This document shows, piece by piece, positions 1 through 64,000 of a DNA stretch of 64,000 bases. Each line of letters begins with the position of its first letter. The first letter of the stretch is position 1. The notes beneath the pieces were generated by a model. It did not search any database. It had not been told where the DNA came from and saw only the letters and a list, made by a program, of their open reading frames with translations. Origin of the DNA: Christensenellaceae bacterium (GTDB taxonomy: Bacteria > Bacillota > Clostridia > Christensenellales > Borkfalkiaceae). The position numbers were made by a program, and so were the translations under genes. Location of the stretch: assembly GCA_045638105.1 (NCBI GenBank), contig JAZUAT010000007.1, forward strand, positions 5,328-69,327, given 5' to 3'.

Positions 1-445
1 CAACGAAAAGTTCTTTGAAAGTTTAAGCGATGAAACGGGAAAGTTGACCTTTTCACCAAACGTAATTAGAGTAAAAAATGGCAAAATTTATATAAAAGTT
101 GACTGCCGTTATCCTGCAACAAAAACTTTAAAAGAAGTTAAAAAAGCGTTAAAAAACATTGGTAATTTTAAGGTAATTTCACATAAAAAACCGCTTTTCG
201 TTGATAAAAATAGCAAGATAGTAAAAAGCCTACTTTCAACCTACAACGAATTTTATAAAACAGAAGAAAACCCAATAGCAATCGGTGGCGGAACTTATGC
301 AAGGGCGCTTGAAAGCGGGGTTGCTTTTGGCCCTAGTAAAATAGGGGATAGCGTTTGCCATAATCCAAACGAATATATGACTTTACAAGATTATGAAAAG
401 TGCTATCAAATATACAAGCAAGCAATAAAAAACTTGTGCAAATAA
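1..445 (+). CDS. M20-family dipeptidase (PepV/Sapep-like), C-terminal fragment. The reading frame is open back to base 1, so the N-terminus lies outside the window.
   Basis: The C-terminal motif 'AIGGGTYARAL...GVAFGP' is typical of the M20 dimerisation/C-terminal region. The frame is open upstream of the listed TTG start (…NEKFFESLSDETGKLTFSPN). Confidence 0.5.
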   Translation, partial: NEKFFESLSDETGKLTFSPNVIRVKNGKIYIKVDCRYPATKTLKEVKKALKNIGNFKVISHKKPLFVDKNSKIVKSLLSTYNEFYKTEENPIAIGGGTYARALESGVAFGPSKIGDSVCHNPNEYMTLQDYEKCYQIYKQAIKNLCK

Positions 446-566
446 AAAATAAAACAGGCAAAAGTCGTTAAAAAATTTTTGCTTGTTTTTAACTTTTTAA
501 AGAAAAAAGAAAGGTTTTTTGCTTGAACAAAAATTGATATAAAAGCCGTTTTAGTTTGAAAAAAGG

Positions 567-595
567 TTGACAACCTTATAATAATGTATTATAAT
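567..595 (+). promoter_or_regulatory. Sigma-A-like promoter (TTGACA, 17-nt spacer, TATAAT) upstream of the 617 ORF
   Basis: ttgaca at 567-572, 17-nt spacer, tataat at 590-595. An RBS 'agagggg' lies before the ATG at 617. Confidence 0.5.
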
Positions 596-616
596 CTTTA
601 AAAAAAGAGGGGAATT

Positions 617-1084
617 ATGGTAAAAGTAAAGCAAAAACAATTTAATATTTTTACTTTTATTGTAAAAGCGGTATTGGTTTTACTTTCAATAACCATGTCT
701 TTATTCTTGTTCTTTATTTTTGAAGAAAAGGGAATGCTTGTTCAATACCAATCTCTTTTGCCAAAGATTGAAGTTTCAATTCCAAAATCAATACCAAACA
801 TTAACATGTCTTATATAGAAAAAGAAGTTGGGCGCTTCTTATCAGGCGTACTTTTTACTTTCTTTTTAACAAGAAAGTCTGTTCGTTTATTCTTTTCTAT
901 ATTTGCAATTTTATATGCAAGCCTTTTTATACTTGTTAACATTTTGCTTTCAGTTGCGTCAAAGTGGTTTGGCGGTACAAAAGTTAATTATGAAGAAGGC
1001 AAAAAGGAGTTTGATTTACCAAAAACTCCAATAGTAAGTTATAACGACGTTGTTAAAACTTTAAACTTAACTCTTACAATATAA
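617..1084 (+). CDS. Hypothetical small integral membrane protein
   Basis: 155 aa with several hydrophobic helices (e.g. FIVKAVLVLLSITMSLFLFFIF and FAILYASLFILVNILLSV). No recognisable catalytic motif. Confidence 0.4.
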   Translation: MVKVKQKQFNIFTFIVKAVLVLLSITMSLFLFFIFEEKGMLVQYQSLLPKIEVSIPKSIPNINMSYIEKEVGRFLSGVLFTFFLTRKSVRLFFSIFAILYASLFILVNILLSVASKWFGGTKVNYEEGKKEFDLPKTPIVSYNDVVKTLNLTLTI

Positions 1085-1185
1085 TATATAGGTGCGCATA
1101 GGCGCGCCTCGTTTGCCTTGCCGTAGTAGGTGGGGTATATCGCGGTTTTTAAAGGATAGGTCTATTTTTTAAAAATCGTTTTTTT

Positions 1186-2685
1186 ATGCCAAAAAATATA
1201 TGCTTAAACACTATGTGTTTATTTTTAAAGGGGACTTATATAAAAGGTGCTTTTATGTATCAATCAATAACGTTTTTAATTTCAATTTTAATAACAACCG
1301 CAACTCTTTTAATTTTTAAAAAAGGAAGAGAAAGTGCGTTTAATAAGTTTTTAAAAATCATCACTTTTATATTTTGTGGAGTGGGATATTTTCGTTTTTT
1401 TATTTCGGATGCGTTCATTTACGTTATAAACGGCGCTTGGTTTGAAGAAGTATATTACGAAAGTACTGACTATTTGCAAACGTTTTTACGTTGGGGCTAC
1501 TTTCTTAGTTACGTTGTTTTTCCTATGGCGGTATTTTTTGATAGTAGAGTGTTTAAAAACATTGCGTGCTATTTTTGCTTGCCGTTCTCTATACTTACAA
1601 CGATATTTTTTAACGACTTTATGGCATATTTCCTTTCATCAAAAGGGCATGGCTACGATTTAACAGAATGGTTTAGATACGCCTTTTTCATTTTTGAATT
1701 AGTGCTAGCAATATCTATTCCTCTTTTAATGCAAACAAAGCAAAGGCACTGCTTTAACGTAAAAAGCAAGGCGGAGTGGGTTAATTTTATAATAACGCTT
1801 CCATTTACAATAATTTTAATGATGCCTGTTTATACGGTGCAATCATTAATTGGTTATACGGCATACTTTACACAAGCGTGGTCATCTTTTCATATAGTTT
1901 GGATAATTATTTTACTTGCGTTTGTTTTAATTTTATATTACGCATTTAGGTTTAGAAGTTATAGGGAAAGATATATGCTTTGCATATTACTTACTTTAGC
2001 GTTGTTTTACCAATATAACTCAGCGTATTTAATGGGGCTTAACGTAAGGCGATTACCACTTCAACTTTGTAATATTGCTGCATATTTTTATGTAATTGCA
2101 GTTCCGTTTAAATTAAAAAAGATGTTCCATTTTTGCTTTTTAGCAAATATTGTTGGTGCTCTTGTAGCAATTTTATTGCCGGACTTTTCAGAAGGGTACT
2201 TCAGTTTTTGGAATATGTATTATGTATATGAACATACTCTAGTATTAGCAGTACCTGCGCTTGGTATGGGTTTAAGAATATTTCCAAAACTCAATCCAAA
2301 ATCGCTACTATACACGTGGATTGGCTTTACCATTTACTTTACGTTTGTTTTTGTAATGGGAACAATAATAAACGGCTATTCCGACTATTTTGGGACAAGA
2401 GTTAACTATTTTTACTTGTTTGACCTTAAAACGGCGTTTGAATATTTTCCATTTTTAACGTTCACACAAGAATTTAAAATAGAATTTTTAAGGTTTGAAA
2501 TATATCCGTTAGTAATTTTAATAGTATATATTGCTTATCAAATTTTCTGTTTGATTTTCTACGCAGTTACTTGCTATTTATATAAGGTAGAAGAAGACCA
2601 TTTAAATTTAAGGCTTTCCGAGATTGACCTTTATGAAAAATTGACGGGCAAAAAATCAATACGCCCAAGACACTATATAGATTAA
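1186..2685 (+). CDS. Hypothetical polytopic membrane protein of ~10-12 TM helices. The true start may be the internal ATG at 1256.
   Basis: 499 aa, extremely hydrophobic and aromatic-rich, with many predicted TM helices. It lies immediately upstream of the ABC ATPase and permease. Confidence 0.4.
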   Translation: MPKNICLNTMCLFLKGTYIKGAFMYQSITFLISILITTATLLIFKKGRESAFNKFLKIITFIFCGVGYFRFFISDAFIYVINGAWFEEVYYESTDYLQTFLRWGYFLSYVVFPMAVFFDSRVFKNIACYFCLPFSILTTIFFNDFMAYFLSSKGHGYDLTEWFRYAFFIFELVLAISIPLLMQTKQRHCFNVKSKAEWVNFIITLPFTIILMMPVYTVQSLIGYTAYFTQAWSSFHIVWIIILLAFVLILYYAFRFRSYRERYMLCILLTLALFYQYNSAYLMGLNVRRLPLQLCNIAAYFYVIAVPFKLKKMFHFCFLANIVGALVAILLPDFSEGYFSFWNMYYVYEHTLVLAVPALGMGLRIFPKLNPKSLLYTWIGFTIYFTFVFVMGTIINGYSDYFGTRVNYFYLFDLKTAFEYFPFLTFTQEFKIEFLRFEIYPLVILIVYIAYQIFCLIFYAVTCYLYKVEEDHLNLRLSEIDLYEKLTGKKSIRPRHYID

Positions 2686-2710
2686 TTTATTTAAGCACTA
2701 AGGAGAATTT

Positions 2711-3445
2711 ATGGTAGAAATAAATAATTTAACAAAAAGTTACGGTAATTCAATAGTCAAAGCAGTTGATAATTTATCTATATCATTAAAAGCGGGCGAA
2801 ATTTATGGATTTTTAGGCTCAAACGGAGCGGGCAAAAGTACAACCATAAAAAGTTTGGTTGGCATTTATCCTTTTCAACAAGGCGACATTTTGATTAACG
2901 GAATTTCTATAAAAACCGACCCGTTGAACGCAAAAAGGCAAATAGGTTACGTTTCTGATAACCACGCCGTTTTTGAACGCTTAACTGGTAGAGAATACGT
3001 TAACCATATGGCAAATCTTTTTAACGTTGATATGTCAGATGCAGAAGAGCGTTGCTCTAGGCTTTTAAAAGTTTTTAAACTTGAGGAGGCTTTTGACCGT
3101 CCAATAAAAAGTTATTCTCATGGTATGAAGCAAAAAATTTCAGTTATTGCAGCGCTTGTTCACAATCCAAAATTATGGGTGCTTGACGAGCCTTTAACAG
3201 GTCTTGACCCACAAAGTTCATACCAATTAAAACAAGTTATGAAGCAACACGCAAAAGAAGGAAACACAGTGTTCTTTAGTTCACATATTTTAGACGTTGT
3301 TGAAAACCTTTGCGACCGTTGCTGTATTATTGAAAAGGGAAAATTACAAGGCGTTTACGACATTAAAGAACTTAAAAAAGAGGGTCGCTCATTAGAAGAA
3401 ATATTTATGAACGTAACTTCCGGCGGAAAGGGCGGTGAAGCGTAA
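2711..3445 (+). CDS. ABC transporter ATP-binding protein
   Basis: Walker A GSNGAGKST, Q-loop, signature-like 'YSHGMKQKISV', Walker B 'LWVLDEPLTGLD', and H-loop 'FSSHIL'. Confidence 0.85.
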   Translation: MVEINNLTKSYGNSIVKAVDNLSISLKAGEIYGFLGSNGAGKSTTIKSLVGIYPFQQGDILINGISIKTDPLNAKRQIGYVSDNHAVFERLTGREYVNHMANLFNVDMSDAEERCSRLLKVFKLEEAFDRPIKSYSHGMKQKISVIAALVHNPKLWVLDEPLTGLDPQSSYQLKQVMKQHAKEGNTVFFSSHILDVVENLCDRCCIIEKGKLQGVYDIKELKKEGRSLEEIFMNVTSGGKGGEA

Positions 3446-5053
3446 ATGGGCACCATTTTAAACCTTTTAAAGTTACAAATAGATAATAAGACGGACATTT
3501 TAAAAACAGCGTCCCCTAAAAAAATGGCAATGTCTATTTTTAAAACCGCTCTTTTATTATTACTTATAACCGTTGCAATGGTTATAGTGCTATTAAGAAT
3601 ATTTTCACTTGGAATAAGGATAAACGAAGAACTTATAGCAATAGTATTGCTATTTATTCAAGGCATAGCGCTATTTTTTGCGGTTGGCAACATTATAGGC
3701 ACGTTATATTTAAGTAGAGATAATGAAATGTTAATTTGCTTGCCTATTACGCCAAACCAACTTTTTATATCAAAAATTTTATTGATATATCTTCGTGAAA
3801 TAGCAGTTAGCGCAACAATCTCTGTTCCATTATTTATAACGCTTGGCAGTTTAGGTGGTTTGGGCTTAAGTTTTTTCTTGTCTATACCATTGCTTGTATT
3901 GCTTTTACCAATATTTCCTATAGTTTTAGCAAGTTTTATAAGCATACCGGTTATGGCAGTTATAAGATTTTTAAAAAAGCACGCGTTTCTTGCAATAATT
4001 TGTATTTTGCTTTCCGTTTCCGTTTGCCTTTGGGGTTACATTTCTTTAATAGGTAGCATTGCAGGCAGTTTTAATATTGCCACACAGCAACTTGAAACGG
4101 TAATAAAAATAAACAAAATTGTAGTAGACGTTGGCGGAAAAATTATAGTATATATTCAACTTGCTAAAGCAATGCTTAATTTTTCAAGTTGGTATTGGTA
4201 CTTGGCGTTCTTACTTGTATGCGGTGCCGTATCTATCGTAACGGTGCTTGCAATACGTCCTCTTTACTTTAAGATGGCAATGTCTAGCTTAGAAAACACT
4301 ATTAAGGCAAAAGAAGTTAAAAAACCATTTAAAAAAGCAAGTCCATTTTTTAGCCTTATAAAAAAGGAAACGCTTTGCATCTTCCGTTCTCCAACGGACA
4401 TATTTGAATATTTTTTATTCACGCTTTTAATGCCGTTTATTGTATTTTCATACGACAAATTGCTTACTACTATAACTGTAAACCAAGCGGGTAGAAATAT
4501 GATAGCGGGCGCGCACGTAATGGTTGTTGCAATACTTGCAATGCTTTCAAACATTGTTTCAGCATCGGCAATTTCGCGTGATGGCGGTAATTTTTACACG
4601 TCAAAGATAATTCCCGTAAACTATTATCAACAAATTTTTGCAAAACTTGCATTTAATGCAATATTTACAACTAGTGCAATAATAGTTACGATGATAGTTT
4701 CAATGTTTGGTAAAGACGCAGTGCCATGGCAACTTATAATGGGTTCAGTAGCAGTAATTTTTGCTTCTATTGGTCATATTGCGTGGAGTCTTGAGATGGA
4801 TATAAAAAATCCTACTATCAATGCGCAAGGCGATGAAGAGTCTTCCACAACAAGTAAAAGCACTCCACAAAGCATAATAACAGGGCTTGTAATAGGTTTT
4901 GTGCTTGGAATTATAGTAATTTTATTGTCCAACTTAAAGTACTCTATTGTTCCGTATGCGTTAATTATAATTTTAGCGCTTGCGCTTGCAATATATCGTG
5001 TTTATATGTTAATTTTGCGTATAAATCTTTGCTACGACAAGATAGAGATGTGA
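3446..5053 (+). CDS. Putative ABC transporter permease, a large polytopic membrane protein
   Basis: 535 aa with >10 hydrophobic helices. Its start ATG overlaps the stop codon of the ATPase gene, suggesting translational coupling. Confidence 0.5.
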   Translation: MGTILNLLKLQIDNKTDILKTASPKKMAMSIFKTALLLLLITVAMVIVLLRIFSLGIRINEELIAIVLLFIQGIALFFAVGNIIGTLYLSRDNEMLICLPITPNQLFISKILLIYLREIAVSATISVPLFITLGSLGGLGLSFFLSIPLLVLLLPIFPIVLASFISIPVMAVIRFLKKHAFLAIICILLSVSVCLWGYISLIGSIAGSFNIATQQLETVIKINKIVVDVGGKIIVYIQLAKAMLNFSSWYWYLAFLLVCGAVSIVTVLAIRPLYFKMAMSSLENTIKAKEVKKPFKKASPFFSLIKKETLCIFRSPTDIFEYFLFTLLMPFIVFSYDKLLTTITVNQAGRNMIAGAHVMVVAILAMLSNIVSASAISRDGGNFYTSKIIPVNYYQQIFAKLAFNAIFTTSAIIVTMIVSMFGKDAVPWQLIMGSVAVIFASIGHIAWSLEMDIKNPTINAQGDEESSTTSKSTPQSIITGLVIGFVLGIIVILLSNLKYSIVPYALIIILALALAIYRVYMLILRINLCYDKIEM

Positions 5054-5060
5054 GGTATTT

Positions 5061-5990
5061 ATGAAAAAAACAGTAATTTTAATTTTAGCAATACTTCCCA
5101 TTTTCTTAATTATAACAATAGCCTTTGCCGGCAAAATATTGTCTTTATATCAACATATACCCGTTGAGCAAGTTCAGTTTGTTGACGTGTTAAATAACCC
5201 TTACGAAGAAGACGACGTTTTTGAACTTAATATGGGCGATGAAAAAACAACAAATATAAGAATTTTACCAGAACTTGCAACAAATAAGGAAGTTACTTAC
5301 GAATCTTCAAACGAAGAAATTTGTACCGTTGATAAAGATGGCAAAATTAAGGGCATAAATTACGGCTCGGCACAAATAACTGTAACCACAAAAGATTCTA
5401 ACAAAAAATCGGTTTTATACGTTGCTGTTAAGGCAGATAGGGTTATGGGAATAACGCTTCCGCAAACGGAAGTTACGCTTTCCACCGGGGAAAAGTTTAA
5501 AATTATTCCAACAGTTGAATTGCCACCGGCAAAAGATAAAAACGTTACTTACGAATCAAACAACGAACTTGTTGCAAAAGTTAATATGAATGGCGAAGTA
5601 ACTGCAATTGCGGAAGGCACTGCAACCATAACCGTAACAACAAATGACGGCGGATATACGGCAACGTGCACGATAACTGTTATTAAAGGAGTGCCAGCAT
5701 TAGCCTTTACTCTTGACGAGCAAGACTTTATAACGGTTCAAGGCGCATTTAGAATTTCAACAGAAGCGGAAATCAACTTAAATTGCTATATTCAAGTTGA
5801 CCCTAAAAAAGTGGACGAGCATTCAGTTAAGTTCTATATTCAAAGCGGTATAAATTACGCTTCTATTACAGAAGATGGCGTTATAACCTTAAAACAGCCG
5901 GATAAATTAGTAAAAGTAGTTGCATACGTTGGCGATAAAGACGAGCCTACTTATTCAATTGAAGTTATTTTAAAGTTGGCAACAACTTAA
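5061..5990 (+). CDS. Membrane-anchored Big_2 (bacterial Ig-like group 2) domain protein
   Basis: N-terminal TM/signal anchor. Two segments resemble Big_2 (…VTYESSNEEICTVDKDGKIKGINYGSAQITVTT… and …VTYESNNELVAKVNMNGEVTAIAEGTATITVTT…). Confidence 0.55.
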   Translation: MKKTVILILAILPIFLIITIAFAGKILSLYQHIPVEQVQFVDVLNNPYEEDDVFELNMGDEKTTNIRILPELATNKEVTYESSNEEICTVDKDGKIKGINYGSAQITVTTKDSNKKSVLYVAVKADRVMGITLPQTEVTLSTGEKFKIIPTVELPPAKDKNVTYESNNELVAKVNMNGEVTAIAEGTATITVTTNDGGYTATCTITVIKGVPALAFTLDEQDFITVQGAFRISTEAEINLNCYIQVDPKKVDEHSVKFYIQSGINYASITEDGVITLKQPDKLVKVVAYVGDKDEPTYSIEVILKLATT

Positions 5991-6028
5991 CATAAAAAAG
6001 CAAAAGAAAAACAAAAAGGAGAAATGTT

Positions 6029-9000
6029 ATGAACAGTTTAAAGAAAGTCTTTTTATCGTTGTTATTGATTTTATCTATAGCAACGGGATTGACGGCATGT
6101 GGAATGTTTGAAACCATGGACCCAGACCAAGGTAGCGGTGGTGGCGGACAACAACCACCTTCAACTCCTCCAACAACTATTACGTACACGCTCAATCTTA
6201 TTCCTAATAAGAGCGTTGCACTTCGTGGAGAAGTTGTTACTTTAAACGCGTACCTTCACGCAGAGGGAAAAGATGACGTGCTTGCAGATGGCGCAACGTA
6301 TTCTATCGTTGACGGCGCTTCTTACGCAACTTTAGCGGAAAACAAGCTTACCATTTTAAACACGGCAAACGCAAACTCTATAGTAAAGGTAAAAGCGAAA
6401 GTTGGCGCTACGGATTCCAACGTGGTTGAAATCAAGGTCAGCGTACCTCTTGAAAGCATTGTGGCTTCAGCAAATGGCGTTACAAACGTATTGAAAGGCT
6501 CAAGCACGGTTCTTCATAAGGAAACGTCACCAATAGGTGCAGACCTTACCGACTTTAAGTGGGAAGTAATTGAAGGCGCAAACCTTTGCTCTATTAGTGG
6601 AGACGTATTAGTTGTTAATCCAAACGCAACGGTTGGATCAATAATTAAAGTTAAAGCTGTATGCGGTGGTAAGGAAAGTAATGTTTTAGAGTATATCGTT
6701 GGATATCCGGTTACTAAAGTAACTGCTTCAGCAAACGAAGTAACTAATATATTAAAAGGCCAAAGCATTCTTTTATACAAAGAAATTTATCCTCAAGAAG
6801 CAGACAAGAGCGACTTTAAATGGGAAATTGTTGAAGGTTCAAACCTTTGCTCTATCAACGGCGACTTATTGCTTGTTAAACCAAGCGCTGTAACAGGCTC
6901 AATTATAAAAGTTAAAGCAACTTGTGGCGGTCAAGAAAGTGAAGTTTTAGAATTTATGGTTGGTTACTACGTTGAAAGCGTAAGCGCAAGTGCAAACGGT
7001 ATAACTAATATAAAGAGAGGCGAAAGCGTAACTTTATATAAAGAAATTCTTCCAAAAGAAGCTGATACTGACGACTTCAAGTGGGAAGTAGTAGAAGGCG
7101 CAGGTTTATTTACAATCGCTGGCGATACTTTACTTGTTAAGGCAAATGCAACCGTTGGTGCAAAAATTAAAGTAAAAGCGGTTTGCGGTGGTAAAGAAAG
7201 TGAAGCCCTTGAATTTATCGTTGGCTACCCTGTTGAAAGTATAACTGCTAGTGCAAATGGTGTAACAAATATTATAAAAGGCACTAATATTCCTTTAAGC
7301 AAACAAATTTTACCAACAAATGCAGATATAGACGACTTCAAGTGGGAAATTGTTGAAGGTGCAGGCGCTTGCTTTGTAAACGGAGATAATTTATACGTAA
7401 ACGCAACGGCTACAACGGGCACAATCATTAAAGTTAAAGCAGTTTGTGGCGGTCAAGAAAGTGAAGTTTTAGAATTTATGGTTGGTTACTACGTTGAAAG
7501 CGTAACTGCTAGTGCTAGCGGTGTAACTAATATAAAGAGAGGCGAAAGCATTACTTTATATAAAGAAATTCTTCCAAAAGAAGCTGACACTGATGACTTT
7601 AAATGGGAAGTAGTTGAAGGCGAAGGCTTGTTTACAATTACAGGCGACACGTTGTTTGTTAAATCAACTGCAACCGTTGGTGCAAAAATTAAAGTAAAAG
7701 CGGTTTGCGGTGGTAAAGAAAGTGAAGCCCTTGAATTTATCGTTGGCTATCCTGTAGAAAGTATAAAAGCAACTGCTGGCGGTGTAACAAATATTATAAA
7801 AGGCACTAATATTCCTTTAAGTAAAGAAATTTTACCAACAAATGCAGATATAGACGATTTCAAGTGGGAAATTGTTGAAGGTGCAGGCGCATGCTTTGTA
7901 AACGGAGATAATTTACACGTAAACGCAACGGCTACAACAGGCACAATCATTAAAGTTAAAGCAGTTTGTGGCGGTAAAGAAAGTGAAGTTTTAGAATTTA
8001 TGGTTGGTTACTACGTTGAAAGCGTAACTGCTAGTGCAAACGGCGTAACTAATATTTTGAAAGGCGAAAGCGTAACTTTATATAAAGAAATTCTTCCAAA
8101 AGAAGCCGACACTGACGACTTTAAGTGGGAAATTTTAGAAGGCGCAACAATTTGCTCTATTAACGGCGATAACTTATTTGTAAATTCAACTGCAAAAACT
8201 GGCGACGTTATTAAAGTTAAAGCAACTTGTGGCGGTCAAGAAAGTGACGAATTTGAATTAATTGTTGGCTACCCTCTTAAATCAATAAGCGTTGAAGTTG
8301 GTGGTTCAACTAACGTTCCAAGGGGCGAAACACGTGAGTTAACGGTTACTTTAGACCCTGTCAACACAACAGAAGGCGACTATAAGTGGGAAATTTTAGA
8401 AGGCGCGGATTACTGCACTATCATAGATAACGTTTTAACCGTAAGTGAATTTGCTCCATTAGATGCAGAAATTACGTTTAAAGCAGTTGGCGTTAAAGAA
8501 AGTTCAATTATAACGATTGTTGTAACAAATGCAATTGAGAGCCTTTCTTTAACAACAAGCGCCCCTCAAATTTTAACTCACGGTGCAAATTATCCATTAC
8601 AACTTGTTGCAAGCCCTAAAGACGTAAGCACAAAAGCAGTTGAGTGGGTTGTTTCTAATAGCGACTATGCGTACGTTTCAAACAATACTTTATACGTATA
8701 CAATAACGTTCCACACGGTGCAGAACTTGAAGTTTATGCAAAGAGTGGTAACGTTGAAAGTCAAAAACTTGAGTTTAACGTTGGCGTTGCGCTTAAAGAA
8801 TTAGAATTAGAACTTAACGGCGCAGTTAACGTATTAAACGGCAAGTCTATTACGTTTACGGTTACTAAAAACCCTGCAGACGCAACAAACGGCGAATACG
8901 AAGTAGTATTTGTTAGCGGTCAAGATAATTGCGTATTAGTAGGAAATACTATAACTATTAAAGACGAAGCAACTATCGGCGAAAAAATCATCTTTAAAGT

Positions 9001-12000
9001 AGTTGCAACAAATATAGCAGGCATTGAAAGTGGCGAGGTTGAAATTATAGTAGGTATTCCTGTTGAAGAGTTTACTATTAGTTTAACTGCTCCTGCAATA
9101 TTAACTCAAGGTCAATATTACCCTGTTGAAATTAATGTAACTCCTGCGAACGCAACTTACAAGAACGTAACTTGGGTAGTTTCTAAAAGTGCGTACGCGT
9201 ACGTTTCTAACAATTTATTATTTGTAAGGGAAAGCGTTCCTCACGGCGCAACGTTTAAAGTTTCCGCTATTATTGACGGCAAAGAAAGTTCAAACAGCCT
9301 TATTTATCAAGTAGGTGTTGCAATAAATTCTATTGCGGTTTCTACAAACGTTAAAAACGTAATTCAAGGTCAAACGGCAACGTTAACTGCAACTATTAAT
9401 CAAGGCGCAACTGAAGGTTATAGCTGGGTTATTACTCAAGGCAGTGAATATGCAAGCATTTCTAACGCAATGTTATTTGTTAACGAGGGCGTAGAAACAG
9501 GCACAATAATCAAAGTTAGAGCAGTAAGTGAAAGTGGTAACGTTAAAAGTACTGAACTTGAATTTATTGTAGGTATTCCTTTAACGGCGTTAGAGTTAGA
9601 ACGTAACGGCGCAGTTAACGTATTAAATGGTAACACTATTACGTTTGCTGTTACTAAAAAACCAGCAAACACAACAAACGGCGAATATAGTGTAGAATTT
9701 GTTAGCGGACAAGACTACTGCGTATTGTCAGGCAATTCTATAACTATTAAAGAAGATGCTCCTATCGGCGAAGAAATTATCTTTAAAGTAGTTGCAACAA
9801 ATGCTACGGGCATTGAAAGTGACACCGTAAAAATTATAGTTGGTATTCCTGTTGTTAGTCTTTCTATTAGTTCAACTGCTCCTAAAATATTAACTCATGG
9901 CGCAAGTTATCCTATAACTTTAACTACAGACCCAGAAGACGCAACTTACAAAAACGTAGAATGGTTTGTTTCTAATAAAGACTATGCGTACGTTTCAAAC
10001 AACATGTTATTTGTTACAAACGCAATTCCACACGGAGCAACGTTTGATGTTTATGCAAAAATTGGCGAAAAAGAAAGTAACGTTCTTTCTTACCAAGTAG
10101 GCGTAAAAATCAACTCTATTACAATTGAAACAAGTGCAACAAGTGTTAAAAAAGGCAATACGGCTTCGTTAACTGCAACTCTTAACGACGGCGCAACCGA
10201 AGGCTATAACTGGGTTATCACTCAAGGCAACGAATACGCAAGCATTTCAAACAACACTTTATCAGTAAAAGAAAAAGCAGAGACAGGCGCAATAATCAAA
10301 GTTAAAGCAGTAAGTGCAAGTGGTGAAGCTTCAAGTGATGAAATAGAAATAGTTATTGCTGCTACTGATATGGAAATATTAGAAAACACTTACTATCTTG
10401 TTCTTTCTTTTGACTATGCTGATTTAGATAAAAACGGCAAAACTAACCCAGTATTAGAAGCGGAAGTTTACAACCGTTTAGGTACTGAAATTAAAGATAA
10501 AAACGTAATATTTGAATTGCATAATGGTAGCGAAGCATTTGTTGGCATTGAAAAAGTTGGCAACAGCTGTCGCTTTACAGAATTAAAAGCGCACGGCACA
10601 GCGTACCTTAACGCTAAAATTGAAGGTTTAGGTGTTGTAGAAACCGTTGAATTAAACGTTATTGTTCCGCCAGACGTAATTTATCTTCCAGAAGTATTTG
10701 CGGAAAATCCAAACTTCACTTACGTTTACTCTATGGAAAATCCACTTAACCAAGAAGCGGAAAAACTTCCATTTGTAGCGTACGCAGTAACAGCTACAGC
10801 TTGTGACGATATCGTTTACTCGTTTACTCATGAAGACGGAACTACTGATAATGACGTTGCTATCTATAACTATGAAACAGGCACAATAGAGTTCCTTAAA
10901 ACAGGTTTAGTTACGGTAACTGCTTTATCAAATTCAGGCAGTAGAATTGAAACAAAAGCATCTTATAAGTTTAACATTAACAAAGGCTTTAACGTTTATT
11001 CGTTTGAACACGCTAGCCAAGTTACAAGCAACAGCGGAGATTATAAAAACAATAAATACAATGGTGAAGAAATTAACTTTGTAGCCCTTGAAAAAATTGT
11101 TGGTTATAATTTTGAAAACGCAAATTATAATTACGGCTACGCATTTGTTCCACAAGTTGCATTAAAGAGCCAAGCAGAACAAAGAGGCAACATAGATTCG
11201 TATAGTGAAAATATGACTCATGATGAAAAGGTCGCGGCATACGCATCACTCCGCAATACTATGAGCAGTTCAAATAACAGAATTATTGCCGACACTAAGA
11301 ACTTACACATAAACGGCAACCAACACGCTGTTGACGCTTCTAACTTATACGTTCCAACCGATACGGAAATTGAAAGATTCCGACAAATTTTTGGCTCTGA
11401 TTGGTTTGCTCACGGTGGTATAATTTCGGCAGAACCATATTCGCTTAAAAAGATAACGGGCGACGTTAATTCAAAAGTAACGTTCTCTGTAAGAATTTAT
11501 GACCTTGAAGTAATAGGTAACGCTCCTATGTCTTTAGCTAATAAAGAAGATGCTTCAAAAACGGTATGGGGTGTATATCTTCATGGTATTAACGTTGGTG
11601 ATATTGATAGCGGTCCTAACGCTAAATATTACACGGAACTTAAAAACGTAACTGCTTCAGCAGCTAAGAATGCTATTAACATTGTTGGCGCGGTTGGCAA
11701 TAGCGTTTTTGAAAACGTTTACGTTCACAACTGCTATCAAAACGGCATTCAAGCAAAATCTTCAATTTTAACAATCAAGAACTTTAAAATTGGTGCATGC
11801 GGTGCAACGGGTATAGAACTTGTGCCAGACGGTTCAACTAAAGCAGGTCTTAACAGCGACCAAAAGCAAACAATTACTTTTGAAGGCACTATTGACGCTG
11901 AAGGAAACATTCACGCAACAACTACGCCTTATATGATTGCATATAATGATGGTGCGGTTCCTAAAATTATTAGTGCTTCTATTCTATTTAACCAACTTAC

Positions 12001-12265
12001 AGATGAACAAAAATCTCACGTGATTACAAGTGATAGCAAAATTAGTTTAGCAGTATTTATTCTTGATTATGGTGTAATGGGTGGCGATTCAAACGGTAGC
12101 CAAGCAATTTACGCGGCATATCAACAAGGCGGAATTATAGATGCAACGGAAATAAAAGGCATTGATACAACGCATCAATTTATAAATTTAAAAGTTTTTG
12201 CTGGGCAAGACATGCCATATGGCAATGCGCTTTTATACAACCTTAACTATGGTAAAACTGCATAA
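6029..12265 (+). CDS. Giant surface lipoprotein (2078 aa) with ~20 tandem Ig-like (Big_2-type) modules and a C-terminal beta-helix-like region. Putative adhesin or glycan-binding protein.
   Basis: Signal peptide plus lipobox (LSIATGLTAC|G). Reiterated modules carry the conserved 'DFKWE(I/V)VEG' and 'KVKA(V/T)CGG(K/Q)ESEVLEF(M/I)VGY' motifs. The C-terminal part (NAINIVGAVGNSVFENVYVHNCYQNGIQAKSS…) resembles right-handed parallel beta-helix / pectate-lyase-like repeats. Confidence 0.6.
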   Translation: MNSLKKVFLSLLLILSIATGLTACGMFETMDPDQGSGGGGQQPPSTPPTTITYTLNLIPNKSVALRGEVVTLNAYLHAEGKDDVLADGATYSIVDGASYATLAENKLTILNTANANSIVKVKAKVGATDSNVVEIKVSVPLESIVASANGVTNVLKGSSTVLHKETSPIGADLTDFKWEVIEGANLCSISGDVLVVNPNATVGSIIKVKAVCGGKESNVLEYIVGYPVTKVTASANEVTNILKGQSILLYKEIYPQEADKSDFKWEIVEGSNLCSINGDLLLVKPSAVTGSIIKVKATCGGQESEVLEFMVGYYVESVSASANGITNIKRGESVTLYKEILPKEADTDDFKWEVVEGAGLFTIAGDTLLVKANATVGAKIKVKAVCGGKESEALEFIVGYPVESITASANGVTNIIKGTNIPLSKQILPTNADIDDFKWEIVEGAGACFVNGDNLYVNATATTGTIIKVKAVCGGQESEVLEFMVGYYVESVTASASGVTNIKRGESITLYKEILPKEADTDDFKWEVVEGEGLFTITGDTLFVKSTATVGAKIKVKAVCGGKESEALEFIVGYPVESIKATAGGVTNIIKGTNIPLSKEILPTNADIDDFKWEIVEGAGACFVNGDNLHVNATATTGTIIKVKAVCGGKESEVLEFMVGYYVESVTASANGVTNILKGESVTLYKEILPKEADTDDFKWEILEGATICSINGDNLFVNSTAKTGDVIKVKATCGGQESDEFELIVGYPLKSISVEVGGSTNVPRGETRELTVTLDPVNTTEGDYKWEILEGADYCTIIDNVLTVSEFAPLDAEITFKAVGVKESSIITIVVTNAIESLSLTTSAPQILTHGANYPLQLVASPKDVSTKAVEWVVSNSDYAYVSNNTLYVYNNVPHGAELEVYAKSGNVESQKLEFNVGVALKELELELNGAVNVLNGKSITFTVTKNPADATNGEYEVVFVSGQDNCVLVGNTITIKDEATIGEKIIFKVVATNIAGIESGEVEIIVGIPVEEFTISLTAPAILTQGQYYPVEINVTPANATYKNVTWVVSKSAYAYVSNNLLFVRESVPHGATFKVSAIIDGKESSNSLIYQVGVAINSIAVSTNVKNVIQGQTATLTATINQGATEGYSWVITQGSEYASISNAMLFVNEGVETGTIIKVRAVSESGNVKSTELEFIVGIPLTALELERNGAVNVLNGNTITFAVTKKPANTTNGEYSVEFVSGQDYCVLSGNSITIKEDAPIGEEIIFKVVATNATGIESDTVKIIVGIPVVSLSISSTAPKILTHGASYPITLTTDPEDATYKNVEWFVSNKDYAYVSNNMLFVTNAIPHGATFDVYAKIGEKESNVLSYQVGVKINSITIETSATSVKKGNTASLTATLNDGATEGYNWVITQGNEYASISNNTLSVKEKAETGAIIKVKAVSASGEASSDEIEIVIAATDMEILENTYYLVLSFDYADLDKNGKTNPVLEAEVYNRLGTEIKDKNVIFELHNGSEAFVGIEKVGNSCRFTELKAHGTAYLNAKIEGLGVVETVELNVIVPPDVIYLPEVFAENPNFTYVYSMENPLNQEAEKLPFVAYAVTATACDDIVYSFTHEDGTTDNDVAIYNYETGTIEFLKTGLVTVTALSNSGSRIETKASYKFNINKGFNVYSFEHASQVTSNSGDYKNNKYNGEEINFVALEKIVGYNFENANYNYGYAFVPQVALKSQAEQRGNIDSYSENMTHDEKVAAYASLRNTMSSSNNRIIADTKNLHINGNQHAVDASNLYVPTDTEIERFRQIFGSDWFAHGGIISAEPYSLKKITGDVNSKVTFSVRIYDLEVIGNAPMSLANKEDASKTVWGVYLHGINVGDIDSGPNAKYYTELKNVTASAAKNAINIVGAVGNSVFENVYVHNCYQNGIQAKSSILTIKNFKIGACGATGIELVPDGSTKAGLNSDQKQTITFEGTIDAEGNIHATTTPYMIAYNDGAVPKIISASILFNQLTDEQKSHVITSDSKISLAVFILDYGVMGGDSNGSQAIYAAYQQGGIIDATEIKGIDTTHQFINLKVFAGQDMPYGNALLYNLNYGKTA
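6950..8290 (+). repeat. Near-identical 522-bp tandem duplication inside the giant lipoprotein gene. It has about 2.5 copies, and each copy spans two 87-aa Ig-like modules.
   Basis: Direct comparison of 6950-7472, 7472-7994 and 7994 onward shows >90% nucleotide identity (e.g. 'aaagttaaagcagtttgtggcggtcaagaaagtgaagttttagaatttatggttggttactacgttgaaagcgt' recurs). The spurious minus-strand ORFs 7225-7428 and 7747-7950 are offset by exactly 522 bp. Confidence 0.85.
8520..10340 (+). repeat. Second family of module repeats (A-B-A'-C-B'-A''-C' arrangement) with a ~780-bp higher-order nucleotide repeat
   Basis: Blocks starting 'SLSLTTSAPQILTHGANYP', 'LELELNGAVNVLNGKSITF' and 'INSIAVSTNVKNVIQGQTA' each recur 2-3 times with high DNA identity (e.g. 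8800-8940 vs 9590-9730). Confidence 0.7.
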
Positions 12266-12286
12266 AAAGTTTAACTACTAAAAAGA

Positions 12287-12360
12287 AGAACTTGGAAGTA
12301 AAATTCCAAGTTCTTTTTCATTAAAAAAGTGGGCGAACAAAACGTTCGCTCACTTTTTAT
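12287..12360. terminator. Two adjacent rho-independent hairpins between the convergent giant lipoprotein gene (+) and cysK (-)
   Basis: agaacttggaa-gtaaaa-ttccaagttct followed by ttttt. Then agtgggcgaac-aaaa-gttcgctcact, flanked by A-run and T-run, so it works in both orientations. Confidence 0.7.
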
Positions 12361-12370
12361 TTATATAGAA

Positions 12371-13297
12371 TTATAAATAATTTTCAACTGATAAATATTT
12401 TTCGCCACCGTCAGGTAAAAGTACAACAATAACCTTATTTTCATTTTCTTTAAGTTTTGCAAGTTCTATTGCCGAATAAAGCGCCGCTCCTGAAGATATT
12501 CCTACAAGCACGCCTTCAGTTTTGGCTAAAAGATTGCCTGTTTTATAAGAATCTTCTTCATTAACTATAAAAACTTTGTCAATAACGGAAAGGTCTAAAA
12601 TGCTAGGAATAAACCCTGCGCCTATGCCTTGAATTCCGTGGCTACCCGAATAACCTTTTGTAATAATAGGGCTATTAGCCGGCTCAATGCCGTAAACTTT
12701 TACGCTTGGTTTTTTTTCTTTTAAAAATTTGCCTACACCGCTAATCGTTCCGCCCGTACCTATGCCTGCCACAAAAACGTCAACTTGCCCGTCCGTATCC
12801 TCAAAAATTTCCTTGCCCGTACTTTCGTAATGGCATAGTGGGTTGTTAGGGTTTGTAAATTGGCTTGCAAGTATTGAGTTTTTAGTGCTGGCTTTAATTT
12901 CTTGTGCCTTATTAATTGCACCTTGCATACCTAAAGCACCATCAGTTAAAACTACTTGTGCGCCGTACGCTTTTATAAGTTTTATTCTTTCTTCACTCAT
13001 AGTATTTGGCATAACTATAATGGCATTATAGCCACGGCTGGCGCAAATTAAAGCAATTCCAATGCCGGTGTTGCCAGAAGTTGGCTCAATAATGGTTGCG
13101 CCTTTAGTTAAAATCCCGTCACGCTCGGCTGAGTCAATTAAAAATTTTGCAACTCTATCTTTTGATGAGCCTGCAGGGTTAAAGCTTTCAAGCTTTGCAA
13201 GTAAAGTGCATTTTAAATTAAACGCCTTTTCAATTTTATTAAGCCTGATAAGTGGAGTATTGCCTATTAAATTTTCAATAGAATTAAAAACTTTCAT
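12371..13297 (-). CDS. cysK: Cysteine synthase A (O-acetylserine sulfhydrylase)
   Basis: PLP-lysine motif 'PAGSSKDRVA', glycine-rich 'GIGTGGTISGVG', and 'EPTSGNTGIGIA'. Length 308 aa with full-length CysK/CysM-like architecture. Confidence 0.9.
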   Translation of the reverse strand: MKVFNSIENLIGNTPLIRLNKIEKAFNLKCTLLAKLESFNPAGSSKDRVAKFLIDSAERDGILTKGATIIEPTSGNTGIGIALICASRGYNAIIVMPNTMSEERIKLIKAYGAQVVLTDGALGMQGAINKAQEIKASTKNSILASQFTNPNNPLCHYESTGKEIFEDTDGQVDVFVAGIGTGGTISGVGKFLKEKKPSVKVYGIEPANSPIITKGYSGSHGIQGIGAGFIPSILDLSVIDKVFIVNEEDSYKTGNLLAKTEGVLVGISSGAALYSAIELAKLKENENKVIVVLLPDGGEKYLSVENYL

Positions 13298-13411
13298 AAA
13301 AATTTCCTTTATTGTATTTTAGCATAAAATTTTAAAAATGTTTAGTTTTTTTTGCAAAATTAAAAAATTTGTTTTACTAAAAAATTTTAAAGCGTAAATA
13401 AGCGCCTAATA

Positions 13412-13440
13412 TTGACAAACCGCACGTTTTAGTTTAAACT
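13412..13440 (+). promoter_or_regulatory. Promoter candidate for rplI (TTGACA, 17-nt spacer, TAAACT)
   Basis: ttgaca at 13412-13417, 17-nt spacer, taaact at 13435-13440. RBS 'aaggag' at 13447. Confidence 0.4.
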
Positions 13441-13458
13441 AATATTAAGGAGTTTATT

Positions 13459-13902
13459 ATGAAAGTTATAATGTTAAAAGACGTGAAAAACGTTGGTAAA
13501 GTTGGCGAAATTAAAGAGGTTAGTGACGGATATGCAAGAAACTGCCTAATAAAGCAAGGTCTTGCAGAAGAAGCAACTGCAGTTAAAATAAATAGCTTAA
13601 ATATTAAAAAGGGTGCGCAAGATTTTCACAAGCGTGAAGAAATTAAAGCACTTACGGAAGAAGCAAAAAAACTTAATGGCAATACCGTTGTAATAAAGGT
13701 AAAAAGTGGAGATAACGGCAAAATGTTTGGCTCTGTTACAAGCAAAGAAATTGCCGATGCTATTAACGAACTTGGCTTTAACGTTGATAAAAAGAAGGTT
13801 TTGTTAAAAGATTCCATTAAAACGTTTGGTATACACGCAGTTGACGTAAAGTTTTTACCAGAAGTTGTTGCAAAAATTAAAGTTAGCGTAGAAAACGCAT
13901 AA
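13459..13902 (+). CDS. rplI: 50S ribosomal protein L9
   Basis: N-terminus '[36 protein letters not shown]' matches the L9 consensus. Length 147 aa. Confidence 0.9.
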
Positions 13903-13904
13903 GA

Positions 13905-13930
13905 AAAAGCCGTTAATACGGCTTTTTTTG
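13905..13930 (+). terminator. rplI rho-independent terminator
   Basis: agccgt-taat-acggct followed by ttttttt. Confidence 0.75.
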
Positions 13931-13983
13931 TCTTTTTTAGCCTATTAAAAATTAAAACGCTTATGATAAAACTTTTATATTGA

Positions 13984-14012
13984 CAAATATAATATAAATT
14001 AGTATAATATAT
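13984..14012 (+). promoter_or_regulatory. Consensus sigma-A promoter (TTGACA, 17-nt spacer, TATAAT) for the 14080 gene
   Basis: ttgaca at 13984-13989, 17-nt spacer, tataat at 14007-14012. RBS 'aaggag' at 14066. Confidence 0.55.
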
Positions 14013-14079
14013 AATACTAATTTTAATTTATAGCATAACAAAACTTTATTATAAGTTTGCCTTTTGGCAAGGAGTATGT

Positions 14080-17000
14080 ATGGGAAATTTTACAAGAAGA
14101 GTTATAGCCTTTATAATGGGCATGGTGGTAATGCTTGTAACGTTGCTTGGCGGTACTGCCGGCGCTATGTATTGGGCGTTTAAAAACCTTTCTTTATCAA
14201 AATTGGGGGTAATGGAAGAAGACGCGTCTGGTATAGCTGATGCCACTGTTGAAGATTTGGTTGCACTTGTTTTATTAGTTCAAAGTGACCCAGAATCTTT
14301 TACCTTTGCAAAACTTGAAGAACAAGGTATTGACGTTTTTCAAATTTTGGAATCTTTAGGGCTTGACTTGTCTAAAGCAGACAAAACAGATTATGATAGC
14401 TTAAAAAATATTAGTCCGTTCTTGCTTTTCTCTAGTGAGGGTTTATATCAAATAAGTTTTTCAACGGTATTTGCATTTATACCTAAGGGGGAAGACGGAA
14501 CGTATCCATTATTTTCTGAAGGTGCGAGAGACGCGCTTCGTGGATATTCGCTTGGCTATTTGTTGGAAACTGACAATATTACGGGAGAAATGCGTTTATT
14601 TAAAGAACTTAGCACTTTAAAAATCGGCTCGTTATTCCCTTCAACGTTTACTGAAACGTACGATTCTGTTAACGGCGAGTACGTTTACCTTGCAGATAAT
14701 CCTGCTATTGAAAAATTTGGTAACATTAAAGCTTCTTTCTTAACAAAAGCGGTTTCTGATACATACGTGTTTGATATTGGTCAAGAATTGCACGAGGGCG
14801 ACCTTGAAGAAATTGGCAAATTAGAAGTTGCAGATTTCTTATCTGATTTAATTGCCGGCGATGATGAAGATGCAAAAGCCCAAATTAAACAAACATTTGC
14901 GTTACTTGGCAATTTATTAGTAAAAGACTTGTTTGCGTATGATGAAGAATTGGGCTCTTATGCTTTTGATATGGAAGCAATATTCTCAACTTTATCAATA
15001 GGCGGATTCTTAGGTTACGTTGGTTGTACGGAAAGTGAAGATTGTCCAATTCACGAAGGCGTTGGTTGTGATGGCGAGTGGTACCTTGCTTGTATAGACG
15101 ACGTTGATTGCCCTGTACACGGTAACGACGGTTGCTTAAACGTAGACGAATATAAAAAGGTTGCAGGCGAAACTGCTGAAGAATTAATAATGTTAAACCT
15201 TGCTAACCTTAACATAAACAATATTATTGGTGGCGAGTTTGCAATAACTGATATTATTGAAGGCGTTTATCTTGGACACTCTCTTGGCTACAAAATTAAA
15301 GAAGACGCTCCTAACGGATATTGTGATAAAGATTGTGAAACTACTGAATTGCACGATGAACACAATTTCTATTGGGTAGATGCTAACGATGAATATGTTG
15401 GCGAACTTTTCAATGACGTTTCTAATACTCCACTTGTAAATGCTATTAATGGCGAGGGTATTGATTTAGAGGGCATTGTAAACGATGCAAAGCTCGGCGA
15501 ATTGCTTGGCAAATATAATAAAGACGGCGATTGGTACGATGATAGCGACTGCACAATTCCTACCGCTAATGAAACGGCAATGGAAAAAATATTGCTTTCT
15601 ATTTATGATAAAACGATGACGGAAATCACAAGTGACGGCGGTATTGATTTAGGCGTAATGCTTGAAGGCATCAAGATGGGCGAACTTATGGGCTACACTT
15701 ACGATAACGGCGTTTGGTACGATGGTAACGAAGCGTTAGACCTTAACGAATTGAACAAATCAATTTACGATATGGAAGTTTCTAAGCTCGTTAATGGCGA
15801 TATGGAATTTGATGACGTATTAGACGGCTTACTTCTTGGCGAACTTATGGGCTACACTTATGATAACGATAACGGCGTTTGGTATGACGGCAACGCTGTG
15901 TTAGACCTTAGCGAATTAGACAAGGCGTTATATGAAATTGACGTTGCAGATATTCTTAACGGCGATTTTGAAGTTAACGACGTGTTAGATGAAATGCTTC
16001 TTGGCGAACTTATGGGCTACACTTATGAAAGTGGCGTTTGGTACGACGGCACAGAGGCTTTAACTCTTAACGAATTAGATAAAGCGTTATACGAAGTTGC
16101 AGTTGCAGATATTCTTAACGGCGACTTTGAAGTTAACGACGTGTTAGACGGCTTACTTCTTGGCGAACTTATGGGTTACACAAACGATAACGGCGCTTGG
16201 TACGATGAAAATGATGCCTTATTAACTCTTAACGCATTTAACAAAGCATTATACAAAGTTGAAGTTTCAAAAATGCTTAACGGCGATATGGAAATCGGCG
16301 ATATTTTAGACGGGCTTAAGATGGGCGAACTTATGGGCTATGAAATTAAGGCTGAAGTCGGCTACTGCGACGCAGGCTGTGAACTTACTGAATCACACAA
16401 AGAACACAACTTCTATTGGGTTGATGAAAACGGCGCTTCTTTAAAGCTTAACGAGTTAGACAAAGCTTTATATAGAATGGAAGTTTCTAAAATAATTGAC
16501 GGCAACTTTGAAATAGGCGACATATTAAACGGACTTATGATGGGCGAACTTATGGGTTACACTTACGATAACGGCGTTTGGTATGATGAAGAAAATAGCG
16601 AAGTAACTCTCAACGCATTAGACAAAGCGCTTTATAAAGTAGACGTTTCAAAGATTGTTGACGGCAAATTTGTAGTTGACGATATTTTAGACGGGCTTAA
16701 GATGGGCGAACTTATGGGCTATACTTACGATAACGGCGCTTGGTACAAAGACGTAGAATGCAATACTAAAGTAGAAAATTCAACTGCTATGGATAAAATT
16801 ATGGTTAGCATCTACGGCAAAACTATGGATGACGTTAAAGCTGGGCTTAAGTTAGAAGAAATGCTTGACGGAATTATGCTTGGCGAACTTATGGGCTACA
16901 CCTTAGGCGAAAAAGACGGATATTGCAAAGCCGATTGCGACAGCGAAGAAGTAGGGCATAAACACGATTATTACTGGCTTAAAGACGGCGTAGAACAAAA

Positions 17001-18156
17001 CTTTACAAAGTTTGATAAAACTTTATATGAAACTTTAGTTTCCGAACTTGTTACTGGCGATAAAAACTTTAAGAGTGTTTTAGGCGACCTTTACGTTGGC
17101 GAACTTATGGGTAACACTTACGATAAAGATAACGGCGTTTGGTATAAAGAAAATGGCGAAGAGTTAGAACTTGGCATTTTAGATAAAACTATTTACGAAG
17201 TTCCTGTTACAGACATTTTAAATAACAAAGTTGACTTTAAGGACGTTTTAGGCGACCTTTACGTTGGTCAGCTAATGAACTATACTGGTGGCGTTGGTAC
17301 TTGGGAAAATAACGGCGTTCCTGTAAGCAATTTAAACAAAACGGTTGCAGATATTAAACTTGAAGAAATCTTTAGCGGAGAAATTAACTTTAAGTCAAAA
17401 ATTGATAACTTAACTTTAGGTGACGTTATTGATATGAATAGTGCTGACACTCCTACAATCTTAAAACTTTTAAAAGATACAAAAGTTAGCCAAATCTCTT
17501 CTAAGATGAACGAATTAGAACTTGGCGAAGTTATGGGCTATACAAAATGCTCTAAAGACGCAAGTTGTAAAGTTCACGAAAACGGCATTGGTTGTGACGG
17601 CAAGTGGTATAGAGAAAACAAAATTAAATGCTCGAAAGATGCAGATTGTGAAATTCACGAAAACGGCATTGGTTGTGACGGCGAGTGGTATATAGAAAAC
17701 AAATCTGTGGACGGTCTTAACGCAAAAATTGCGAACTACACGTTCAAGAAATTTGCAGACGAAGGCTTTAACCCAAACGAATTTACTTTAGGCGACGTTA
17801 TTAAAGATGATGATCAATACGAAGAAGGTTCTATATTCTATCTTTTAGACATTAGCGATATGGAAGATATTGATGGCGTTGCACCAGAACGTCAAGACAT
17901 TGAAAAGCGCAAGAGCATTTCTGTTAGCGAAGTTTCAACACGCACTAAATCAGGCGTACAAAATGCAAAATTAAAAGACTTAAAGAATTGTGGCGTGTTT
18001 ACTTTATCTATTGAAGATTGCGAAACACTTGACAAAGCGTTTATGTTTGGATACGACACATTGCATAAAATACCTGCGGATAAAGTAAATTGGCAAGAAC
18101 TTACTCTTAACGAATTTATTCAATGCGTTATAGCAATGCTCCCTACAGGTGTTTAA
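14080..18156 (+). CDS. Membrane-anchored, highly acidic repeat protein (1358 aa) with reiterated Cys/His-containing motifs. Function unknown.
   Basis: N-terminal TM helix (VIAFIMGMVVMLVTLLGGTAGAMYWAF). About 12 tandem ~53-aa repeats of the form 'LLGELMGYTYDNGVWYDG…LNELDKALYEV…ILNGDFEVNDVLDG'. Interspersed 'GYC(D/K)xxC(E/D)…H(D/K)EHNFYWVD' motifs occur four times, and 'CSKDAxC(K/E)(V/I)HENGIGCDG(K/E)WY' occurs twice, with a similar block near residue 300. Confidence 0.6.
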   Translation: MGNFTRRVIAFIMGMVVMLVTLLGGTAGAMYWAFKNLSLSKLGVMEEDASGIADATVEDLVALVLLVQSDPESFTFAKLEEQGIDVFQILESLGLDLSKADKTDYDSLKNISPFLLFSSEGLYQISFSTVFAFIPKGEDGTYPLFSEGARDALRGYSLGYLLETDNITGEMRLFKELSTLKIGSLFPSTFTETYDSVNGEYVYLADNPAIEKFGNIKASFLTKAVSDTYVFDIGQELHEGDLEEIGKLEVADFLSDLIAGDDEDAKAQIKQTFALLGNLLVKDLFAYDEELGSYAFDMEAIFSTLSIGGFLGYVGCTESEDCPIHEGVGCDGEWYLACIDDVDCPVHGNDGCLNVDEYKKVAGETAEELIMLNLANLNINNIIGGEFAITDIIEGVYLGHSLGYKIKEDAPNGYCDKDCETTELHDEHNFYWVDANDEYVGELFNDVSNTPLVNAINGEGIDLEGIVNDAKLGELLGKYNKDGDWYDDSDCTIPTANETAMEKILLSIYDKTMTEITSDGGIDLGVMLEGIKMGELMGYTYDNGVWYDGNEALDLNELNKSIYDMEVSKLVNGDMEFDDVLDGLLLGELMGYTYDNDNGVWYDGNAVLDLSELDKALYEIDVADILNGDFEVNDVLDEMLLGELMGYTYESGVWYDGTEALTLNELDKALYEVAVADILNGDFEVNDVLDGLLLGELMGYTNDNGAWYDENDALLTLNAFNKALYKVEVSKMLNGDMEIGDILDGLKMGELMGYEIKAEVGYCDAGCELTESHKEHNFYWVDENGASLKLNELDKALYRMEVSKIIDGNFEIGDILNGLMMGELMGYTYDNGVWYDEENSEVTLNALDKALYKVDVSKIVDGKFVVDDILDGLKMGELMGYTYDNGAWYKDVECNTKVENSTAMDKIMVSIYGKTMDDVKAGLKLEEMLDGIMLGELMGYTLGEKDGYCKADCDSEEVGHKHDYYWLKDGVEQNFTKFDKTLYETLVSELVTGDKNFKSVLGDLYVGELMGNTYDKDNGVWYKENGEELELGILDKTIYEVPVTDILNNKVDFKDVLGDLYVGQLMNYTGGVGTWENNGVPVSNLNKTVADIKLEEIFSGEINFKSKIDNLTLGDVIDMNSADTPTILKLLKDTKVSQISSKMNELELGEVMGYTKCSKDASCKVHENGIGCDGKWYRENKIKCSKDADCEIHENGIGCDGEWYIENKSVDGLNAKIANYTFKKFADEGFNPNEFTLGDVIKDDDQYEEGSIFYLLDISDMEDIDGVAPERQDIEKRKSISVSEVSTRTKSGVQNAKLKDLKNCGVFTLSIEDCETLDKAFMFGYDTLHKIPADKVNWQELTLNEFIQCVIAMLPTGV
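15650..17300 (+). repeat. ~159-bp (53-aa) tandem coding repeats inside the acidic repeat protein gene
   Basis: 'cttggcgaacttatgggctacacttacga' recurs at ~15678, 15838, 15997, 16160, 16540, 16710, and further on. Confidence 0.8.
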
Positions 18157-18177
18157 TAGTTAAAATTTAAAAAAACA

Positions 18178-18229
18178 ACTCCCTTTACTTTAGCAAGATA
18201 TTATGCTAAAATGTAAAGGGAGATTTTTT
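18178..18229 (+). terminator. Extended stem-loop followed by a U-tract immediately abutting the dGTPase-like gene start. Terminator or attenuator.
   Basis: ctccctttac…(inner hairpin tagca/tgcta)…gtaaagggag, then attttttATG. Confidence 0.5.
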
Positions 18230-19426
18230 ATGGCAAAATACGATGCATTACCAATAGAACTTGCAAATCAAATAGAAAGTGGCATAAAAAACGGCTTTAA
18301 AAGCGAGTATGCTTGTTTAGATGAATTTGCCTTAAGGCAAGACCAAACGCACGATAACCCAACCGTTTTACGCCCACCTTTCATACGTGACGTTGATAAA
18401 ATTTTAAACTGTCCGTTTTATAATAGATATGCGGACAAAACGCAAGTTTTTTCTTTTTATAAAAACGACGATATTACAAGGCGCAGTTTACACGTTCAAT
18501 TAGTTTCACGCATTGCGCGTACTATAGGCAGGGCGCTTGGCTTAAACTTAGACCTTATTGAGGCAATTAGTTTAGGGCACGACCTTGGGCATACTCCGTT
18601 TGGCCACGCTGGCGAAAGTTTTTTAGACGAATTGTATTTTAAAAACACGGGCAAGCATTTTTACCATAACGTGCAGTCTATAAGAGTGCTTGATAGCATT
18701 TTTAACTATAATATGACTATTCAAACGCTTGACGGAATTCTTGGGCATAACGGCGAAATTGAGTGTGCTGTTTACGAGCCAAAAAAACCTTGCAGTTTTG
18801 AAGAATTATATAATAATATAGAAAAGGCGCAAAAAGATAAAAATTTTGCAAAAACGCTTTCTCCGTTTACGCTAGAGGGCTTAGTTGTTAGGGTGGCGGA
18901 TATTATTGCATATTTAGGTAAAGATAGGCAAGACGGCACACGCACAAAAACGTATAGTGAAAACGACTTTGTTGTAACAACTATAGGCTCTATAAATGCG
19001 GAAATTGTAAATAACTTAACCGTAAACATTATAAAAAATAGTTACGGCAAAAACTATTTAAAGTTTGATGAAGATTATTTCTTAGCACTTAAACAAGCAA
19101 AAAGTGAAAACTATAAATTGCTTTATAACAATGAAGATAGCAAGCCTGTTTTTGAGCGTGAAATTAAGCCTGCGTTTAAAGCGTTATATAATAGGCTATA
19201 TAACGACCTTGTGAAAAGTAACGCATCTTCGCCAATATTTAAGCATCATATAAACTACGTTAAAAAATCTTATTATACGCGCAAAGAACCTTATGAAAAT
19301 GTAGAACCAAACCAAATTGTTGTTGACTTTATTGCAAGTATGACGGACGATTATTTTATTGAAATTTACAATCATTTATTTAAAGAAAACCCTTTAAAAA
19401 TTAAATATAAAGGATATTTTGACTAA
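18230..19426 (+). CDS. dGTP triphosphohydrolase-like HD-domain phosphohydrolase
   Basis: Motif 'ISLGHDLGHTPFGHAGE' is the HD signature of the dGTPase family. 398 aa counted from ATG 18230. The upstream ATG at 18203 lies inside the hairpin. Confidence 0.75.
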   Translation: MAKYDALPIELANQIESGIKNGFKSEYACLDEFALRQDQTHDNPTVLRPPFIRDVDKILNCPFYNRYADKTQVFSFYKNDDITRRSLHVQLVSRIARTIGRALGLNLDLIEAISLGHDLGHTPFGHAGESFLDELYFKNTGKHFYHNVQSIRVLDSIFNYNMTIQTLDGILGHNGEIECAVYEPKKPCSFEELYNNIEKAQKDKNFAKTLSPFTLEGLVVRVADIIAYLGKDRQDGTRTKTYSENDFVVTTIGSINAEIVNNLTVNIIKNSYGKNYLKFDEDYFLALKQAKSENYKLLYNNEDSKPVFEREIKPAFKALYNRLYNDLVKSNASSPIFKHHINYVKKSYYTRKEPYENVEPNQIVVDFIASMTDDYFIEIYNHLFKENPLKIKYKGYFD

Positions 19427-19430
19427 TAAA

Positions 19431-19460
19431 AAAGCACCGCTTTGCGGTGCTTTGTAAATT
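19431..19460. terminator. Bidirectional rho-independent terminator
   Basis: aagcaccgc-ttt-gcggtgctt, flanked by A-run and T-run. A second hairpin acaggc-taatt-gcctgt follows at 19473-19489. Confidence 0.7.
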
Positions 19461-19496
19461 TTACAGGCTAATTGCCTGTTTCTAAACTAAATTTAT

Positions 19497-20294
19497 TTAA
19501 TTAAAATTTCCGTAAAATTCGTTTGAAGTAACGTAGTCAACACCCATTTCAATAAAGTTGGCAATTTCTTGCTTATCGTCAAGTGTCCAAACTCCAACTT
19601 TTAGACCTTTATTATGAGCAGTTTTAATATAGCCGGAAAACAAGTTTAAAACGGTGCTGTTAAACGATAGGTTAATTCCGTTTTTAAGTGCGTAATCAAT
19701 ATCAAAAAAGTTAGGAAAACCTATTAAATATTGATATGGAATACTATTATTAATTTCTTTTGCGCGTTTAATTTGAGAAAGGCTAAAATCAATAACCTCT
19801 ATTTTATCAAGCGAATATACGCTTTCTACAATCTCAAAAATCTCTTCAATTTGCTCGTTTGTAAATTCCGTTTTAAATTCAATAACTGCAACCTTTTGTG
19901 AATTTTTGCAAATCTCTAAATATCTTTCAAAGGTGCAAATATATTCCGTTTCTTTTGTTGCGCCCTTTAATTTTTTAGCCGTCAATTCTGCAAGCGTGCT
20001 ATTTTTAACGGTTAATTTTGTTCCATCTTCAAAAGTGGCATCGTCATCGTGATTGCAAACGTAATACCCGTCTTTTGTAACTTTAACGTCTGTTTCAATG
20101 CCGTAAAAATCAAGTGTCGCCGCTTCTAAAAACGCCGCTTCAGTATTATCAACGTTAACGTTGCTAAAGCCTCTGTGAGCAATATACAAAGTATCGTCGT
20201 TTATTGGAAAGTCTGCTTTTTTACAAGCGGTAACGGAAAAAGCCAAAATAAAGCAAAGTGTACACGTTAAAATTTGTGATAAACGTTTTTTCAT
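19497..20294 (-). CDS. Glycerophosphodiester phosphodiesterase family lipoprotein
   Basis: Signal peptide plus lipobox (AFSVTAC). GDPD motifs 'IAHRGFS', 'ENTEAAF', 'GIETDVKVTKDGYYVCNHD', and 'VGVWTLD'. Confidence 0.8.
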   Translation of the reverse strand: MKKRLSQILTCTLCFILAFSVTACKKADFPINDDTLYIAHRGFSNVNVDNTEAAFLEAATLDFYGIETDVKVTKDGYYVCNHDDDATFEDGTKLTVKNSTLAELTAKKLKGATKETEYICTFERYLEICKNSQKVAVIEFKTEFTNEQIEEIFEIVESVYSLDKIEVIDFSLSQIKRAKEINNSIPYQYLIGFPNFFDIDYALKNGINLSFNSTVLNLFSGYIKTAHNKGLKVGVWTLDDKQEIANFIEMGVDYVTSNEFYGNFN

Positions 20295-20379
20295 TTTTTA
20301 CCTACCATAAACAAAAATTTGCAACTTTATAATAATATAAAACAAAAAAAATTGCAAGTCATTTTGAGGTTTAAATAAA

Positions 20380-20412
20380 AAAACAACCGCTGTTGCGGTT
20401 GTTAATTTTTTA
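20380..20412 (-). terminator. Terminator of the rpsF-ssb-rpsR operon
   Basis: aacaaccgc-tgtt-gcggttgtt, with a T-run on the minus strand. Confidence 0.7.
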
Positions 20413-20416
20413 AATT

Positions 20417-20668
20417 TTATTCACCTTTAAATGGTAAAAGGTCAGCAAGCCTTGAAAGTTTAATAGCGCTTGCTAAAGTACGTTGGTGTTGAGCGCAAGT
20501 ACCAGTCATACGTCTTGGTAAAATTTTACCGCCTTCAGTAATGTACTTTTTAAGCTTAGCAACGTCTTTATAATCAATTTTATCAGTTTTTTCTACGCAG
20601 AAAGCGCAAACCTTTTTTCTTGAAACTCTTTTTAAAGGTTTTTTAACCATAGTGGTCTTTTCTTCCAT
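20417..20668 (-). CDS. rpsR: 30S ribosomal protein S18
   Basis: '[62 protein letters not shown]' matches the S18 consensus. Confidence 0.9.
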
Positions 20669-20683
20669 TATTCTATCTCCTTT

Positions 20684-21076
20684 TTAAAATGGCAAATCGT
20701 TGTCGTCCTCTACTTCTACAATAGGGCCTTTTTTAACAGGTTCACCTTCATCTAAACGATTGCCAGTTGATAAAAACTCAATTTCGCTTGCAACAATGTC
20801 AGTAAGCGTTCTTTTAACGCCGTCTTTATCTTCATAAGAGTGGTTTTGCAAACTGCCAACCACTGCAACTTTACTACCTTTTTTAAGGAATTTGCTACAG
20901 TTTTCTGCTTGTGTTCTCCAAACAGTGATATTGAAAAAGTCTGCTTCTCTATTACCGTCTGCATTAGCAAACGTTCTATTTACTGCAATTGAAAAACGGC
21001 AAAAAGAAATACCGCTTGAAGTTTCGCTCAATTCTGGGTCACGTGTTAAGTTACCTATTAAATATACTTTATTCAT
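20684..21076 (-). CDS. ssb: Single-stranded DNA-binding protein
   Basis: OB-fold N-terminus 'MNKVYLIGNLTRDPEL…', and an acidic C-terminal tail ending 'DDNDLPF'. Confidence 0.9.
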   Translation of the reverse strand: MNKVYLIGNLTRDPELSETSSGISFCRFSIAVNRTFANADGNREADFFNITVWRTQAENCSKFLKKGSKVAVVGSLQNHSYEDKDGVKRTLTDIVASEIEFLSTGNRLDEGEPVKKGPIVEVEDDNDLPF

Positions 21077-21089
21077 AAACTCCCTCCGA

Positions 21090-21371
21090 TTACGCTTTTG
21101 TAATCAATCTTCTCATAACGCCGTCTGTTATGCCTGCAACTCTCTTAAGTTCTGCAACAACAGTTGTTGCACTTTCAAAAGTCATAAGAACATAATAGCC
21201 TTCTGTCTTATAATTGATAGGGTATACAAGTTTTTTTGCACCCCACTTATCAATCTTTTCAACAGTACCGCCGTTGTCTAAAACTACTTTTTCGAACTTA
21301 GAGATAATAGCGTCTCTTTCTTCGTCAGCAATTTCAGTTGACAAGATGTAAAGCATTTCATACTTTCTCAT
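21090..21371 (-). CDS. rpsF: 30S ribosomal protein S6
   Basis: 'MRKYEMLYILSTEIADEERDAIISKFEKVV…' fits the S6 family. It sits in the canonical position upstream of ssb-rpsR. Confidence 0.9.
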   Translation of the reverse strand: MRKYEMLYILSTEIADEERDAIISKFEKVVLDNGGTVEKIDKWGAKKLVYPINYKTEGYYVLMTFESATTVVAELKRVAGITDGVMRRLITKA

Positions 21372-21585
21372 AATTTTAACCTCCTGGACTTATTGGAACG
21401 TTTCGCTACGTTCAAGGTTTGGCGCTTAAAAAAGCGCAAAATTTAGACAAAACGCCTAAATGTATATATATTATAGTTAATTGTTTAGTAATTGTCAACA
21501 ATTTTTGTAACTACTAAATGTAAAAACAGCCAATATTTTTTGATATTTTATTAAAAATAAGTTAATTTAAACAAATTTTACGTTA

Positions 21586-22224
21586 TTAAGGCTTGTTGTT
21601 TTCAACGTACTCTTTAAGCGAAAGTCCGTTTAAAAAACGTGCGTCTTCTTTTATAATATCAATATTGCTACCGCCGTAAATCGCTTTAAAAGCGTTTGCT
21701 AAATAGTCTGGGCGGAGCGTGTCGTTACCAAATTTAAGCGTTGCAATAAGATTTTCATTTTCAAAATTTAGAGAAACTATTTTATTGCAAACTTCTCTTT
21801 TATTGCCTTTTTTGTCTTCAACGTAGAATTCTTGCTTTGATAAAACTTCACTAACGTCAAAGTAGTTTAAACCGCTAATAACGTAAGTGGCGGTTGTAAC
21901 GTCTGAAGCAACGCCAAGCCTTTTTTGAGTGTTATAACTTTCTTCACACTTAATTCCGTCAGGAGCAAAGTTGTTAAAAAGTTGTTTAAAAGTTTCGGCG
22001 TTCTCATCGCTTTCAATTAGGCAATATTCACTTTTACTTTTTAATCCAAGTGCAATAGGCGAACTCATAAAAACAAGCATATGTGGGTTAAATCCTTGCG
22101 AATAGCCTACTTTTACGTTCATACGCCTTATAATTTTTGCAAAATGTTTAAGCATATCAAGGTGCGGAATAAATTCGGCGCCGTTTAATTTTGAATATTT
22201 AATAACTATCATTTTATATCGCAC
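21586..22224 (-). CDS. TIGR03936/DUF2344-family protein, a partner of the TIGR03960 radical SAM protein
   Basis: '…EFIPHLDMLKHFAKIIRRMNV…' is typical of the DUF2344 family. It overlaps the upstream radical-SAM gene by 16 nt. Confidence 0.6.
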   Translation of the reverse strand: MRYKMIVIKYSKLNGAEFIPHLDMLKHFAKIIRRMNVKVGYSQGFNPHMLVFMSSPIALGLKSKSEYCLIESDENAETFKQLFNNFAPDGIKCEESYNTQKRLGVASDVTTATYVISGLNYFDVSEVLSKQEFYVEDKKGNKREVCNKIVSLNFENENLIATLKFGNDTLRPDYLANAFKAIYGGSNIDIIKEDARFLNGLSLKEYVENNKP

Positions 22225-23975
22225 CTACCTTGTAAACCACAGCCTTTACAGCCCGTTTGGCATCCGCCCGTAATTTTTCCGTCGTATGCTTTTTGCCTTT
22301 CTTTAAGTAAAAAGTTTTTAGTAACGCCAACGTCAATAAAATCCCAAGGGAGCGGAGTATTTAAGTCTTGCTCGCTCGTGTAGTCAAGTTTATTAACGCC
22401 TTCTTCTAAAAACGCTTGCTCGTAAATTTTAGGATTAAAATATTCGCACCAACTTTCAAAGAAAGAGCCTTTTTTGTATGCGTTAAGCAAAACTTTGCCA
22501 ATGCGCCTGTCGCCACGGGCTAAAACTGCTTCCATTTCTGAAAGTTCGTAATCATTCCAATTAAAAGAAACGCCTTTAATATAAAGTTTTGATTTTAGCG
22601 TTGCAATTTTTTTGTCAACCTGCTCTTTTGTTGCAAAAGGCTCCCACTCAAAAGGCGTAAACGGCTTTGGAATAAAAGTTGAAACGCTAACGTTTATTCT
22701 TAATGCACGCAAACGCTTAGGGTTTTGCGAATATATTTGTTTTATTTTTTGAACAACTTGGAAGATGCCGTCAATATCTTCGTCTGTTTCCGTAGGCAAG
22801 CCCATCATAAAATAAAGCTTTATTGCAGACGTTCCAAGGTCAAACGCTTTTTGAACTCCCGTTTCAATATCTTGTTCCGTAATATCTTTATTAATAACGT
22901 CACGCAAGCGTTGAGTACCGGCTTCGGGCGCAAACGTTAAACTGCTTTTGCGTGATTCTTGTGCGTAAAAACTTTCAAAACTATCAATTCTAAGTGAAGG
23001 AAGAGCAATGGTAGTGTACTCAGGCAACTTTGCCTTCATTTCTTTTAAAAGAGTAGAAAGTTCGCCGTAGTCACTTGTTGACAAGCTATTCATACTAACG
23101 TTTTCATAGCCCGTGTTTTTAATAAGGTCGCACGCAAGGCTTGTTAACGTATTAACGCTACGCTTTCTAACGGGTCTATATATAAATCCCGCTTGGCAAA
23201 ATCTACAACCGCGATAGCATCCGCGCATAATTTCAATAACGGCTCTATCGTGTACAACTTCAATATTTCCAACGGGTTGAAAACGTGGATATGGCGCGTT
23301 TTCAAGGTCTAAGCAAATGGCTCTTTTAACGCTATTGCCTTCAAATTTAACAATTTTTCCGTTCTCATATACGGGTTTTGTAAGGGTAGGAACGTAAACG
23401 CCCTCAATTTCACTCGCGCGTTTTAAGAACTCTTTTTTGTCTTTAACTTTAAGTTTAAGCTCGGCAAGTTGGCGCATTGAAATTTCGCCGTCCCCAATTA
23501 CAAAAAGGTCAAAAAAGTCAGCAAGAGGTTCTGGGTTAACTGCGCAAGGTCCACCGCCTTGAATAATAGGGAAAGAATCGTCACGCTCGCTTGCCAAAAG
23601 TGGAATGCCAGCTAAATCAAGCATATACAAAATGGTTGTATAACTCATTTCGTATTGAAGCGAAAAGCCTATCATATCAAATTCTTTAAGCGGTTTTTTT
23701 AAGCCGAGCGAGTAAAGCGGAATGCCGTTTTCTTTAATCGCCGTACCAAAGTCTGGCCAAGGGGCGTAGCACCTGTCTGCTGAAGCGCCGTCAACGTTAT
23801 TAATAACGTCTTGCACAATGCGTATGCCTAAGTTGCTCATTGCAACTTCGTAAACGTCAGGAAAGCAAATGCAGTAGTTGAATTTGTCTTCTTTTATTTT
23901 AGGTGCGCCGTATTCGCCACCAATGTAGCGCGCGGGCTTTTCAACCGTTTTTAAAATTTCGTTTAAAGTTTTCAT
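22209..23975 (-). CDS. TIGR03960-family B12-binding-domain radical SAM protein of unknown function
   Basis: N-terminal 'KPARYIGGEYG'. The CxxxCxxC radical-SAM motif appears as 'GCYRGCRFCQAG'. 588 aa. Confidence 0.7.
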   Translation of the reverse strand: MKTLNEILKTVEKPARYIGGEYGAPKIKEDKFNYCICFPDVYEVAMSNLGIRIVQDVINNVDGASADRCYAPWPDFGTAIKENGIPLYSLGLKKPLKEFDMIGFSLQYEMSYTTILYMLDLAGIPLLASERDDSFPIIQGGGPCAVNPEPLADFFDLFVIGDGEISMRQLAELKLKVKDKKEFLKRASEIEGVYVPTLTKPVYENGKIVKFEGNSVKRAICLDLENAPYPRFQPVGNIEVVHDRAVIEIMRGCYRGCRFCQAGFIYRPVRKRSVNTLTSLACDLIKNTGYENVSMNSLSTSDYGELSTLLKEMKAKLPEYTTIALPSLRIDSFESFYAQESRKSSLTFAPEAGTQRLRDVINKDITEQDIETGVQKAFDLGTSAIKLYFMMGLPTETDEDIDGIFQVVQKIKQIYSQNPKRLRALRINVSVSTFIPKPFTPFEWEPFATKEQVDKKIATLKSKLYIKGVSFNWNDYELSEMEAVLARGDRRIGKVLLNAYKKGSFFESWCEYFNPKIYEQAFLEEGVNKLDYTSEQDLNTPLPWDFIDVGVTKNFLLKERQKAYDGKITGGCQTGCKGCGLQGRCDIK

Positions 23976-24164
23976 TGTTATCCTTATAAATAAGCTGGTT
24001 ATATACTTATAGCCAAAAACGTTTACTACATTTTAGCATATTATAAAAAAAATTGCAATTTGTTAACAAACTATTAGCGATTTTATTGGTTGTAGGTTGG
24101 ATATTAAAAATTGCAAAAAGATAAAATAAAAGCAAATAACGCCTTTAAAAGACTTGCTAACCTT

Positions 24165-24193
24165 AAAAAAATATTGTATAATTTTTGTAAGTT
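24165..24193 (+). promoter_or_regulatory. Promoter (TTGCTA, 17-nt spacer, TGnTATAAT) for the leader plus acyl-CoA ligase
   Basis: ttgcta at 24165-24170, and an extended -10 'tgtataat' at 24186-24193. Confidence 0.5.
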
Positions 24194-24199
24194 GAATAT

Positions 24200-24440
24200 T
24201 AAAGACGTTTTAGCAAATTTTTAGTATGTTAGCATTAGTTTATTTAGAGAGTTGCCGTTAGGTGCAAGGCAATTAAACCGCGTAGCAGAATTACGTTTTT
24301 GCAAGTTGCTTTTTAGCCGTTTGGGCGCGTTATAGCCCGTAGTGTTTTCACTCATAAGGCTCTATTAGAGCGAACAGAGGTGGTACCGCGATATATTCGC
24401 CCTCTTGCTTTTTACAAAGCAAGAAGGCTTTTTTTATTTT
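24200..24440 (+). promoter_or_regulatory. Candidate T-box riboswitch leader, comprising Stem I elements, the T-box sequence and a terminator
   Basis: 'aGGTGGTACCGCG' at 24377-24389 matches 12 of 12 positions of the T-box core GGUGGNACCGCG. Upstream 'AGAGAG' sits next to a hairpin (ttgcc-GUUAGGUGCAA-ggcaa) resembling the Stem I AG-bulge and distal loop. 'AGUA' and 'GAAUUACG' are specifier-loop-like. Terminator: gccctcttgcttt…aaagcaagaaggc followed by ttttttt at 24398-24434. Confidence 0.5.
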
Positions 24441-24458
24441 ACTTAACGGAGATGTTTT

Positions 24459-26093
24459 ATGCCTATAACCGATTTATTAACAAGAAACGCCGCTTTTTAT
24501 TCGGGAGAAGTGTGTTTAGTTGAAATTAACCCTAAACTTGAAGAAGGCAAGCTTATGACTTGGCGTGAATTTTCACTTATTCAAGCCACTTCAACGGAGG
24601 CTTTTCGTAGAGAACTTACTTGGGGCGAATTTCAAAAAAGTTCTAACCGCTTTGCTAACCTTTTACTTTCAAGGGGCGTAAAGAAAGGGGAAAAGGTTGC
24701 CATTTTACTTATGAACTGCTTAGAGTGGTTGCCTATTTATTTTGGCATTTTAAAAGCTGGTGCAGTTGCTGTTCCGCTCAACTTTAGATACACGGGCGAA
24801 GAAATTGCTTATTGTTTAGACAAAGCGGACTGCGAACATATTGTTTTCGGCCCTGAATTTGTGGGAAGAATTGAAGGCATTTGCTATAAGGCAAGGAGAA
24901 TTAAAACTTGGCTTTACGTTGGCGAAGATTGTCCTGTTTTTGCCGAAAGTTACGATAGGCTTGTTAACTTTTGTAGTTCTAAACTTCCAGCAATTCAAAT
25001 TAGCGATGAAGATGATGGCGCAATTTATTTCTCTTCCGGTACAACGGGTTTTCCAAAAGCAATACTTCACAAACACAAAAGCCTAGTTCACTCTGCTACC
25101 GTTGAGCAAAAGCACCACGAGCAAACAAAGGACGATACGTTCTTATGTATTCCGCCACTTTACCATACAGGTGCAAAGATGCACTGGTTCGGCTCTTTAA
25201 TGGCGGGCTCTAAAGCGGTACTTTTAAAGGGTACTGAGCCAAAGTGGATTATTAAAGCCGTTGCGGAAGAAAAATGCTCTATAGTATGGCTTTTAGTGCC
25301 TTGGGCGCAAGATATTTTAGACGCTATTGATAGGGGCGAAATAAATATAAATGATTACGACCTTTCAAAATGGCGCTTAATGCATATAGGTGCACAACCC
25401 GTTCCTCCAAGTTTAATTAAGCGTTGGCTTAAAATATTTCCACATCATAAATACGACACGAATTACGGCTTATCGGAATCTATCGGTCCAGGTTGCGTGC
25501 ATTTAGGTATGGAAAACGTTAATAAGGTTGGTGCAATAGGTAAAGCGGGCTACGGCTGGCAAACAATGATTGTTGACGAAAACCGCAATCCTGTTAAAAA
25601 GGGCGAAGTTGGCGAACTTGCAGTTTTTGGCGACGGCGTTATGAAATGCTACTATAAAGATGAAGAAGCCACAAAGGAAATTTTAAAAGACGGTTGGCTC
25701 TTTACCGGCGATATGGCTATGGAAGATGAAGACGGCTTCATTTATTTAGTAGATAGAAAGAAAGACGTTATAATTTCAGGCGGGGAAAATATTTATCCCG
25801 TTCAAATTGAAAACTTTATTAGAAAACACGATGCGGTTAGTGACGTTGCAGTTATCGGCATACCAGACAAGCGTTTGGGCGAAGCCACTTTAGCCGTTAT
25901 TCAACTTAAAGACGGAGTTACTTTAACCGAAGAAGATATTAATGATTATTGTTTAGAACTTCCAAGATACAAAAGACCTAAAAAAGTTATTTTTGCTCTC
26001 GTTCCAAGAAACCCTACGGGCAAAATTGAAAAGCCAAAACTTAGAAAGCAATATGGTAGCGATGGTTTAGTATCAAGGCAAAACGAATTGTAA
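24459..26093 (+). CDS. AMP-dependent acyl-CoA synthetase/ligase (fatty-acid-CoA ligase family)
   Basis: AMP-binding motif 'YFSSGTTGFPKAIL'. Also 'DTNYGLSE' and 'TGDMAMEDEDGFIYLVDRKKD' adenylate-forming motifs. 544 aa. Confidence 0.8.
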   Translation: MPITDLLTRNAAFYSGEVCLVEINPKLEEGKLMTWREFSLIQATSTEAFRRELTWGEFQKSSNRFANLLLSRGVKKGEKVAILLMNCLEWLPIYFGILKAGAVAVPLNFRYTGEEIAYCLDKADCEHIVFGPEFVGRIEGICYKARRIKTWLYVGEDCPVFAESYDRLVNFCSSKLPAIQISDEDDGAIYFSSGTTGFPKAILHKHKSLVHSATVEQKHHEQTKDDTFLCIPPLYHTGAKMHWFGSLMAGSKAVLLKGTEPKWIIKAVAEEKCSIVWLLVPWAQDILDAIDRGEININDYDLSKWRLMHIGAQPVPPSLIKRWLKIFPHHKYDTNYGLSESIGPGCVHLGMENVNKVGAIGKAGYGWQTMIVDENRNPVKKGEVGELAVFGDGVMKCYYKDEEATKEILKDGWLFTGDMAMEDEDGFIYLVDRKKDVIISGGENIYPVQIENFIRKHDAVSDVAVIGIPDKRLGEATLAVIQLKDGVTLTEEDINDYCLELPRYKRPKKVIFALVPRNPTGKIEKPKLRKQYGSDGLVSRQNEL

Positions 26094-26275
26094 TAAGGCT
26101 TTGCCACTTTAAAAACTTGATTTTTTGGCGAAAAGCAATTATATTCCTTATATTTTTCTAACCAACCGCAAAACAAAGTTTTGCTAAAATCAACTATTTT
26201 CACGGTCAAAACCAAAAGGCAAAAAATTTAGCAAAACAATAAAAACATCAAATCACTAATATTACGGAGAAAATT

Positions 26276-28012
26276 ATGAAAAAACTTATGCTTGGCAACG
26301 CGGCAGTTGCCCAAGGTGCTTATGAAGCGGGCGTTAAAGTTGTATCTTCTTACCCTGGCACTCCAAGCACGGAAATAACTGAAAATATTGTTAAATACGA
26401 TAGCGTTTACGTTGAGTGGGCACCAAATGAAAAAGTTGCTTGCGAAACTGCAATAGGAGCGTCTATTGCGGGCGCGCGCGCAATGACTTGTATGAAGCAC
26501 GTTGGCTTAAACGTTATGGCGGACCCCGTTTTTACGGTTAGTTACATTGGTGCAAACGGCGGTTTAGTTTTATGCGTAGCAGATGACCCTGGAATGCACT
26601 CTTCACAAAACGAGCAAGATTCAAGGCACTATGCAAAGGCTTCTAAAATTCCTATGTTAGAGCCGTCTAATTCAAGCGAGTGTAAAGAATTTACAAAATT
26701 TGCTTTTGAATTAAGTGAAAAGTATGATACGCCTGTATTTATAAGGCTATCAACAAGAGTTTCACACTCGCAAAGTTTGGTTGAAGAAGCTGAGCCAATC
26801 TCCGCTCCGTTAAAGCCTTATGAAAAGAATATTCAAAAGAACGTAATGATGCCTGCAAACGCAATAAATAGGCACGTTGTTGTTGAAAAGCGTGAACAAG
26901 ACTTAAGAGAATTTGCAGAAAATACTTTTCTTAACGTGGTAGAAAACAACGGCGCTAAAATTGGCGTAATAACTTCTGGCGTTGCGTATGAGTACGCAAA
27001 AGAAGCGCTTGGAAATAAAGCCAACTACCTTAAATTAGGTATGGTTTATCCGCTTCCAACACGACTTATTGAAAATTTTGTTAAAGGGTTAGATGAAGTT
27101 TATATTATTGAAGAATTAGACCCGTTCATTGAAGAGCACGTTAAAGCACTTGGCGTTCCCGTTAAAGGTAAAGACGTGTTTAGTTTGCTTGGCGAATATA
27201 GCCAAAGTTTAATTAAGAAAGTAGTTTTAAATGAAGAAGTTAAAAATTTAACAACTCAAATGGAACTTCCTAAACGTCCACCCGTTATGTGTGCAGGTTG
27301 CCCACATAGGGGAACTTTCTACGTTCTTAATAAACTTAAAGTGACTGTTAGTGGCGATATTGGTTGCTATACTTTAGGAGCAGTTGCACCGCTTTCAAGC
27401 GTAGATACAACAATTTGCATGGGCGCGTCAATTAGTGCGGCGCATGGCATGGTTAAGGCAAGGGGCGAAGATTTTTCTAAAAAATTAGTTGCCGTTATTG
27501 GCGATTCTACTTTTATACACTCTGGCATAACTGGGCTTATAGACGTGGTTTATAACAAAAATAACAACACAATCATCATTTTAGATAACTCTATAACGGG
27601 TATGACTGGGCATCAAGAAAACCCAACTACAGGCTTAACTATTAGAAACGAGCCTACAAAAGTTGTTGACTTAGTTGCACTTTGCAAGGCTGTTGGCGTT
27701 GAAAGAGTTAGGGTTGAAGACCCGTTTGACGTTAAAGGTTTTGAACAAGCCGTTAAGGAAGAATTAAACGCTAACGAGCCTTCAGTTATTATTGCACGTC
27801 GTCCTTGCGCTTTACTTAAAGGCGTTAAGTATGACGGGAAGTATACTGTTAACGAAGAAAAGTGCCGTTCTTGCAAAATGTGTATGAAACTTGGTTGCCC
27901 TGCAATCACTTACGTTAACGGCAAGGCAAAAATTGATGCAACACAATGCAATGGTTGCGGGCTTTGCGCAAACGTTTGTCCGTTTGGTGCTATTGAAAAG
28001 GAGGCTAAATAA
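26276..28012 (+). CDS. iorA: Indolepyruvate:ferredoxin oxidoreductase alpha subunit (TPP-dependent OFOR with a C-terminal 2x[4Fe-4S] domain)
   Basis: N-terminus 'MKKLMLGNAAVAQGAYEAGVKVVSSYPGTPSTEI' is classic IorA. The C-terminal segment 'CRSCKMCMKLGCP…CNGCGLCANVCP' is ferredoxin-like. Confidence 0.8.
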   Translation: MKKLMLGNAAVAQGAYEAGVKVVSSYPGTPSTEITENIVKYDSVYVEWAPNEKVACETAIGASIAGARAMTCMKHVGLNVMADPVFTVSYIGANGGLVLCVADDPGMHSSQNEQDSRHYAKASKIPMLEPSNSSECKEFTKFAFELSEKYDTPVFIRLSTRVSHSQSLVEEAEPISAPLKPYEKNIQKNVMMPANAINRHVVVEKREQDLREFAENTFLNVVENNGAKIGVITSGVAYEYAKEALGNKANYLKLGMVYPLPTRLIENFVKGLDEVYIIEELDPFIEEHVKALGVPVKGKDVFSLLGEYSQSLIKKVVLNEEVKNLTTQMELPKRPPVMCAGCPHRGTFYVLNKLKVTVSGDIGCYTLGAVAPLSSVDTTICMGASISAAHGMVKARGEDFSKKLVAVIGDSTFIHSGITGLIDVVYNKNNNTIIILDNSITGMTGHQENPTTGLTIRNEPTKVVDLVALCKAVGVERVRVEDPFDVKGFEQAVKEELNANEPSVIIARRPCALLKGVKYDGKYTVNEEKCRSCKMCMKLGCPAITYVNGKAKIDATQCNGCGLCANVCPFGAIEKEAK

Positions 28013-28584
28013 TGAATACTAACGTAATGATAGTAGGCGTAGGAGGTCAAGGAACTTTACTTGCAAGTAGGATACTTGGGGGCGTTGCTATTAAATGTGG
28101 CTACGACGTAAAAGTTTCGGAAGTTCACGGAATGAGCCAACGTGGTGGAAGCGTTGTTACGTACGTTAAATACGGAGAAGTTGTTTCTTCGCCAATAATT
28201 GATAAAGGCGAAGCAGACGTTATTTTGGCTTTTGAAAAATTAGAAGCAATAAGAGCATTGCCATTTTTAAAGATAGGTGGAAAAATTATTTTAAATGATA
28301 GAGAGATTGCACCAATGCCTGTTATTACGGGGGCTTGTCAATATCCACAAGGTATTGTTGAAGAACTTTCTTCAAAAGCAAACGTTACTTCACTTGACGC
28401 TCTTGAGTTAAGTGTTAAAGCCGGCTCTATTAAAACTGTAAACGTTGTTTTAATTGGTGTTTTGGCAAAAACAATGAATATTGAAAAACAAGTTTGGTTA
28501 GACGTTATAAGCGAAACTGTTCCGCCAAAATTTTTAGAACTTAATTTAAAAGCGTTTGAACTTGGCTACACTTACGGGGAATAA
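28012..28584 (+). CDS. iorB: Indolepyruvate oxidoreductase beta subunit
   Basis: 190 aa; 'NVMIVGVGGQGTLLASRILG' is the OFOR gamma-like fold typical of IorB. Its start overlaps the iorA stop codon. Confidence 0.75.
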   Translation: MNTNVMIVGVGGQGTLLASRILGGVAIKCGYDVKVSEVHGMSQRGGSVVTYVKYGEVVSSPIIDKGEADVILAFEKLEAIRALPFLKIGGKIILNDREIAPMPVITGACQYPQGIVEELSSKANVTSLDALELSVKAGSIKTVNVVLIGVLAKTMNIEKQVWLDVISETVPPKFLELNLKAFELGYTYGE

Positions 28585-28585
28585 T

Positions 28586-29254
28586 ATGAATAAAAGACTA
28601 AAAAGCACGCTTATCCTAGTTTACGTGATTTTATCAATAGGAATATTTGCAACAATGCTAATAGTTCCGTCGTTTAGAGAAGTGTTTAAAAAACTCTCCA
28701 CAAATACTCCTTATATTATGGGCTTTATTAAATTTGCATTACTTGCAACAGCGGGCGAACTCCTTGCTTTAGCTATTCTTAGAAAGGAATTCGTATTGCC
28801 CGTTAAAGTATTTTGGCGCTTTATAATTTGGGGATTTATTGGCGTATGGATAACTTTTATGATGAAAGTTTACTCTATTGCAACGTCTTCAATGATGGCT
28901 TCTGGATTGCTTTTAGGCGGAGATAACGTGTTTTTGCGTGCATTATATACAAGCGTTCTTATGAATACAAGTTTTGGCCCAACGTTTATGGCTGTGCATA
29001 AAATTACGGACAAAATGCTTGAACTTTTTGCTAATAAAGAAAAGGTTACTTTGTCTAGCATTATAAAGGGTATTGATTGGCCTAGCTTTTGGGGCTTTAC
29101 AATTTTAAAAACCGTACCGCTATTTTGGATACCAGCGCATACCATAACATTCTTGCTTCCAGCAGAATATCAAGTTATGATGGCGGCGGCGTTATCTGTA
29201 GCGCTTGGCATAATTTTAAGTTTAGGAAATCGCAATAAAAAGGAAAGTAAATAA
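28586..29254 (+). CDS. Hypothetical membrane protein (~6 TM) embedded in the ior-paaK cluster
   Basis: Hydrophobic helices throughout. Start taken at the internal ATG (MNKRLKST…), which follows the iorB stop codon. Confidence 0.4.
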   Translation: MNKRLKSTLILVYVILSIGIFATMLIVPSFREVFKKLSTNTPYIMGFIKFALLATAGELLALAILRKEFVLPVKVFWRFIIWGFIGVWITFMMKVYSIATSSMMASGLLLGGDNVFLRALYTSVLMNTSFGPTFMAVHKITDKMLELFANKEKVTLSSIIKGIDWPSFWGFTILKTVPLFWIPAHTITFLLPAEYQVMMAAALSVALGIILSLGNRNKKESK

Positions 29255-30559
29255 ATGGCTATAAGAGACAAAATAATTGAAACAATGCCACGAGAAGAAC
29301 TTAAAAAACTTCAAGGCAAAAGGCTTGTTAAACAAGTTAAAAAAATGTATGAACGCGTAGAGTGTTTTAAAATGCGTATGGATGAAAAAGGGCTTAAGCC
29401 TGAAGATATTAGAGGGGTTGAAGATTTACATAAACTTCCTTTTGCGTACAAGCAAGATTTAAGAGATTTTTACCCTTACGGCTTATTTGCCGAACCTCTT
29501 TCTAACATTAAAAGAGTTCACGCATCAAGCGGTACAACGGGCAAGCGTATAGTAGTTGGATATACGGAAAACGACCTTGAAATGTGGGCGGAGTGCGTTG
29601 CAAGAATGCTTGAAGGTATTGGTATTACTGAAAACGATATTTTCCAAGTTGCGTTTGGTTACGGATTTTTTACTGGCGGGTTTGGCTTGCATGCTGGCAT
29701 TGAAAAAATAGGCGCAACCGTTATTCCTATATCTTCAGGAAACACTGCGCTTCAAATTCAAACGATGATAGACTTTAAGGCAACGGCAATTTGTTGTACG
29801 CCGTCTTATGCTATGTATCTTGCTGAAGAAATTGAAAAGGCGGGCGTTAAAGACCAACTTTCTTTGAAAGTTGGCGTATTTGGGGCTGAGCCTTGGAGCG
29901 AGTCAATGCGTAAAGAAATAGAAGATAAACTTGGCATTAAAGCATATGATATTTACGGGCTTTCCGAAATTTTAGGACCTGGCGTTTCTTGCGAGTGCGA
30001 ATATCAAAGCGGTATGCACGTATGGGAAGACAACTTTATTGTTGAAATTATTGACCCTGAAACGCTTGAAGTTTTGCCTGAAGGCTCTACTGGTGAACTT
30101 GTGTTTACCACAATTACAAAAGAAGGCTTTCCCGTTATTAGATATAGAACGAGGGACATTTGCTCGCTTGACTATTCGCCTTGCAAATGCGGAAGAACGC
30201 ACCTTCGTATGAATAAGCCAAGCGGTAGAAGTGACGATATGTTAATTATAAGGGGCGTAAACGTATTCCCATCTCAAATAGAAGAAGTGCTTATAAGTAT
30301 AAGCGATGGCAAAATTACGCCTAATTACTTAATCAAGATTGATAGAATAAACAATAACGATACGTTTGATTTAGACGTAGAAATGAGTGAAGAGCTTTTT
30401 GCAGACGACTTAAAAACTATTGCTAAAACGGAAAAAGAAATTAGTGATAAACTTCGCTCTGCATTAGGTCTTGGGGTAAAAGTTCACTTAGTTAACCCTA
30501 AAACTATTGCAAGAAGTGAAGGTAAGGCAAAAAGAGTTTTAGACTTGCGTAAAATATAA
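29255..30559 (+). CDS. paaK: Phenylacetate-CoA ligase family protein (PaaK / coenzyme-F390-synthetase-like aryl-acetate-CoA ligase)
   Basis: 434 aa. N-terminus 'REELKKLQGKRLVKQVKKMYERVECFKMRMDEKGLKPEDI'. 'SSGTTGKRIVVGYT' is the adenylation motif of the PaaK family. Confidence 0.75.
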   Translation: MAIRDKIIETMPREELKKLQGKRLVKQVKKMYERVECFKMRMDEKGLKPEDIRGVEDLHKLPFAYKQDLRDFYPYGLFAEPLSNIKRVHASSGTTGKRIVVGYTENDLEMWAECVARMLEGIGITENDIFQVAFGYGFFTGGFGLHAGIEKIGATVIPISSGNTALQIQTMIDFKATAICCTPSYAMYLAEEIEKAGVKDQLSLKVGVFGAEPWSESMRKEIEDKLGIKAYDIYGLSEILGPGVSCECEYQSGMHVWEDNFIVEIIDPETLEVLPEGSTGELVFTTITKEGFPVIRYRTRDICSLDYSPCKCGRTHLRMNKPSGRSDDMLIIRGVNVFPSQIEEVLISISDGKITPNYLIKIDRINNNDTFDLDVEMSEELFADDLKTIAKTEKEISDKLRSALGLGVKVHLVNPKTIARSEGKAKRVLDLRKI

Positions 30560-30572
30560 GGAGGAAAGCGTT

Positions 30573-31016
30573 ATGATAGTTGAACAAATTTCTGTTTTTA
30601 TTGAAAATAAAGAAGGTAGACTTTTAGAAGTTGCGGAAGTTCTAGCAAAAAACAATATAGACATTTCCGCCCTTTCGCTTGCAGATACGGAAGAATACGG
30701 CGTTCTTCGTATGATTGTTAGTGACCCTTATAAAGCAAAAGCAGTTCTTTTAGAAACAGGTGTTATTTGTAAGGTTACAGACGTTTTAGCCGTTTCTATT
30801 AGCGATGAGCCGGGTGGATTTGCAACGTCTTTAAAAAGCATTACCGATAACGGAATTTTTATTAAATATATGTACGCTTGCGTTTCTCATAAAAAGGGCA
30901 AAGCGCTTATGGTTTTGTCTGTATCGGACTTACAAAAGGCTGAAGAAATAATCAAGAAAAATATGGGAGATATTGAAAACCCAAACGAAATATATCGCTT
31001 AGAAAAAAAACAATAG
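30573..31016 (+). CDS. ACT-domain protein, commonly paired with PaaK-like ligases
   Basis: 147 aa with two small ACT-like halves (…ISVFIENKEGRLLEVAEVLAKNNIDISALSL…). Confidence 0.55.
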   Translation: MIVEQISVFIENKEGRLLEVAEVLAKNNIDISALSLADTEEYGVLRMIVSDPYKAKAVLLETGVICKVTDVLAVSISDEPGGFATSLKSITDNGIFIKYMYACVSHKKGKALMVLSVSDLQKAEEIIKKNMGDIENPNEIYRLEKKQ

Positions 31017-31087
31017 AGCAAGGCACTTTTAAATAAAGGCGTTTACTACTTGTTAATATATAAATTTTATATTTTACTTGACATAGG

Positions 31088-31116
31088 CGTTAAATATATA
31101 TATAATAATGTTAATT
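31088..31116 (+). promoter_or_regulatory. Consensus promoter (TTGACA, 17-nt spacer, TATAAT) for the zinc-ribbon/SPFH pair
   Basis: ttgaca at 31088-31093, 17-nt spacer, tataat at 31111-31116. Confidence 0.5.
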
Positions 31117-31134
31117 AGTAAAATGAGGTGCATT

Positions 31135-31302
31135 ATGGAAAAATATGAAAATGAAGAGTATACAGAAGTTTTGCAACCGCAAATAGTTGTACCTACGAAT
31201 AATATTGAGCAAAAAAAGTGGGTGTGCGAAGTGTGTGGGCACGCTAATCCCGAATACACCGCTTTATGCAAAAAATGTAGCAACTATTTAGAAAGGAGTT
31301 AA
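31135..31302 (+). CDS. Small zinc-ribbon protein
   Basis: 'CEVCGHANPEYTALCKKCSNY' contains two CxxC pairs. Start taken at the internal ATG (MEKYENEE), because the upstream ATG lies inside the promoter. Confidence 0.45.
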   Translation: MEKYENEEYTEVLQPQIVVPTNNIEQKKWVCEVCGHANPEYTALCKKCSNYLERS

Positions 31303-31304
31303 TT

Positions 31305-32696
31305 ATGGCAACAAAATTAAACAAAAAAACAAAAGAAGATTTATTGCAAGATTTATTGTGCGATAGAGTAAATATTAACGATTTATCTTTGATGTATGAA
31401 AATCAAAGATATGCGTTTTTTACTGCAATTGAAGAACGTCCAAACATTTTATCAAAAGTTGCAGTAGCAAACGCAAACAATCTTCTTGTTCCCGCAATTG
31501 AAAAAGACCCTGTAAACTTCATTTATTTAAAGAAAGAGCAATATACAGATGAAACTGCTCAAATATATTTAGCATACAGGTTAAGCCTTAACAAAGAAGG
31601 TTGTGATAATTTTGAGGGTTCAGAAACCGTACAAAATAAAGACAACGGCTTTTCATTACATAAAAGCGTTGATGATAAAGTAGTGCTTAACTACAACTAT
31701 ATGACGCCAAACGGTGAAGAAATTTATTATTTTGATAACGAGTTGCAAATTCCTATTTCAATCAAAACGAACTTCAAAATTTCTCTTAAAATTAAGAGTG
31801 CTGCAACTTTTATTGAAAAATTTGATATGCACGCTTCACAACTTGGTAGAAATAAAATTGAAAACGTTGTTGGTAGCGTTTTAGAAAACCAATTCCGTGC
31901 TATTTTTACTAGTTATATTGACAGGAATAAAATTGGCTACTATACGTTATGTGCTACTATTAGCATTTTTGAAAATGAGCTTCAAAATAAACTTAAGGCA
32001 GTATTTGCACCATACGGCATTGAAGTTTCAAACGTTTTAATTAGCAAATTTGCAATTCCAAATAGTATTCAAGAAAGAATTGAGGACCAAGCATTTGAAC
32101 TTCGCCAAATCAAGGCGGAAATGTATGTAAATCACGACCTTGCAAAAAAATCTCTTGAAAACTACGAAATTAAACTTGCTATTGAAAATAGATATCCAGA
32201 TGCAGAGCGTTCTTTAACTGAATATGAAAAAGATATGGCGTTAAAGAGATATATGCTTAAGAACGGCCAAATTTCTAAAGAAAGCATTGACCGCACAATC
32301 TTTATGAAGCGCAAAGTTGAACAAGCGGATAAGATTATTGAAAAAGAACAAGATGGCGTTATGTATTTCCCTCAATCTAAAAATAGCTTTAAGAGAGGGT
32401 ACTTTGGCTGGCTTATTATTTGCCTTATTCTTAACGGATTACTTGCACTTTATAATGTTGAATATGCACTCTTATTTGCAGCGTTCAACGTTCTACTTTT
32501 TGGCTTAATAGCATTGTTTGGCGGAAAGAAGTTCAAAAGCCCAAAGCCTAAGTTCAAAACGAAAGTAGATAGGGAAAAAGAAAAGGCTCAAGAAAAGGAA
32601 AAAGAAGCTCTTGCTTTAGCCCAAGCAGAACCTCAACAAACTGAACCTAAAGTAGAAGCACCTCAAGAAGAAGTAGCTACTACTAAAGATGAATAA
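31305..32696 (+). CDS. SPFH/band-7-like domain protein with a C-terminal TM helix and a Lys/Glu-rich tail
   Basis: 'YGIEVSNVLISKFAIPNSIQERIEDQA' resembles the SPFH core. TM helix 'GWLIICLILNGLLALYNVEYALLFAAFNVLLFGLIALFG', then a KPKFKTKVDREKEKAQEKEKE tail. Confidence 0.4.
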   Translation: MATKLNKKTKEDLLQDLLCDRVNINDLSLMYENQRYAFFTAIEERPNILSKVAVANANNLLVPAIEKDPVNFIYLKKEQYTDETAQIYLAYRLSLNKEGCDNFEGSETVQNKDNGFSLHKSVDDKVVLNYNYMTPNGEEIYYFDNELQIPISIKTNFKISLKIKSAATFIEKFDMHASQLGRNKIENVVGSVLENQFRAIFTSYIDRNKIGYYTLCATISIFENELQNKLKAVFAPYGIEVSNVLISKFAIPNSIQERIEDQAFELRQIKAEMYVNHDLAKKSLENYEIKLAIENRYPDAERSLTEYEKDMALKRYMLKNGQISKESIDRTIFMKRKVEQADKIIEKEQDGVMYFPQSKNSFKRGYFGWLIICLILNGLLALYNVEYALLFAAFNVLLFGLIALFGGKKFKSPKPKFKTKVDREKEKAQEKEKEALALAQAEPQQTEPKVEAPQEEVATTKDE

Positions 32697-32734
32697 AAAA
32701 TAAACTAAAAGGAGTTGCAAAAAGCAACTCCTTT

Positions 32735-33460
32735 TTAATGTCTTGTATCGTCTTCAAAGCATTCGCAAAACCTTCCTGAAAACGAGGGGTTTTGTCCATT
32801 TAATAAAAGATGGCTAACGTCGCCAATACTTGCACAGCGCATAAGTGCAATTCCCTTAACGCGTTCTTCCGTGTAAATTGTGGTAATTGCGGTTGGTGCA
32901 GTGCAAGCGTGTTGCCAAATGCTATAAGGCGAGCAGTTTAAAAGATGCGAAAGTAAAACGGCTGTAACGCCAAAGTGGCAAACTAAAACTATGGTGTCGT
33001 GATTGCCTTTTTCTACTTTATAATTAAACCCGTCTCTTAGGTAGCCGTGGCTTGCAAGCATTTTATCTAAATTTTTTGTAACGTAGTCGTAGTTTTTTGA
33101 AACGTTTGAATTTTTTATAAATTCTTCTTCCTTCCAAAGCGTTGGGTGGTAAATATTTTGCAAAGTATTTATATATTCAGGCAAAACGTCCCAACAACAA
33201 TCAGGCTCTTTATTGTAAGGGAATAAAACGGTTGCGTCATTAAACTCTTTAAGCCAATCACAATAAGTAGCGTCCATTGAAAGCGATTTTAAAAAGGGTT
33301 TGGCGGTATCGCGTGCCCTACCAAGAATAGAGCAATAAACGCTTGTAACGTTTTCTTTTTCAATACGCTTTTTTAAAAATTCAGCTTCTAATTTTCCAAC
33401 CTCTGTTAAAGTATCGTTTTTATAGTCTGGGTCGCCATGGCGAACAATTAATATTTTCAT
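32735..33460 (-). CDS. Histidine phosphatase superfamily protein (phosphoglycerate-mutase-like)
   Basis: The N-terminal catalytic motif 'ILIVRHGDPDY' is the RHG signature. 241 aa. Confidence 0.65.
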   Translation of the reverse strand: MKILIVRHGDPDYKNDTLTEVGKLEAEFLKKRIEKENVTSVYCSILGRARDTAKPFLKSLSMDATYCDWLKEFNDATVLFPYNKEPDCCWDVLPEYINTLQNIYHPTLWKEEEFIKNSNVSKNYDYVTKNLDKMLASHGYLRDGFNYKVEKGNHDTIVLVCHFGVTAVLLSHLLNCSPYSIWQHACTAPTAITTIYTEERVKGIALMRCASIGDVSHLLLNGQNPSFSGRFCECFEDDTRH

Positions 33461-33528
33461 TTTTTTAACTCCTTTTTAAATTATAAATAATAAAGTTGTT
33501 AAAAGTAAGTGTAAAATAAAACATAAAA

Positions 33529-34389
33529 TTAAATGGTTATAGCGTTTAAGTTTTCTTGCGCGTATTTTTGCCTAAACTCTTTCACCGTTATGCCGTATTC
33601 TTTTTTAAAAACTTTCATAAAATGAAGTTCGTCTTTAAAGCCGACTAATAAGGCGAGTTTTTTTACGGAAAAATTTTTTTCTTTTAAAAGTTCGCCCGCG
33701 CTTTTAAGCCTTTGTTTTACAAGGTATTTAACGGGAGTTATTCCCGTTTTATTTTTAAATAGTTTGCAAATATACGACTTGCTTATAAATAAAATATCCG
33801 CAACGTATTCAACTTTAAATTCGGGGTCTTTATGGTTAAGTTTAATAATTGATTTTACGTTTTCAACCGTGTCTAAATCATAAATAAACTCGCTGTTTTT
33901 ACGGCTAACGGCAAGCCTTGAAGCTATGTTATATAATGCGGAAAGCGTTTTAAAATAACGCTCTTCTTGCGAAATACCCGCTCTATATAGCGAATTTAGC
34001 AAAATATCAACTTCTTTTGGGTTATTGTCGTGATGGATAGGGTTATCAGTTGAAAAGCCCATAGAAAGCCCAAGTTCTTTTGCTCCGCTTCCCACCATAT
34101 AAAACCAATAATATGCCCAAGGGTTATCGCCACTTGGGTAATATTTTATAGGGACGTTTGGTGGTAAAAAGAAAAAATCTCCTTCATAAACGTTAAAAAA
34201 TGTATCGTTTACTTGTAGCGTTCCATTACCCCTTTGAACAAAATGCAAGGTGTAACCGTCTTGCGAGTGTAAAACGTTACGGCTTTTAATATATTTAAAG
34301 TCGTGATACCCAAAGCTGGTAACGCTTAGGTTGGAAAGTGACGGCGTATTGCTAAATTTTAAATGTCTGCGCTGGTATTGTTTGTTCAT
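33529..34389 (-). CDS. AraC-family transcriptional regulator with an N-terminal cupin sensor and C-terminal HTH
   Basis: The C-terminal segment '…VEYVADILFISKSYICKLFKNKTGITPVKYLVKQRLKSAGELL…' is an AraC-type HTH. Confidence 0.75.
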   Translation of the reverse strand: MNKQYQRRHLKFSNTPSLSNLSVTSFGYHDFKYIKSRNVLHSQDGYTLHFVQRGNGTLQVNDTFFNVYEGDFFFLPPNVPIKYYPSGDNPWAYYWFYMVGSGAKELGLSMGFSTDNPIHHDNNPKEVDILLNSLYRAGISQEERYFKTLSALYNIASRLAVSRKNSEFIYDLDTVENVKSIIKLNHKDPEFKVEYVADILFISKSYICKLFKNKTGITPVKYLVKQRLKSAGELLKEKNFSVKKLALLVGFKDELHFMKVFKKEYGITVKEFRQKYAQENLNAITI

Positions 34390-34547
34390 AATGCCCCCTT
34401 TTTTAATAATTATAATAAAAGCGTAGTATACGTGTCAATAAAAAATAATAAAAAAAGACATAATAAAAATCAAAACGACTATTTACAAAGCGTTAAATTT
34501 CATTTATAATGTAATTATTGTAAAAATAATTTTATTAAGGAGAAATT

Positions 34548-35771
34548 ATGAAACCTATAAAAATAGTTGTTTTAGGTTGTGGGCAACGCGGAAGAACGTT
34601 GACGCAAAACGTATTAACGAGAATTGAGGGCGTTGAAATTGCCGGACTTTGCGATACGGGTTGGATTGATAAAGCGGAACACGTTAGAGATTGTCTTAAA
34701 AAAGATTTTAATATAGACGTGCCCGTGTACGACGACCACGTAAAAATGTTTGATGAAGTTAAGCCAGACGCTGTTTTTATTGCAACCAATTGGGAATACC
34801 ACGTTGACCTTGCAACGTATTCTATGGAAAGGGGAATAGCGGTTGCTATGGAAGTTGGCGGAGCGAATTGCGCCGAAGAGTGTTATAGGCTTATTGAAGT
34901 TCAAGAACGCACTAAAACTCCGTTTATGTTTATGGAAAACTGCTGTTTTAACCGCGATGAACTTTTGGCAACGAGCGTTGCAAGAAAAGGGCTTATGGGC
35001 GAAATAGTTTATTGTCACGGCGCTTACGGCCATGACCTTCGCGATGAAGTTTCTTATGGCAAATTAAAAAGAAGCTATCGTTTAAACCATTACCTTACTC
35101 GCAACTGCGAAAACTATCCAACGCACGACCTTGGGCCTATTGCTAAACTTTTAAACATCAACCGTGGCAATAGAATGGTTTCGCTTGTTTCTATGTCGTC
35201 AAAATCGGCAGGCCTTAAAGACTATATTAATGGTAGAGACGATTTGCAAGAACTCAAAGGCGTAGAGTGGGCTCAAAGCGACATTGTTACTACTCTTATT
35301 AAATGCGAAAACGGCGAACTCATTAGCCTTTGCTTAGACACTACCTTACCGCGCTTTTACTCGCGTGAATTTACCGTTCGTGGAACGAAAGGTATGTATA
35401 TGCAAGATAACGATATGATGCTTATTGAAGGCGATTATAATGAAAACGTTTCTCAACTTGATTTTTTCAAGCAAAATCATAATAGTGCAAAAAATTACGA
35501 AAAATATTTGCCTGAATTTTGGAAGAACGTACCGCAAGAAATTTTAGACGCGGGTCACGGCGGTATGGACTATTTTGAATTCGTTGCTTTCTTTGACGCG
35601 CTTAGAAATGGTACTGAAATGCCTATTGACGTTTACGACGCGGCTGCATGGATGAGCATAACATATTTAAGTGAACAATCAATTAAAAATGGCGGTGCGC
35701 CAGTTGACGTGCCAGACTTTACTAACGGGGCTTATAAAACAAGAAAACCAAAAGACGTTGTGGAGTTATAA
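34548..35771 (+). CDS. Gfo/Idh/MocA-family NAD-dependent oxidoreductase, possibly a GH109-like glycosidase fold
   Basis: Rossmann N-terminus 'KIVVLGCGQRGRTL'. 'FMENCCFNRDE' and 'GAYGHDLRDE' are shared with NAD-dependent GH109-type enzymes. Confidence 0.55.
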   Translation: MKPIKIVVLGCGQRGRTLTQNVLTRIEGVEIAGLCDTGWIDKAEHVRDCLKKDFNIDVPVYDDHVKMFDEVKPDAVFIATNWEYHVDLATYSMERGIAVAMEVGGANCAEECYRLIEVQERTKTPFMFMENCCFNRDELLATSVARKGLMGEIVYCHGAYGHDLRDEVSYGKLKRSYRLNHYLTRNCENYPTHDLGPIAKLLNINRGNRMVSLVSMSSKSAGLKDYINGRDDLQELKGVEWAQSDIVTTLIKCENGELISLCLDTTLPRFYSREFTVRGTKGMYMQDNDMMLIEGDYNENVSQLDFFKQNHNSAKNYEKYLPEFWKNVPQEILDAGHGGMDYFEFVAFFDALRNGTEMPIDVYDAAAWMSITYLSEQSIKNGGAPVDVPDFTNGAYKTRKPKDVVEL

Positions 35772-35774
35772 AAA

Positions 35775-36869
35775 ATGGAATTGTTTAAGGAATTAGAGTT
35801 AGTTCTTAAAAATTTTGAAGTTAAGGGAACTCTTATAAGCGCAGAGCCTTACGGCAACGGGCTTATAAATAGAAGTTTTTACGCAGTTTATGAAGATAAC
35901 GGCATTAAAAAACCGTATCTTTTGCAAAAAATAAATTCAAAACTTTTTGACCCTGTTGAAAAGTTAATGCAAAACATTGAACTTGTAACGGAGTTTAACC
36001 GCAAAAAAATAATTGAGCGCGGTGGCAATCCAGACAAGGAAAGTTTAACCCTTATAAAAACGCACGATGGAAAGGCTTATTATAAAACTGAAGACGGCGA
36101 ATATTATAGGCTTTACATCTTTATTGAAGATACAATTGCTCTTCAAAAGGTTGAAAATCCAAAAGATTTTTATTATAGCGCAATAGCATTTGGTAACTTT
36201 AATAATCTTCTTGCCGAGTTTGACGCTTCTAAACTTTATGAAATTTTACCAAATTTCCACAATACAAAAGTCCGCTATCAAAACTTTTTAACCGCTCTTG
36301 AAAAAGACGAGTTTAATAGGGCAAAAGATTGCCAAAAAGAAATTGAATTTATAAAGGCAAGAGAGAGTTATTACGGCAAAATAGTTGATATGCTTGCAAG
36401 CGGTGAAATGCCACTTAAAGTTACTCATAACGACACTAAACTTAACAACGTTTTGCTTGACGATAAAACGGGCGAACCCGTTTGTGTTATTGACCTTGAT
36501 ACTATTATGCCGGGTTCGCTTTGTTACGACTTTGGCGATAGCATTAGGTCGGGTTGTAATTCAAGCGTTGAAGACGAGCAAGATATATCTAAAGTTTATT
36601 TTAGATTAGACCTTTATGAAATTTATCTTAAAGGATATCTTGAAGCGGTTGGAGAAAGAATTACGGATATTGAAAAAGAAAACCTTGCTTTTGGCTCAAT
36701 TTTAATGACGATTGAGTGCGGAATGAGATTTTTAACGGACTACTTAAGTGGCGATACGTATTTTAGAACGCACCGCCCAGGGCAAAATTTAGATAGAACG
36801 AGAACGCAATTAAAATTAGTTGCCGATATGGAAAACGTTTTTGACCAAATGAACGCTTTAGTAAAATAA
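35775..36869 (+). CDS. APH-family (aminoglycoside-phosphotransferase fold) kinase; NahK-like sugar 1-kinase candidate
   Basis: Catalytic-loop 'VTHNDTKLNNVLLD', and the metal-binding 'VIDLDT'. 364 aa. Confidence 0.5.
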   Translation: MELFKELELVLKNFEVKGTLISAEPYGNGLINRSFYAVYEDNGIKKPYLLQKINSKLFDPVEKLMQNIELVTEFNRKKIIERGGNPDKESLTLIKTHDGKAYYKTEDGEYYRLYIFIEDTIALQKVENPKDFYYSAIAFGNFNNLLAEFDASKLYEILPNFHNTKVRYQNFLTALEKDEFNRAKDCQKEIEFIKARESYYGKIVDMLASGEMPLKVTHNDTKLNNVLLDDKTGEPVCVIDLDTIMPGSLCYDFGDSIRSGCNSSVEDEQDISKVYFRLDLYEIYLKGYLEAVGERITDIEKENLAFGSILMTIECGMRFLTDYLSGDTYFRTHRPGQNLDRTRTQLKLVADMENVFDQMNALVK

Positions 36870-36875
36870 AACAAC

Positions 36876-36970
36876 AAAACCACAACAAGCCCAATCCCTA
36901 TAAGGAAGTCTGCTTGTCGTGGTTTTTAATTTACAAATTAAAAAGTAGGCTTTTAGCCTACTATTTTATT
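36876..36970 (+). terminator. Two successive rho-independent terminators
   Basis: aaaccacaacaagc…gcttgtcgtggttttt, then aaaagtaggc-tttt-agcctactatttt. Confidence 0.7.
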
Positions 36971-37048
36971 ATTTTTTATTAGTTAAAATTTTCATAATAG
37001 TTGCCAAATAAATTTAGTTGTGGTAATATATAATAAAAGTTTTAAGGA

Positions 37049-37657
37049 GTGTTTTTAATGATTAGTAAAGAGGCCTTGTTGGCAGCAAAAAACGCATATG
37101 ATATAGAATCTCAATGCATAGAAGAAATGAAAAACTATTTTAACGAAGAAGAATTTTCTAAAGCAGTTGAACTTTTATCAACGGCAACTCGTATTGGAAC
37201 TTGTGGCTGTGGTCACTCAGGCATAATTTGCCAACACTTTGCTCATCTTTTATGTTGTATTGAGCGTCCTGCACGTTTTATTTCTCCTGCGGAAGCAATA
37301 CATGGAGCAACTGGTTTTTTACAAAGTGGAGACGTTATGGTTTTTGCATCACGTGGAGGCGGAACAAAAGAACTTTTTCCAATAATAGACATTTGCAAAA
37401 CAAAAGGCGTTAAAATTATAACCGTTACTGAAAATTTGAGTTCGCCATTAGCGTTATCTGCAGACGTAGTTATTAAGCAATACGTAAATCGCGAAACTGA
37501 CAAATATAATATGCAAGGAACAACTAGCACTACTGCGCTTTGTATGTTGTTCCACGCTCTTCAAACTGCTATAATAGAAGAAACAGGCTACCAAAAAGAG
37601 CAATTTGCCGTTATTCATCCAGGTGGAGCAGTAGGAGAAAGGCTTAATAAAAAATAA
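37049..37657 (+). CDS. SIS (sugar isomerase) domain protein
   Basis: 'RIGTCGCGHSGIICQHFAHLLCCIERPARFISPAEAIHG' is a SIS phosphosugar-binding fold. 202 aa. Confidence 0.6.
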   Translation: MFLMISKEALLAAKNAYDIESQCIEEMKNYFNEEEFSKAVELLSTATRIGTCGCGHSGIICQHFAHLLCCIERPARFISPAEAIHGATGFLQSGDVMVFASRGGGTKELFPIIDICKTKGVKIITVTENLSSPLALSADVVIKQYVNRETDKYNMQGTTSTTALCMLFHALQTAIIEETGYQKEQFAVIHPGGAVGERLNKK

Positions 37658-37673
37658 TAAAAAGACGATATAA

Positions 37674-37710
37674 AAATCACCCCAAACTAAAAAAGGGGTG
37701 ATTTTTTATT
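37674..37710 (+). terminator. Rho-independent terminator
   Basis: aatcacccc-aaactaaaaaa-ggggtgatt followed by ttttatt. Confidence 0.65.
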
Positions 37711-37794
37711 TAATAAGCCAATTTATTCAAAAACATTGGTTGTGAACGTGTGAAAATCGCCTATTTTTGTTGCCAATTTCATATATAAAATGCT

Positions 37795-38550
37795 TTATTG
37801 TTGTTGATATTTTTTATATTCGGTAGGCGATAGTCCAACGGCTTCTTTAAACGATTTTGAAAAGTGGAATTGGTCGCAAAACCCAACGTTTAAGGCAATT
37901 TCGTTAATGCTTAAGTTTGAAGAAGTTAGCAAAAGTTTTGCTTGTTCAAACCTAAAGTCGTTTATAGTTTTTTTAGGTGCTGTATTAGAGCAGTTTAAAA
38001 ATATTCTTCTTAAATGTACGGGCGAAATTCCAACTTCTTTTGCTAAACTTTCAACGGAAAAGTTTTGCTCGCGGTATTTTTTTACAATGATTTCCATTGC
38101 TTTTGAAAATATTTTATAGGAATTAGAGTACTTTTTATTTTTTGCAGTTATAAGTTCGCAATAAATGCGGTTTATAATTTCATACGCTCTAGGAGTTTTC
38201 ATTGGCGTTGGGTTAAGCCAATTATAAAGCGACTTGTAAAAATCGTTTTTAGTATGCTTCATATTTTTAAGCGCTATTGGCGAAAGCCCCTTTTTATTAA
38301 AAGAAAAATCAATGCAAACGTATTTTGCACTTTCTTTAACTAAAATGTTATAATCGCCACCTTCAGGAAGATATAAAACGTCACCTTCTTGAACGCTAAT
38401 AGTAACGTTTTTAAACAAATAGTCCGCTTTTCCTTTTAAAACGTAACAAAATCCGTCGTGCTTGCGTTTTTCATTGCGTTTTATAAATGCAGGGTTAAAT
38501 TCGCCCTCATAACTAGCGTAAATATTTTCAATAATTAGATTGTTTTCCAT
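37795..38550 (-). CDS. AraC-family transcriptional regulator, divergent from the glycyl radical enzyme gene
   Basis: Cupin-like N-terminus, and C-terminal HTH '…VESLAKEVGISPVHLRRIFLNCSNTAPKKTINDFRFEQAKLLL…'. Confidence 0.75.
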   Translation of the reverse strand: MENNLIIENIYASYEGEFNPAFIKRNEKRKHDGFCYVLKGKADYLFKNVTISVQEGDVLYLPEGGDYNILVKESAKYVCIDFSFNKKGLSPIALKNMKHTKNDFYKSLYNWLNPTPMKTPRAYEIINRIYCELITAKNKKYSNSYKIFSKAMEIIVKKYREQNFSVESLAKEVGISPVHLRRIFLNCSNTAPKKTINDFRFEQAKLLLTSSNLSINEIALNVGFCDQFHFSKSFKEAVGLSPTEYKKYQQQ

Positions 38551-38718
38551 ATATCTACCAACGTTAAAATTTAACTAACTATTAGTTAATATACAAATAT
38601 TTTAGCATAGGCAGGCAATTTTGTCAATATTAAATGTTCTAAAAACACATAATGTTTTATATGCGCATTTACATTTGAAGTTGTAAATTGATATGATAAT
38701 AATGCAAAGGAGAATTAT

Positions 38719-40911
38719 ATGGCAAACTTTTTTGAAAACAGAAAATTTATTGAAAATGAATTTAAAAACGCTAATTATGATGTGGCTACCGGTAAAAGTG
38801 TAGAAGAACTTGAACAAACGCTTATTGAAATGCAGGAAAATAGCACGCTAGATGAAGACCGTGAACTTTTTTGTGCAAACGCCTATGCGTATTTACTTAA
38901 AAACGCAAGGCTTGAAATTAACGAACGCACGCCGTTTTCAGTAAAATTTGACCTTGGCGTAACCTATTTTAAACACGCCGGTTGGGACGTTTTTGACAAA
39001 ATTATTTTTAGAAGACAAAGAGAAAAGGTTTTAGGCGCAAAACTTCCAAAAGAGTACAAAAAAATGTGCGATTGGCAAGAAGTTGGATTGGGAGACGTGT
39101 TTACCGACTTTTGGCATACCGTTCCAAATTGGAACAACCTTTTAAAATACGGTTTTAGCGGAATTTTAGAAAGTGCCAAACAAAGCAAGGAAAATCTTTT
39201 AAAAAATAACGACGAGCGTGGCGTTAGGTTTTTAAATTCGCTTATTATTAGGTACGAGGCAATAATTGAGTTTTTAGAAAGGGTTTATAACTACTCGTTA
39301 AACTTTAACGTGCAAAAATTTTCGCAAGCGGTAAAAAATTTAATTAGCAATCCGCCAAAAACTTTGTACGAAGTAATGCTATTTCAAGTATTTTATCTCT
39401 ATTTTGAAGAAATTGGGCCAGAAAGGGGTAGAACGCTTGGCGCTATAGACGCGCTCTATTACGATTTTTACAAAGCCGAACTTGATAGCGGTACGAGTTT
39501 AGAAGAAATCAAAGATTTATTTAGATATCTCTTTATTCACTTTGTTGCAAGCAAGCGTTTTGCGCAACAACCATTTTTAGTAGGCGGTTCTAACCTTGAC
39601 GGAAGCGATAGGTGTAACGAACTCACTTATCTTATTTTAGACGTTTACGATGAACTTAATATTTACGACCCTAAAATACATTTACGCTATCATAAAAACG
39701 TAGACCAAAAAGTTTTAACAAAAGTTCTTGATATGATAAGGCGTGGCAACAGCAGTATTTGTATTATTAACGATGAAGCCGTTTTAAAAGGTTATGAAAA
39801 AATAGGAATTGGTAAAGAAGACGCCATAAATTACGTTTTGCTTGGCTGTTACGAACCCGTTGTTATGGGGCTTGAAGAACCTGAAGTTGGCGTTTCTTGG
39901 CTCAATGCAGTTAAGCCTATTGAGTTTACGCTAAATAATGGTAAAGATATTTTACAAGATAGGCAAATTGGCATAACTCAAAACAGCAATTTTGCTACTT
40001 TTGATGAATTTTTTGAAGCGTACCTTAACGAACTTGACGCAATTATTGATTTTACCATTGATTTTGCTGGCAAGCAAAGTAAGTATAATACGCTTGTAAA
40101 TCCGTCTCCAATATATTCTTCGTCTTTTACTGCTTGCATTGAAAAGGGGAGAGACGTTCACGAATATCCATTAAAATACAACAATATGTCAATAAAATGT
40201 TTTGGGCTTGGCACGGTTGTTGATAGCCTTGTTGCTATCAAAAAGTTTGTGTACGACCAAAAAATTATAACTTTAAAAGAATTTGTAAATGCCCTCAAAC
40301 AAAACTTTGAAGGATACGAAGAATTAAGAACTAAAATTTTAAACGATAGCGATAAATACGGCAACGGCTTACCGCTTCCTGATGAAATTATGGTTAAAAT
40401 CACTTCGCATCTAGGCAAAAAATATTGCGGTAAAGTTGTTAATGACAATAGGCGTTTACGCCTTGGGCTTGACTCAATAGACACGCACATTAGCAGGGGT
40501 AGGGACACTTCTGCTACGCCTTGCGGTAGAAAAGCAGGCACGCCAATTTCACGCAATCTTTGTGCAACGGCTGGCAAAGATAGGGAAGGCATAACGGGCT
40601 ATATGCAAAGCGTTTTAAAAATTGATTCTTCTGCGTTTTTAGATTCCGCTATATTTGACTTTACTTTACACCCATCTGCAATAGAAGGCGACAAGGGGCT
40701 TAAAGATTTTACTTCGCTTGTAAAAGTGTTCTTTGAAAGCGGCGGATTTGGGATGCAAGGCAATATCGTTAATAAGGAAACGCTTAAAAAAGCGCAAGAA
40801 GACCCTATCAAATATTCAACACTTCAAATAAGGGTGTGCGGTTGGAACGAGTATTTTGTTAAGATGTCAAAGAGCAAGCAAGATTACTTTATTTCCGCAG
40901 TAGAGGACTAA
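38719..40911 (+). CDS. Glycyl radical enzyme (PFL-fold) of the single-Cys eliminase/dehydratase type. Substrate unknown.
   Basis: C-terminal glycyl-radical motif 'TLQIRVCGWNEYFV'. Active-site loop 'LLGCYEPVV' (Cys plus Glu, as in glycerol dehydratase and CutC-type GREs). 730 aa. Immediately followed by its activase. Confidence 0.75.
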   Translation: MANFFENRKFIENEFKNANYDVATGKSVEELEQTLIEMQENSTLDEDRELFCANAYAYLLKNARLEINERTPFSVKFDLGVTYFKHAGWDVFDKIIFRRQREKVLGAKLPKEYKKMCDWQEVGLGDVFTDFWHTVPNWNNLLKYGFSGILESAKQSKENLLKNNDERGVRFLNSLIIRYEAIIEFLERVYNYSLNFNVQKFSQAVKNLISNPPKTLYEVMLFQVFYLYFEEIGPERGRTLGAIDALYYDFYKAELDSGTSLEEIKDLFRYLFIHFVASKRFAQQPFLVGGSNLDGSDRCNELTYLILDVYDELNIYDPKIHLRYHKNVDQKVLTKVLDMIRRGNSSICIINDEAVLKGYEKIGIGKEDAINYVLLGCYEPVVMGLEEPEVGVSWLNAVKPIEFTLNNGKDILQDRQIGITQNSNFATFDEFFEAYLNELDAIIDFTIDFAGKQSKYNTLVNPSPIYSSSFTACIEKGRDVHEYPLKYNNMSIKCFGLGTVVDSLVAIKKFVYDQKIITLKEFVNALKQNFEGYEELRTKILNDSDKYGNGLPLPDEIMVKITSHLGKKYCGKVVNDNRRLRLGLDSIDTHISRGRDTSATPCGRKAGTPISRNLCATAGKDREGITGYMQSVLKIDSSAFLDSAIFDFTLHPSAIEGDKGLKDFTSLVKVFFESGGFGMQGNIVNKETLKKAQEDPIKYSTLQIRVCGWNEYFVKMSKSKQDYFISAVED

Positions 40912-40914
40912 AAA

Positions 40915-41787
40915 ATGATTTTTGCAATTAAGAGATTTGAAACGCACGATGGTGATGGAATTAGAACAACCGTATTTTTTAAAGGTTGCCCTTTAAGGTG
41001 CGTGTGGTGCCACAATCCCGAATCGTTTAGCTTCAAAAAAGAAATGGCGTTTAACCCTGAACTTTGCGTTAACTGCTTAAGGTGTACTACTTTATGTACG
41101 GCAAATCAAGTGGAAAACGGCAAGCATATTTTTAAAAGGGAAAATTGTGTAAAGTGCGGTAAGTGCTTAGAAGTTTGCCCGTCACGTGTTTTTACGCTTT
41201 ACGGCGAGGAGCGTACCGCAAAAGATATAGCTACGGAAGTACTGCGTGACAAAATGTTTTTTGACGGGTCAGGTGGCGGTGTAACGCTATCTGGCGGAGA
41301 GCCTTTAATGCAACAAGACTTATGTTACGAACTTGCAAAACTTTTAAAAGAAAACGGAGTTAACGTAGCAATAGACACGTGCGGTTACGTTGAAAAAAGC
41401 GTAATAGAGAAAATTTTGCCGTACGTTGATACGTTTTTATATGATATAAAAGCAATAGATCCTCTTGTTCATAAAAAGTGTACAGGCGTTACAAACGAAG
41501 TAATTTTAGAAAATTTAAAATTTATAGACGATGCGGGTAAAAAGATAGAAATTAGAATTCCTTTTGTTCCAAATTTTAATGACGGCGAAATTTTAAAAAT
41601 GGCAAATTTTATAAAAGATTTAAAAAACATTGAAAAAGTTCGCGTTTTGGCGTATCATAAATATGCGGAAATGAAATATATTTCTCTTGGAATTTTAGAC
41701 AATTCGCCAAGTGAACTTCCAACAAAAGAGCAATTAGAAAACGCGCGTAAAACTATAAAAGACGTTACGGGTTTTGAAGTTTTATAA
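40915..41787 (+). CDS. Glycyl-radical-enzyme activating protein (radical SAM plus ferredoxin-like clusters)
   Basis: 'GCPLRCVWCHNPE' carries the CxxxCxxC motif. Two extra Cys clusters: 'CVNCLRCTTLC' and 'CVKCGKCLEVCP'. 290 aa. Confidence 0.85.
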   Translation: MIFAIKRFETHDGDGIRTTVFFKGCPLRCVWCHNPESFSFKKEMAFNPELCVNCLRCTTLCTANQVENGKHIFKRENCVKCGKCLEVCPSRVFTLYGEERTAKDIATEVLRDKMFFDGSGGGVTLSGGEPLMQQDLCYELAKLLKENGVNVAIDTCGYVEKSVIEKILPYVDTFLYDIKAIDPLVHKKCTGVTNEVILENLKFIDDAGKKIEIRIPFVPNFNDGEILKMANFIKDLKNIEKVRVLAYHKYAEMKYISLGILDNSPSELPTKEQLENARKTIKDVTGFEVL

Positions 41788-41798
41788 AGGAGAGAAAA

Positions 41799-43949
41799 AT
41801 GAAATTTAATCAAAATTGGTTAGGTTATAGAATTCATAACGGAGAAAAGAGCAAGCCTTTTAAAGTAGAAGTGCCTGGAAATATTCAATATGACTATGGC
41901 GTAGCAAACAATTTTAAGGACGTGTACTTTAATGATGGTTGCCGTCAATACGAGTGCCTTGAAGACGACGCTTGGGAATATGAATCAACCCTTAACTATA
42001 CAAAAAATGACGGAGAAAGCGTGTTTTTTATAAGTGATGGTATTGACTATAAATACCAAATTTATATAAACGATACAAAACTTTTTGAAAACGAAGGTAT
42101 GTATGCTCCCGTTGAACTTGACTTAACCAAATATTTAACGGGTAGTGACGTATTGTCTATTAAAATAGCACCGCACCCTAAAAGGGTTGGCGCTCCAAAA
42201 GACAGAAACGAAGCCGACCACTCTGCAAAACCGCCAATGTGCTACGGGTGGGACTGGAATCCACGTCTTTTAATTTCGGGTTTATACGCTAGTGCGTATA
42301 TTGAAACGCGTAGCGAATATTATATTTCTAATCCGCAAGTTACTTATAAATTAAGCGATGATTTTAGCGTGGCTAACGTTGAGTTTAAGTTTGATAGCAA
42401 AGTTTTATCAACCATAACTTTATATGACGACTATTCAAACGTTGTTTATAGCGGAGAGCAAAAAACCTTTGACGTATTAAGCCCTAAACTTTGGTGGTGT
42501 AGTGGCGAAGGCGAGCAAACGCTTTATACTTACGTCGTTGAAAATAGAGGCTATAGTGTTAGCGGAAAAATCGGCTTTAGAAGAGCAAAACTTGTTGAAA
42601 ACAACGGCGCGTGGACAAAGCCAGGCTTCCCTAAAGGTCCTGAAAATCCGCCTATCACGTTAGAACTTAACGGAAGACGCATATTTATGAAAGGCTCTAA
42701 CTTTGTTAATGCAGATATATTCCCTGGTAGAACTCCATACGAACGCTACTTTGAACTTGTTCGCCTTGCAAAAGACGCTAATATGAACATATTTAGAATG
42801 TGGGGTGGCTCTGGGCCAATGCACAAATGTTTTTACGAAATTTGTGATGAACTTGGCATTATGGTTTGGCAAGAATTTATGCTTTCTTGCAACAAATATC
42901 CAAATGAAGAGCATTATTTAGAAGTTTTAGAAAAAGAAGCAAAAAGCGTAATTTTAAATTTAATTAAACACCCTTGCTTAGTAATGTGGTGCGGTGGCAA
43001 CGAACTCTTTAATGGTTGGTCGGGTATGGATGAGCAAAGTTTACCACTTCGCTTGCTTGATAAACTTTGTTATGAATATAGTAGAGATTTGCCGTTTATA
43101 AAAACTTCTCCAATAATGGGTATGGCACACGGTGGTTACACTTTTTACGATGAAGTTAGATTTGGCGGAGATATGTTTAACGAATTTCAAAGGGCAAACA
43201 ATACGGCTTATACGGAGTTCGGCGTTCCGTCAATTGCACCGCTTGAAGTGCTTAAAAAGATTATTCCTGAAAACGAAATTTTCCCTATTGAAGAAACTGA
43301 AAGTTATATTCTTCATCACGCTAAAAAGGCTTGGCGTGGCGATACTTGGGCTTGCACCGATATTTTAGAGCGTTATTTTGGCAAAGCCGAAAGCATTGAA
43401 GATTTAATTGCGCAGTCAAATTGGATTCAATGTGAAGGCTACCGCGCGTCTTTTGAAGAAATGCGTAAACAATGGCCAGTTTGTAGTGCTGCACTAAATT
43501 GGGTTTATAACGAGCCTTGGTACACCGCCGCAAACAATAGCATTTTAGTTTTCCCTGCAACGCCAAAGCCAGCGTACTATGCAATTAAAAGTGCGCTTCG
43601 CCCAACTATTTTTAGCGCACGCGTGCCTAAATTCAAATGGATAGAAGGCGAAAAGTTTAAAGCTGAAATTTGGCTTTTAAACGATAGCAACAAAGAAGTT
43701 GAATTAAGTGCAAAAGTTTATTTAAAAATAGGCGACAACAAGATTTTACTTTTAGAAAAGGTTAGTGGAAAAGCAAGTGCAAAAACTAACGTAGAATGTG
43801 CTTCCGTATGTACAATTCTTCCTGAAGTTCAAGGAACTGACGATATGCACCTTGTAATTGAAAGCGACAAAGAATATTCAAACGAATATCGTTTAAGATA
43901 CGAGCCGTTCAAAAAAATTGTTAAGCCTAAAATTTTAAACGACGTATAA
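41799..43949 (+). CDS. Glycoside hydrolase family 2 protein (beta-mannosidase/beta-galactosidase-like)
   Basis: N-terminal sugar-binding and Ig-like domains followed by a TIM barrel ('NGRRIFMKGSNFVNADIFPGR', 'NMNIFRMWGGSGP', 'WQEFMLSCNKYPN', 'MWCGGNELFNGW'). Confidence 0.75.
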   Translation: MKFNQNWLGYRIHNGEKSKPFKVEVPGNIQYDYGVANNFKDVYFNDGCRQYECLEDDAWEYESTLNYTKNDGESVFFISDGIDYKYQIYINDTKLFENEGMYAPVELDLTKYLTGSDVLSIKIAPHPKRVGAPKDRNEADHSAKPPMCYGWDWNPRLLISGLYASAYIETRSEYYISNPQVTYKLSDDFSVANVEFKFDSKVLSTITLYDDYSNVVYSGEQKTFDVLSPKLWWCSGEGEQTLYTYVVENRGYSVSGKIGFRRAKLVENNGAWTKPGFPKGPENPPITLELNGRRIFMKGSNFVNADIFPGRTPYERYFELVRLAKDANMNIFRMWGGSGPMHKCFYEICDELGIMVWQEFMLSCNKYPNEEHYLEVLEKEAKSVILNLIKHPCLVMWCGGNELFNGWSGMDEQSLPLRLLDKLCYEYSRDLPFIKTSPIMGMAHGGYTFYDEVRFGGDMFNEFQRANNTAYTEFGVPSIAPLEVLKKIIPENEIFPIEETESYILHHAKKAWRGDTWACTDILERYFGKAESIEDLIAQSNWIQCEGYRASFEEMRKQWPVCSAALNWVYNEPWYTAANNSILVFPATPKPAYYAIKSALRPTIFSARVPKFKWIEGEKFKAEIWLLNDSNKEVELSAKVYLKIGDNKILLLEKVSGKASAKTNVECASVCTILPEVQGTDDMHLVIESDKEYSNEYRLRYEPFKKIVKPKILNDV

Positions 43950-43963
43950 ACAAGGAGTTTGTT

Positions 43964-44602
43964 ATGGAATTAAAAGATAAAATCGTTTTATGTTTAGGAG
44001 ACTCTATAACCTACGCCAACGAATATTTAGAAGAGTTAAAAAGGCTATCGGGCGCAAAAGAAGTTGTTAATTACGGCGTTGCTGGCACAACCATAGCAAA
44101 GCGCAAAAAACTACTTGGCAACCGCTACGATGAAGACTTTTTAATGCGTTTAGAAACTATGCAACAAGAAGGCGACTTAATTGTTGTTTTTGGCGGTACT
44201 AACGACTACGGCCACGGCGACGTGCCTATCGGTTTAGAAACCGACACTACGCTTGATACTTTTAGCGGAAACGTTAGAATTTTAATAAATATGTTAAGGG
44301 AAAAGTATAAAAACGTTCCTATAATATTTATAACACCGCTTCATAGAATAAACGAAGATGACGTTCACGGCGAATTCGGCTTAAAACCTACCGCTATGGG
44401 TACGCTTAAACAATACGTTGACGCGCTTATAAAAGTTTTAAAATTAGAAAACGTTAATATTTTAGACCTTTATAACGATAGTGATTTTAGTTTTGATAAC
44501 GAACTTTTCCGTTCTTACGTTAAAGTTGACGGCTTGCACCCTAACGACGACGGCCATAGAGCAATAGCCAAAAAACTATATGAGTTTATATTAAAAATGT
44601 AA
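43964..44602 (+). CDS. SGNH/GDSL-family hydrolase (esterase or deacetylase)
   Basis: Block I 'IVLCLGDSITY', 'GGTNDY', and a C-terminal 'DGLHPN' (DxxH). Confidence 0.7.
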   Translation: MELKDKIVLCLGDSITYANEYLEELKRLSGAKEVVNYGVAGTTIAKRKKLLGNRYDEDFLMRLETMQQEGDLIVVFGGTNDYGHGDVPIGLETDTTLDTFSGNVRILINMLREKYKNVPIIFITPLHRINEDDVHGEFGLKPTAMGTLKQYVDALIKVLKLENVNILDLYNDSDFSFDNELFRSYVKVDGLHPNDDGHRAIAKKLYEFILKM

Positions 44603-44605
44603 TTA

Positions 44606-44638
44606 AAAACCACGGGTTTTCACCCGTGGATTTTTTAT
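44606..44638. terminator. Bidirectional terminator
   Basis: ccacgggt-tttc-acccgtgg, flanked by aaaaa and ttttttatttt. Confidence 0.75.
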
Positions 44639-44639
44639 T

Positions 44640-45224
44640 TTATTTATGAAGTTCGTCGTGAATATAGTTAAAGTTTGAAACAAGGTCGTTTCCAATTTTG
44701 TCATAAATACGCTTAAAGTCATAAAGTACTGCTTTAGATTCCTTTAAGTTTTTAACCGTACGGCTTATATAAACGTCAACAGTGTCTTTATAAAAACCAA
44801 AGCGTACTTGTGGGTAAGTTTGCTTTAAGTGTGCTTGCGTTTTAACGTAATCTTTCATAGGTAAACCGCTAAAAATAACTTTAACAGACGTGTTGTAAAC
44901 GTAAGGGCCTAAACCTTCACGTTCTTTGCCAAAAATTTTAGTTTTATAGTAGTACCTGTCTCTACTAAAAGAAGCTTCTGCAGTAAAAGTGTTTTTGTAC
45001 GCTGTTGCAAAAAGATGAGTTATTGAATAAGTTGCGTACCAACCTTCGTTAGAAACTTTGCAATCAATACCGCTTTTTCTATAAGAGCGCGGAGCTTTTG
45101 CCAAATTAAAACCAGGCAAAACTTTTTTAAACATTGGAATTGCATCCATTGGTTTAATGCCAAAAATACGGCATTTTAAATTTGTAATTTTCATTTTTAA
45201 AAGTTCTTTTATAGACTTAAACAT
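44640..45224 (-). CDS. Hypothetical protein (194 aa); no recognisable motif
   Basis: ORF with good coding-like composition. Basic and aromatic-rich. Not assignable by eye. Confidence 0.35.
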   Translation of the reverse strand: MFKSIKELLKMKITNLKCRIFGIKPMDAIPMFKKVLPGFNLAKAPRSYRKSGIDCKVSNEGWYATYSITHLFATAYKNTFTAEASFSRDRYYYKTKIFGKEREGLGPYVYNTSVKVIFSGLPMKDYVKTQAHLKQTYPQVRFGFYKDTVDVYISRTVKNLKESKAVLYDFKRIYDKIGNDLVSNFNYIHDELHK

Positions 45225-45302
45225 ACTTAAAACTCCTATAATTTATATGATGTTGTAAAAATTATAGCACAATTAAATATGAATTTCAATACTTTTTAAA
45301 AA

Positions 45303-46799
45303 TTACTTTGCCGTTACCGCTTTTAGTTCCCTTTGCATCGCTAAATTTTTTAACTTTTGCTCTTTTTTAAAGTTTTTATAAGCGGAAACTCCTTGCTCCA
45401 TTGCCATTGGAAGTCCCCCAGGGGCGCTATTCCATTGCGAAGCAACAATAGCGTTTTTTACCCCGTTTACGTTTTGCTTATTTTTAACGGGTAGTTTGTT
45501 TTTTGGTATAACGTTAGCCATATACGCTCCGTTACTATGCCCCGTATATCGGCTATAGGAAGCTGGCGTCCACGCGTCAATAAGTTCTATTTTCCCTTGA
45601 AGGAAAGGGTATTCTTTTTCAATAGTTTTGATGCAAATTTTAGCAACGGCAAGTTTATGTTTTTGGTATTTTTGAAGGTTGGTTTTGCGTAGTTTTATCC
45701 ACTTGCGTGAACTTTCAAGCGAGCAAATAAACATTGTTTCTATTAAAATTTTTCCGTTTTTTACGCTGTTTTTAATATAAGGAAAATTTCTAACGGTTAG
45801 CGTTTTTCCAATATATTTAGAATATGGTGGGTCTACTAAAAGCAAGGTTTCATCTGAAAACGGCAAATGTTTTTCGTCAATTAAAAGGGCAGTGTGAAAA
45901 CTTGAAAAAGTATTATTTTTAACTTTTTCAAATTGCGTGGGCAGTTTTAAATTTAAAATTTTAGAGTATGCGGTTTCTATATCCGTACAAAATATTGCAT
46001 AATCAAAATTAACTTCGCCTTTATTTTTAATCATAATACTTTCCACCTTTTTATTTACTATTTTTGCGCCTATAACCTCACTATTAACGTAAATTTTACC
46101 GCCTAAACTTAAAAATTTACGTCGCATATTGTTTGCCATTTCAATAGAGCCACCCTCTGGAATTCCGCCGTTGCCCGACACAAAAGTTGCGTATGCTATA
46201 ATTAAAGCAAGGCTACTAAACTCGCCTTGAATATATCCGCCCATAACCATTTTTAAAAGTGGGTGCTTAAACTTGCTTGCTAGGTCTTCACAACTTAAAT
46301 TTACGTATCTTGCTAAAGCGCAAAGCGACGTTATTTTAGTTAACAAGGAAGTGTTTTTATCGTTATTTTTGCCCGCCATATCTAAAAGGTTGACAACGCT
46401 TTTTACTGCAGATATAAAAAGTTTAATTTCACGCCTATCTTCAAGGCTAACTAATAGCATTTGGCTATAAGTTTTTTCAATATTTTTAAAAAGGCTTAAA
46501 GTCTGCTCTTTGTATTTGGCGGTAAAAAAAGCGTCCGCATAATAAATTGCAACACCGTCAAGCGCACCAACTTCTTTCCAAATTTTGTAATGTGGAGATT
46601 TTGGGTTAGTGCCCGTTAGCCAATGAATACAATTATCAATTTCATATCCTTGCCTATACCAGCCTGTAAGATTTCCGCCAACCACGCCACACTTTTCATA
46701 AAGCTCAACGTTAAACCCGTCTTTTAATAAATATATTCCTGCAGTTAGCCCCGCAACGCCACCGCCAATTATACAAACTTTTACTCTATTATTTTCCAT
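45303..46799 (-). CDS. FAD/NAD(P)-binding oxidoreductase (phytoene-desaturase/amine-oxidase-like fold)
   Basis: N-terminal dinucleotide-binding motif 'VCIIGGGVAGLTAGIYLLKDGFNVELYEKCGVVGG'. 498 aa. Confidence 0.6.
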   Translation of the reverse strand: MENNRVKVCIIGGGVAGLTAGIYLLKDGFNVELYEKCGVVGGNLTGWYRQGYEIDNCIHWLTGTNPKSPHYKIWKEVGALDGVAIYYADAFFTAKYKEQTLSLFKNIEKTYSQMLLVSLEDRREIKLFISAVKSVVNLLDMAGKNNDKNTSLLTKITSLCALARYVNLSCEDLASKFKHPLLKMVMGGYIQGEFSSLALIIAYATFVSGNGGIPEGGSIEMANNMRRKFLSLGGKIYVNSEVIGAKIVNKKVESIMIKNKGEVNFDYAIFCTDIETAYSKILNLKLPTQFEKVKNNTFSSFHTALLIDEKHLPFSDETLLLVDPPYSKYIGKTLTVRNFPYIKNSVKNGKILIETMFICSLESSRKWIKLRKTNLQKYQKHKLAVAKICIKTIEKEYPFLQGKIELIDAWTPASYSRYTGHSNGAYMANVIPKNKLPVKNKQNVNGVKNAIVASQWNSAPGGLPMAMEQGVSAYKNFKKEQKLKNLAMQRELKAVTAK

Positions 46800-46859
46800 A
46801 TAAAAATTATTGACTATTATTAAAAAAACAAAACGCCAAATTTTGCATTTTTTTGTAAA

Positions 46860-47321
46860 ATGCTGTATAATAAAATTATGAAAAATCTTAAACTTAACTT
46901 TGAAATTTTGCCATCGGGAGCATTTAATAATAATTTGCGTGCCATTTTATCAAAAAAAGCGTGGGATTTTATTAGAAAGGACGCGTACGCCCGTTATGAA
47001 AACAAGTGTTCAATATGCGGTGCAAAACCAAAAAGGTTAGAAGCGCACGAAGTTTGGAGTTTTGACCTATCTTCAAAAACTCAAACGCTTGTTAACGTTA
47101 TTAGCGTTTGCCACCTTTGTCATAGCGTAATACATATTTCGCGCACGCAACTTGTGGGAGAGGAAGATAAAGCTATTCTTCATTTTAAAAAAGTAAACGG
47201 CGTAGACTTTACCGCTTACACCACCGCTCTTAAACAAGCAAACCTTAAAAACGCTCAACTTGATAAGGTTGACGCGTGGGCATTAAACCTAGATTGGCTA
47301 AAAAGATATATAAACGATTAA
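46860..47321 (+). CDS. HNH-type endonuclease-like protein
   Basis: 'CSICGAKPKRLEAHEVWSF…CHLCHSVIH' fits the zinc-finger HNH motif. The start may instead be 46878. Confidence 0.45.
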   Translation: MLYNKIMKNLKLNFEILPSGAFNNNLRAILSKKAWDFIRKDAYARYENKCSICGAKPKRLEAHEVWSFDLSSKTQTLVNVISVCHLCHSVIHISRTQLVGEEDKAILHFKKVNGVDFTAYTTALKQANLKNAQLDKVDAWALNLDWLKRYIND

Positions 47322-47354
47322 ACTTTCCGCTTTTTAAAGCGGAATTTTTAATTT

Positions 47355-47428
47355 TGCAAATAAATTTGCATAATTTGTAATTAAAATTATATAATAGTAT
47401 TGACAAATTTAAAATAGAGCATTACAAT
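47355..47428 (+). promoter_or_regulatory. Perfect 7-bp-arm palindrome (TGCAAAT-aa-ATTTGCA) plus a consensus promoter (TTGACA, 17-nt spacer, TACAAT) upstream of the RHH gene and clpB
   Basis: Palindrome at 47355-47370. ttgaca at 47400-47405. tacaat at 47423-47428. RBS 'aaaggag' at 47440. Confidence 0.5.
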
Positions 47429-47452
47429 ATATATAGATAAAGGAGCATAGAA

Positions 47453-48091
47453 ATGTCAAAATCTTTATATAGTTTACTATTAAATGATGAAGTAGTACAA
47501 AAAATTGATAAAATGGCAAGAATAAACGGTATGAGCCGTTCAAATATGATTGAAAAATTGCTTGCAGATGCAGTTGGTTATGAAACGCCTCAAATGCGCG
47601 CGGGCAATATTTTTGAAGAAATTGAAAAATTGCTTGCAACAAGCAGTAGTATGCGCTATTTGGCAAATCAATCGCAATATATGGCGTCAATTATAAGTGC
47701 GCTTGATTATAGGTATAACCCTGCAATTAAATATAGCGTTGAGTTGTTTCCAAATTCTAAACATTTAGGTCAATTAAAGGTAACGTTGCGCACGCAAAAC
47801 TCTATACTTATAGACCTTTTAAGCGACTTTTTTAATATTTACGCCTATTTAGAAAAAACGCATTACAACTCGCAAGCAATTCACTTGTTTGAAGGTAACA
47901 GATTTACAAGGCTTTTTAATTTTCCAAATACGGCAATAACAACAAAGTCTCTTGCAGAAAAGTTGACTGAATACGTTAAGCATTTTGACGAACTTTTAAA
48001 CCTTTATTTTAATAATTTAGATAACAAAAATTTACTTCCTTTAATAGAGCAAAAGTTTATTTTATTAAAGCAAGGTGAAATAGTAATTTAA
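47453..48091 (+). CDS. Ribbon-helix-helix (CopG/Arc-like) N-terminal domain protein with a ~150-aa C-terminal domain of unknown function; candidate regulator encoded directly upstream of clpB
   Basis: 'LYSLLLNDEVVQKIDKMARINGMSRSNMIEKLLADAV' matches the RHH beta-alpha-alpha pattern. The stop codon lies 30 nt before the clpB start. Confidence 0.45.
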   Translation: MSKSLYSLLLNDEVVQKIDKMARINGMSRSNMIEKLLADAVGYETPQMRAGNIFEEIEKLLATSSSMRYLANQSQYMASIISALDYRYNPAIKYSVELFPNSKHLGQLKVTLRTQNSILIDLLSDFFNIYAYLEKTHYNSQAIHLFEGNRFTRLFNFPNTAITTKSLAEKLTEYVKHFDELLNLYFNNLDNKNLLPLIEQKFILLKQGEIVI

Positions 48092-48121
48092 AAGTTAAGT
48101 TTTAATAAAAAGGAGTGGAAT

Positions 48122-50710
48122 ATGAATAGTCAAAAACTAACTCAAAAATCAATAGAAGCAATAAATAGTGCAAGTTCAATTTCACGCTCTAATCAAAACG
48201 GGCAAATAAATAGTTTGCACTTATTAAGCGCACTTTTAAACGATGATAGTGGCGTTATAGTTAGCGTGTTAAAAAACGCGGGTATAGACTATAAAAGCGT
48301 GCAAAAAAGGGTGGAAAATGCAATAAGTGGATTGCCAACCGTAAAGGGAAGCACGGGCGAATATTTATCAAGCGACTTATCTTCTTGCTTAGAAACTGCT
48401 GAAAAAAAAGCTAATGAAATGAAAGATGAGTTCGTTTCCGTTGAGCATCTTTTTTACGGCTTAATTGAAAACGGCAATACTGAAACGCAAAAAATCTTTA
48501 AAGAATTCAATATTGAAAAGCAAACTTTTTTAAAAGCTTTAATGGCAGTTCGCGGTAACACGCGCGTTACAAGTGACAATCCAGAATCAACCTACGACGT
48601 GTTAAATAAATACGGCCAAGATTTAGTTGAGCGTGCACGTGCGCAAAAAATTGATCCGGTTATTGGGCGTGATGAAGAGATTCGTAGCGTTATACGCATA
48701 CTTTCCCGCAAGACTAAAAATAACCCCGTTTTAATTGGCGAAGCGGGTGTTGGTAAAACGGCAATTGCGGAAGGTTTGGCAATAAGAATAATGAAAGGAG
48801 ACGTGCCAGAGCAATTAAAAGACCGCAAACTTTTTTCACTTGATATTGGCGCTTTAATTGCAGGCGCAAAATATCGTGGCGAGTTTGAAGAAAGGCTAAA
48901 AGCCGTTTTACAAGAAGTTAAAAAGAGTGAAGGAAAAATTATACTTTTTATTGATGAGCTTCACACTATCGTAGGTGCGGGCAAAACTGACGGCGCTATG
49001 GACGCAGGCAACTTGCTTAAACCTATGCTTGCGCGTGGAGAACTTCACTGCATTGGCGCAACCACGCTTGACGAGTATAGAAAATATATAGAAAAAGACC
49101 CCGCTTTAGAAAGGCGTTTTCAACCAGTATTAGTTAATGAGCCAACGGTTTTAGATACGATATCAATACTACGCGGTTTAAAGGAGAGATACGAAGTTTA
49201 CCACGGCGTAAAAATTCAAGATAACGCACTTGTTAGCGCGGCAACGCTTTCAAATAGATATATAACCGATAGGTTTTTACCCGACAAGGCTATTGACCTA
49301 GTTGACGAGGCGTGCGCAAATATAAAAACGGAAATGAATTCTATGCCAAGTGAGATGGACGAGGTTTCACGCAAGATTATTCAACTTGAAATTGAAGAAA
49401 CGGCGCTTAAAAAAGAGAGCGATGAACTTTCAAAAACAAGGCTTAAAAAACTTATAGACGAATTAAGCGAATTGCGTGCAAGTTACGCTAATATGAAGTC
49501 CGTTTGGGAAAGCGAAAAGAAAGGCATTAACGCCGTTCAAGATTTAAGAAAAGAAATTGAAGAAGTAAATAATCAAATAGAAAAGGCGGAGCGTGAATAC
49601 GACCTTAACAAAGCAAGCGAGTTAAAGTACGGCAAACTCCCTGCGCTTAAAAAGCAACTTGAACAAGCTGAAAAAAATGGCGATAAAAAAGAGCAAAACA
49701 CGTTACTTCGCGATAAGGTTACGCCTGAAGAAATTGAAAAAATAGTTTCAAGGTGGACGGGTATTCCCGTTTCTAAATTAAAGGCGAGTGAAATTGACAA
49801 ACTTTTAAATTTAGAAAGCGTTTTACACGAGCGTGTTGTTGGGCAAAACGAAGCCGTTGCAAAGGTGGCAGATGCAATAATAAGGTCACGCGCGGGCATA
49901 CAAGACCCTAATAGACCGCTTGGCTCTTTCTTATTTTTAGGCCCAACGGGCGTTGGCAAAACGGAACTTGCAAAAACGCTTGCGTCAACTCTTTTTGACG
50001 ATGAAAAGAATTTAATTAGAATAGATATGTCGGAATATATGGAAAAGTTTAGCGTGTCACGTTTGATTGGTGCGCCACCGGGATACGTTGGGTTTGAGGA
50101 CGGCGGTCAACTTACCGAAGCTGTTAGAAGAAAGCCTTATTCCGTAGTGCTTTTTGACGAAATTGAAAAAGCGCACCCAGACGTGTTTAACGTTTTACTT
50201 CAAGTGCTTGACGATGGTAGAATTACCGATAGCCAAGGCCGTACGGTTGACTTTAAAAATACGATTATAATCTTAACTTCTAACATAGGCTCGCCTTATA
50301 TTTTAGACGGAATTAACGAAAACGGCGAAATTAGTTTAGTTGCAAGAGAGCAAGTTGAAAATCTTTTAAAACAAAGTTTTAGACCAGAATTTTTAAACCG
50401 CCTTGATGAAATAGTGTTCTATAAACCGCTTGCAAAAGGCGAGATTTCTAAAATTGTTGAACTTTTAATTAAATCGCTTAAAAACCGCTTAAAAGAAAAA
50501 GAACTTTATTTAGAAATTACAAAACCTGCAGTAGAATATATTATTGAAAACGGCTACGACCCAACTTACGGCGCGCGTCCACTTAAGCGCTTTATTCAAA
50601 GTAAAGTTGAAACGCTAGTTGCAAAATTTATTTTAAAAAGCAACCTAAAACCTAATTCCGTTTTGGTTGTAGACTATCTAAACGGCGAACTTTTTATAGA
50701 AGTGAAATAA
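48122..50710 (+). CDS. clpB: ATP-dependent chaperone ClpB
   Basis: Two AAA+ modules (Walker A 'GEAGVGKTA' and 'GPTGVGKTE'). The middle coiled-coil domain and 862-aa length are typical of ClpB. Confidence 0.9.
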   Translation: MNSQKLTQKSIEAINSASSISRSNQNGQINSLHLLSALLNDDSGVIVSVLKNAGIDYKSVQKRVENAISGLPTVKGSTGEYLSSDLSSCLETAEKKANEMKDEFVSVEHLFYGLIENGNTETQKIFKEFNIEKQTFLKALMAVRGNTRVTSDNPESTYDVLNKYGQDLVERARAQKIDPVIGRDEEIRSVIRILSRKTKNNPVLIGEAGVGKTAIAEGLAIRIMKGDVPEQLKDRKLFSLDIGALIAGAKYRGEFEERLKAVLQEVKKSEGKIILFIDELHTIVGAGKTDGAMDAGNLLKPMLARGELHCIGATTLDEYRKYIEKDPALERRFQPVLVNEPTVLDTISILRGLKERYEVYHGVKIQDNALVSAATLSNRYITDRFLPDKAIDLVDEACANIKTEMNSMPSEMDEVSRKIIQLEIEETALKKESDELSKTRLKKLIDELSELRASYANMKSVWESEKKGINAVQDLRKEIEEVNNQIEKAEREYDLNKASELKYGKLPALKKQLEQAEKNGDKKEQNTLLRDKVTPEEIEKIVSRWTGIPVSKLKASEIDKLLNLESVLHERVVGQNEAVAKVADAIIRSRAGIQDPNRPLGSFLFLGPTGVGKTELAKTLASTLFDDEKNLIRIDMSEYMEKFSVSRLIGAPPGYVGFEDGGQLTEAVRRKPYSVVLFDEIEKAHPDVFNVLLQVLDDGRITDSQGRTVDFKNTIIILTSNIGSPYILDGINENGEISLVAREQVENLLKQSFRPEFLNRLDEIVFYKPLAKGEISKIVELLIKSLKNRLKEKELYLEITKPAVEYIIENGYDPTYGARPLKRFIQSKVETLVAKFILKSNLKPNSVLVVDYLNGELFIEVK

Positions 50711-50728
50711 AGAGCGTTAATAATTAAC

Positions 50729-50765
50729 TGCGCGGAGCAAACGTGCTCCGCGTTTTATTTTTTTG
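50729..50765 (+). terminator. clpB terminator
   Basis: cgcggagca-aacg-tgctccgcg followed by ttttatttttttg. Confidence 0.75.
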
Positions 50766-50873
50766 TTGCAATAATAAAACTAGTGTGCTATAATAAGTTT
50801 GCGTTTTTAGTTGGTATAACTACAAAAATGGCATATAAATATTAATTAAAAATAAATGGAGGAAATTTTTAAA

Positions 50874-51689
50874 ATGAAAAAAATAATATGTGCTTTATTA
50901 TCGCTTGCGTTTATGTTTTCATTAACTGCTTGCGGTGAAAGCGAAGTTGAAAAGGCCACCGAAATTAAAGAGGTTATTTCTACGTACGAAACCAATTTAG
51001 AAAATGCAGACTTTTCTAAATTTTCTATAACTTATGAATTTTCTAATCGCTGTGAATACAATCACGACCTTGTTCAAGATATTTATAAATTCCGCAATAT
51101 GACAATGAGATACGACGAAAGCGGATATCTTTATTATAAAAATCAAGAAGAAGAATCTGTATATAGAGAATTATGGTTATATATTGACGGAACAAACTTA
51201 ATTTTAGCCACGATTAGCCATACAAATTCAAAAGACACTAAGAAATACGATATTTTAGAATTTAATTCTTACGAAAAAGCACACGAAAGATTTTTAGAAG
51301 AAGCACCAAAGAGCCTTGATAGGTTTGAAGATTGGTATTATTATTTGTATAATGAAGTTTGTGAAATTCCAGCAACGTATTGCACGAACTATTTTGAAAC
51401 GGCTTCAAACTTATGCGAAAGAGTAATTAACGAATTAGACCCATCTATGACCGTTATTACAAACGATGGCACGACTCTTGACATTAAATTTTCCGATGAC
51501 CAAAGATACGTTTTTGAAAACGGAATATTAAAATCTTATAACGATAGTTCTTCAGGTAGAAGGCAGTTTAATAAAAACGGCATTGGTACAGTAACGGAAA
51601 CGTATGATAGAATGGAAAAATTTGATTTATTAACTTCTTGCAATATAAGCAAGCCAGACTTATCAACGTTTGAAAAAATTTATCATTAA
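50874..51689 (+). CDS. Hypothetical lipoprotein
   Basis: Signal peptide plus lipobox 'FMFSLTAC|G'. No other motif. Start taken at MKKIICALL. Confidence 0.5.
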   Translation: MKKIICALLSLAFMFSLTACGESEVEKATEIKEVISTYETNLENADFSKFSITYEFSNRCEYNHDLVQDIYKFRNMTMRYDESGYLYYKNQEEESVYRELWLYIDGTNLILATISHTNSKDTKKYDILEFNSYEKAHERFLEEAPKSLDRFEDWYYYLYNEVCEIPATYCTNYFETASNLCERVINELDPSMTVITNDGTTLDIKFSDDQRYVFENGILKSYNDSSSGRRQFNKNGIGTVTETYDRMEKFDLLTSCNISKPDLSTFEKIYH

Positions 51690-51729
51690 TACTTATTGTG
51701 TATAACGCAAAAAAACATTTTTAAATTAA

Positions 51730-51805
51730 AAAAGCCGAGTTTTATAACTCGGCTTTAACTTTTTTTATCAAATAAAAACTCCACGGAAAGTGCCGTGGAG
51801 TTAGT
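51730..51805. terminator. Pair of convergent terminators (lipoprotein gene on + strand, nfnB on - strand)
   Basis: aaagccgagtt-ttat-aactcggcttt followed by aactttttttat. Then aactccacgg-aaagtg-ccgtggagtt with a T-run on the minus strand. Confidence 0.75.
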
Positions 51806-51815
51806 TGTTTATAAA

Positions 51816-53219
51816 TTATTTATTTAAATATTCATCAATTGCTTTTGCTGCTGTTTTACCTGCGCCCATTGCAGAAATAACGGTTGATGCACCCGTTACA
51901 GCATCGCCACCAGCGTAAACGCCGTCAAGTGAAGTTTTGCCGTCTTCCGTAACAATAATACCACCACGCCTGTTTACTTCTAAGCCGTTTGTAGTATCTT
52001 TAATAAGTGGGTTAGGGCTTGTTCCTATTGACATAATTACAACGTCAACCGGAATTTCAAATTCGCTATTTTCAACGGCGATAGGGCGTCTTCTACCTTC
52101 GCTATCAGGTTCGCCAAGTTCCATTTTAATACAAATCATACTCTTAACAAAGCCGTTCATAGGGTCGCGTGGGTCATCTTTATTAATATGCGCTTTAATT
52201 TCAATAGGGTTTGTTAAAACGTTAAATTCAATGCCTTCTTCAATGGCGTTTTCAATTTCTTCGTGCCTTGCAGGAAGTTCGTTCATAGAGCGCCTATATA
52301 TAACTTTAACGTTATCAGCACCAAGCCTTAACGCCGTACGAGCCGCGTCCATAGCAACGTTACCGCCACCAACAACGGCAACCGTTTTACCTTTCATAAT
52401 AGGAGTTGCGCTATTTTTATAAGCCTTCATTAAGTTGCTACGAGTTAAAAATTCGTTAGCGGAATAAACGCCTTTATATGCTTCGCCAGGGATATTCATA
52501 AAGTTAGGAAGTCCAGCGCCAGAGCCAATAAATATTGCTTTATAGCCCATATCAAAAAGGTCTTCAACGTTTAACGTTTTGCCAATAACAACGTTACACT
52601 CAAACTTAACGCCGTAGCTTTCAAGTTTTTTAACTTCGCTTTTTACTATTGCTTTTGGAAGTCTAAATTCAGGAATACCGTAAACTAAAACGCCACCTTC
52701 GGTATGTAATGCTTCAAAAACGGTAACGTCGTAGCCAAGTTTGCTTAAGTCGCCCGCGCAAGTGAGACCTGCAGGGCCAGAGCCTACAACCGCCACTTTA
52801 ATTCCGTTCTTTTCTTTAAGTTCAACGCTCATTTCCGTTGCATTGTCTGCAACGAATCTTTCAAGCCTACCAATACCAACTGCTTCGCCTTTAATAGCAC
52901 GAACGCACTTTGCTTCGCATTGGCTTTCTTGTGGGCAAACTCTACCGCAAATTGACGGAAGATTTGAAGTTTTAGCAATAACGCTATAAGCGCCGTTTAT
53001 ATTATCGTTTTTAATTTCCTTAATAAAACTAGGAATATCAATTTTAACAGGGCAACCGTTTACGCAAGCAGGGTTTTTACATTCTAAACATCTATTTGCT
53101 TCTTCTTTTGCCATTTCGTAAGTGTAGCCAAGAGCAACTTCTTCAAAGTTTTTACCGCGAGCGATAGGGTCTTGCATTGGCATATCAACCTTTTTTAAAC
53201 TCATATTAAATTTAGCCAT
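51816..53219 (-). CDS. nfnB: NADH-dependent reduced-ferredoxin:NADP+ oxidoreductase subunit B (GltD-like)
   Basis: N-terminal Cys clusters (CLECKNPACVNGCP; CGRVCPQESQCEAKC) plus two dinucleotide-binding motifs (VAVVGSGPAGLTCA; VAVVGGGNVAMD). 467 aa. Confidence 0.75.
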   Translation of the reverse strand: MAKFNMSLKKVDMPMQDPIARGKNFEEVALGYTYEMAKEEANRCLECKNPACVNGCPVKIDIPSFIKEIKNDNINGAYSVIAKTSNLPSICGRVCPQESQCEAKCVRAIKGEAVGIGRLERFVADNATEMSVELKEKNGIKVAVVGSGPAGLTCAGDLSKLGYDVTVFEALHTEGGVLVYGIPEFRLPKAIVKSEVKKLESYGVKFECNVVIGKTLNVEDLFDMGYKAIFIGSGAGLPNFMNIPGEAYKGVYSANEFLTRSNLMKAYKNSATPIMKGKTVAVVGGGNVAMDAARTALRLGADNVKVIYRRSMNELPARHEEIENAIEEGIEFNVLTNPIEIKAHINKDDPRDPMNGFVKSMICIKMELGEPDSEGRRRPIAVENSEFEIPVDVVIMSIGTSPNPLIKDTTNGLEVNRRGGIIVTEDGKTSLDGVYAGGDAVTGASTVISAMGAGKTAAKAIDEYLNK

Positions 53220-54075
53220 TAAAGTTTTCCCCCATCTTTTTTAAATTGCAAGTTTCTTCGTATGCTTGGCGTTCAAAGTTTTTGTACGTTGCACCTCTAA
53301 CCATTGCTTCGTCAAAGTCAACTTCGTAAGCGTTAAAGTCTGGCCCGTCAACGCATGCGAATTTTGTAACGCGCTTGCCATCTTGAATAAGTGTTAAACG
53401 GCAACCACCGCACATACCCGTTCCGTCTATCATAATAGGGTTCATAGAAACGTCACAAGGAATACCCGTTGGTTTTGTAGCCATTGTTACGAACTTCATC
53501 ATAATAAGTGGACCAATTGAAATAACTTTATCAAACTTTTTGCCTTCGTTAAACATATTAGTAAGCGGAACGCAAACGTTGCCTTTTTCGCCGTAAGAGC
53601 CGTCGTCAGTATAAACAAAGCATTTGTTTGAATATTTTTTAAACTCATCTTCTAAAATAACCAAATCTTTTGTTCTAAAGCCAATAATACTTGTTACGTT
53701 AGCACCGCTTTCGCTTAACTTTTTAACGATAGGAAAGGCTATTGCACAGCCAACGCCACCGCCAACGATGCAAACGTCTTTTAATCCGTCAAGTTCCGTA
53801 GGTTTGCCAAGCGGACCAACAAAGTCACGAATATATTCGCCTTCGTTTTTAAGATTTAACGCATAAGTTGTTGCGCCAACAATTTGGAAAATAATGGTAA
53901 TTGTGCCACGCACCCTATCATAGTCTGCAATAGTTAAAGGAACGCGTTCGCCATCATCGTCAACACGTAAAATAATAAATTGACCAGGCTCTGCCTTTTT
54001 TGCAACTAACGGTGCTTCAATTTCCATAAGAGTAACCGTATTGTTTAAACTTTGCTTTTTAAGAATTTTATACAT
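53212..54075 (-). CDS. nfnA: NfnA (PyrK-like FAD/[2Fe-2S] ferredoxin-NADP+ reductase subunit)
   Basis: 287 aa. A flavin-binding beta-barrel, then C-terminal 'CGGC…C' iron-sulfur Cys (GMCGGCRL…FACVDGP). It overlaps nfnB by 8 nt. Confidence 0.7.
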   Translation of the reverse strand: MYKILKKQSLNNTVTLMEIEAPLVAKKAEPGQFIILRVDDDGERVPLTIADYDRVRGTITIIFQIVGATTYALNLKNEGEYIRDFVGPLGKPTELDGLKDVCIVGGGVGCAIAFPIVKKLSESGANVTSIIGFRTKDLVILEDEFKKYSNKCFVYTDDGSYGEKGNVCVPLTNMFNEGKKFDKVISIGPLIMMKFVTMATKPTGIPCDVSMNPIMIDGTGMCGGCRLTLIQDGKRVTKFACVDGPDFNAYEVDFDEAMVRGATYKNFERQAYEETCNLKKMGENFNG

Positions 54076-54230
54076 TTTTCATCTCCAAACATTTTAAACG
54101 AGATTGTTTAAAATTTAACAAACTATTTATATTTTAGCACAAAAAATTTGCAATGCCAACAAAAACGGCTATACAACTTGACAAAATTTTAGTATTATTG
54201 TAAAATAGCAATGTTTTAAGGAGGAAACTT

Positions 54231-55085
54231 ATGAAAATAGCCATTACTTCAGATAGTACTATTGACTTATCTAAAGAACTTTTACAAGAGTTTGATATTA
54301 AAATTAGACCACTTCAATTTACTTTGGGAGGCAATTTGTATCGTGACGGCGACCTTACTAACGAGCAAATTTTTGAATTTGTTAACAACGGCGGTGCACT
54401 TCCTAAAACAAGTGCGGAAAATGCCGAAGGTTTTAAAGAATTCTTTACTGAAATTTTAAAAGAGTACGATGCTATTATCCACTTTGACATTTCTTCTGAT
54501 ATCAGTAGCACGTTCAACAACGCAAGAATTGCCGCTATGGATTTTGATGGTAAGGTTGAAGTTATTGACTCTAAAAACTTGTCAACAGGCATAGCACTTT
54601 TAGCGATTTATGCACGCAAGCTTACTAAAAAAGAAAGTGACATAAAAGTTATTGCTGAAAAAGTTAGAGAAAGAGTTCCTTTCGTTCAAGCAAGTTTCGT
54701 TGTAGAAAGGCTTGACTATTTACATAAAGGCGGTAGATGTTCAAGCGTTGCATTGCTTGGTGCAAACCTTTTAAAAATTAGACCGCAAATTATCGTTAAA
54801 GATGGTAAAATGGGTAGTTATAAAAAGTTTAGGGGCCCAATGCCAATGGTCGTTTCTAAATACTGCAAAGAAACGCTTGAAGAATTTAACAATCCTGACA
54901 AGTCGGTTATATTTTTAACGTATAGTTCTGCAACACCAGAAATGATTAAAGCCGCACACGACGTTATTGACGGGTTAGGTTTTAAAAACATTTATGAAAC
55001 TACTGCCGGCGGTATAGTTTCTTCACACTGTGGCGAAAACACGCTTGGCATACTTTATATTAACGACGGCAAAACAGAAGATTAA
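54231..55085 (+). CDS. DegV-family fatty-acid-binding protein
   Basis: 'MKIAITSDSTIDLSKELLQEFDIKIRPLQF' and the overall 284-aa length match the DegV/DUF194 family. Confidence 0.8.
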   Translation: MKIAITSDSTIDLSKELLQEFDIKIRPLQFTLGGNLYRDGDLTNEQIFEFVNNGGALPKTSAENAEGFKEFFTEILKEYDAIIHFDISSDISSTFNNARIAAMDFDGKVEVIDSKNLSTGIALLAIYARKLTKKESDIKVIAEKVRERVPFVQASFVVERLDYLHKGGRCSSVALLGANLLKIRPQIIVKDGKMGSYKKFRGPMPMVVSKYCKETLEEFNNPDKSVIFLTYSSATPEMIKAAHDVIDGLGFKNIYETTAGGIVSSHCGENTLGILYINDGKTED

Positions 55086-55133
55086 TCAAAATAGCACACT
55101 TGTATTAAGCGAGTGTGCTAATTTATTGGATAT

Positions 55134-55970
55134 ATGAAAGTAATAAAAGTAGATAGCGAATTTTTTAATGCAAAAGATACGCTTGAATGTGGGCAAGTTT
55201 TTAGATATAGCGAAAGTGGCGGAGTTTACACGGTTTATAGTTTAGATAAGGTTGCAAAAGTTTATACTAATAACAATCATACGTTTATTGAAACGAATGA
55301 CGTTGAGTATTTTTCCACGTATTTTGACTTAAAAACGGACTATAACCTAATTTTTAATGGTGTTTTAGCGCAAAACAGCGATTTTTTAACTAAAACTGCA
55401 CGTTTAGGAAAGGGTATAAGAATACTTAAACAAAACGTTACTGAAACGGCTTTTTCCTTTATAATTTCGCAAAACAACAATATAAAGCGCATCCAGTCAA
55501 CCATTGAAAAAATGTGCACGTCGCTTGGTAAAAAAGTGGTAGAAAACGGGTGCGAATTTTACGCTTTTCCGTCCGTTTCTGCTCTTGCAAGCGCAAGTCT
55601 AGATTTTTATAAAAGCATTGGGCTTGGTTATAGGGCAGAGTATATAAAAGGCTTTGCCGAAATGCTTAATAGCGGGTATAATTTAGAAGATTTACGCAGT
55701 TTGCCAACCGCACAAATTACGAGTGAACTTTTAAAGGTAAAGGGCATAGGCAAAAAGGTGGCGGACTGCATTACGCTTTTTGGCTACTCTAAAACGGATA
55801 GTTTCCCTGTAGACACTTGGATAGAAAAAATATATATTCAAAATTTAAACGGCACGCAAAAAGATAGAGTTAAAATTTCAAACGAATTGCTTGAAAAGTT
55901 TGGCGATTTGTCTGGCTATATTCAACAATACGTTTTTTATTACAAGCGTAGCCTTGAAAATAAGGAGTAA
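55134..55970 (+). CDS. HhH-GPD DNA glycosylase of the OGG1/AlkA type (8-oxoguanine DNA glycosylase-like)
   Basis: Helix-hairpin-helix plus Gly/Pro…Asp motif 'LLKVKGIGKKVADCITLFGYSKTDSFPVDTW'. N-terminal OGG_N-like region. Confidence 0.6.
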   Translation: MKVIKVDSEFFNAKDTLECGQVFRYSESGGVYTVYSLDKVAKVYTNNNHTFIETNDVEYFSTYFDLKTDYNLIFNGVLAQNSDFLTKTARLGKGIRILKQNVTETAFSFIISQNNNIKRIQSTIEKMCTSLGKKVVENGCEFYAFPSVSALASASLDFYKSIGLGYRAEYIKGFAEMLNSGYNLEDLRSLPTAQITSELLKVKGIGKKVADCITLFGYSKTDSFPVDTWIEKIYIQNLNGTQKDRVKISNELLEKFGDLSGYIQQYVFYYKRSLENKE

Positions 55971-55972
55971 TT

Positions 55973-57070
55973 ATGATTAAAGTAGACGTTGTTTCGGGCT
56001 TTTTAGGCGCGGGTAAAACTACACTCATTACAAAGTTATTAAGCGGTTTAGATAAAAGCGAAAAAATTGCTATTATTGAAAACGAATTTGGCGAAATTGG
56101 CATTGACGGCGCTTTTTTAAAAAATTCCGGCATAGAAATTAAGGAAATAAACTCAGGCTGTATTTGTTGCTCGCTTGTTGGCAATTTTTCTCAGTCTTTA
56201 AAAGAATTAGTTCAAAAATATTCGCCTAATAGAATTATAATAGAGCCGTCTGGCGTTGGCAAACTTAGTGACGTTGTTAAGGCTATAAACGACTCGGGCA
56301 TTGACGTTAAGGTAAATATTGTTTGTACCGTTGTTGACGGCGGTAAATGCAAAATGTACTATAAAAACTTTGGTGAATTTTACCTTGACCAAATTAAAGA
56401 GGCAAGCGTTATTGTAATTTCTAAAACGGAAAAATTAAGCGAAGAAAAACTCATTGAAACTTGTGAGTTTATTAAAACTTACAATCCAACTGCAACACTT
56501 ATTACAACTCCAATTAATAAGCTTGACGGCAAATTGCTTGTTGAAAATTTAGAAGACGGCATAACGCTTACTGAAATGCTTATTGCCGAACTTAAAAAGC
56601 ATGAGCACGGCCACCACCATCATCACCACGATGAAGAGTGCCACTGCCACGACCACGAACATGAACATGAAGAGTGCCATTGCCATGACCATGAACATGA
56701 CCATGAGCATGAACATGAAGAATGTCACTGCCACGAACACGAGCATCACCATGAGCACGGCGAAGAATGTTGTTGTCATGGTCATCATCACCACCATGCA
56801 GAAGAAGTTTTTGAAAGCGTTGCAATAGAAACTCCTAAAGCGTATTCTTTTAAAGAACTAAACGATATTTTAACTAAACTTTGCACGGACGAGTATGGTA
56901 CTATTTTACGTGCAAAAGGCGTTTTAAAATCAAGCGAAGGCGAGTTGTGGCATTATTTTGACCTTGTTGCAGGCGACTTTGAAGTGCGTACAGGCGCGCC
57001 AGACGTTATTGGTAAGGCTTGCGTTATAGGCAGTAAAATTAACAAAGAAGAAATTAAAAAATTATTTTAA
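55973..57070 (+). CDS. COG0523 (CobW/ZigA-like) G3E GTPase metallochaperone with an extreme His/Cys-rich insert
   Basis: P-loop 'GFLGAGKTTL'. CobW signature 'NSGCICCSL'. The central ~65 aa are almost entirely H, E, C and D, with (EECHCHDHEHEHE) repeated 3 times. C-terminal CobW_C-like segment 'ILRAKGVLKSSEGELWHYFDLVAGDFEV'. Confidence 0.75.
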   Translation: MIKVDVVSGFLGAGKTTLITKLLSGLDKSEKIAIIENEFGEIGIDGAFLKNSGIEIKEINSGCICCSLVGNFSQSLKELVQKYSPNRIIIEPSGVGKLSDVVKAINDSGIDVKVNIVCTVVDGGKCKMYYKNFGEFYLDQIKEASVIVISKTEKLSEEKLIETCEFIKTYNPTATLITTPINKLDGKLLVENLEDGITLTEMLIAELKKHEHGHHHHHHDEECHCHDHEHEHEECHCHDHEHDHEHEHEECHCHEHEHHHEHGEECCCHGHHHHHAEEVFESVAIETPKAYSFKELNDILTKLCTDEYGTILRAKGVLKSSEGELWHYFDLVAGDFEVRTGAPDVIGKACVIGSKINKEEIKKLF

Positions 57071-57080
57071 AAGGTAAATT

Positions 57081-58016
57081 ATGGGAATACCTACGGTTAT
57101 AATTAGGGGCATACTTGAAAGCGGAAAAACAACTTTTATTGAAGAATCTTTATTAAACGGCGACTTTGGCGACCTTGGTAGAACGCTTATTTTAATGCAA
57201 GAAGAAGGGGAAGTTGAGTTTAACGAAAGTGCTTTAAAAAAGTGTAAGGCAAGCGTTAAGGTAATGTCTAAAATAAGTGATTGGAACGACAAAAATATAA
57301 ATGAAATTATACGCGAGTACCGCCCGCAAGCAGTTTTTATAGAAGTGAACGAAATGTGGGACTTTAACTCAATGCCACTTCCTAAATATTTTGACGTTCA
57401 ACAAGTAATGACCATTATTGACGGCTCAACTTTTAATGCGTATTTTAACAACATGCGCCAAAAGTTTGTTGATATGATTAAAACTACGGAAATCGCTATT
57501 GTTAACAGATGTAAACCAACGGAAGAAACTTCTAACATGAAGCGCAGTTTAAAAATTATAAATTCTGCGATGACCGTTATTGCTCTTTCGGAAGACGGAA
57601 GGGAACTTAAACTTGAAACCGACCTTCCTTTTAGCCTTAAAAACGACCCTATAACTTTAAAATTAAGTGATTTTGGCGCGTTTTATATTGATTCTTTTGA
57701 AAATAAAGATAGGTATGACGGCAAAATGATTGAGTTTGATTGCATGGCGGTGTTTGATAGAACGTTGCCACCAAAAAGTTTTGTTGCAGGCAGGCTTGCT
57801 ATGACTTGTTGTGTTGACGATATTCAACTTATAGGCCACCTTTGCGCGTACGAAGGCGATTTAAAGTTAAAAAACAAAAGTTGGATTAGATTAAAAGCAA
57901 TTGCGCACTATATGAGTTTTAAAGGTCAAAACGAGCAACAACTTGTTTTTGAAGCGGTAGAAATTAATGAAATTCCTACCCCTAATGAAGACGAAGTTTT
58001 AGTAACGTTAAATTAA
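57081..58016 (+). CDS. Degenerate CobW-like paralog (P-loop retained, CxCC motif absent)
   Basis: 'RGILESGKTTFIEE' is P-loop-like. There is no GCxCC motif. A CobW_C-like beta-rich C-terminus. Its start lies 10 nt after the preceding gene. Confidence 0.45.
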   Translation: MGIPTVIIRGILESGKTTFIEESLLNGDFGDLGRTLILMQEEGEVEFNESALKKCKASVKVMSKISDWNDKNINEIIREYRPQAVFIEVNEMWDFNSMPLPKYFDVQQVMTIIDGSTFNAYFNNMRQKFVDMIKTTEIAIVNRCKPTEETSNMKRSLKIINSAMTVIALSEDGRELKLETDLPFSLKNDPITLKLSDFGAFYIDSFENKDRYDGKMIEFDCMAVFDRTLPPKSFVAGRLAMTCCVDDIQLIGHLCAYEGDLKLKNKSWIRLKAIAHYMSFKGQNEQQLVFEAVEINEIPTPNEDEVLVTLN

Positions 58017-58056
58017 AAGCTTTCAACAATTTTGTGTCATTGCCAATTAAAAAATA

Positions 58057-58085
58057 AAAAGCCGTTAATTTTGAACGGCTTTAAA
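58057..58085 (+). terminator. Terminator before the tRNA
   Basis: aaagccgtt-aattttga-acggcttt. Confidence 0.55.
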
Positions 58086-58088
58086 TAT

Positions 58089-58164
58089 TGGGGCGTCGCC
58101 AAGCGGTAAGGCTACGGACTCTGACTCCGTCACTTCGTTGGTTCAAATCCTACCACCCCAGCCA
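58089..58164 (+). tRNA. tRNA-Gln (anticodon CUG)
   Basis: Cloverleaf with D-arm 'GCCAAGCGGTAAGGC', anticodon loop 'CTCTGAC' (anticodon CUG), and T-arm 'GGTTCAAATCC'. The 3' end 'ACCCCAGCCA' closely resembles bacterial tRNA-Gln. Confidence 0.8.
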
Positions 58165-58165
58165 C

Positions 58166-58209
58166 TAGACTATCAATTGAACCATATAGGTTAATTGATA
58201 GTCTTTTTC
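58166..58209 (+). terminator. Terminator hairpin after tRNA-Gln
   Basis: tagactatcaatt…aattgatagtct followed by ttttt. Confidence 0.6.
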
Positions 58210-58240
58210 TATTGTATTAAATCAAAAAAAGTGATATAAT

Positions 58241-58447
58241 ATGACAGAAGATGTCATTATGCTTGTTTATAATAAAAGCAAAAAAGGGTTGGGAAAAGCA
58301 AAAACTGAAATTATAAAGCAAATGATTTGCAATGATATGAGCTTATCTAACCAACAAAAAGAGAATTTTCTAAACGTGATTGATTCTTATTCAAAAGTAA
58401 GCGATATTAAGGATATTTTAACTTTCTTAAATAACTTAAAAAAATAG
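58241..58447 (+). CDS. Small hypothetical protein (68 aa) at the start of the island
   Basis: ORF only; no motif. Confidence 0.25.
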   Translation: MTEDVIMLVYNKSKKGLGKAKTEIIKQMICNDMSLSNQQKENFLNVIDSYSKVSDIKDILTFLNNLKK

Positions 58448-58513
58448 AAAAAGCAAATTTTTATAGAAAAAACTAAACAATTACGATAGTAGAGAAAAAA
58501 AGGAGAAAAGAAA

Positions 58514-60559
58514 ATGGCTAAAAATAAACAATCGGTAGAACCAAATATAGCAGATTTAGTAAATGGTTGGTTAAAATCATATAATTTAGATTACAAATTA
58601 GAGCAAGAATCTTTGAATACGGAAATTGACTTGGCGCTTAATGACTACTACTCAAAGAGTGGCGGAAAAGGTGGTAATAGACCAGACGCTAAACTTTTAT
58701 TGCGCTCTAAAGACGGTAAAGATTATCCTATCTTAATTGAATATAAGGGTTATAAAGACAAGCTAATTAAGTTAGATAGTGAAGGCAATATTGCAAATAG
58801 ATTAGCAAATGGGCAACCTGATTATAACAATATTAAATCGTTTGCAGTAAATGGTGCAGTTCACTATGCAAATGCTATTCTCCATTACACAAGTTATACA
58901 GACGTTATTGCTATAGGCGTTACAGGCTATAAAGATGATAACGGCATGTTAGTACATTCTATCGGTGTATATTTTGTTGCAAAAAGCAATTTTGGTATGG
59001 GACAAGAAGTTGCAGAATATACCGACCTTTCTTGCTTAAAAAAGGAACATTTTAGCGATTTTATAGAAAAAGTTAAATACTTATCTCTTACTAAAGAAGA
59101 AATAGAAAAATTAAAAGAACGTAGAGAAGAAGAAATAACGGCAAGCCTTGTAAAATTAAATAACGATATTTTCAAAGAAGAAAAAGGGCTCAGTGAAAAT
59201 GACCGTGTATATCTCGTTGCCGCATCTATTATGGCAACACTTGGTGATGCAGATAACAAGGTTTATCCTTTAACTAAGGCAGATTTGAAATCATCTGATG
59301 AAGTCGGCAATACTGACGGCGATATTATGATAAGAAAAATTGAAGCCTTTCTTGGTGCTAAAAAATTACCGAAAGACAAAAAAGATTTGATTGTTAGAAC
59401 TCTTAAAAACACTTTGACTACAGATAATATCAATAAACCTATTAGTGGTGAAAGCCAATTAAAAAGAGTGTTTATAAAAATTATTGATGACTTGGGAATT
59501 TACTACAAAATTGGCTTAACTACTGATTTTACAGGTAAATTATTTAACGAAATGTATTCGTGGCTTGGTTTTAGTCAAGACCAACTTAATGACGTTGTTT
59601 TAACCCCATCTTACGTTTCAACACTTCTTTGCCGTCTTGCTAGAGTGAATATGGACTCTTTCGTTTGGGACTTTGCGACTGGTTCAGCAGGTCTTTTGGT
59701 TGCTGCAATGAACGAAATGTTGATAGATGCAAAAGAAAAAATTCAATCGCCTGAAGAATTTGCAGTAAAATCAGCGCACATAAAAGCAAATCAATTATTA
59801 GGTTTAGAAATTCTTTCAAACGTGTATATGCTTGCCGTATTAAATATGATTTTAATGGGCGATGGAAGTTCTAATATCTTAAATAAAGACTCTTTAACAT
59901 TTAATGGACATTACGGATTTGGCAAAACAAATGAAAAATTCCCTGCAACAGCGTTTGTTTTGAATCCACCTTATTCTGCACCAGGTAATGGTATGGTATT
60001 TGTGGAAAAAGCGCTTTCAATGATGAATAAAGGTTTTGCGGCAATAATTATTCAAAATTCGGCAGGCTCTGGCAAGGCTACGGAGTTCAATAGACGCATA
60101 TTAAAGCGCAATACACTTCTTGCGAGTATAAAAATGCCCATTGATTTATTTGTTGGAAAATCAAGCGTACAAACTTATGTTTACGTTTTTCGTGTTGGCG
60201 AAGCTCATCAAAAAGACGATATCGTAAAGTTTATTGATTTTTCTAATGATGGTTATACAAGAACAAACCGAAAAAAAGCAAGCAAGAATTTGTTTGATAG
60301 AGATAGAGCAAAAGACCGCTATCAAGAACTTGTAGATTTAGTTCGTTATGGTAAAGGGAAACTTAACATCTTTACCGAAAAAGAATACTACGAAGGTACG
60401 ATAGACCCTAAAAATGGTGCTGACTGGAATCAAACTGCACCTATTGATACGAAACCGACGCTTGAAGATTTTAAAAAGACTGTAAGCGATTATCTTGCTT
60501 GGGAAGTTTCGACGCTCTTAAAAGGTCAAAACAAGGAGGATGACCGCTTGGGAAAATAG
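58514..60559 (+). CDS. Type IIB (BcgI-like) restriction-modification A subunit: N-terminal PD-(D/E)xK nuclease fused to a gamma-class N6-adenine DNA methyltransferase
   Basis: Nuclease motif 'RPDAKLL…PILIEYKGY' (PD…ExK). MTase motif I 'VWDFATGSAGLLV' and motif IV 'FVLNPPYSAPG'. 681 aa, followed by a 341-aa partner ORF, the size class of BcgI A (637 aa) and B (341 aa). Confidence 0.65.
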   Translation: MAKNKQSVEPNIADLVNGWLKSYNLDYKLEQESLNTEIDLALNDYYSKSGGKGGNRPDAKLLLRSKDGKDYPILIEYKGYKDKLIKLDSEGNIANRLANGQPDYNNIKSFAVNGAVHYANAILHYTSYTDVIAIGVTGYKDDNGMLVHSIGVYFVAKSNFGMGQEVAEYTDLSCLKKEHFSDFIEKVKYLSLTKEEIEKLKERREEEITASLVKLNNDIFKEEKGLSENDRVYLVAASIMATLGDADNKVYPLTKADLKSSDEVGNTDGDIMIRKIEAFLGAKKLPKDKKDLIVRTLKNTLTTDNINKPISGESQLKRVFIKIIDDLGIYYKIGLTTDFTGKLFNEMYSWLGFSQDQLNDVVLTPSYVSTLLCRLARVNMDSFVWDFATGSAGLLVAAMNEMLIDAKEKIQSPEEFAVKSAHIKANQLLGLEILSNVYMLAVLNMILMGDGSSNILNKDSLTFNGHYGFGKTNEKFPATAFVLNPPYSAPGNGMVFVEKALSMMNKGFAAIIIQNSAGSGKATEFNRRILKRNTLLASIKMPIDLFVGKSSVQTYVYVFRVGEAHQKDDIVKFIDFSNDGYTRTNRKKASKNLFDRDRAKDRYQELVDLVRYGKGKLNIFTEKEYYEGTIDPKNGADWNQTAPIDTKPTLEDFKKTVSDYLAWEVSTLLKGQNKEDDRLGK

Positions 60560-60660
60560 ATGCCCTGCTTAACGAGAAGCTTAAAAATGTTGAGTGGGGC
60601 GAATATGAGCTTCAAAAGTTATTTGATATCAAAACTACAAGAAGCATAGACAAAAACAAA

Positions 60661-61686
60661 GTGTTTTTTGCGGAAAACGGCGAGTACGATTTTATTGGAA
60701 GAAGTCGTGAGAATAATGGCGTTCAAGGAAAAATGGAAAAACTTCATTTTGAACCAAATTCTGCAAACACATTTTCATTAGCACAAGTTGGGGAAACCGT
60801 ATGTTTGTTTAGGGATAAAAAATGGTATGCTTCTCAAAATATATTTATTTTATCTCCGATAAGGGAAGAGCTTGCAAAACAGTATAAATTTATTACAGCT
60901 TCAATTAATAAGGCATTGTATCCATATAGAAGTGCGTATATTTATCCAACATTGCCAGAAGTAAAAAATATTACAATTAAACTTCCAATAAAATGTGGAC
61001 AAATTGATTTTGAATTTATGGGGAATTTTGTTGCCGAGCTAGAATCTCGTCGTATCGCTGAGCTGAATAATTACCTATTAGCTACTGGATTAAAAGATTA
61101 CGTTTTAACAGCGGAAGAAGAAAAAGCGTTAAACGATTATCAAGACGGAAAGATAACATTGTCTCAATATTTGTTTAAGGATATTTTTAATAATATTAAG
61201 CAGGGGCGCAGATTAAAGAAAGATGACCAACTAAAAGGAACTATTCCTTTTGTTATGTCGGGTATTACAAATACAGGTGTTGTTGGATATATTTCTAATC
61301 CAATTGCAGTTTTCCCTAAAAACGCTATCACTATAGATATTTTTGGGAATTCGTTTTATAGGAATTATGAATTTGGGGCTGGAGACGATACTGGCGTATA
61401 CTGGAATACAAAGGTTGATTACACGAAAGAAGCAATGTTATTCTTTACGGCTTCTATTGGTAAAGCTTTGTTAGGAAAATTTTCTTATGGCAAAAAATTA
61501 AGAAGCTCGCAAAGCCACAATTTTAAAATGTATGTTATTGATAAAGACGGCAAACCAGACTATAAGTGCATGAAAACTTTTATATCGGCGATACAAAAAC
61601 TCGTCATTAAAGACGTGGCTTTGTATGCCGATTCAAAAATCGAAGCAGGTAAAGAAAAGCGCCACACTTCACACTTTTGCCCTTAA
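60661..61686 (+). CDS. Type IIB RM B (specificity/TRD) subunit candidate. The frame is open upstream to 60544 without a canonical start codon.
   Basis: 341 aa from GTG 60661. The upstream in-frame peptide '…DALLNEKLKNVEWGEYELQKLFDIKTTRSIDKNKV' resembles the start of an HsdS-type TRD. Positioned immediately after the MTase-nuclease gene. Confidence 0.5.
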   Translation: MFFAENGEYDFIGRSRENNGVQGKMEKLHFEPNSANTFSLAQVGETVCLFRDKKWYASQNIFILSPIREELAKQYKFITASINKALYPYRSAYIYPTLPEVKNITIKLPIKCGQIDFEFMGNFVAELESRRIAELNNYLLATGLKDYVLTAEEEKALNDYQDGKITLSQYLFKDIFNNIKQGRRLKKDDQLKGTIPFVMSGITNTGVVGYISNPIAVFPKNAITIDIFGNSFYRNYEFGAGDDTGVYWNTKVDYTKEAMLFFTASIGKALLGKFSYGKKLRSSQSHNFKMYVIDKDGKPDYKCMKTFISAIQKLVIKDVALYADSKIEAGKEKRHTSHFCP

Positions 61687-61753
61687 ATATATGGGAACCC
61701 CATATTTAATAAAATGCAATTAAAAAGAACTTGGTCATCCAAGTTCTTTTTAA

Positions 61754-62812
61754 TTATTTTCGATAGTTTTTTGTGAATTCGAGGGAGTTCTTTGCCTTTT
61801 CTAAAAGATTTTGATAAGTATATATTTTAATGTTGTGGTAAGAAGAGTTCAACACTCGTAAGAATTGAGCCTCTTCTACTGATAAATCACGCTCATTGCC
61901 AATTATAAGCGTTGCTTTTGTTTTTAAGTACGTTGGATTGGTGGCAAAGGCTTTTTCACACTCCAATATGTAATTCATGCATTGAGCAATGGCTTTATTT
62001 AACTCGTGTGAGGGGTAGTGGTTTTTATGAGAGTTATCAAAGTTGAAAATTTTGACCGTTGGCAACTTTAACTCTATTATATCAATATAACCATCAAACG
62101 TTGTTGGCACTAAGTCCAAAATGTTTTGAGGATTAATATAATTGTTTTCCGAGAAGAAAACATATTCATTGTTAAACATCCACAAATTGTCTTTTAAGAA
62201 CTTGTTGATTTCAACCTCGTTTTTATAAGAGTCTTTATTTTGAATAATTTCTTCCAATCTCAAAACGGCTTTCTCTCTTTTTTTAATTTCAAGGATTGTA
62301 TTGTAATTGTCTAGATGTTCTATATTATAAGACAGGATATCTTCAAAGTCCTTTTGTGAGACTTTTATTGTTTTTAAATCGGGAGCGCTGGCGATATATT
62401 TATCAATATCTATTTTATATTTTGAAGTTTTATTAAAATCAACAGTAAAGATAGTGTCTAAAAACTTTTTTAATTTAATCGTGGATTCAATGTCTAAGCA
62501 AATTTCTTGTCCGCCATAAACACCTTTGGCTGTTCTACGACATATATGAAGTCCTTGAGTAAAAGGAAGTCCTTGCTTATATTCTTCTATCCAACAATAA
62601 ACTTTTTGTTGACCACCACCCGTTTTGTGGAGTAAAACACTATCAACAATCTTTGCAGGTATTTCTTCACCTGTTTTATATTTTTCCAACGGGACTTCAT
62701 CCATATTAAAAAGCAATTCTGCATGCCTGTATTTTTTACCATCTTTAACGTTTGCTTTTCCTAGATAAATAACATTTTCTAATTTATTGTCATCATATTC
62801 ACTAAAACCCAT
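61754..62812 (-). CDS. Hypothetical protein with a C-terminal PD-(D/E)xK-like nuclease motif (Shedu/DUF4263-like?), convergent with the RM genes
   Basis: '…FDGYIDIIELKLPTV…' fits the D…(E/D)xK pattern. No other recognisable domain. 352 aa. Confidence 0.35.
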   Translation of the reverse strand: MGFSEYDDNKLENVIYLGKANVKDGKKYRHAELLFNMDEVPLEKYKTGEEIPAKIVDSVLLHKTGGGQQKVYCWIEEYKQGLPFTQGLHICRRTAKGVYGGQEICLDIESTIKLKKFLDTIFTVDFNKTSKYKIDIDKYIASAPDLKTIKVSQKDFEDILSYNIEHLDNYNTILEIKKREKAVLRLEEIIQNKDSYKNEVEINKFLKDNLWMFNNEYVFFSENNYINPQNILDLVPTTFDGYIDIIELKLPTVKIFNFDNSHKNHYPSHELNKAIAQCMNYILECEKAFATNPTYLKTKATLIIGNERDLSVEEAQFLRVLNSSYHNIKIYTYQNLLEKAKNSLEFTKNYRK

Positions 62813-63064
62813 ATTAACTCTCCTTAAGTTACATTATATCAAATAATTAGAAAAGAATAAAGCGTAAATAGGAATTTTACAAACTTAAAATAACGCCGAT
62901 TGACCATTTATAACTAAATAGTTCAATCAAGTTAGCGTTTGTGTAGCCAAAAAGAAAACACTCATCTGTTGATGGGTGTTTTTTTGCATTGAGAAGAATA
63001 TTGGGTGGAATTTGAAGTAGCGTTAAAAAATATGCGTTGAATATTTTAATTTTTTTAAATTGAA

Positions 63065-63099
63065 AAGGGCGGAAAATAATTTCCGCCCTTGTTTTTATT
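63065..63099. terminator. Bidirectional terminator after the GH2 gene
   Basis: aagggcggaaa-ataa-tttccgccctt, flanked by A-runs and T-runs. Confidence 0.7.
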
Positions 63100-64000
63100 C
63101 TTTAACTATTTCATTATACGCTTTTATTATTGCGTTTGAAATTTTAAGCATTTTTTGTTTGTCTACTTTGCATACCTTTCTATCGTAAGTGTATATGCCG
63201 TTAGTTTCGTCTTCAACGTCACTAATTTGCGTGAGAACGAGTGCGCATAATTTTTCATTTTTAATACAAGGTATAACTTGGTTATAGTAAAGGTCTTCTA
63301 AATCTAACATAAAAGTTTCTTTCGTGCATTTTTTATAGCCGTACGTGTTAGATAAATTAAAACTATGCTCGTTAATTTTATATGAATATCCGCCAAACTC
63401 ACTTAAAACAAGCGGTTTAACGCCGTCGTTTTTGATATTTATTTTTTTAAAGTAGACGTGCTCACTTTTAACGTCGCTTTCGCAATTATTAAACCAGCCG
63501 GAAGCCGTGTCGTAAACGCGCGTAGGGTCAAGTTCTTTAAAAATTTTATAGTGTGCCGTGGCGTTTTGTTGCCCCCAGCCTTCGTTAAAAATGGTGTAGT
63601 AAACAACGCATGGGTAACTATATAAATGCTCAACCGTTTTTTGGCTAGCTTCTAAAAACTTTTCTTTTTGCTTTTTAGTGGCTAATGACGGCTTAAACTT
63701 TTTAAAGCCAATAGTAGGTAATGCGGTGTCTATTATAAAGCTATATGCGCCGTTATTAACAAAGTCTTGGAAAACAGCCATACCTAAAACGTCACAATAA
63801 TAGTAAAAAATTTCCGGCTCAATTTTAATATGCTTTCTAATCATATTAAAGCCAAGTTCTTTCATTTTTAAAATATCGTCTTTAAACCCTTGCTCGCAAG
63901 GTGGTAAAAATATTCCGTCAGGAAAGTAGCCTTGGTCTAAAACGCCGTTAAAAAAGTAGTTTTTGCCGTTGAGCGTTAAGCCGTTTTTGTTACAGCCAAT
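63095..64000 (-). CDS. Glycoside hydrolase family 2 protein, C-terminal part. The frame is open to the window end, so the N-terminus lies outside.
   Basis: The minus-strand frame continues upstream of the listed Met as '…GVLDQGYFPDGIFLPPCEQGFKDDILKMKELGFNMIRKHIKIEPEIFYYYCDVLGMAVFQDF', which matches the GH2 TIM-barrel start (…LMKxxGxNxVRxSHYP…). Confidence 0.6.
   Translation of the reverse strand: MGCNKNGLTLNGKNYFFNGVLDQGYFPDGIFLPPCEQGFKDDILKMKELGFNMIRKHIKIEPEIFYYYCDVLGMAVFQDFVNNGAYSFIIDTALPTIGFKKFKPSLATKKQKEKFLEASQKTVEHLYSYPCVVYYTIFNEGWGQQNATAHYKIFKELDPTRVYDTASGWFNNCESDVKSEHVYFKKINIKNDGVKPLVLSEFGGYSYKINEHSFNLSNTYGYKKCTKETFMLDLEDLYYNQVIPCIKNEKLCALVLTQISDVEDETNGIYTYDRKVCKVDKQKMLKISNAIIKAYNEIVKE

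Follow-up and report, generated by a model that had tools for sequence, protein, structure and literature searches.

A candidate programmed -1 frameshifting cassette between the A and S reading frames of a Type IIB-style restriction-modification system in a variable defence slot

A variable defence slot 3' of tRNA-Gln

The 64,000-nucleotide stretch of DNA analysed here (the window) carries, at 58.2-62.9 kb and 3' of a tRNA-Gln gene, a variable defence slot with two unrelated systems, a Type IIB-style restriction-modification (R-M) enzyme and a Shedu nuclease (Table 1). A first-pass annotation of the locus had listed the tRNA, ORFs of 68, 681 and 341 aa and a convergent ORF of 352 aa, and all of them lie at the coordinates it gave. 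The housekeeping flanks it described are likewise present, with a CobW pair upstream and, downstream, a glycoside hydrolase ORF that is intact up to the window end.

Table 1. Positions of the features of the slot and of the A/S junction within the window.
Feature	Position	Strand	Description and support
tRNA-Gln (anticodon CUG)	58089..58164	+	left anchor of the slot; ARAGORN; Rfam RF00005, 47.7 bits
Hairpin directly 3' of the tRNA	58167..58204	+	inverted repeat I6, 19-nt arms, then a T-run
Left border of the slot, conserved	58196..58276	+	88% identity to L008:4986-5067 despite different cargo
68-aa ORF	58241..58447	+	3' remnant of a larger gene joined to border sequence
A (RM) subunit	58514..60559	+	681 aa, 76.4 kDa; PADLOC, Pfam, invariant motifs, AF2, Foldseek
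SD-like AAGGAGG, proposed 5' frameshift stimulator	60533..60539	+	10 nt upstream of the heptamer
Slippery heptamer G_GGA_AAA	60550..60556	+	A frame; spans the final two sense codons of A
S (specificity) reading frame	60556..61686	+	-1 relative to A; Pfam Methylase_S, PADLOC Specificity_II
TAG stop of A	60557..60559	+	directly 3' of the heptamer
12-bp hairpin, proposed 3' stimulator	60562..60600	+	arms 60562-60573 and 60589-60600; 15-nt loop
Bidirectional terminator hairpin separating S from the convergent Shedu gene	61718..61755	.	17-nt perfect inverted repeat I4; terminator scan, both strands
Shedu SduA nuclease, 352 aa	61754..62812	-	Pfam, PADLOC, DIIELK
Right border of the slot, conserved	62900..62954	+	89% identity to L008:6122-6176

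The tRNA-Gln is matched at 96% identity in three related loci (L008, L009 and L010), and the hairpin that follows it is likely a terminator. Within the left border, a TTGTAT hexamer (58212-58217) is followed after 17 nt by TGATATAAT (58232-58240); these hexamers, read from the sequence, may constitute a promoter. The 68-aa ORF that comes next has no family match in Pfam, NCBIfam or PADLOC. Its residues 14-68 share 82% identity with the last 55 residues of a 322-aa ORF that stands upstream of A in L016 (3188-4156), and what had been listed as an ORF of its own is the truncated 3' part of that larger gene. At the other end of the slot, an orphan plus-strand hairpin with a T-run can be read from the sequence after the right border (about 62958-62986).

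The earlier proposal of a small defence locus of variable occupancy beside tRNA-Gln is borne out by close relatives of the host, which differ in their cargo. The same borders enclose an unrelated 318-aa gene in L008 and L009, whose CobW is 98% identical; L010 (CobW 87%) has MNT/HepT, an AbiEii fragment and a Type II MTase. The description as an inserted island is not supported. No integrase-like ORF is found in the island by the ORF list, Pfam, NCBIfam or PADLOC, 57900-63300 contains no directly repeated copy of the 3' end of the tRNA, as had already been reported, and the borders shared with L008 are non-tRNA sequences. Since both an integrase and an att repeat are missing, recombination slot is the better name. 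A comparison of GC content with the flanks had also been suggested as a check; the segment lies below its flanks (0.28-0.37 versus 0.34-0.43), but so slightly that composition is not decisive. As an island, the combination of R-M and Shedu beside a tRNA gene is nothing unusual.

The convergent 352-aa protein had been described as an unknown protein with a D...ELK nuclease motif. The motif is there (DIIELK at residue 244), but the protein is identifiable as Shedu SduA, with a match to Pfam SduA_C (PF14082, residues 198-337) at 54 bits for a cutoff of 27 and to nine PADLOC SduA models (SduA E 4.7e-32). Like Shedu (SduA, DUF4263), it has the C-terminal PD-(D/E)xK domain and stands as a single-gene system in a defence locus, whereas its N-terminal ~190 residues match no Pfam family; N-terminal domains vary between Shedu members. 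None of 93 R-M-related loci has a homolog of it linked to the R-M system, and Shedu is here an independent single-gene defence system.

A nuclease-methyltransferase fusion and a specificity frame without a start codon

In subunit A, a helical connector links an N-terminal PD-(D/E)xK nuclease to a gamma-class N6-adenine MTase. It is covered from end to end by the PADLOC model PDLC03616 (REase_MTase_IIG; E 3.4e-234, residues 5-672), and is also matched by a second PADLOC model of 637 positions (E 2e-42) and by Pfam N6_Mtase. The nuclease and MTase motifs that had been picked out by eye, D58/E76/K78 (RPD...EYK) and NPPY, do not vary when A is aligned with relatives at 31-47% identity. An AF2 model of A (pLDDT 82.8) gives full-length Foldseek matches to BsaXI RM, BpuSI and DrdV, that to BsaXI RM (8w2p/8w0p) spanning 668-676 columns at E about 3e-13. 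PADLOC coverage, the invariant triad and the structural match to BsaXI RM together confirm the initial reading of the 681-aa protein as a nuclease/MTase fusion. We also considered A as an ordinary Type I HsdM, that is, an MTase subunit of ~450-550 aa that has no nuclease domain and acts together with HsdS and a separate HsdR. A is not such a subunit. HsdM matches span only residues about 305-590 of A, which has an extra N-terminal domain of ~300 aa with the invariant nuclease triad and is paired with a two-TRD S in an island that has no HsdR: from the tRNA to the glycoside hydrolase gene, no ORF encodes an HsdR or translocase. Nor was an HsdR seen beside A-S in the neighbour lists of L001-L007, although a ResIII gene lies ~7 kb upstream in L002-L005.

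S resembles the specificity component of Type I systems and contains two TRDs as well as two conserved regions (60975-61138 and 61555-61647); relatives share the latter, whereas their TRDs differ. The S frame is open only from 60544, after a TGA at 60541-60543, and has 13 nt in common with the end of A (TGA 60541 to TAG 60557). Counted from the first codon after the proposed shift (ATA), S has 376 codons up to its stop, and no ATG, GTG or TTG occurs in the S frame of the window ahead of 60661. The 341-aa ORF (60661-61686, plus strand) begins at a GTG that is only the first of these codons in a frame already open. When the frame is read from 60556, the Methylase_S match starts at profile position 1 instead of 26 and rises from 66.7 to 80.2 bits; Methylase_S matches S in two stretches, the better one covering positions 1-167 of the 168-position profile with residues 11-171. 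Because the profile reaches position 1 only when the start-less stretch ahead of the GTG is included, and because this stretch aligns with natural fusions, we conclude on sequence grounds that it is coding. The GTG-started partner of the first-pass annotation is thus an ORF-finder artefact, as the N-terminus of the S domain lies upstream of its start. Among relatives, the first canonical start in the S frame is scattered from -133 to +296 and is not conserved, and the record behind L001 places the start of S on an ATA codon.

These results uphold the BcgI-like Type IIB assignment in its fused A subunit, its two-TRD S and the absence of a translocase, but not in its separate 341-aa specificity protein. 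The enzyme would presumably cut on both sides of its site, as BcgI-type enzymes do.

A conserved candidate recoding signal at the A/S junction

The earlier reading overlooked a candidate recoding signal that occupies 60533-60600, where the SD-like AAGGAGG, a 10-nt spacer, G_GGA_AAA, TAG and the 12-bp hairpin follow one another. S lies in the -1 frame in 79/79 species-level relatives, taken as unselected loci. GGGAAAA followed by the stop is found in 75 of these 79, and three have AAAAAAA instead, each with all three G replaced by A so that the X_XXY_YYZ pattern is kept. An in-frame heptamer of this pattern stands 0-3 nt from the stop in 98 of 100 distinct junctions, in four types (GGGAAAA, GGGAAAG, AAAAAAA and AAAAAAG), against a background of 0.55% per codon in the rest of these genes. 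In L028 the heptamer is broken, and L094 has no canonical one. Synonymous positions are constrained as well: of 425 conserved degenerate codon columns, only two are occupied by one codon throughout, GGA (73/73) and AAA (75/75), and GGA makes up only 29% of Gly codons overall. The S-frame codon that spans the stop is ATA in 72 of the 100 junctions, ATG in 16, GTA in 10 and TTA or CTA in one each, so that 84 have a non-ATG codon; ATA is a rare initiator permitted in table 11. We know of no measurement of G_GGA_AAA as a shift site in Clostridia.

Both proposed stimulators are conserved as well. A GAGG/GGAG core is found at 10-11 nt spacing in 75/79 distinct relatives, and the GAG codon of the SD-like element is 96% invariant, the third highest value among the 425 conserved columns. 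The hairpin begins 5 nt after the heptamer, has an MFE of -17.9 kcal/mol (z -4.8) and is the MFE structure in 80/80 relatives, with 99.3% of alignment cells paired against 33-48% in slid controls. Double changes affect 4 of its 12 pairs, and pair 13-35 is UA in 47 sequences, UG in 14, CG in 17 and CA in none (Fisher 4e-9). None of 500 shuffles reaches the observed pairing, a statistic that overstates the significance since the sequences are related. Both arms lie in coding sequence. As far as the sequence can tell, the junction unites several hallmarks of -1 frameshifting: an in-frame heptamer in a short overlap, conservation at synonymous sites and stimulators on the 5' and 3' sides.

The clade that surrounds the window comprises 497 relatives among species-representative genomes and 149 on viral contigs; close relatives in metagenomes number in the thousands. 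Its wider family handles the junction in other ways. In relatives of 27-44% identity, S lies in the +1 frame and starts at a canonical ATG preceded by an SD at the proper distance; others are hard-wired, either as in-frame A-S fusions (P0242, P0272, P0277, P0329 and P0392) or, when A-half-S fusions are counted with them, also in L121 and L133.

Proposed programmed frameshifting, its alternatives and known systems

From these signals, we propose that S is probably made by programmed -1 ribosomal frameshifting, which would yield free A and an A-S fusion for complexes of the A2S type. As a ribosome decodes GGA AAA on G_GGA_AAA, the TAG next to it would make it pause. The 12-bp hairpin (5 nt downstream) and base pairing between 16S rRNA and AAGGAGG (10 nt upstream) would keep it in place, and a fraction of ribosomes would slip back one base and read on into S. 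Termination would release free A (681 aa, 76 kDa), and the shift would produce an A-S fusion of 1057 aa and 120 kDa with the junction ...DDRLGK-IDALLNEKLKNVEWGEY..., for which the predicted junction-spanning Glu-C peptide is DDRLGKIDALLNE. One free A and one A-S fusion may then assemble into the A2S or (RM)2S stoichiometry of BcgI and BsaXI, the ratio of the two products being set by the frameshift efficiency.

The overlapping codon at the stop could alternatively support termination-reinitiation, so that S would be a separate 43-kDa protein started on ATG in some loci and ATA in most, with a hairpin that enforces coupling and a heptamer conserved for other reasons. We hold this to be improbable, although the classical ATGA overlap makes separate initiation of S possible in at least 16 of 100 junctions, the L001 record uses the permitted ATA, and distant relatives rely on coupling through an overlapping ATG. 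The hairpin could equally serve such coupling by blocking independent initiation, and the GeneTack study found that one and the same junction can combine coupling with frameshifting (PMC3711429). Reinitiation leaves unexplained why GGA and AAA never swap to a synonymous codon and why substitute heptamers all keep X_XXY_YYZ, and it meets GTA, TTA or CTA at 12 junctions, none of which is an initiator in table 11. Moreover, the SD-like element is 16 nt from the codon, too far for normal initiation, whereas ATG-using relatives have their SD 5-10 nt away.

The same fusion protein would also arise if RNA polymerase slipped on the G3A4 run and added one base in some transcripts, giving an in-frame A-S mRNA. 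Some relatives do have A7 or A6G runs, and one decayed locus has an extra G fixed in the run at the DNA level. Yet known slippage-prone tracts have ~8-9 identical bases or more, far above the 3-4 of the window, and a precisely spaced SD-like element and a covarying hairpin are stimulators of ribosomes and not of polymerases, which makes polymerase slippage very unlikely in our opinion. We give just as little credit to the remaining reading, in which S starts at the internal GTG 60661 (341 aa) or the system is inactive here and its junction features are relics. This GTG is the first canonical start in the frame, but the position of that start wanders among relatives as described above, and its use would cost S the first 25 positions of the domain profile together with a conserved motif, VEWGEY. 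Decay is evident in a few related loci (L174, and L051, L069, L073 and L093 with internal stops), but A and S are intact in the window and in most of the 79 species, and the 94% nucleotide identity to L016 argues for recent function.

The proposed frameshift resembles that of dnaX in its upstream SD-like element, heptamer and downstream hairpin. In E. coli dnaX, the SD-like element lies ~10 nt from an X_XXY_YYZ heptamer and the hairpin 5-6 nt downstream, and the -1 shift (tau/gamma) provides two products at a set ratio from one mRNA, both of which enter one complex. The shift product of dnaX is the shorter one since the stop lies in the -1 frame, whereas the window would gain a longer fusion, its 0-frame stop abutting the heptamer. 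The heptamer of the clade is also mostly G_GGA_AAA and not A_AAA_AAG, which is found in some relatives.

With BsaXI and BcgI, the window enzyme shares the build of A (N-terminal PD-(D/E)xK nuclease joined through a helical connector to a gamma-class N6-adenine MTase), a Type I-like S with two TRDs and the lack of a translocase subunit. Its A is only 15% identical to BsaXI RM and shorter (681 versus about 916 aa). BsaXI is an (RM)2S and BcgI an A2B complex (PMC11997821, PMC3592470). Their specificity subunit is described as a separate polypeptide, whereas S of the window has no start codon and is seemingly added to A through frameshifting. In natural EcoKI, the genes overlap by 1 nt and are coupled through ATG (PMC3510504). 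Removal of a frame offset, which joins the MTase C-terminus to the S N-terminus, was the principle of the engineered EcoKI M-S fusion ('Type IMS', Roberts et al. 2012), which is active in restriction and modification in vivo and depends on a supply of free M in vitro (PMC3510504). That fusion is man-made and hard-wired, whereas the window apparently yields free A and a fusion from one mRNA. Finally, single-chain Type IIB/IIG enzymes (TstI, AloI-type RMS) have the same R-M-S domain order as the A-S fusion. Both they and the in-family fusions are constitutive and make no free A, whereas the clade of the window keeps a stop codon and a recoding cassette.

For this large, horizontally mobile Type IIB-style clade of gut Clostridia as a whole, we consider it rather likely that S is never made free and that a dnaX-like -1 cassette at the stop of A ensures assembly of A and A-S in a fixed ratio. 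It would then be the first programmed ribosomal frameshift in R-M within the reach of our search and a natural intermediate between BcgI/BsaXI and TstI/AloI. We found no report of a programmed ribosomal frameshift in any restriction system in the open-access literature. If the proposal is true, the subunit stoichiometry of a restriction enzyme would be set at the decoding level, an idea that we did not find in the open-access R-M or recoding literature. It would also explain why S is mis-annotated in the clade, where gene callers start it at arbitrary internal codons or at ATA, and specificity studies with A and S cloned as separate genes would fail or be misleading. The family would combine three solutions to the assembly problem, namely coupling through ATG, hard-wired fusion and recoding, and because these coexist, the evolutionary path from multi-subunit to single-chain R-M becomes directly testable.

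The only junction that we found hard-wired as LGK-I is that of P0391, a decayed locus that we did not count as support.

Components of the tRNA-Gln island

The tRNA and ORFs listed for this region by the first-pass annotation are accurate when set against ARAGORN and the ORF list, and its failure to find a direct repeat of the tRNA 3' end is confirmed by the absence of any such copy in 57900-63300. The GC content of the island is barely lower than that of its flanks, and an Rfam scan of the island returned the tRNA alone, all remaining matches being far under their gathering scores. A truncation of the glycoside hydrolase gene 3' of the island was suspected and rejected, the gene extending past the end of the window. 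In the upstream CobW pair, the first CobW-family GTPase (55973-57070) carries a long His/Cys/Glu/Asp-rich insert (HEHGHHHHHHDEECHCHDHEHEHEECHCHDHEH...); the repetitive sequence encoding it gives rise to spurious ORFs on either strand and forms the only GC-rich patch nearby (0.40-0.43).

Features of the tRNA-Gln island and of the junction between the A (nuclease-MTase) and S (specificity) genes, in window positions
Feature	Position	Remarks
tRNA-Gln(CTG)	58089-58164	sole tRNA in the window (ARAGORN)
Hairpin terminator	58167-58204	after the tRNA
Left border block	58196-58276	contains promoter-like TTGTAT-17-TGATATAAT
68-aa ORF (ORF68)	58241-58447	
681-aa ORF (A)	58514-60559	plus strand
SD-like element AAGGAGG	60533-60539	
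Spacer, SD-like element to heptamer		10 nt
Slippery heptamer G_GGA_AAA	60550-60556	last two sense codons of A
Stop codon of A (TAG)	60557-60559	
Gap, stop to stem		2 nt (heptamer to stem, 5 nt)
Stem, 12 bp, with 15-nt loop	60562-60573 paired with 60589-60600	
ORF given as 341 aa	60661-61686	GTG start
Hairpin terminator	61718-61755	between the convergent genes
352-aa ORF	61754-62812	minus strand, convergent
Right border block	62900-62954	
Hairpin terminator	63065-90	ends the glycoside hydrolase gene 3' of the island

Residues 5-672 of A match the PADLOC REase_MTase_IIG model PDLC03616 (E 3.4e-234), and the protein also matches Pfam N6_Mtase. When A is aligned with relatives at 31-47% identity, neither the PD...EYK triad (D58, E76, K78) nor MTase motifs I and IV (NPPY) vary. 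Phmmer searches of PDB sequences with A and with the 352-aa protein gave no match, so that profile and fold searches were needed instead. The AlphaFold model of A (pLDDT 82.8) aligns over its full length to the BsaXI RM subunit (8w2p/8w0p), BpuSI and DrdV, whereas Type I HsdM structures align to its connector and MTase part only. Given this nuclease triad and full-length RM match, A is not an ordinary HsdM, an alternative that the first-pass annotation had named; the island also contains no HsdR. S contains Methylase_S in two stretches and is recognised by PADLOC models for Type II specificity subunits.

The 352-aa protein had been described as unknown with a nuclease-type motif. The motif (DIIELK) stands, but the protein is identifiable as the Shedu protein SduA (Pfam SduA_C, 54 bits for a cutoff of 27; PADLOC, E 4.7e-32). 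The idea that Shedu is linked to the R-M system was rejected: no Shedu homolog is present in any of the 93 loci carrying relatives of the R-M system, which makes it an independent neighbour. ORF68 has no family match and is a truncated remnant: in a related locus (L016), A is preceded by a 322-aa ORF whose last 55 residues are 82% identical to residues 14-68 of ORF68. In L016, a HipA_C-domain kinase gene (2251-3186) is followed by the 322-aa gene (3188-4156), while six other loci (L002-L007) carry an HTH_26 gene and an uncharacterised gene of 270-283 aa overlapping the start of A. The R-M pair thus often has an uncharacterised upstream partner, which has been lost from the window copy. In addition, the ATG of ORF68 (58241) immediately follows the promoter-like extended -10 (TGATATAAT, 58232-58240) and so would lie upstream of any transcript from that promoter, casting further doubt on ORF68 as annotated.

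A conserved cassette at the A/S junction

S lies in the -1 frame relative to A. Its frame opens at 60544, and the encoded sequence, ...GK IDALLNEKLKNVEWGEYELQKLFD..., is typical of an S-subunit N-terminus; no ATG, GTG or TTG occurs before 60661. Read from 60556, S gains 13.5 bits in its Pfam S-domain match, which then starts at profile position 1 rather than 26, showing that the start-less stretch is coding. As a TGA at 60541-60543 closes the S frame, the overlap of the two frames is only 13 nt, centred on the heptamer. The ATG at 60560 was rejected as a start of S, since it lies in the frame of A and meets a stop after 30 codons. An added C in the CCC run after this ATG would restore MPLLNEKL..., but a private 1-nt deletion or sequencing error is rejected because the same offset and junction are found in 79 of 79 other species.

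Each of these 79 species-representative loci encodes S in the -1 frame. The heptamer GGGAAAA followed by a stop is found in 75 of them, and AAAAAAA followed by a stop in three, where a change of all three G to A keeps the X_XXY_YYZ pattern; it is broken in one (L028). When viral-contig relatives are added to the species-level loci, an in-frame heptamer lies within 0-3 nt of the stop in 98 of 100 distinct -1 junctions (GGGAAAA 84, GGGAAAG 7, AAAAAAA 3, AAAAAAG 3), for a background of 0.55% of codon positions elsewhere in the same genes; a further junction (L118) has GGGAAAG 24 nt upstream. At synonymous sites, codon choice in A (76 sequences) is fixed at just two of 425 conserved degenerate columns, G680 (GGA in 73/73) and K681 (AAA in 75/75). 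GGA represents 29% of Gly codons overall, and the commonest codon at other conserved Gly columns peaks at 78%. The third most invariant column is a GAG within the SD-like element. In 75 of 79 distinct sequences, the core of this element (GAGG or GGAG) precedes the heptamer by 10-11 nt. The S-frame codon across the stop is ATA in 72 of the 100 junctions, ATG in 16, GTA in 10, and TTA and CTA in one each. The next canonical S start is scattered from -133 to +296, and in most loci a TGA at -16 closes the S frame. Some loci have upstream S-frame 'starts' at -58; these are by-products of conserved Ala-Trp codons (GCN TGG) of A and were discarded.

The downstream hairpin is predicted as the MFE structure of all 80 sequences, with a z of -4.8 for the copy in the window. 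In the alignment, 99.3% of cells pair, and changes on both sides affect four of the 12 pairs (23 cells). On four of five measures, the observed values are not attained by any of 500 shuffles; on the fifth, the number of double-change pairs, seven shuffles attain the observed value. Sliding the 3' arm by 1-3 columns lowers pairing to 33-48%. Pair 13-35 is U-A in 47 sequences, U.G in 14, C-G in 17 and C.A in none (Fisher 4e-9, not corrected for phylogeny).

How the S subunit may be translated

Several features of the junction argue for frameshifting: the in-frame heptamer, kept at synonymous sites and replaced only by other slippery heptamers; the 0-frame stop abutting it, in front of a -1 ORF usually devoid of a start codon; and the SD-like element ~10 nt upstream together with a covarying hairpin 5 nt downstream. 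Such a combination characterises bacterial programmed -1 frameshifting and agrees with the geometry of the E. coli dnaX frameshift, where a heptamer stands between an SD-like element and a hairpin. A fraction of the ribosomes would shift by -1 at G_GGA_AAA and run on into S, while the rest would terminate at the TAG. Judged from sequence, the junction probably gives rise to two proteins, free A (76.4 kDa) from ribosomes that terminate and an A-S fusion (119.5 kDa) from those that shift frame, the latter with a predicted junction-spanning Glu-C peptide DDRLGKIDALLNE.

Reinitiation of S at a codon overlapping the stop of A is possible at the ATGA junctions, which make up 16% of the total, and conceivable at those with ATA, but it cannot apply to GTA, TTA or CTA junctions and leaves the heptamer pattern and the invariant GGA/AAA synonymous sites unexplained. 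Transcriptional slippage could also produce A-S but is unlikely, as the run here is only G3A4. Finally, conservation and domain completeness contradict both a GTG-initiated S of 341 aa and an inactive system.

The predicted frameshift products also fit what is known of related enzymes. One free A and one A-S, if assembled together, would have the same composition as A2B or (RM)2S. BcgI is A2B (PMC3592470), BsaXI is (RM)2S with RM subunits at both ends of S (PMC11997821), and an engineered EcoKI M-S fusion is functional in vivo and requires added free M in vitro (PMC3510504). This stoichiometry and the behaviour of the EcoKI fusion are both consistent with the proposed pair of products.

A family survey that took in representatives of 50%-identity clusters as well as viral-contig relatives along an identity gradient reveals that S is supplied in three ways: by ATG coupling, by in-frame fusion, or in the -1 arrangement with the cassette. 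In relatives at 27-44% identity, S is in the +1 frame with a canonical ATG overlapping the stop of A and an SD 5-10 nt upstream, which is ordinary translational coupling. In-frame A-S fusions include the related proteins P0242 (74% identical in A), P0272, P0277, P0329, P0328 and P0392, and A-half-S fusions of about 840-920 aa include those at loci L121, L133 and L134. The -1 arrangement with the cassette occurs in the clade of the window (at least 63% identity) and in L135-L137 (33-35%). The predicted trans-frame product is colinear with the natural fusions: A tail, short linker, S N-terminus. A metagenome scan with P0269, which is 43% identical and also ends in LGK, gave two loci only, neither informative. 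The in-frame 'LGK-INASL' protein P0391 was considered as a hard-wired frameshift product and discarded, since its locus is decayed. This copy of the R-M system (L174:3078-5630), seen in 10 contigs, has A split into 308-aa and 274-aa pieces and a split S, and its junction is in-frame owing to one additional G in the slippery run (CTGGGGAAAATAA).

No report of programmed frameshifting in any R-M system was found in full-text, open-access papers (absence of evidence, not proof), nor in the texts of the 2016 recoding review and the GeneTack survey. The defence island described by the first-pass annotation, an R-M system and a neighbour beside tRNA-Gln, holds, but the recoding cassette at the A/S junction had been missed. 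While the island, a IIB-style R-M system and Shedu in a variable tRNA-adjacent slot, is real but ordinary, the interest lies in this conserved cassette, a strong and testable computational prediction.

Probable slot exchange and mobility of the R-M system

The host belongs to an uncultured lineage of Clostridia, and the closest relatives of the R-M genes are labelled Christensenellaceae. Occupancy at tRNA-Gln is variable, as the first-pass annotation required: two loci with a 98% identical CobW-like protein (L008, L009) have the same tRNA-Gln followed by an unrelated 318-aa gene without family match, and in L010, a relative at 87%, the cargo consists of MNT/HepT, an AbiEii fragment and a Type II MTase. 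The window and L008 have in common two short non-coding blocks, the borders of the slot. These conserved borders and the absence of any integrase or att repeat make the slot look like a site of cassette exchange and not of integrase-mediated insertion. Between tRNA-Gln and the border block, L008, the closest relative, has ~315 extra bases missing from the window (L008:4671-4985), with repeated 'ATATTTCACA'-like motifs. Just right of the right border block, an orphan plus-strand hairpin with a T-run (62955-62990; ACACTCATC-TGTT-GATGGGTGT TTTTTTT) has no plus-strand gene upstream and no Rfam match; it may be a relic terminator or the end of a small RNA.

Elsewhere the R-M system is found in mobile contexts with recombinases, Mob and other defence genes (L002-L007). 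A 47-nt fragment of the tRNA-Gln 3' end (89.6%) is present 1.8 kb upstream of A in L002-L005 (8145-8191) and L007 (2430-2476), and in L002 and L003, the two loci scanned with ARAGORN, no intact tRNA was called at this place. The fragment suggests that, in other hosts, tRNA-Gln serves as an integration site for elements with this R-M system. Bins with relatives at 76-98% identity are assigned to many families, some of them in other phyla, and IMG/VR contigs carry 149 relatives. Homology with relatives extends over A and the junction, and within S it is confined to the two conserved regions; the TRDs differ, which is the usual specificity shuffling. In L003, L005 and L007, which share an identical A, S is shortened to 299 aa and overlaps the next gene, a serine recombinase (Recombinase + Zn_ribbon_recom; in L003, S at 12106-13005 and recombinase at 12989-14062), and sister contigs have a 356-aa S; this may reflect an insertion into S or recombinase-driven variation of S.
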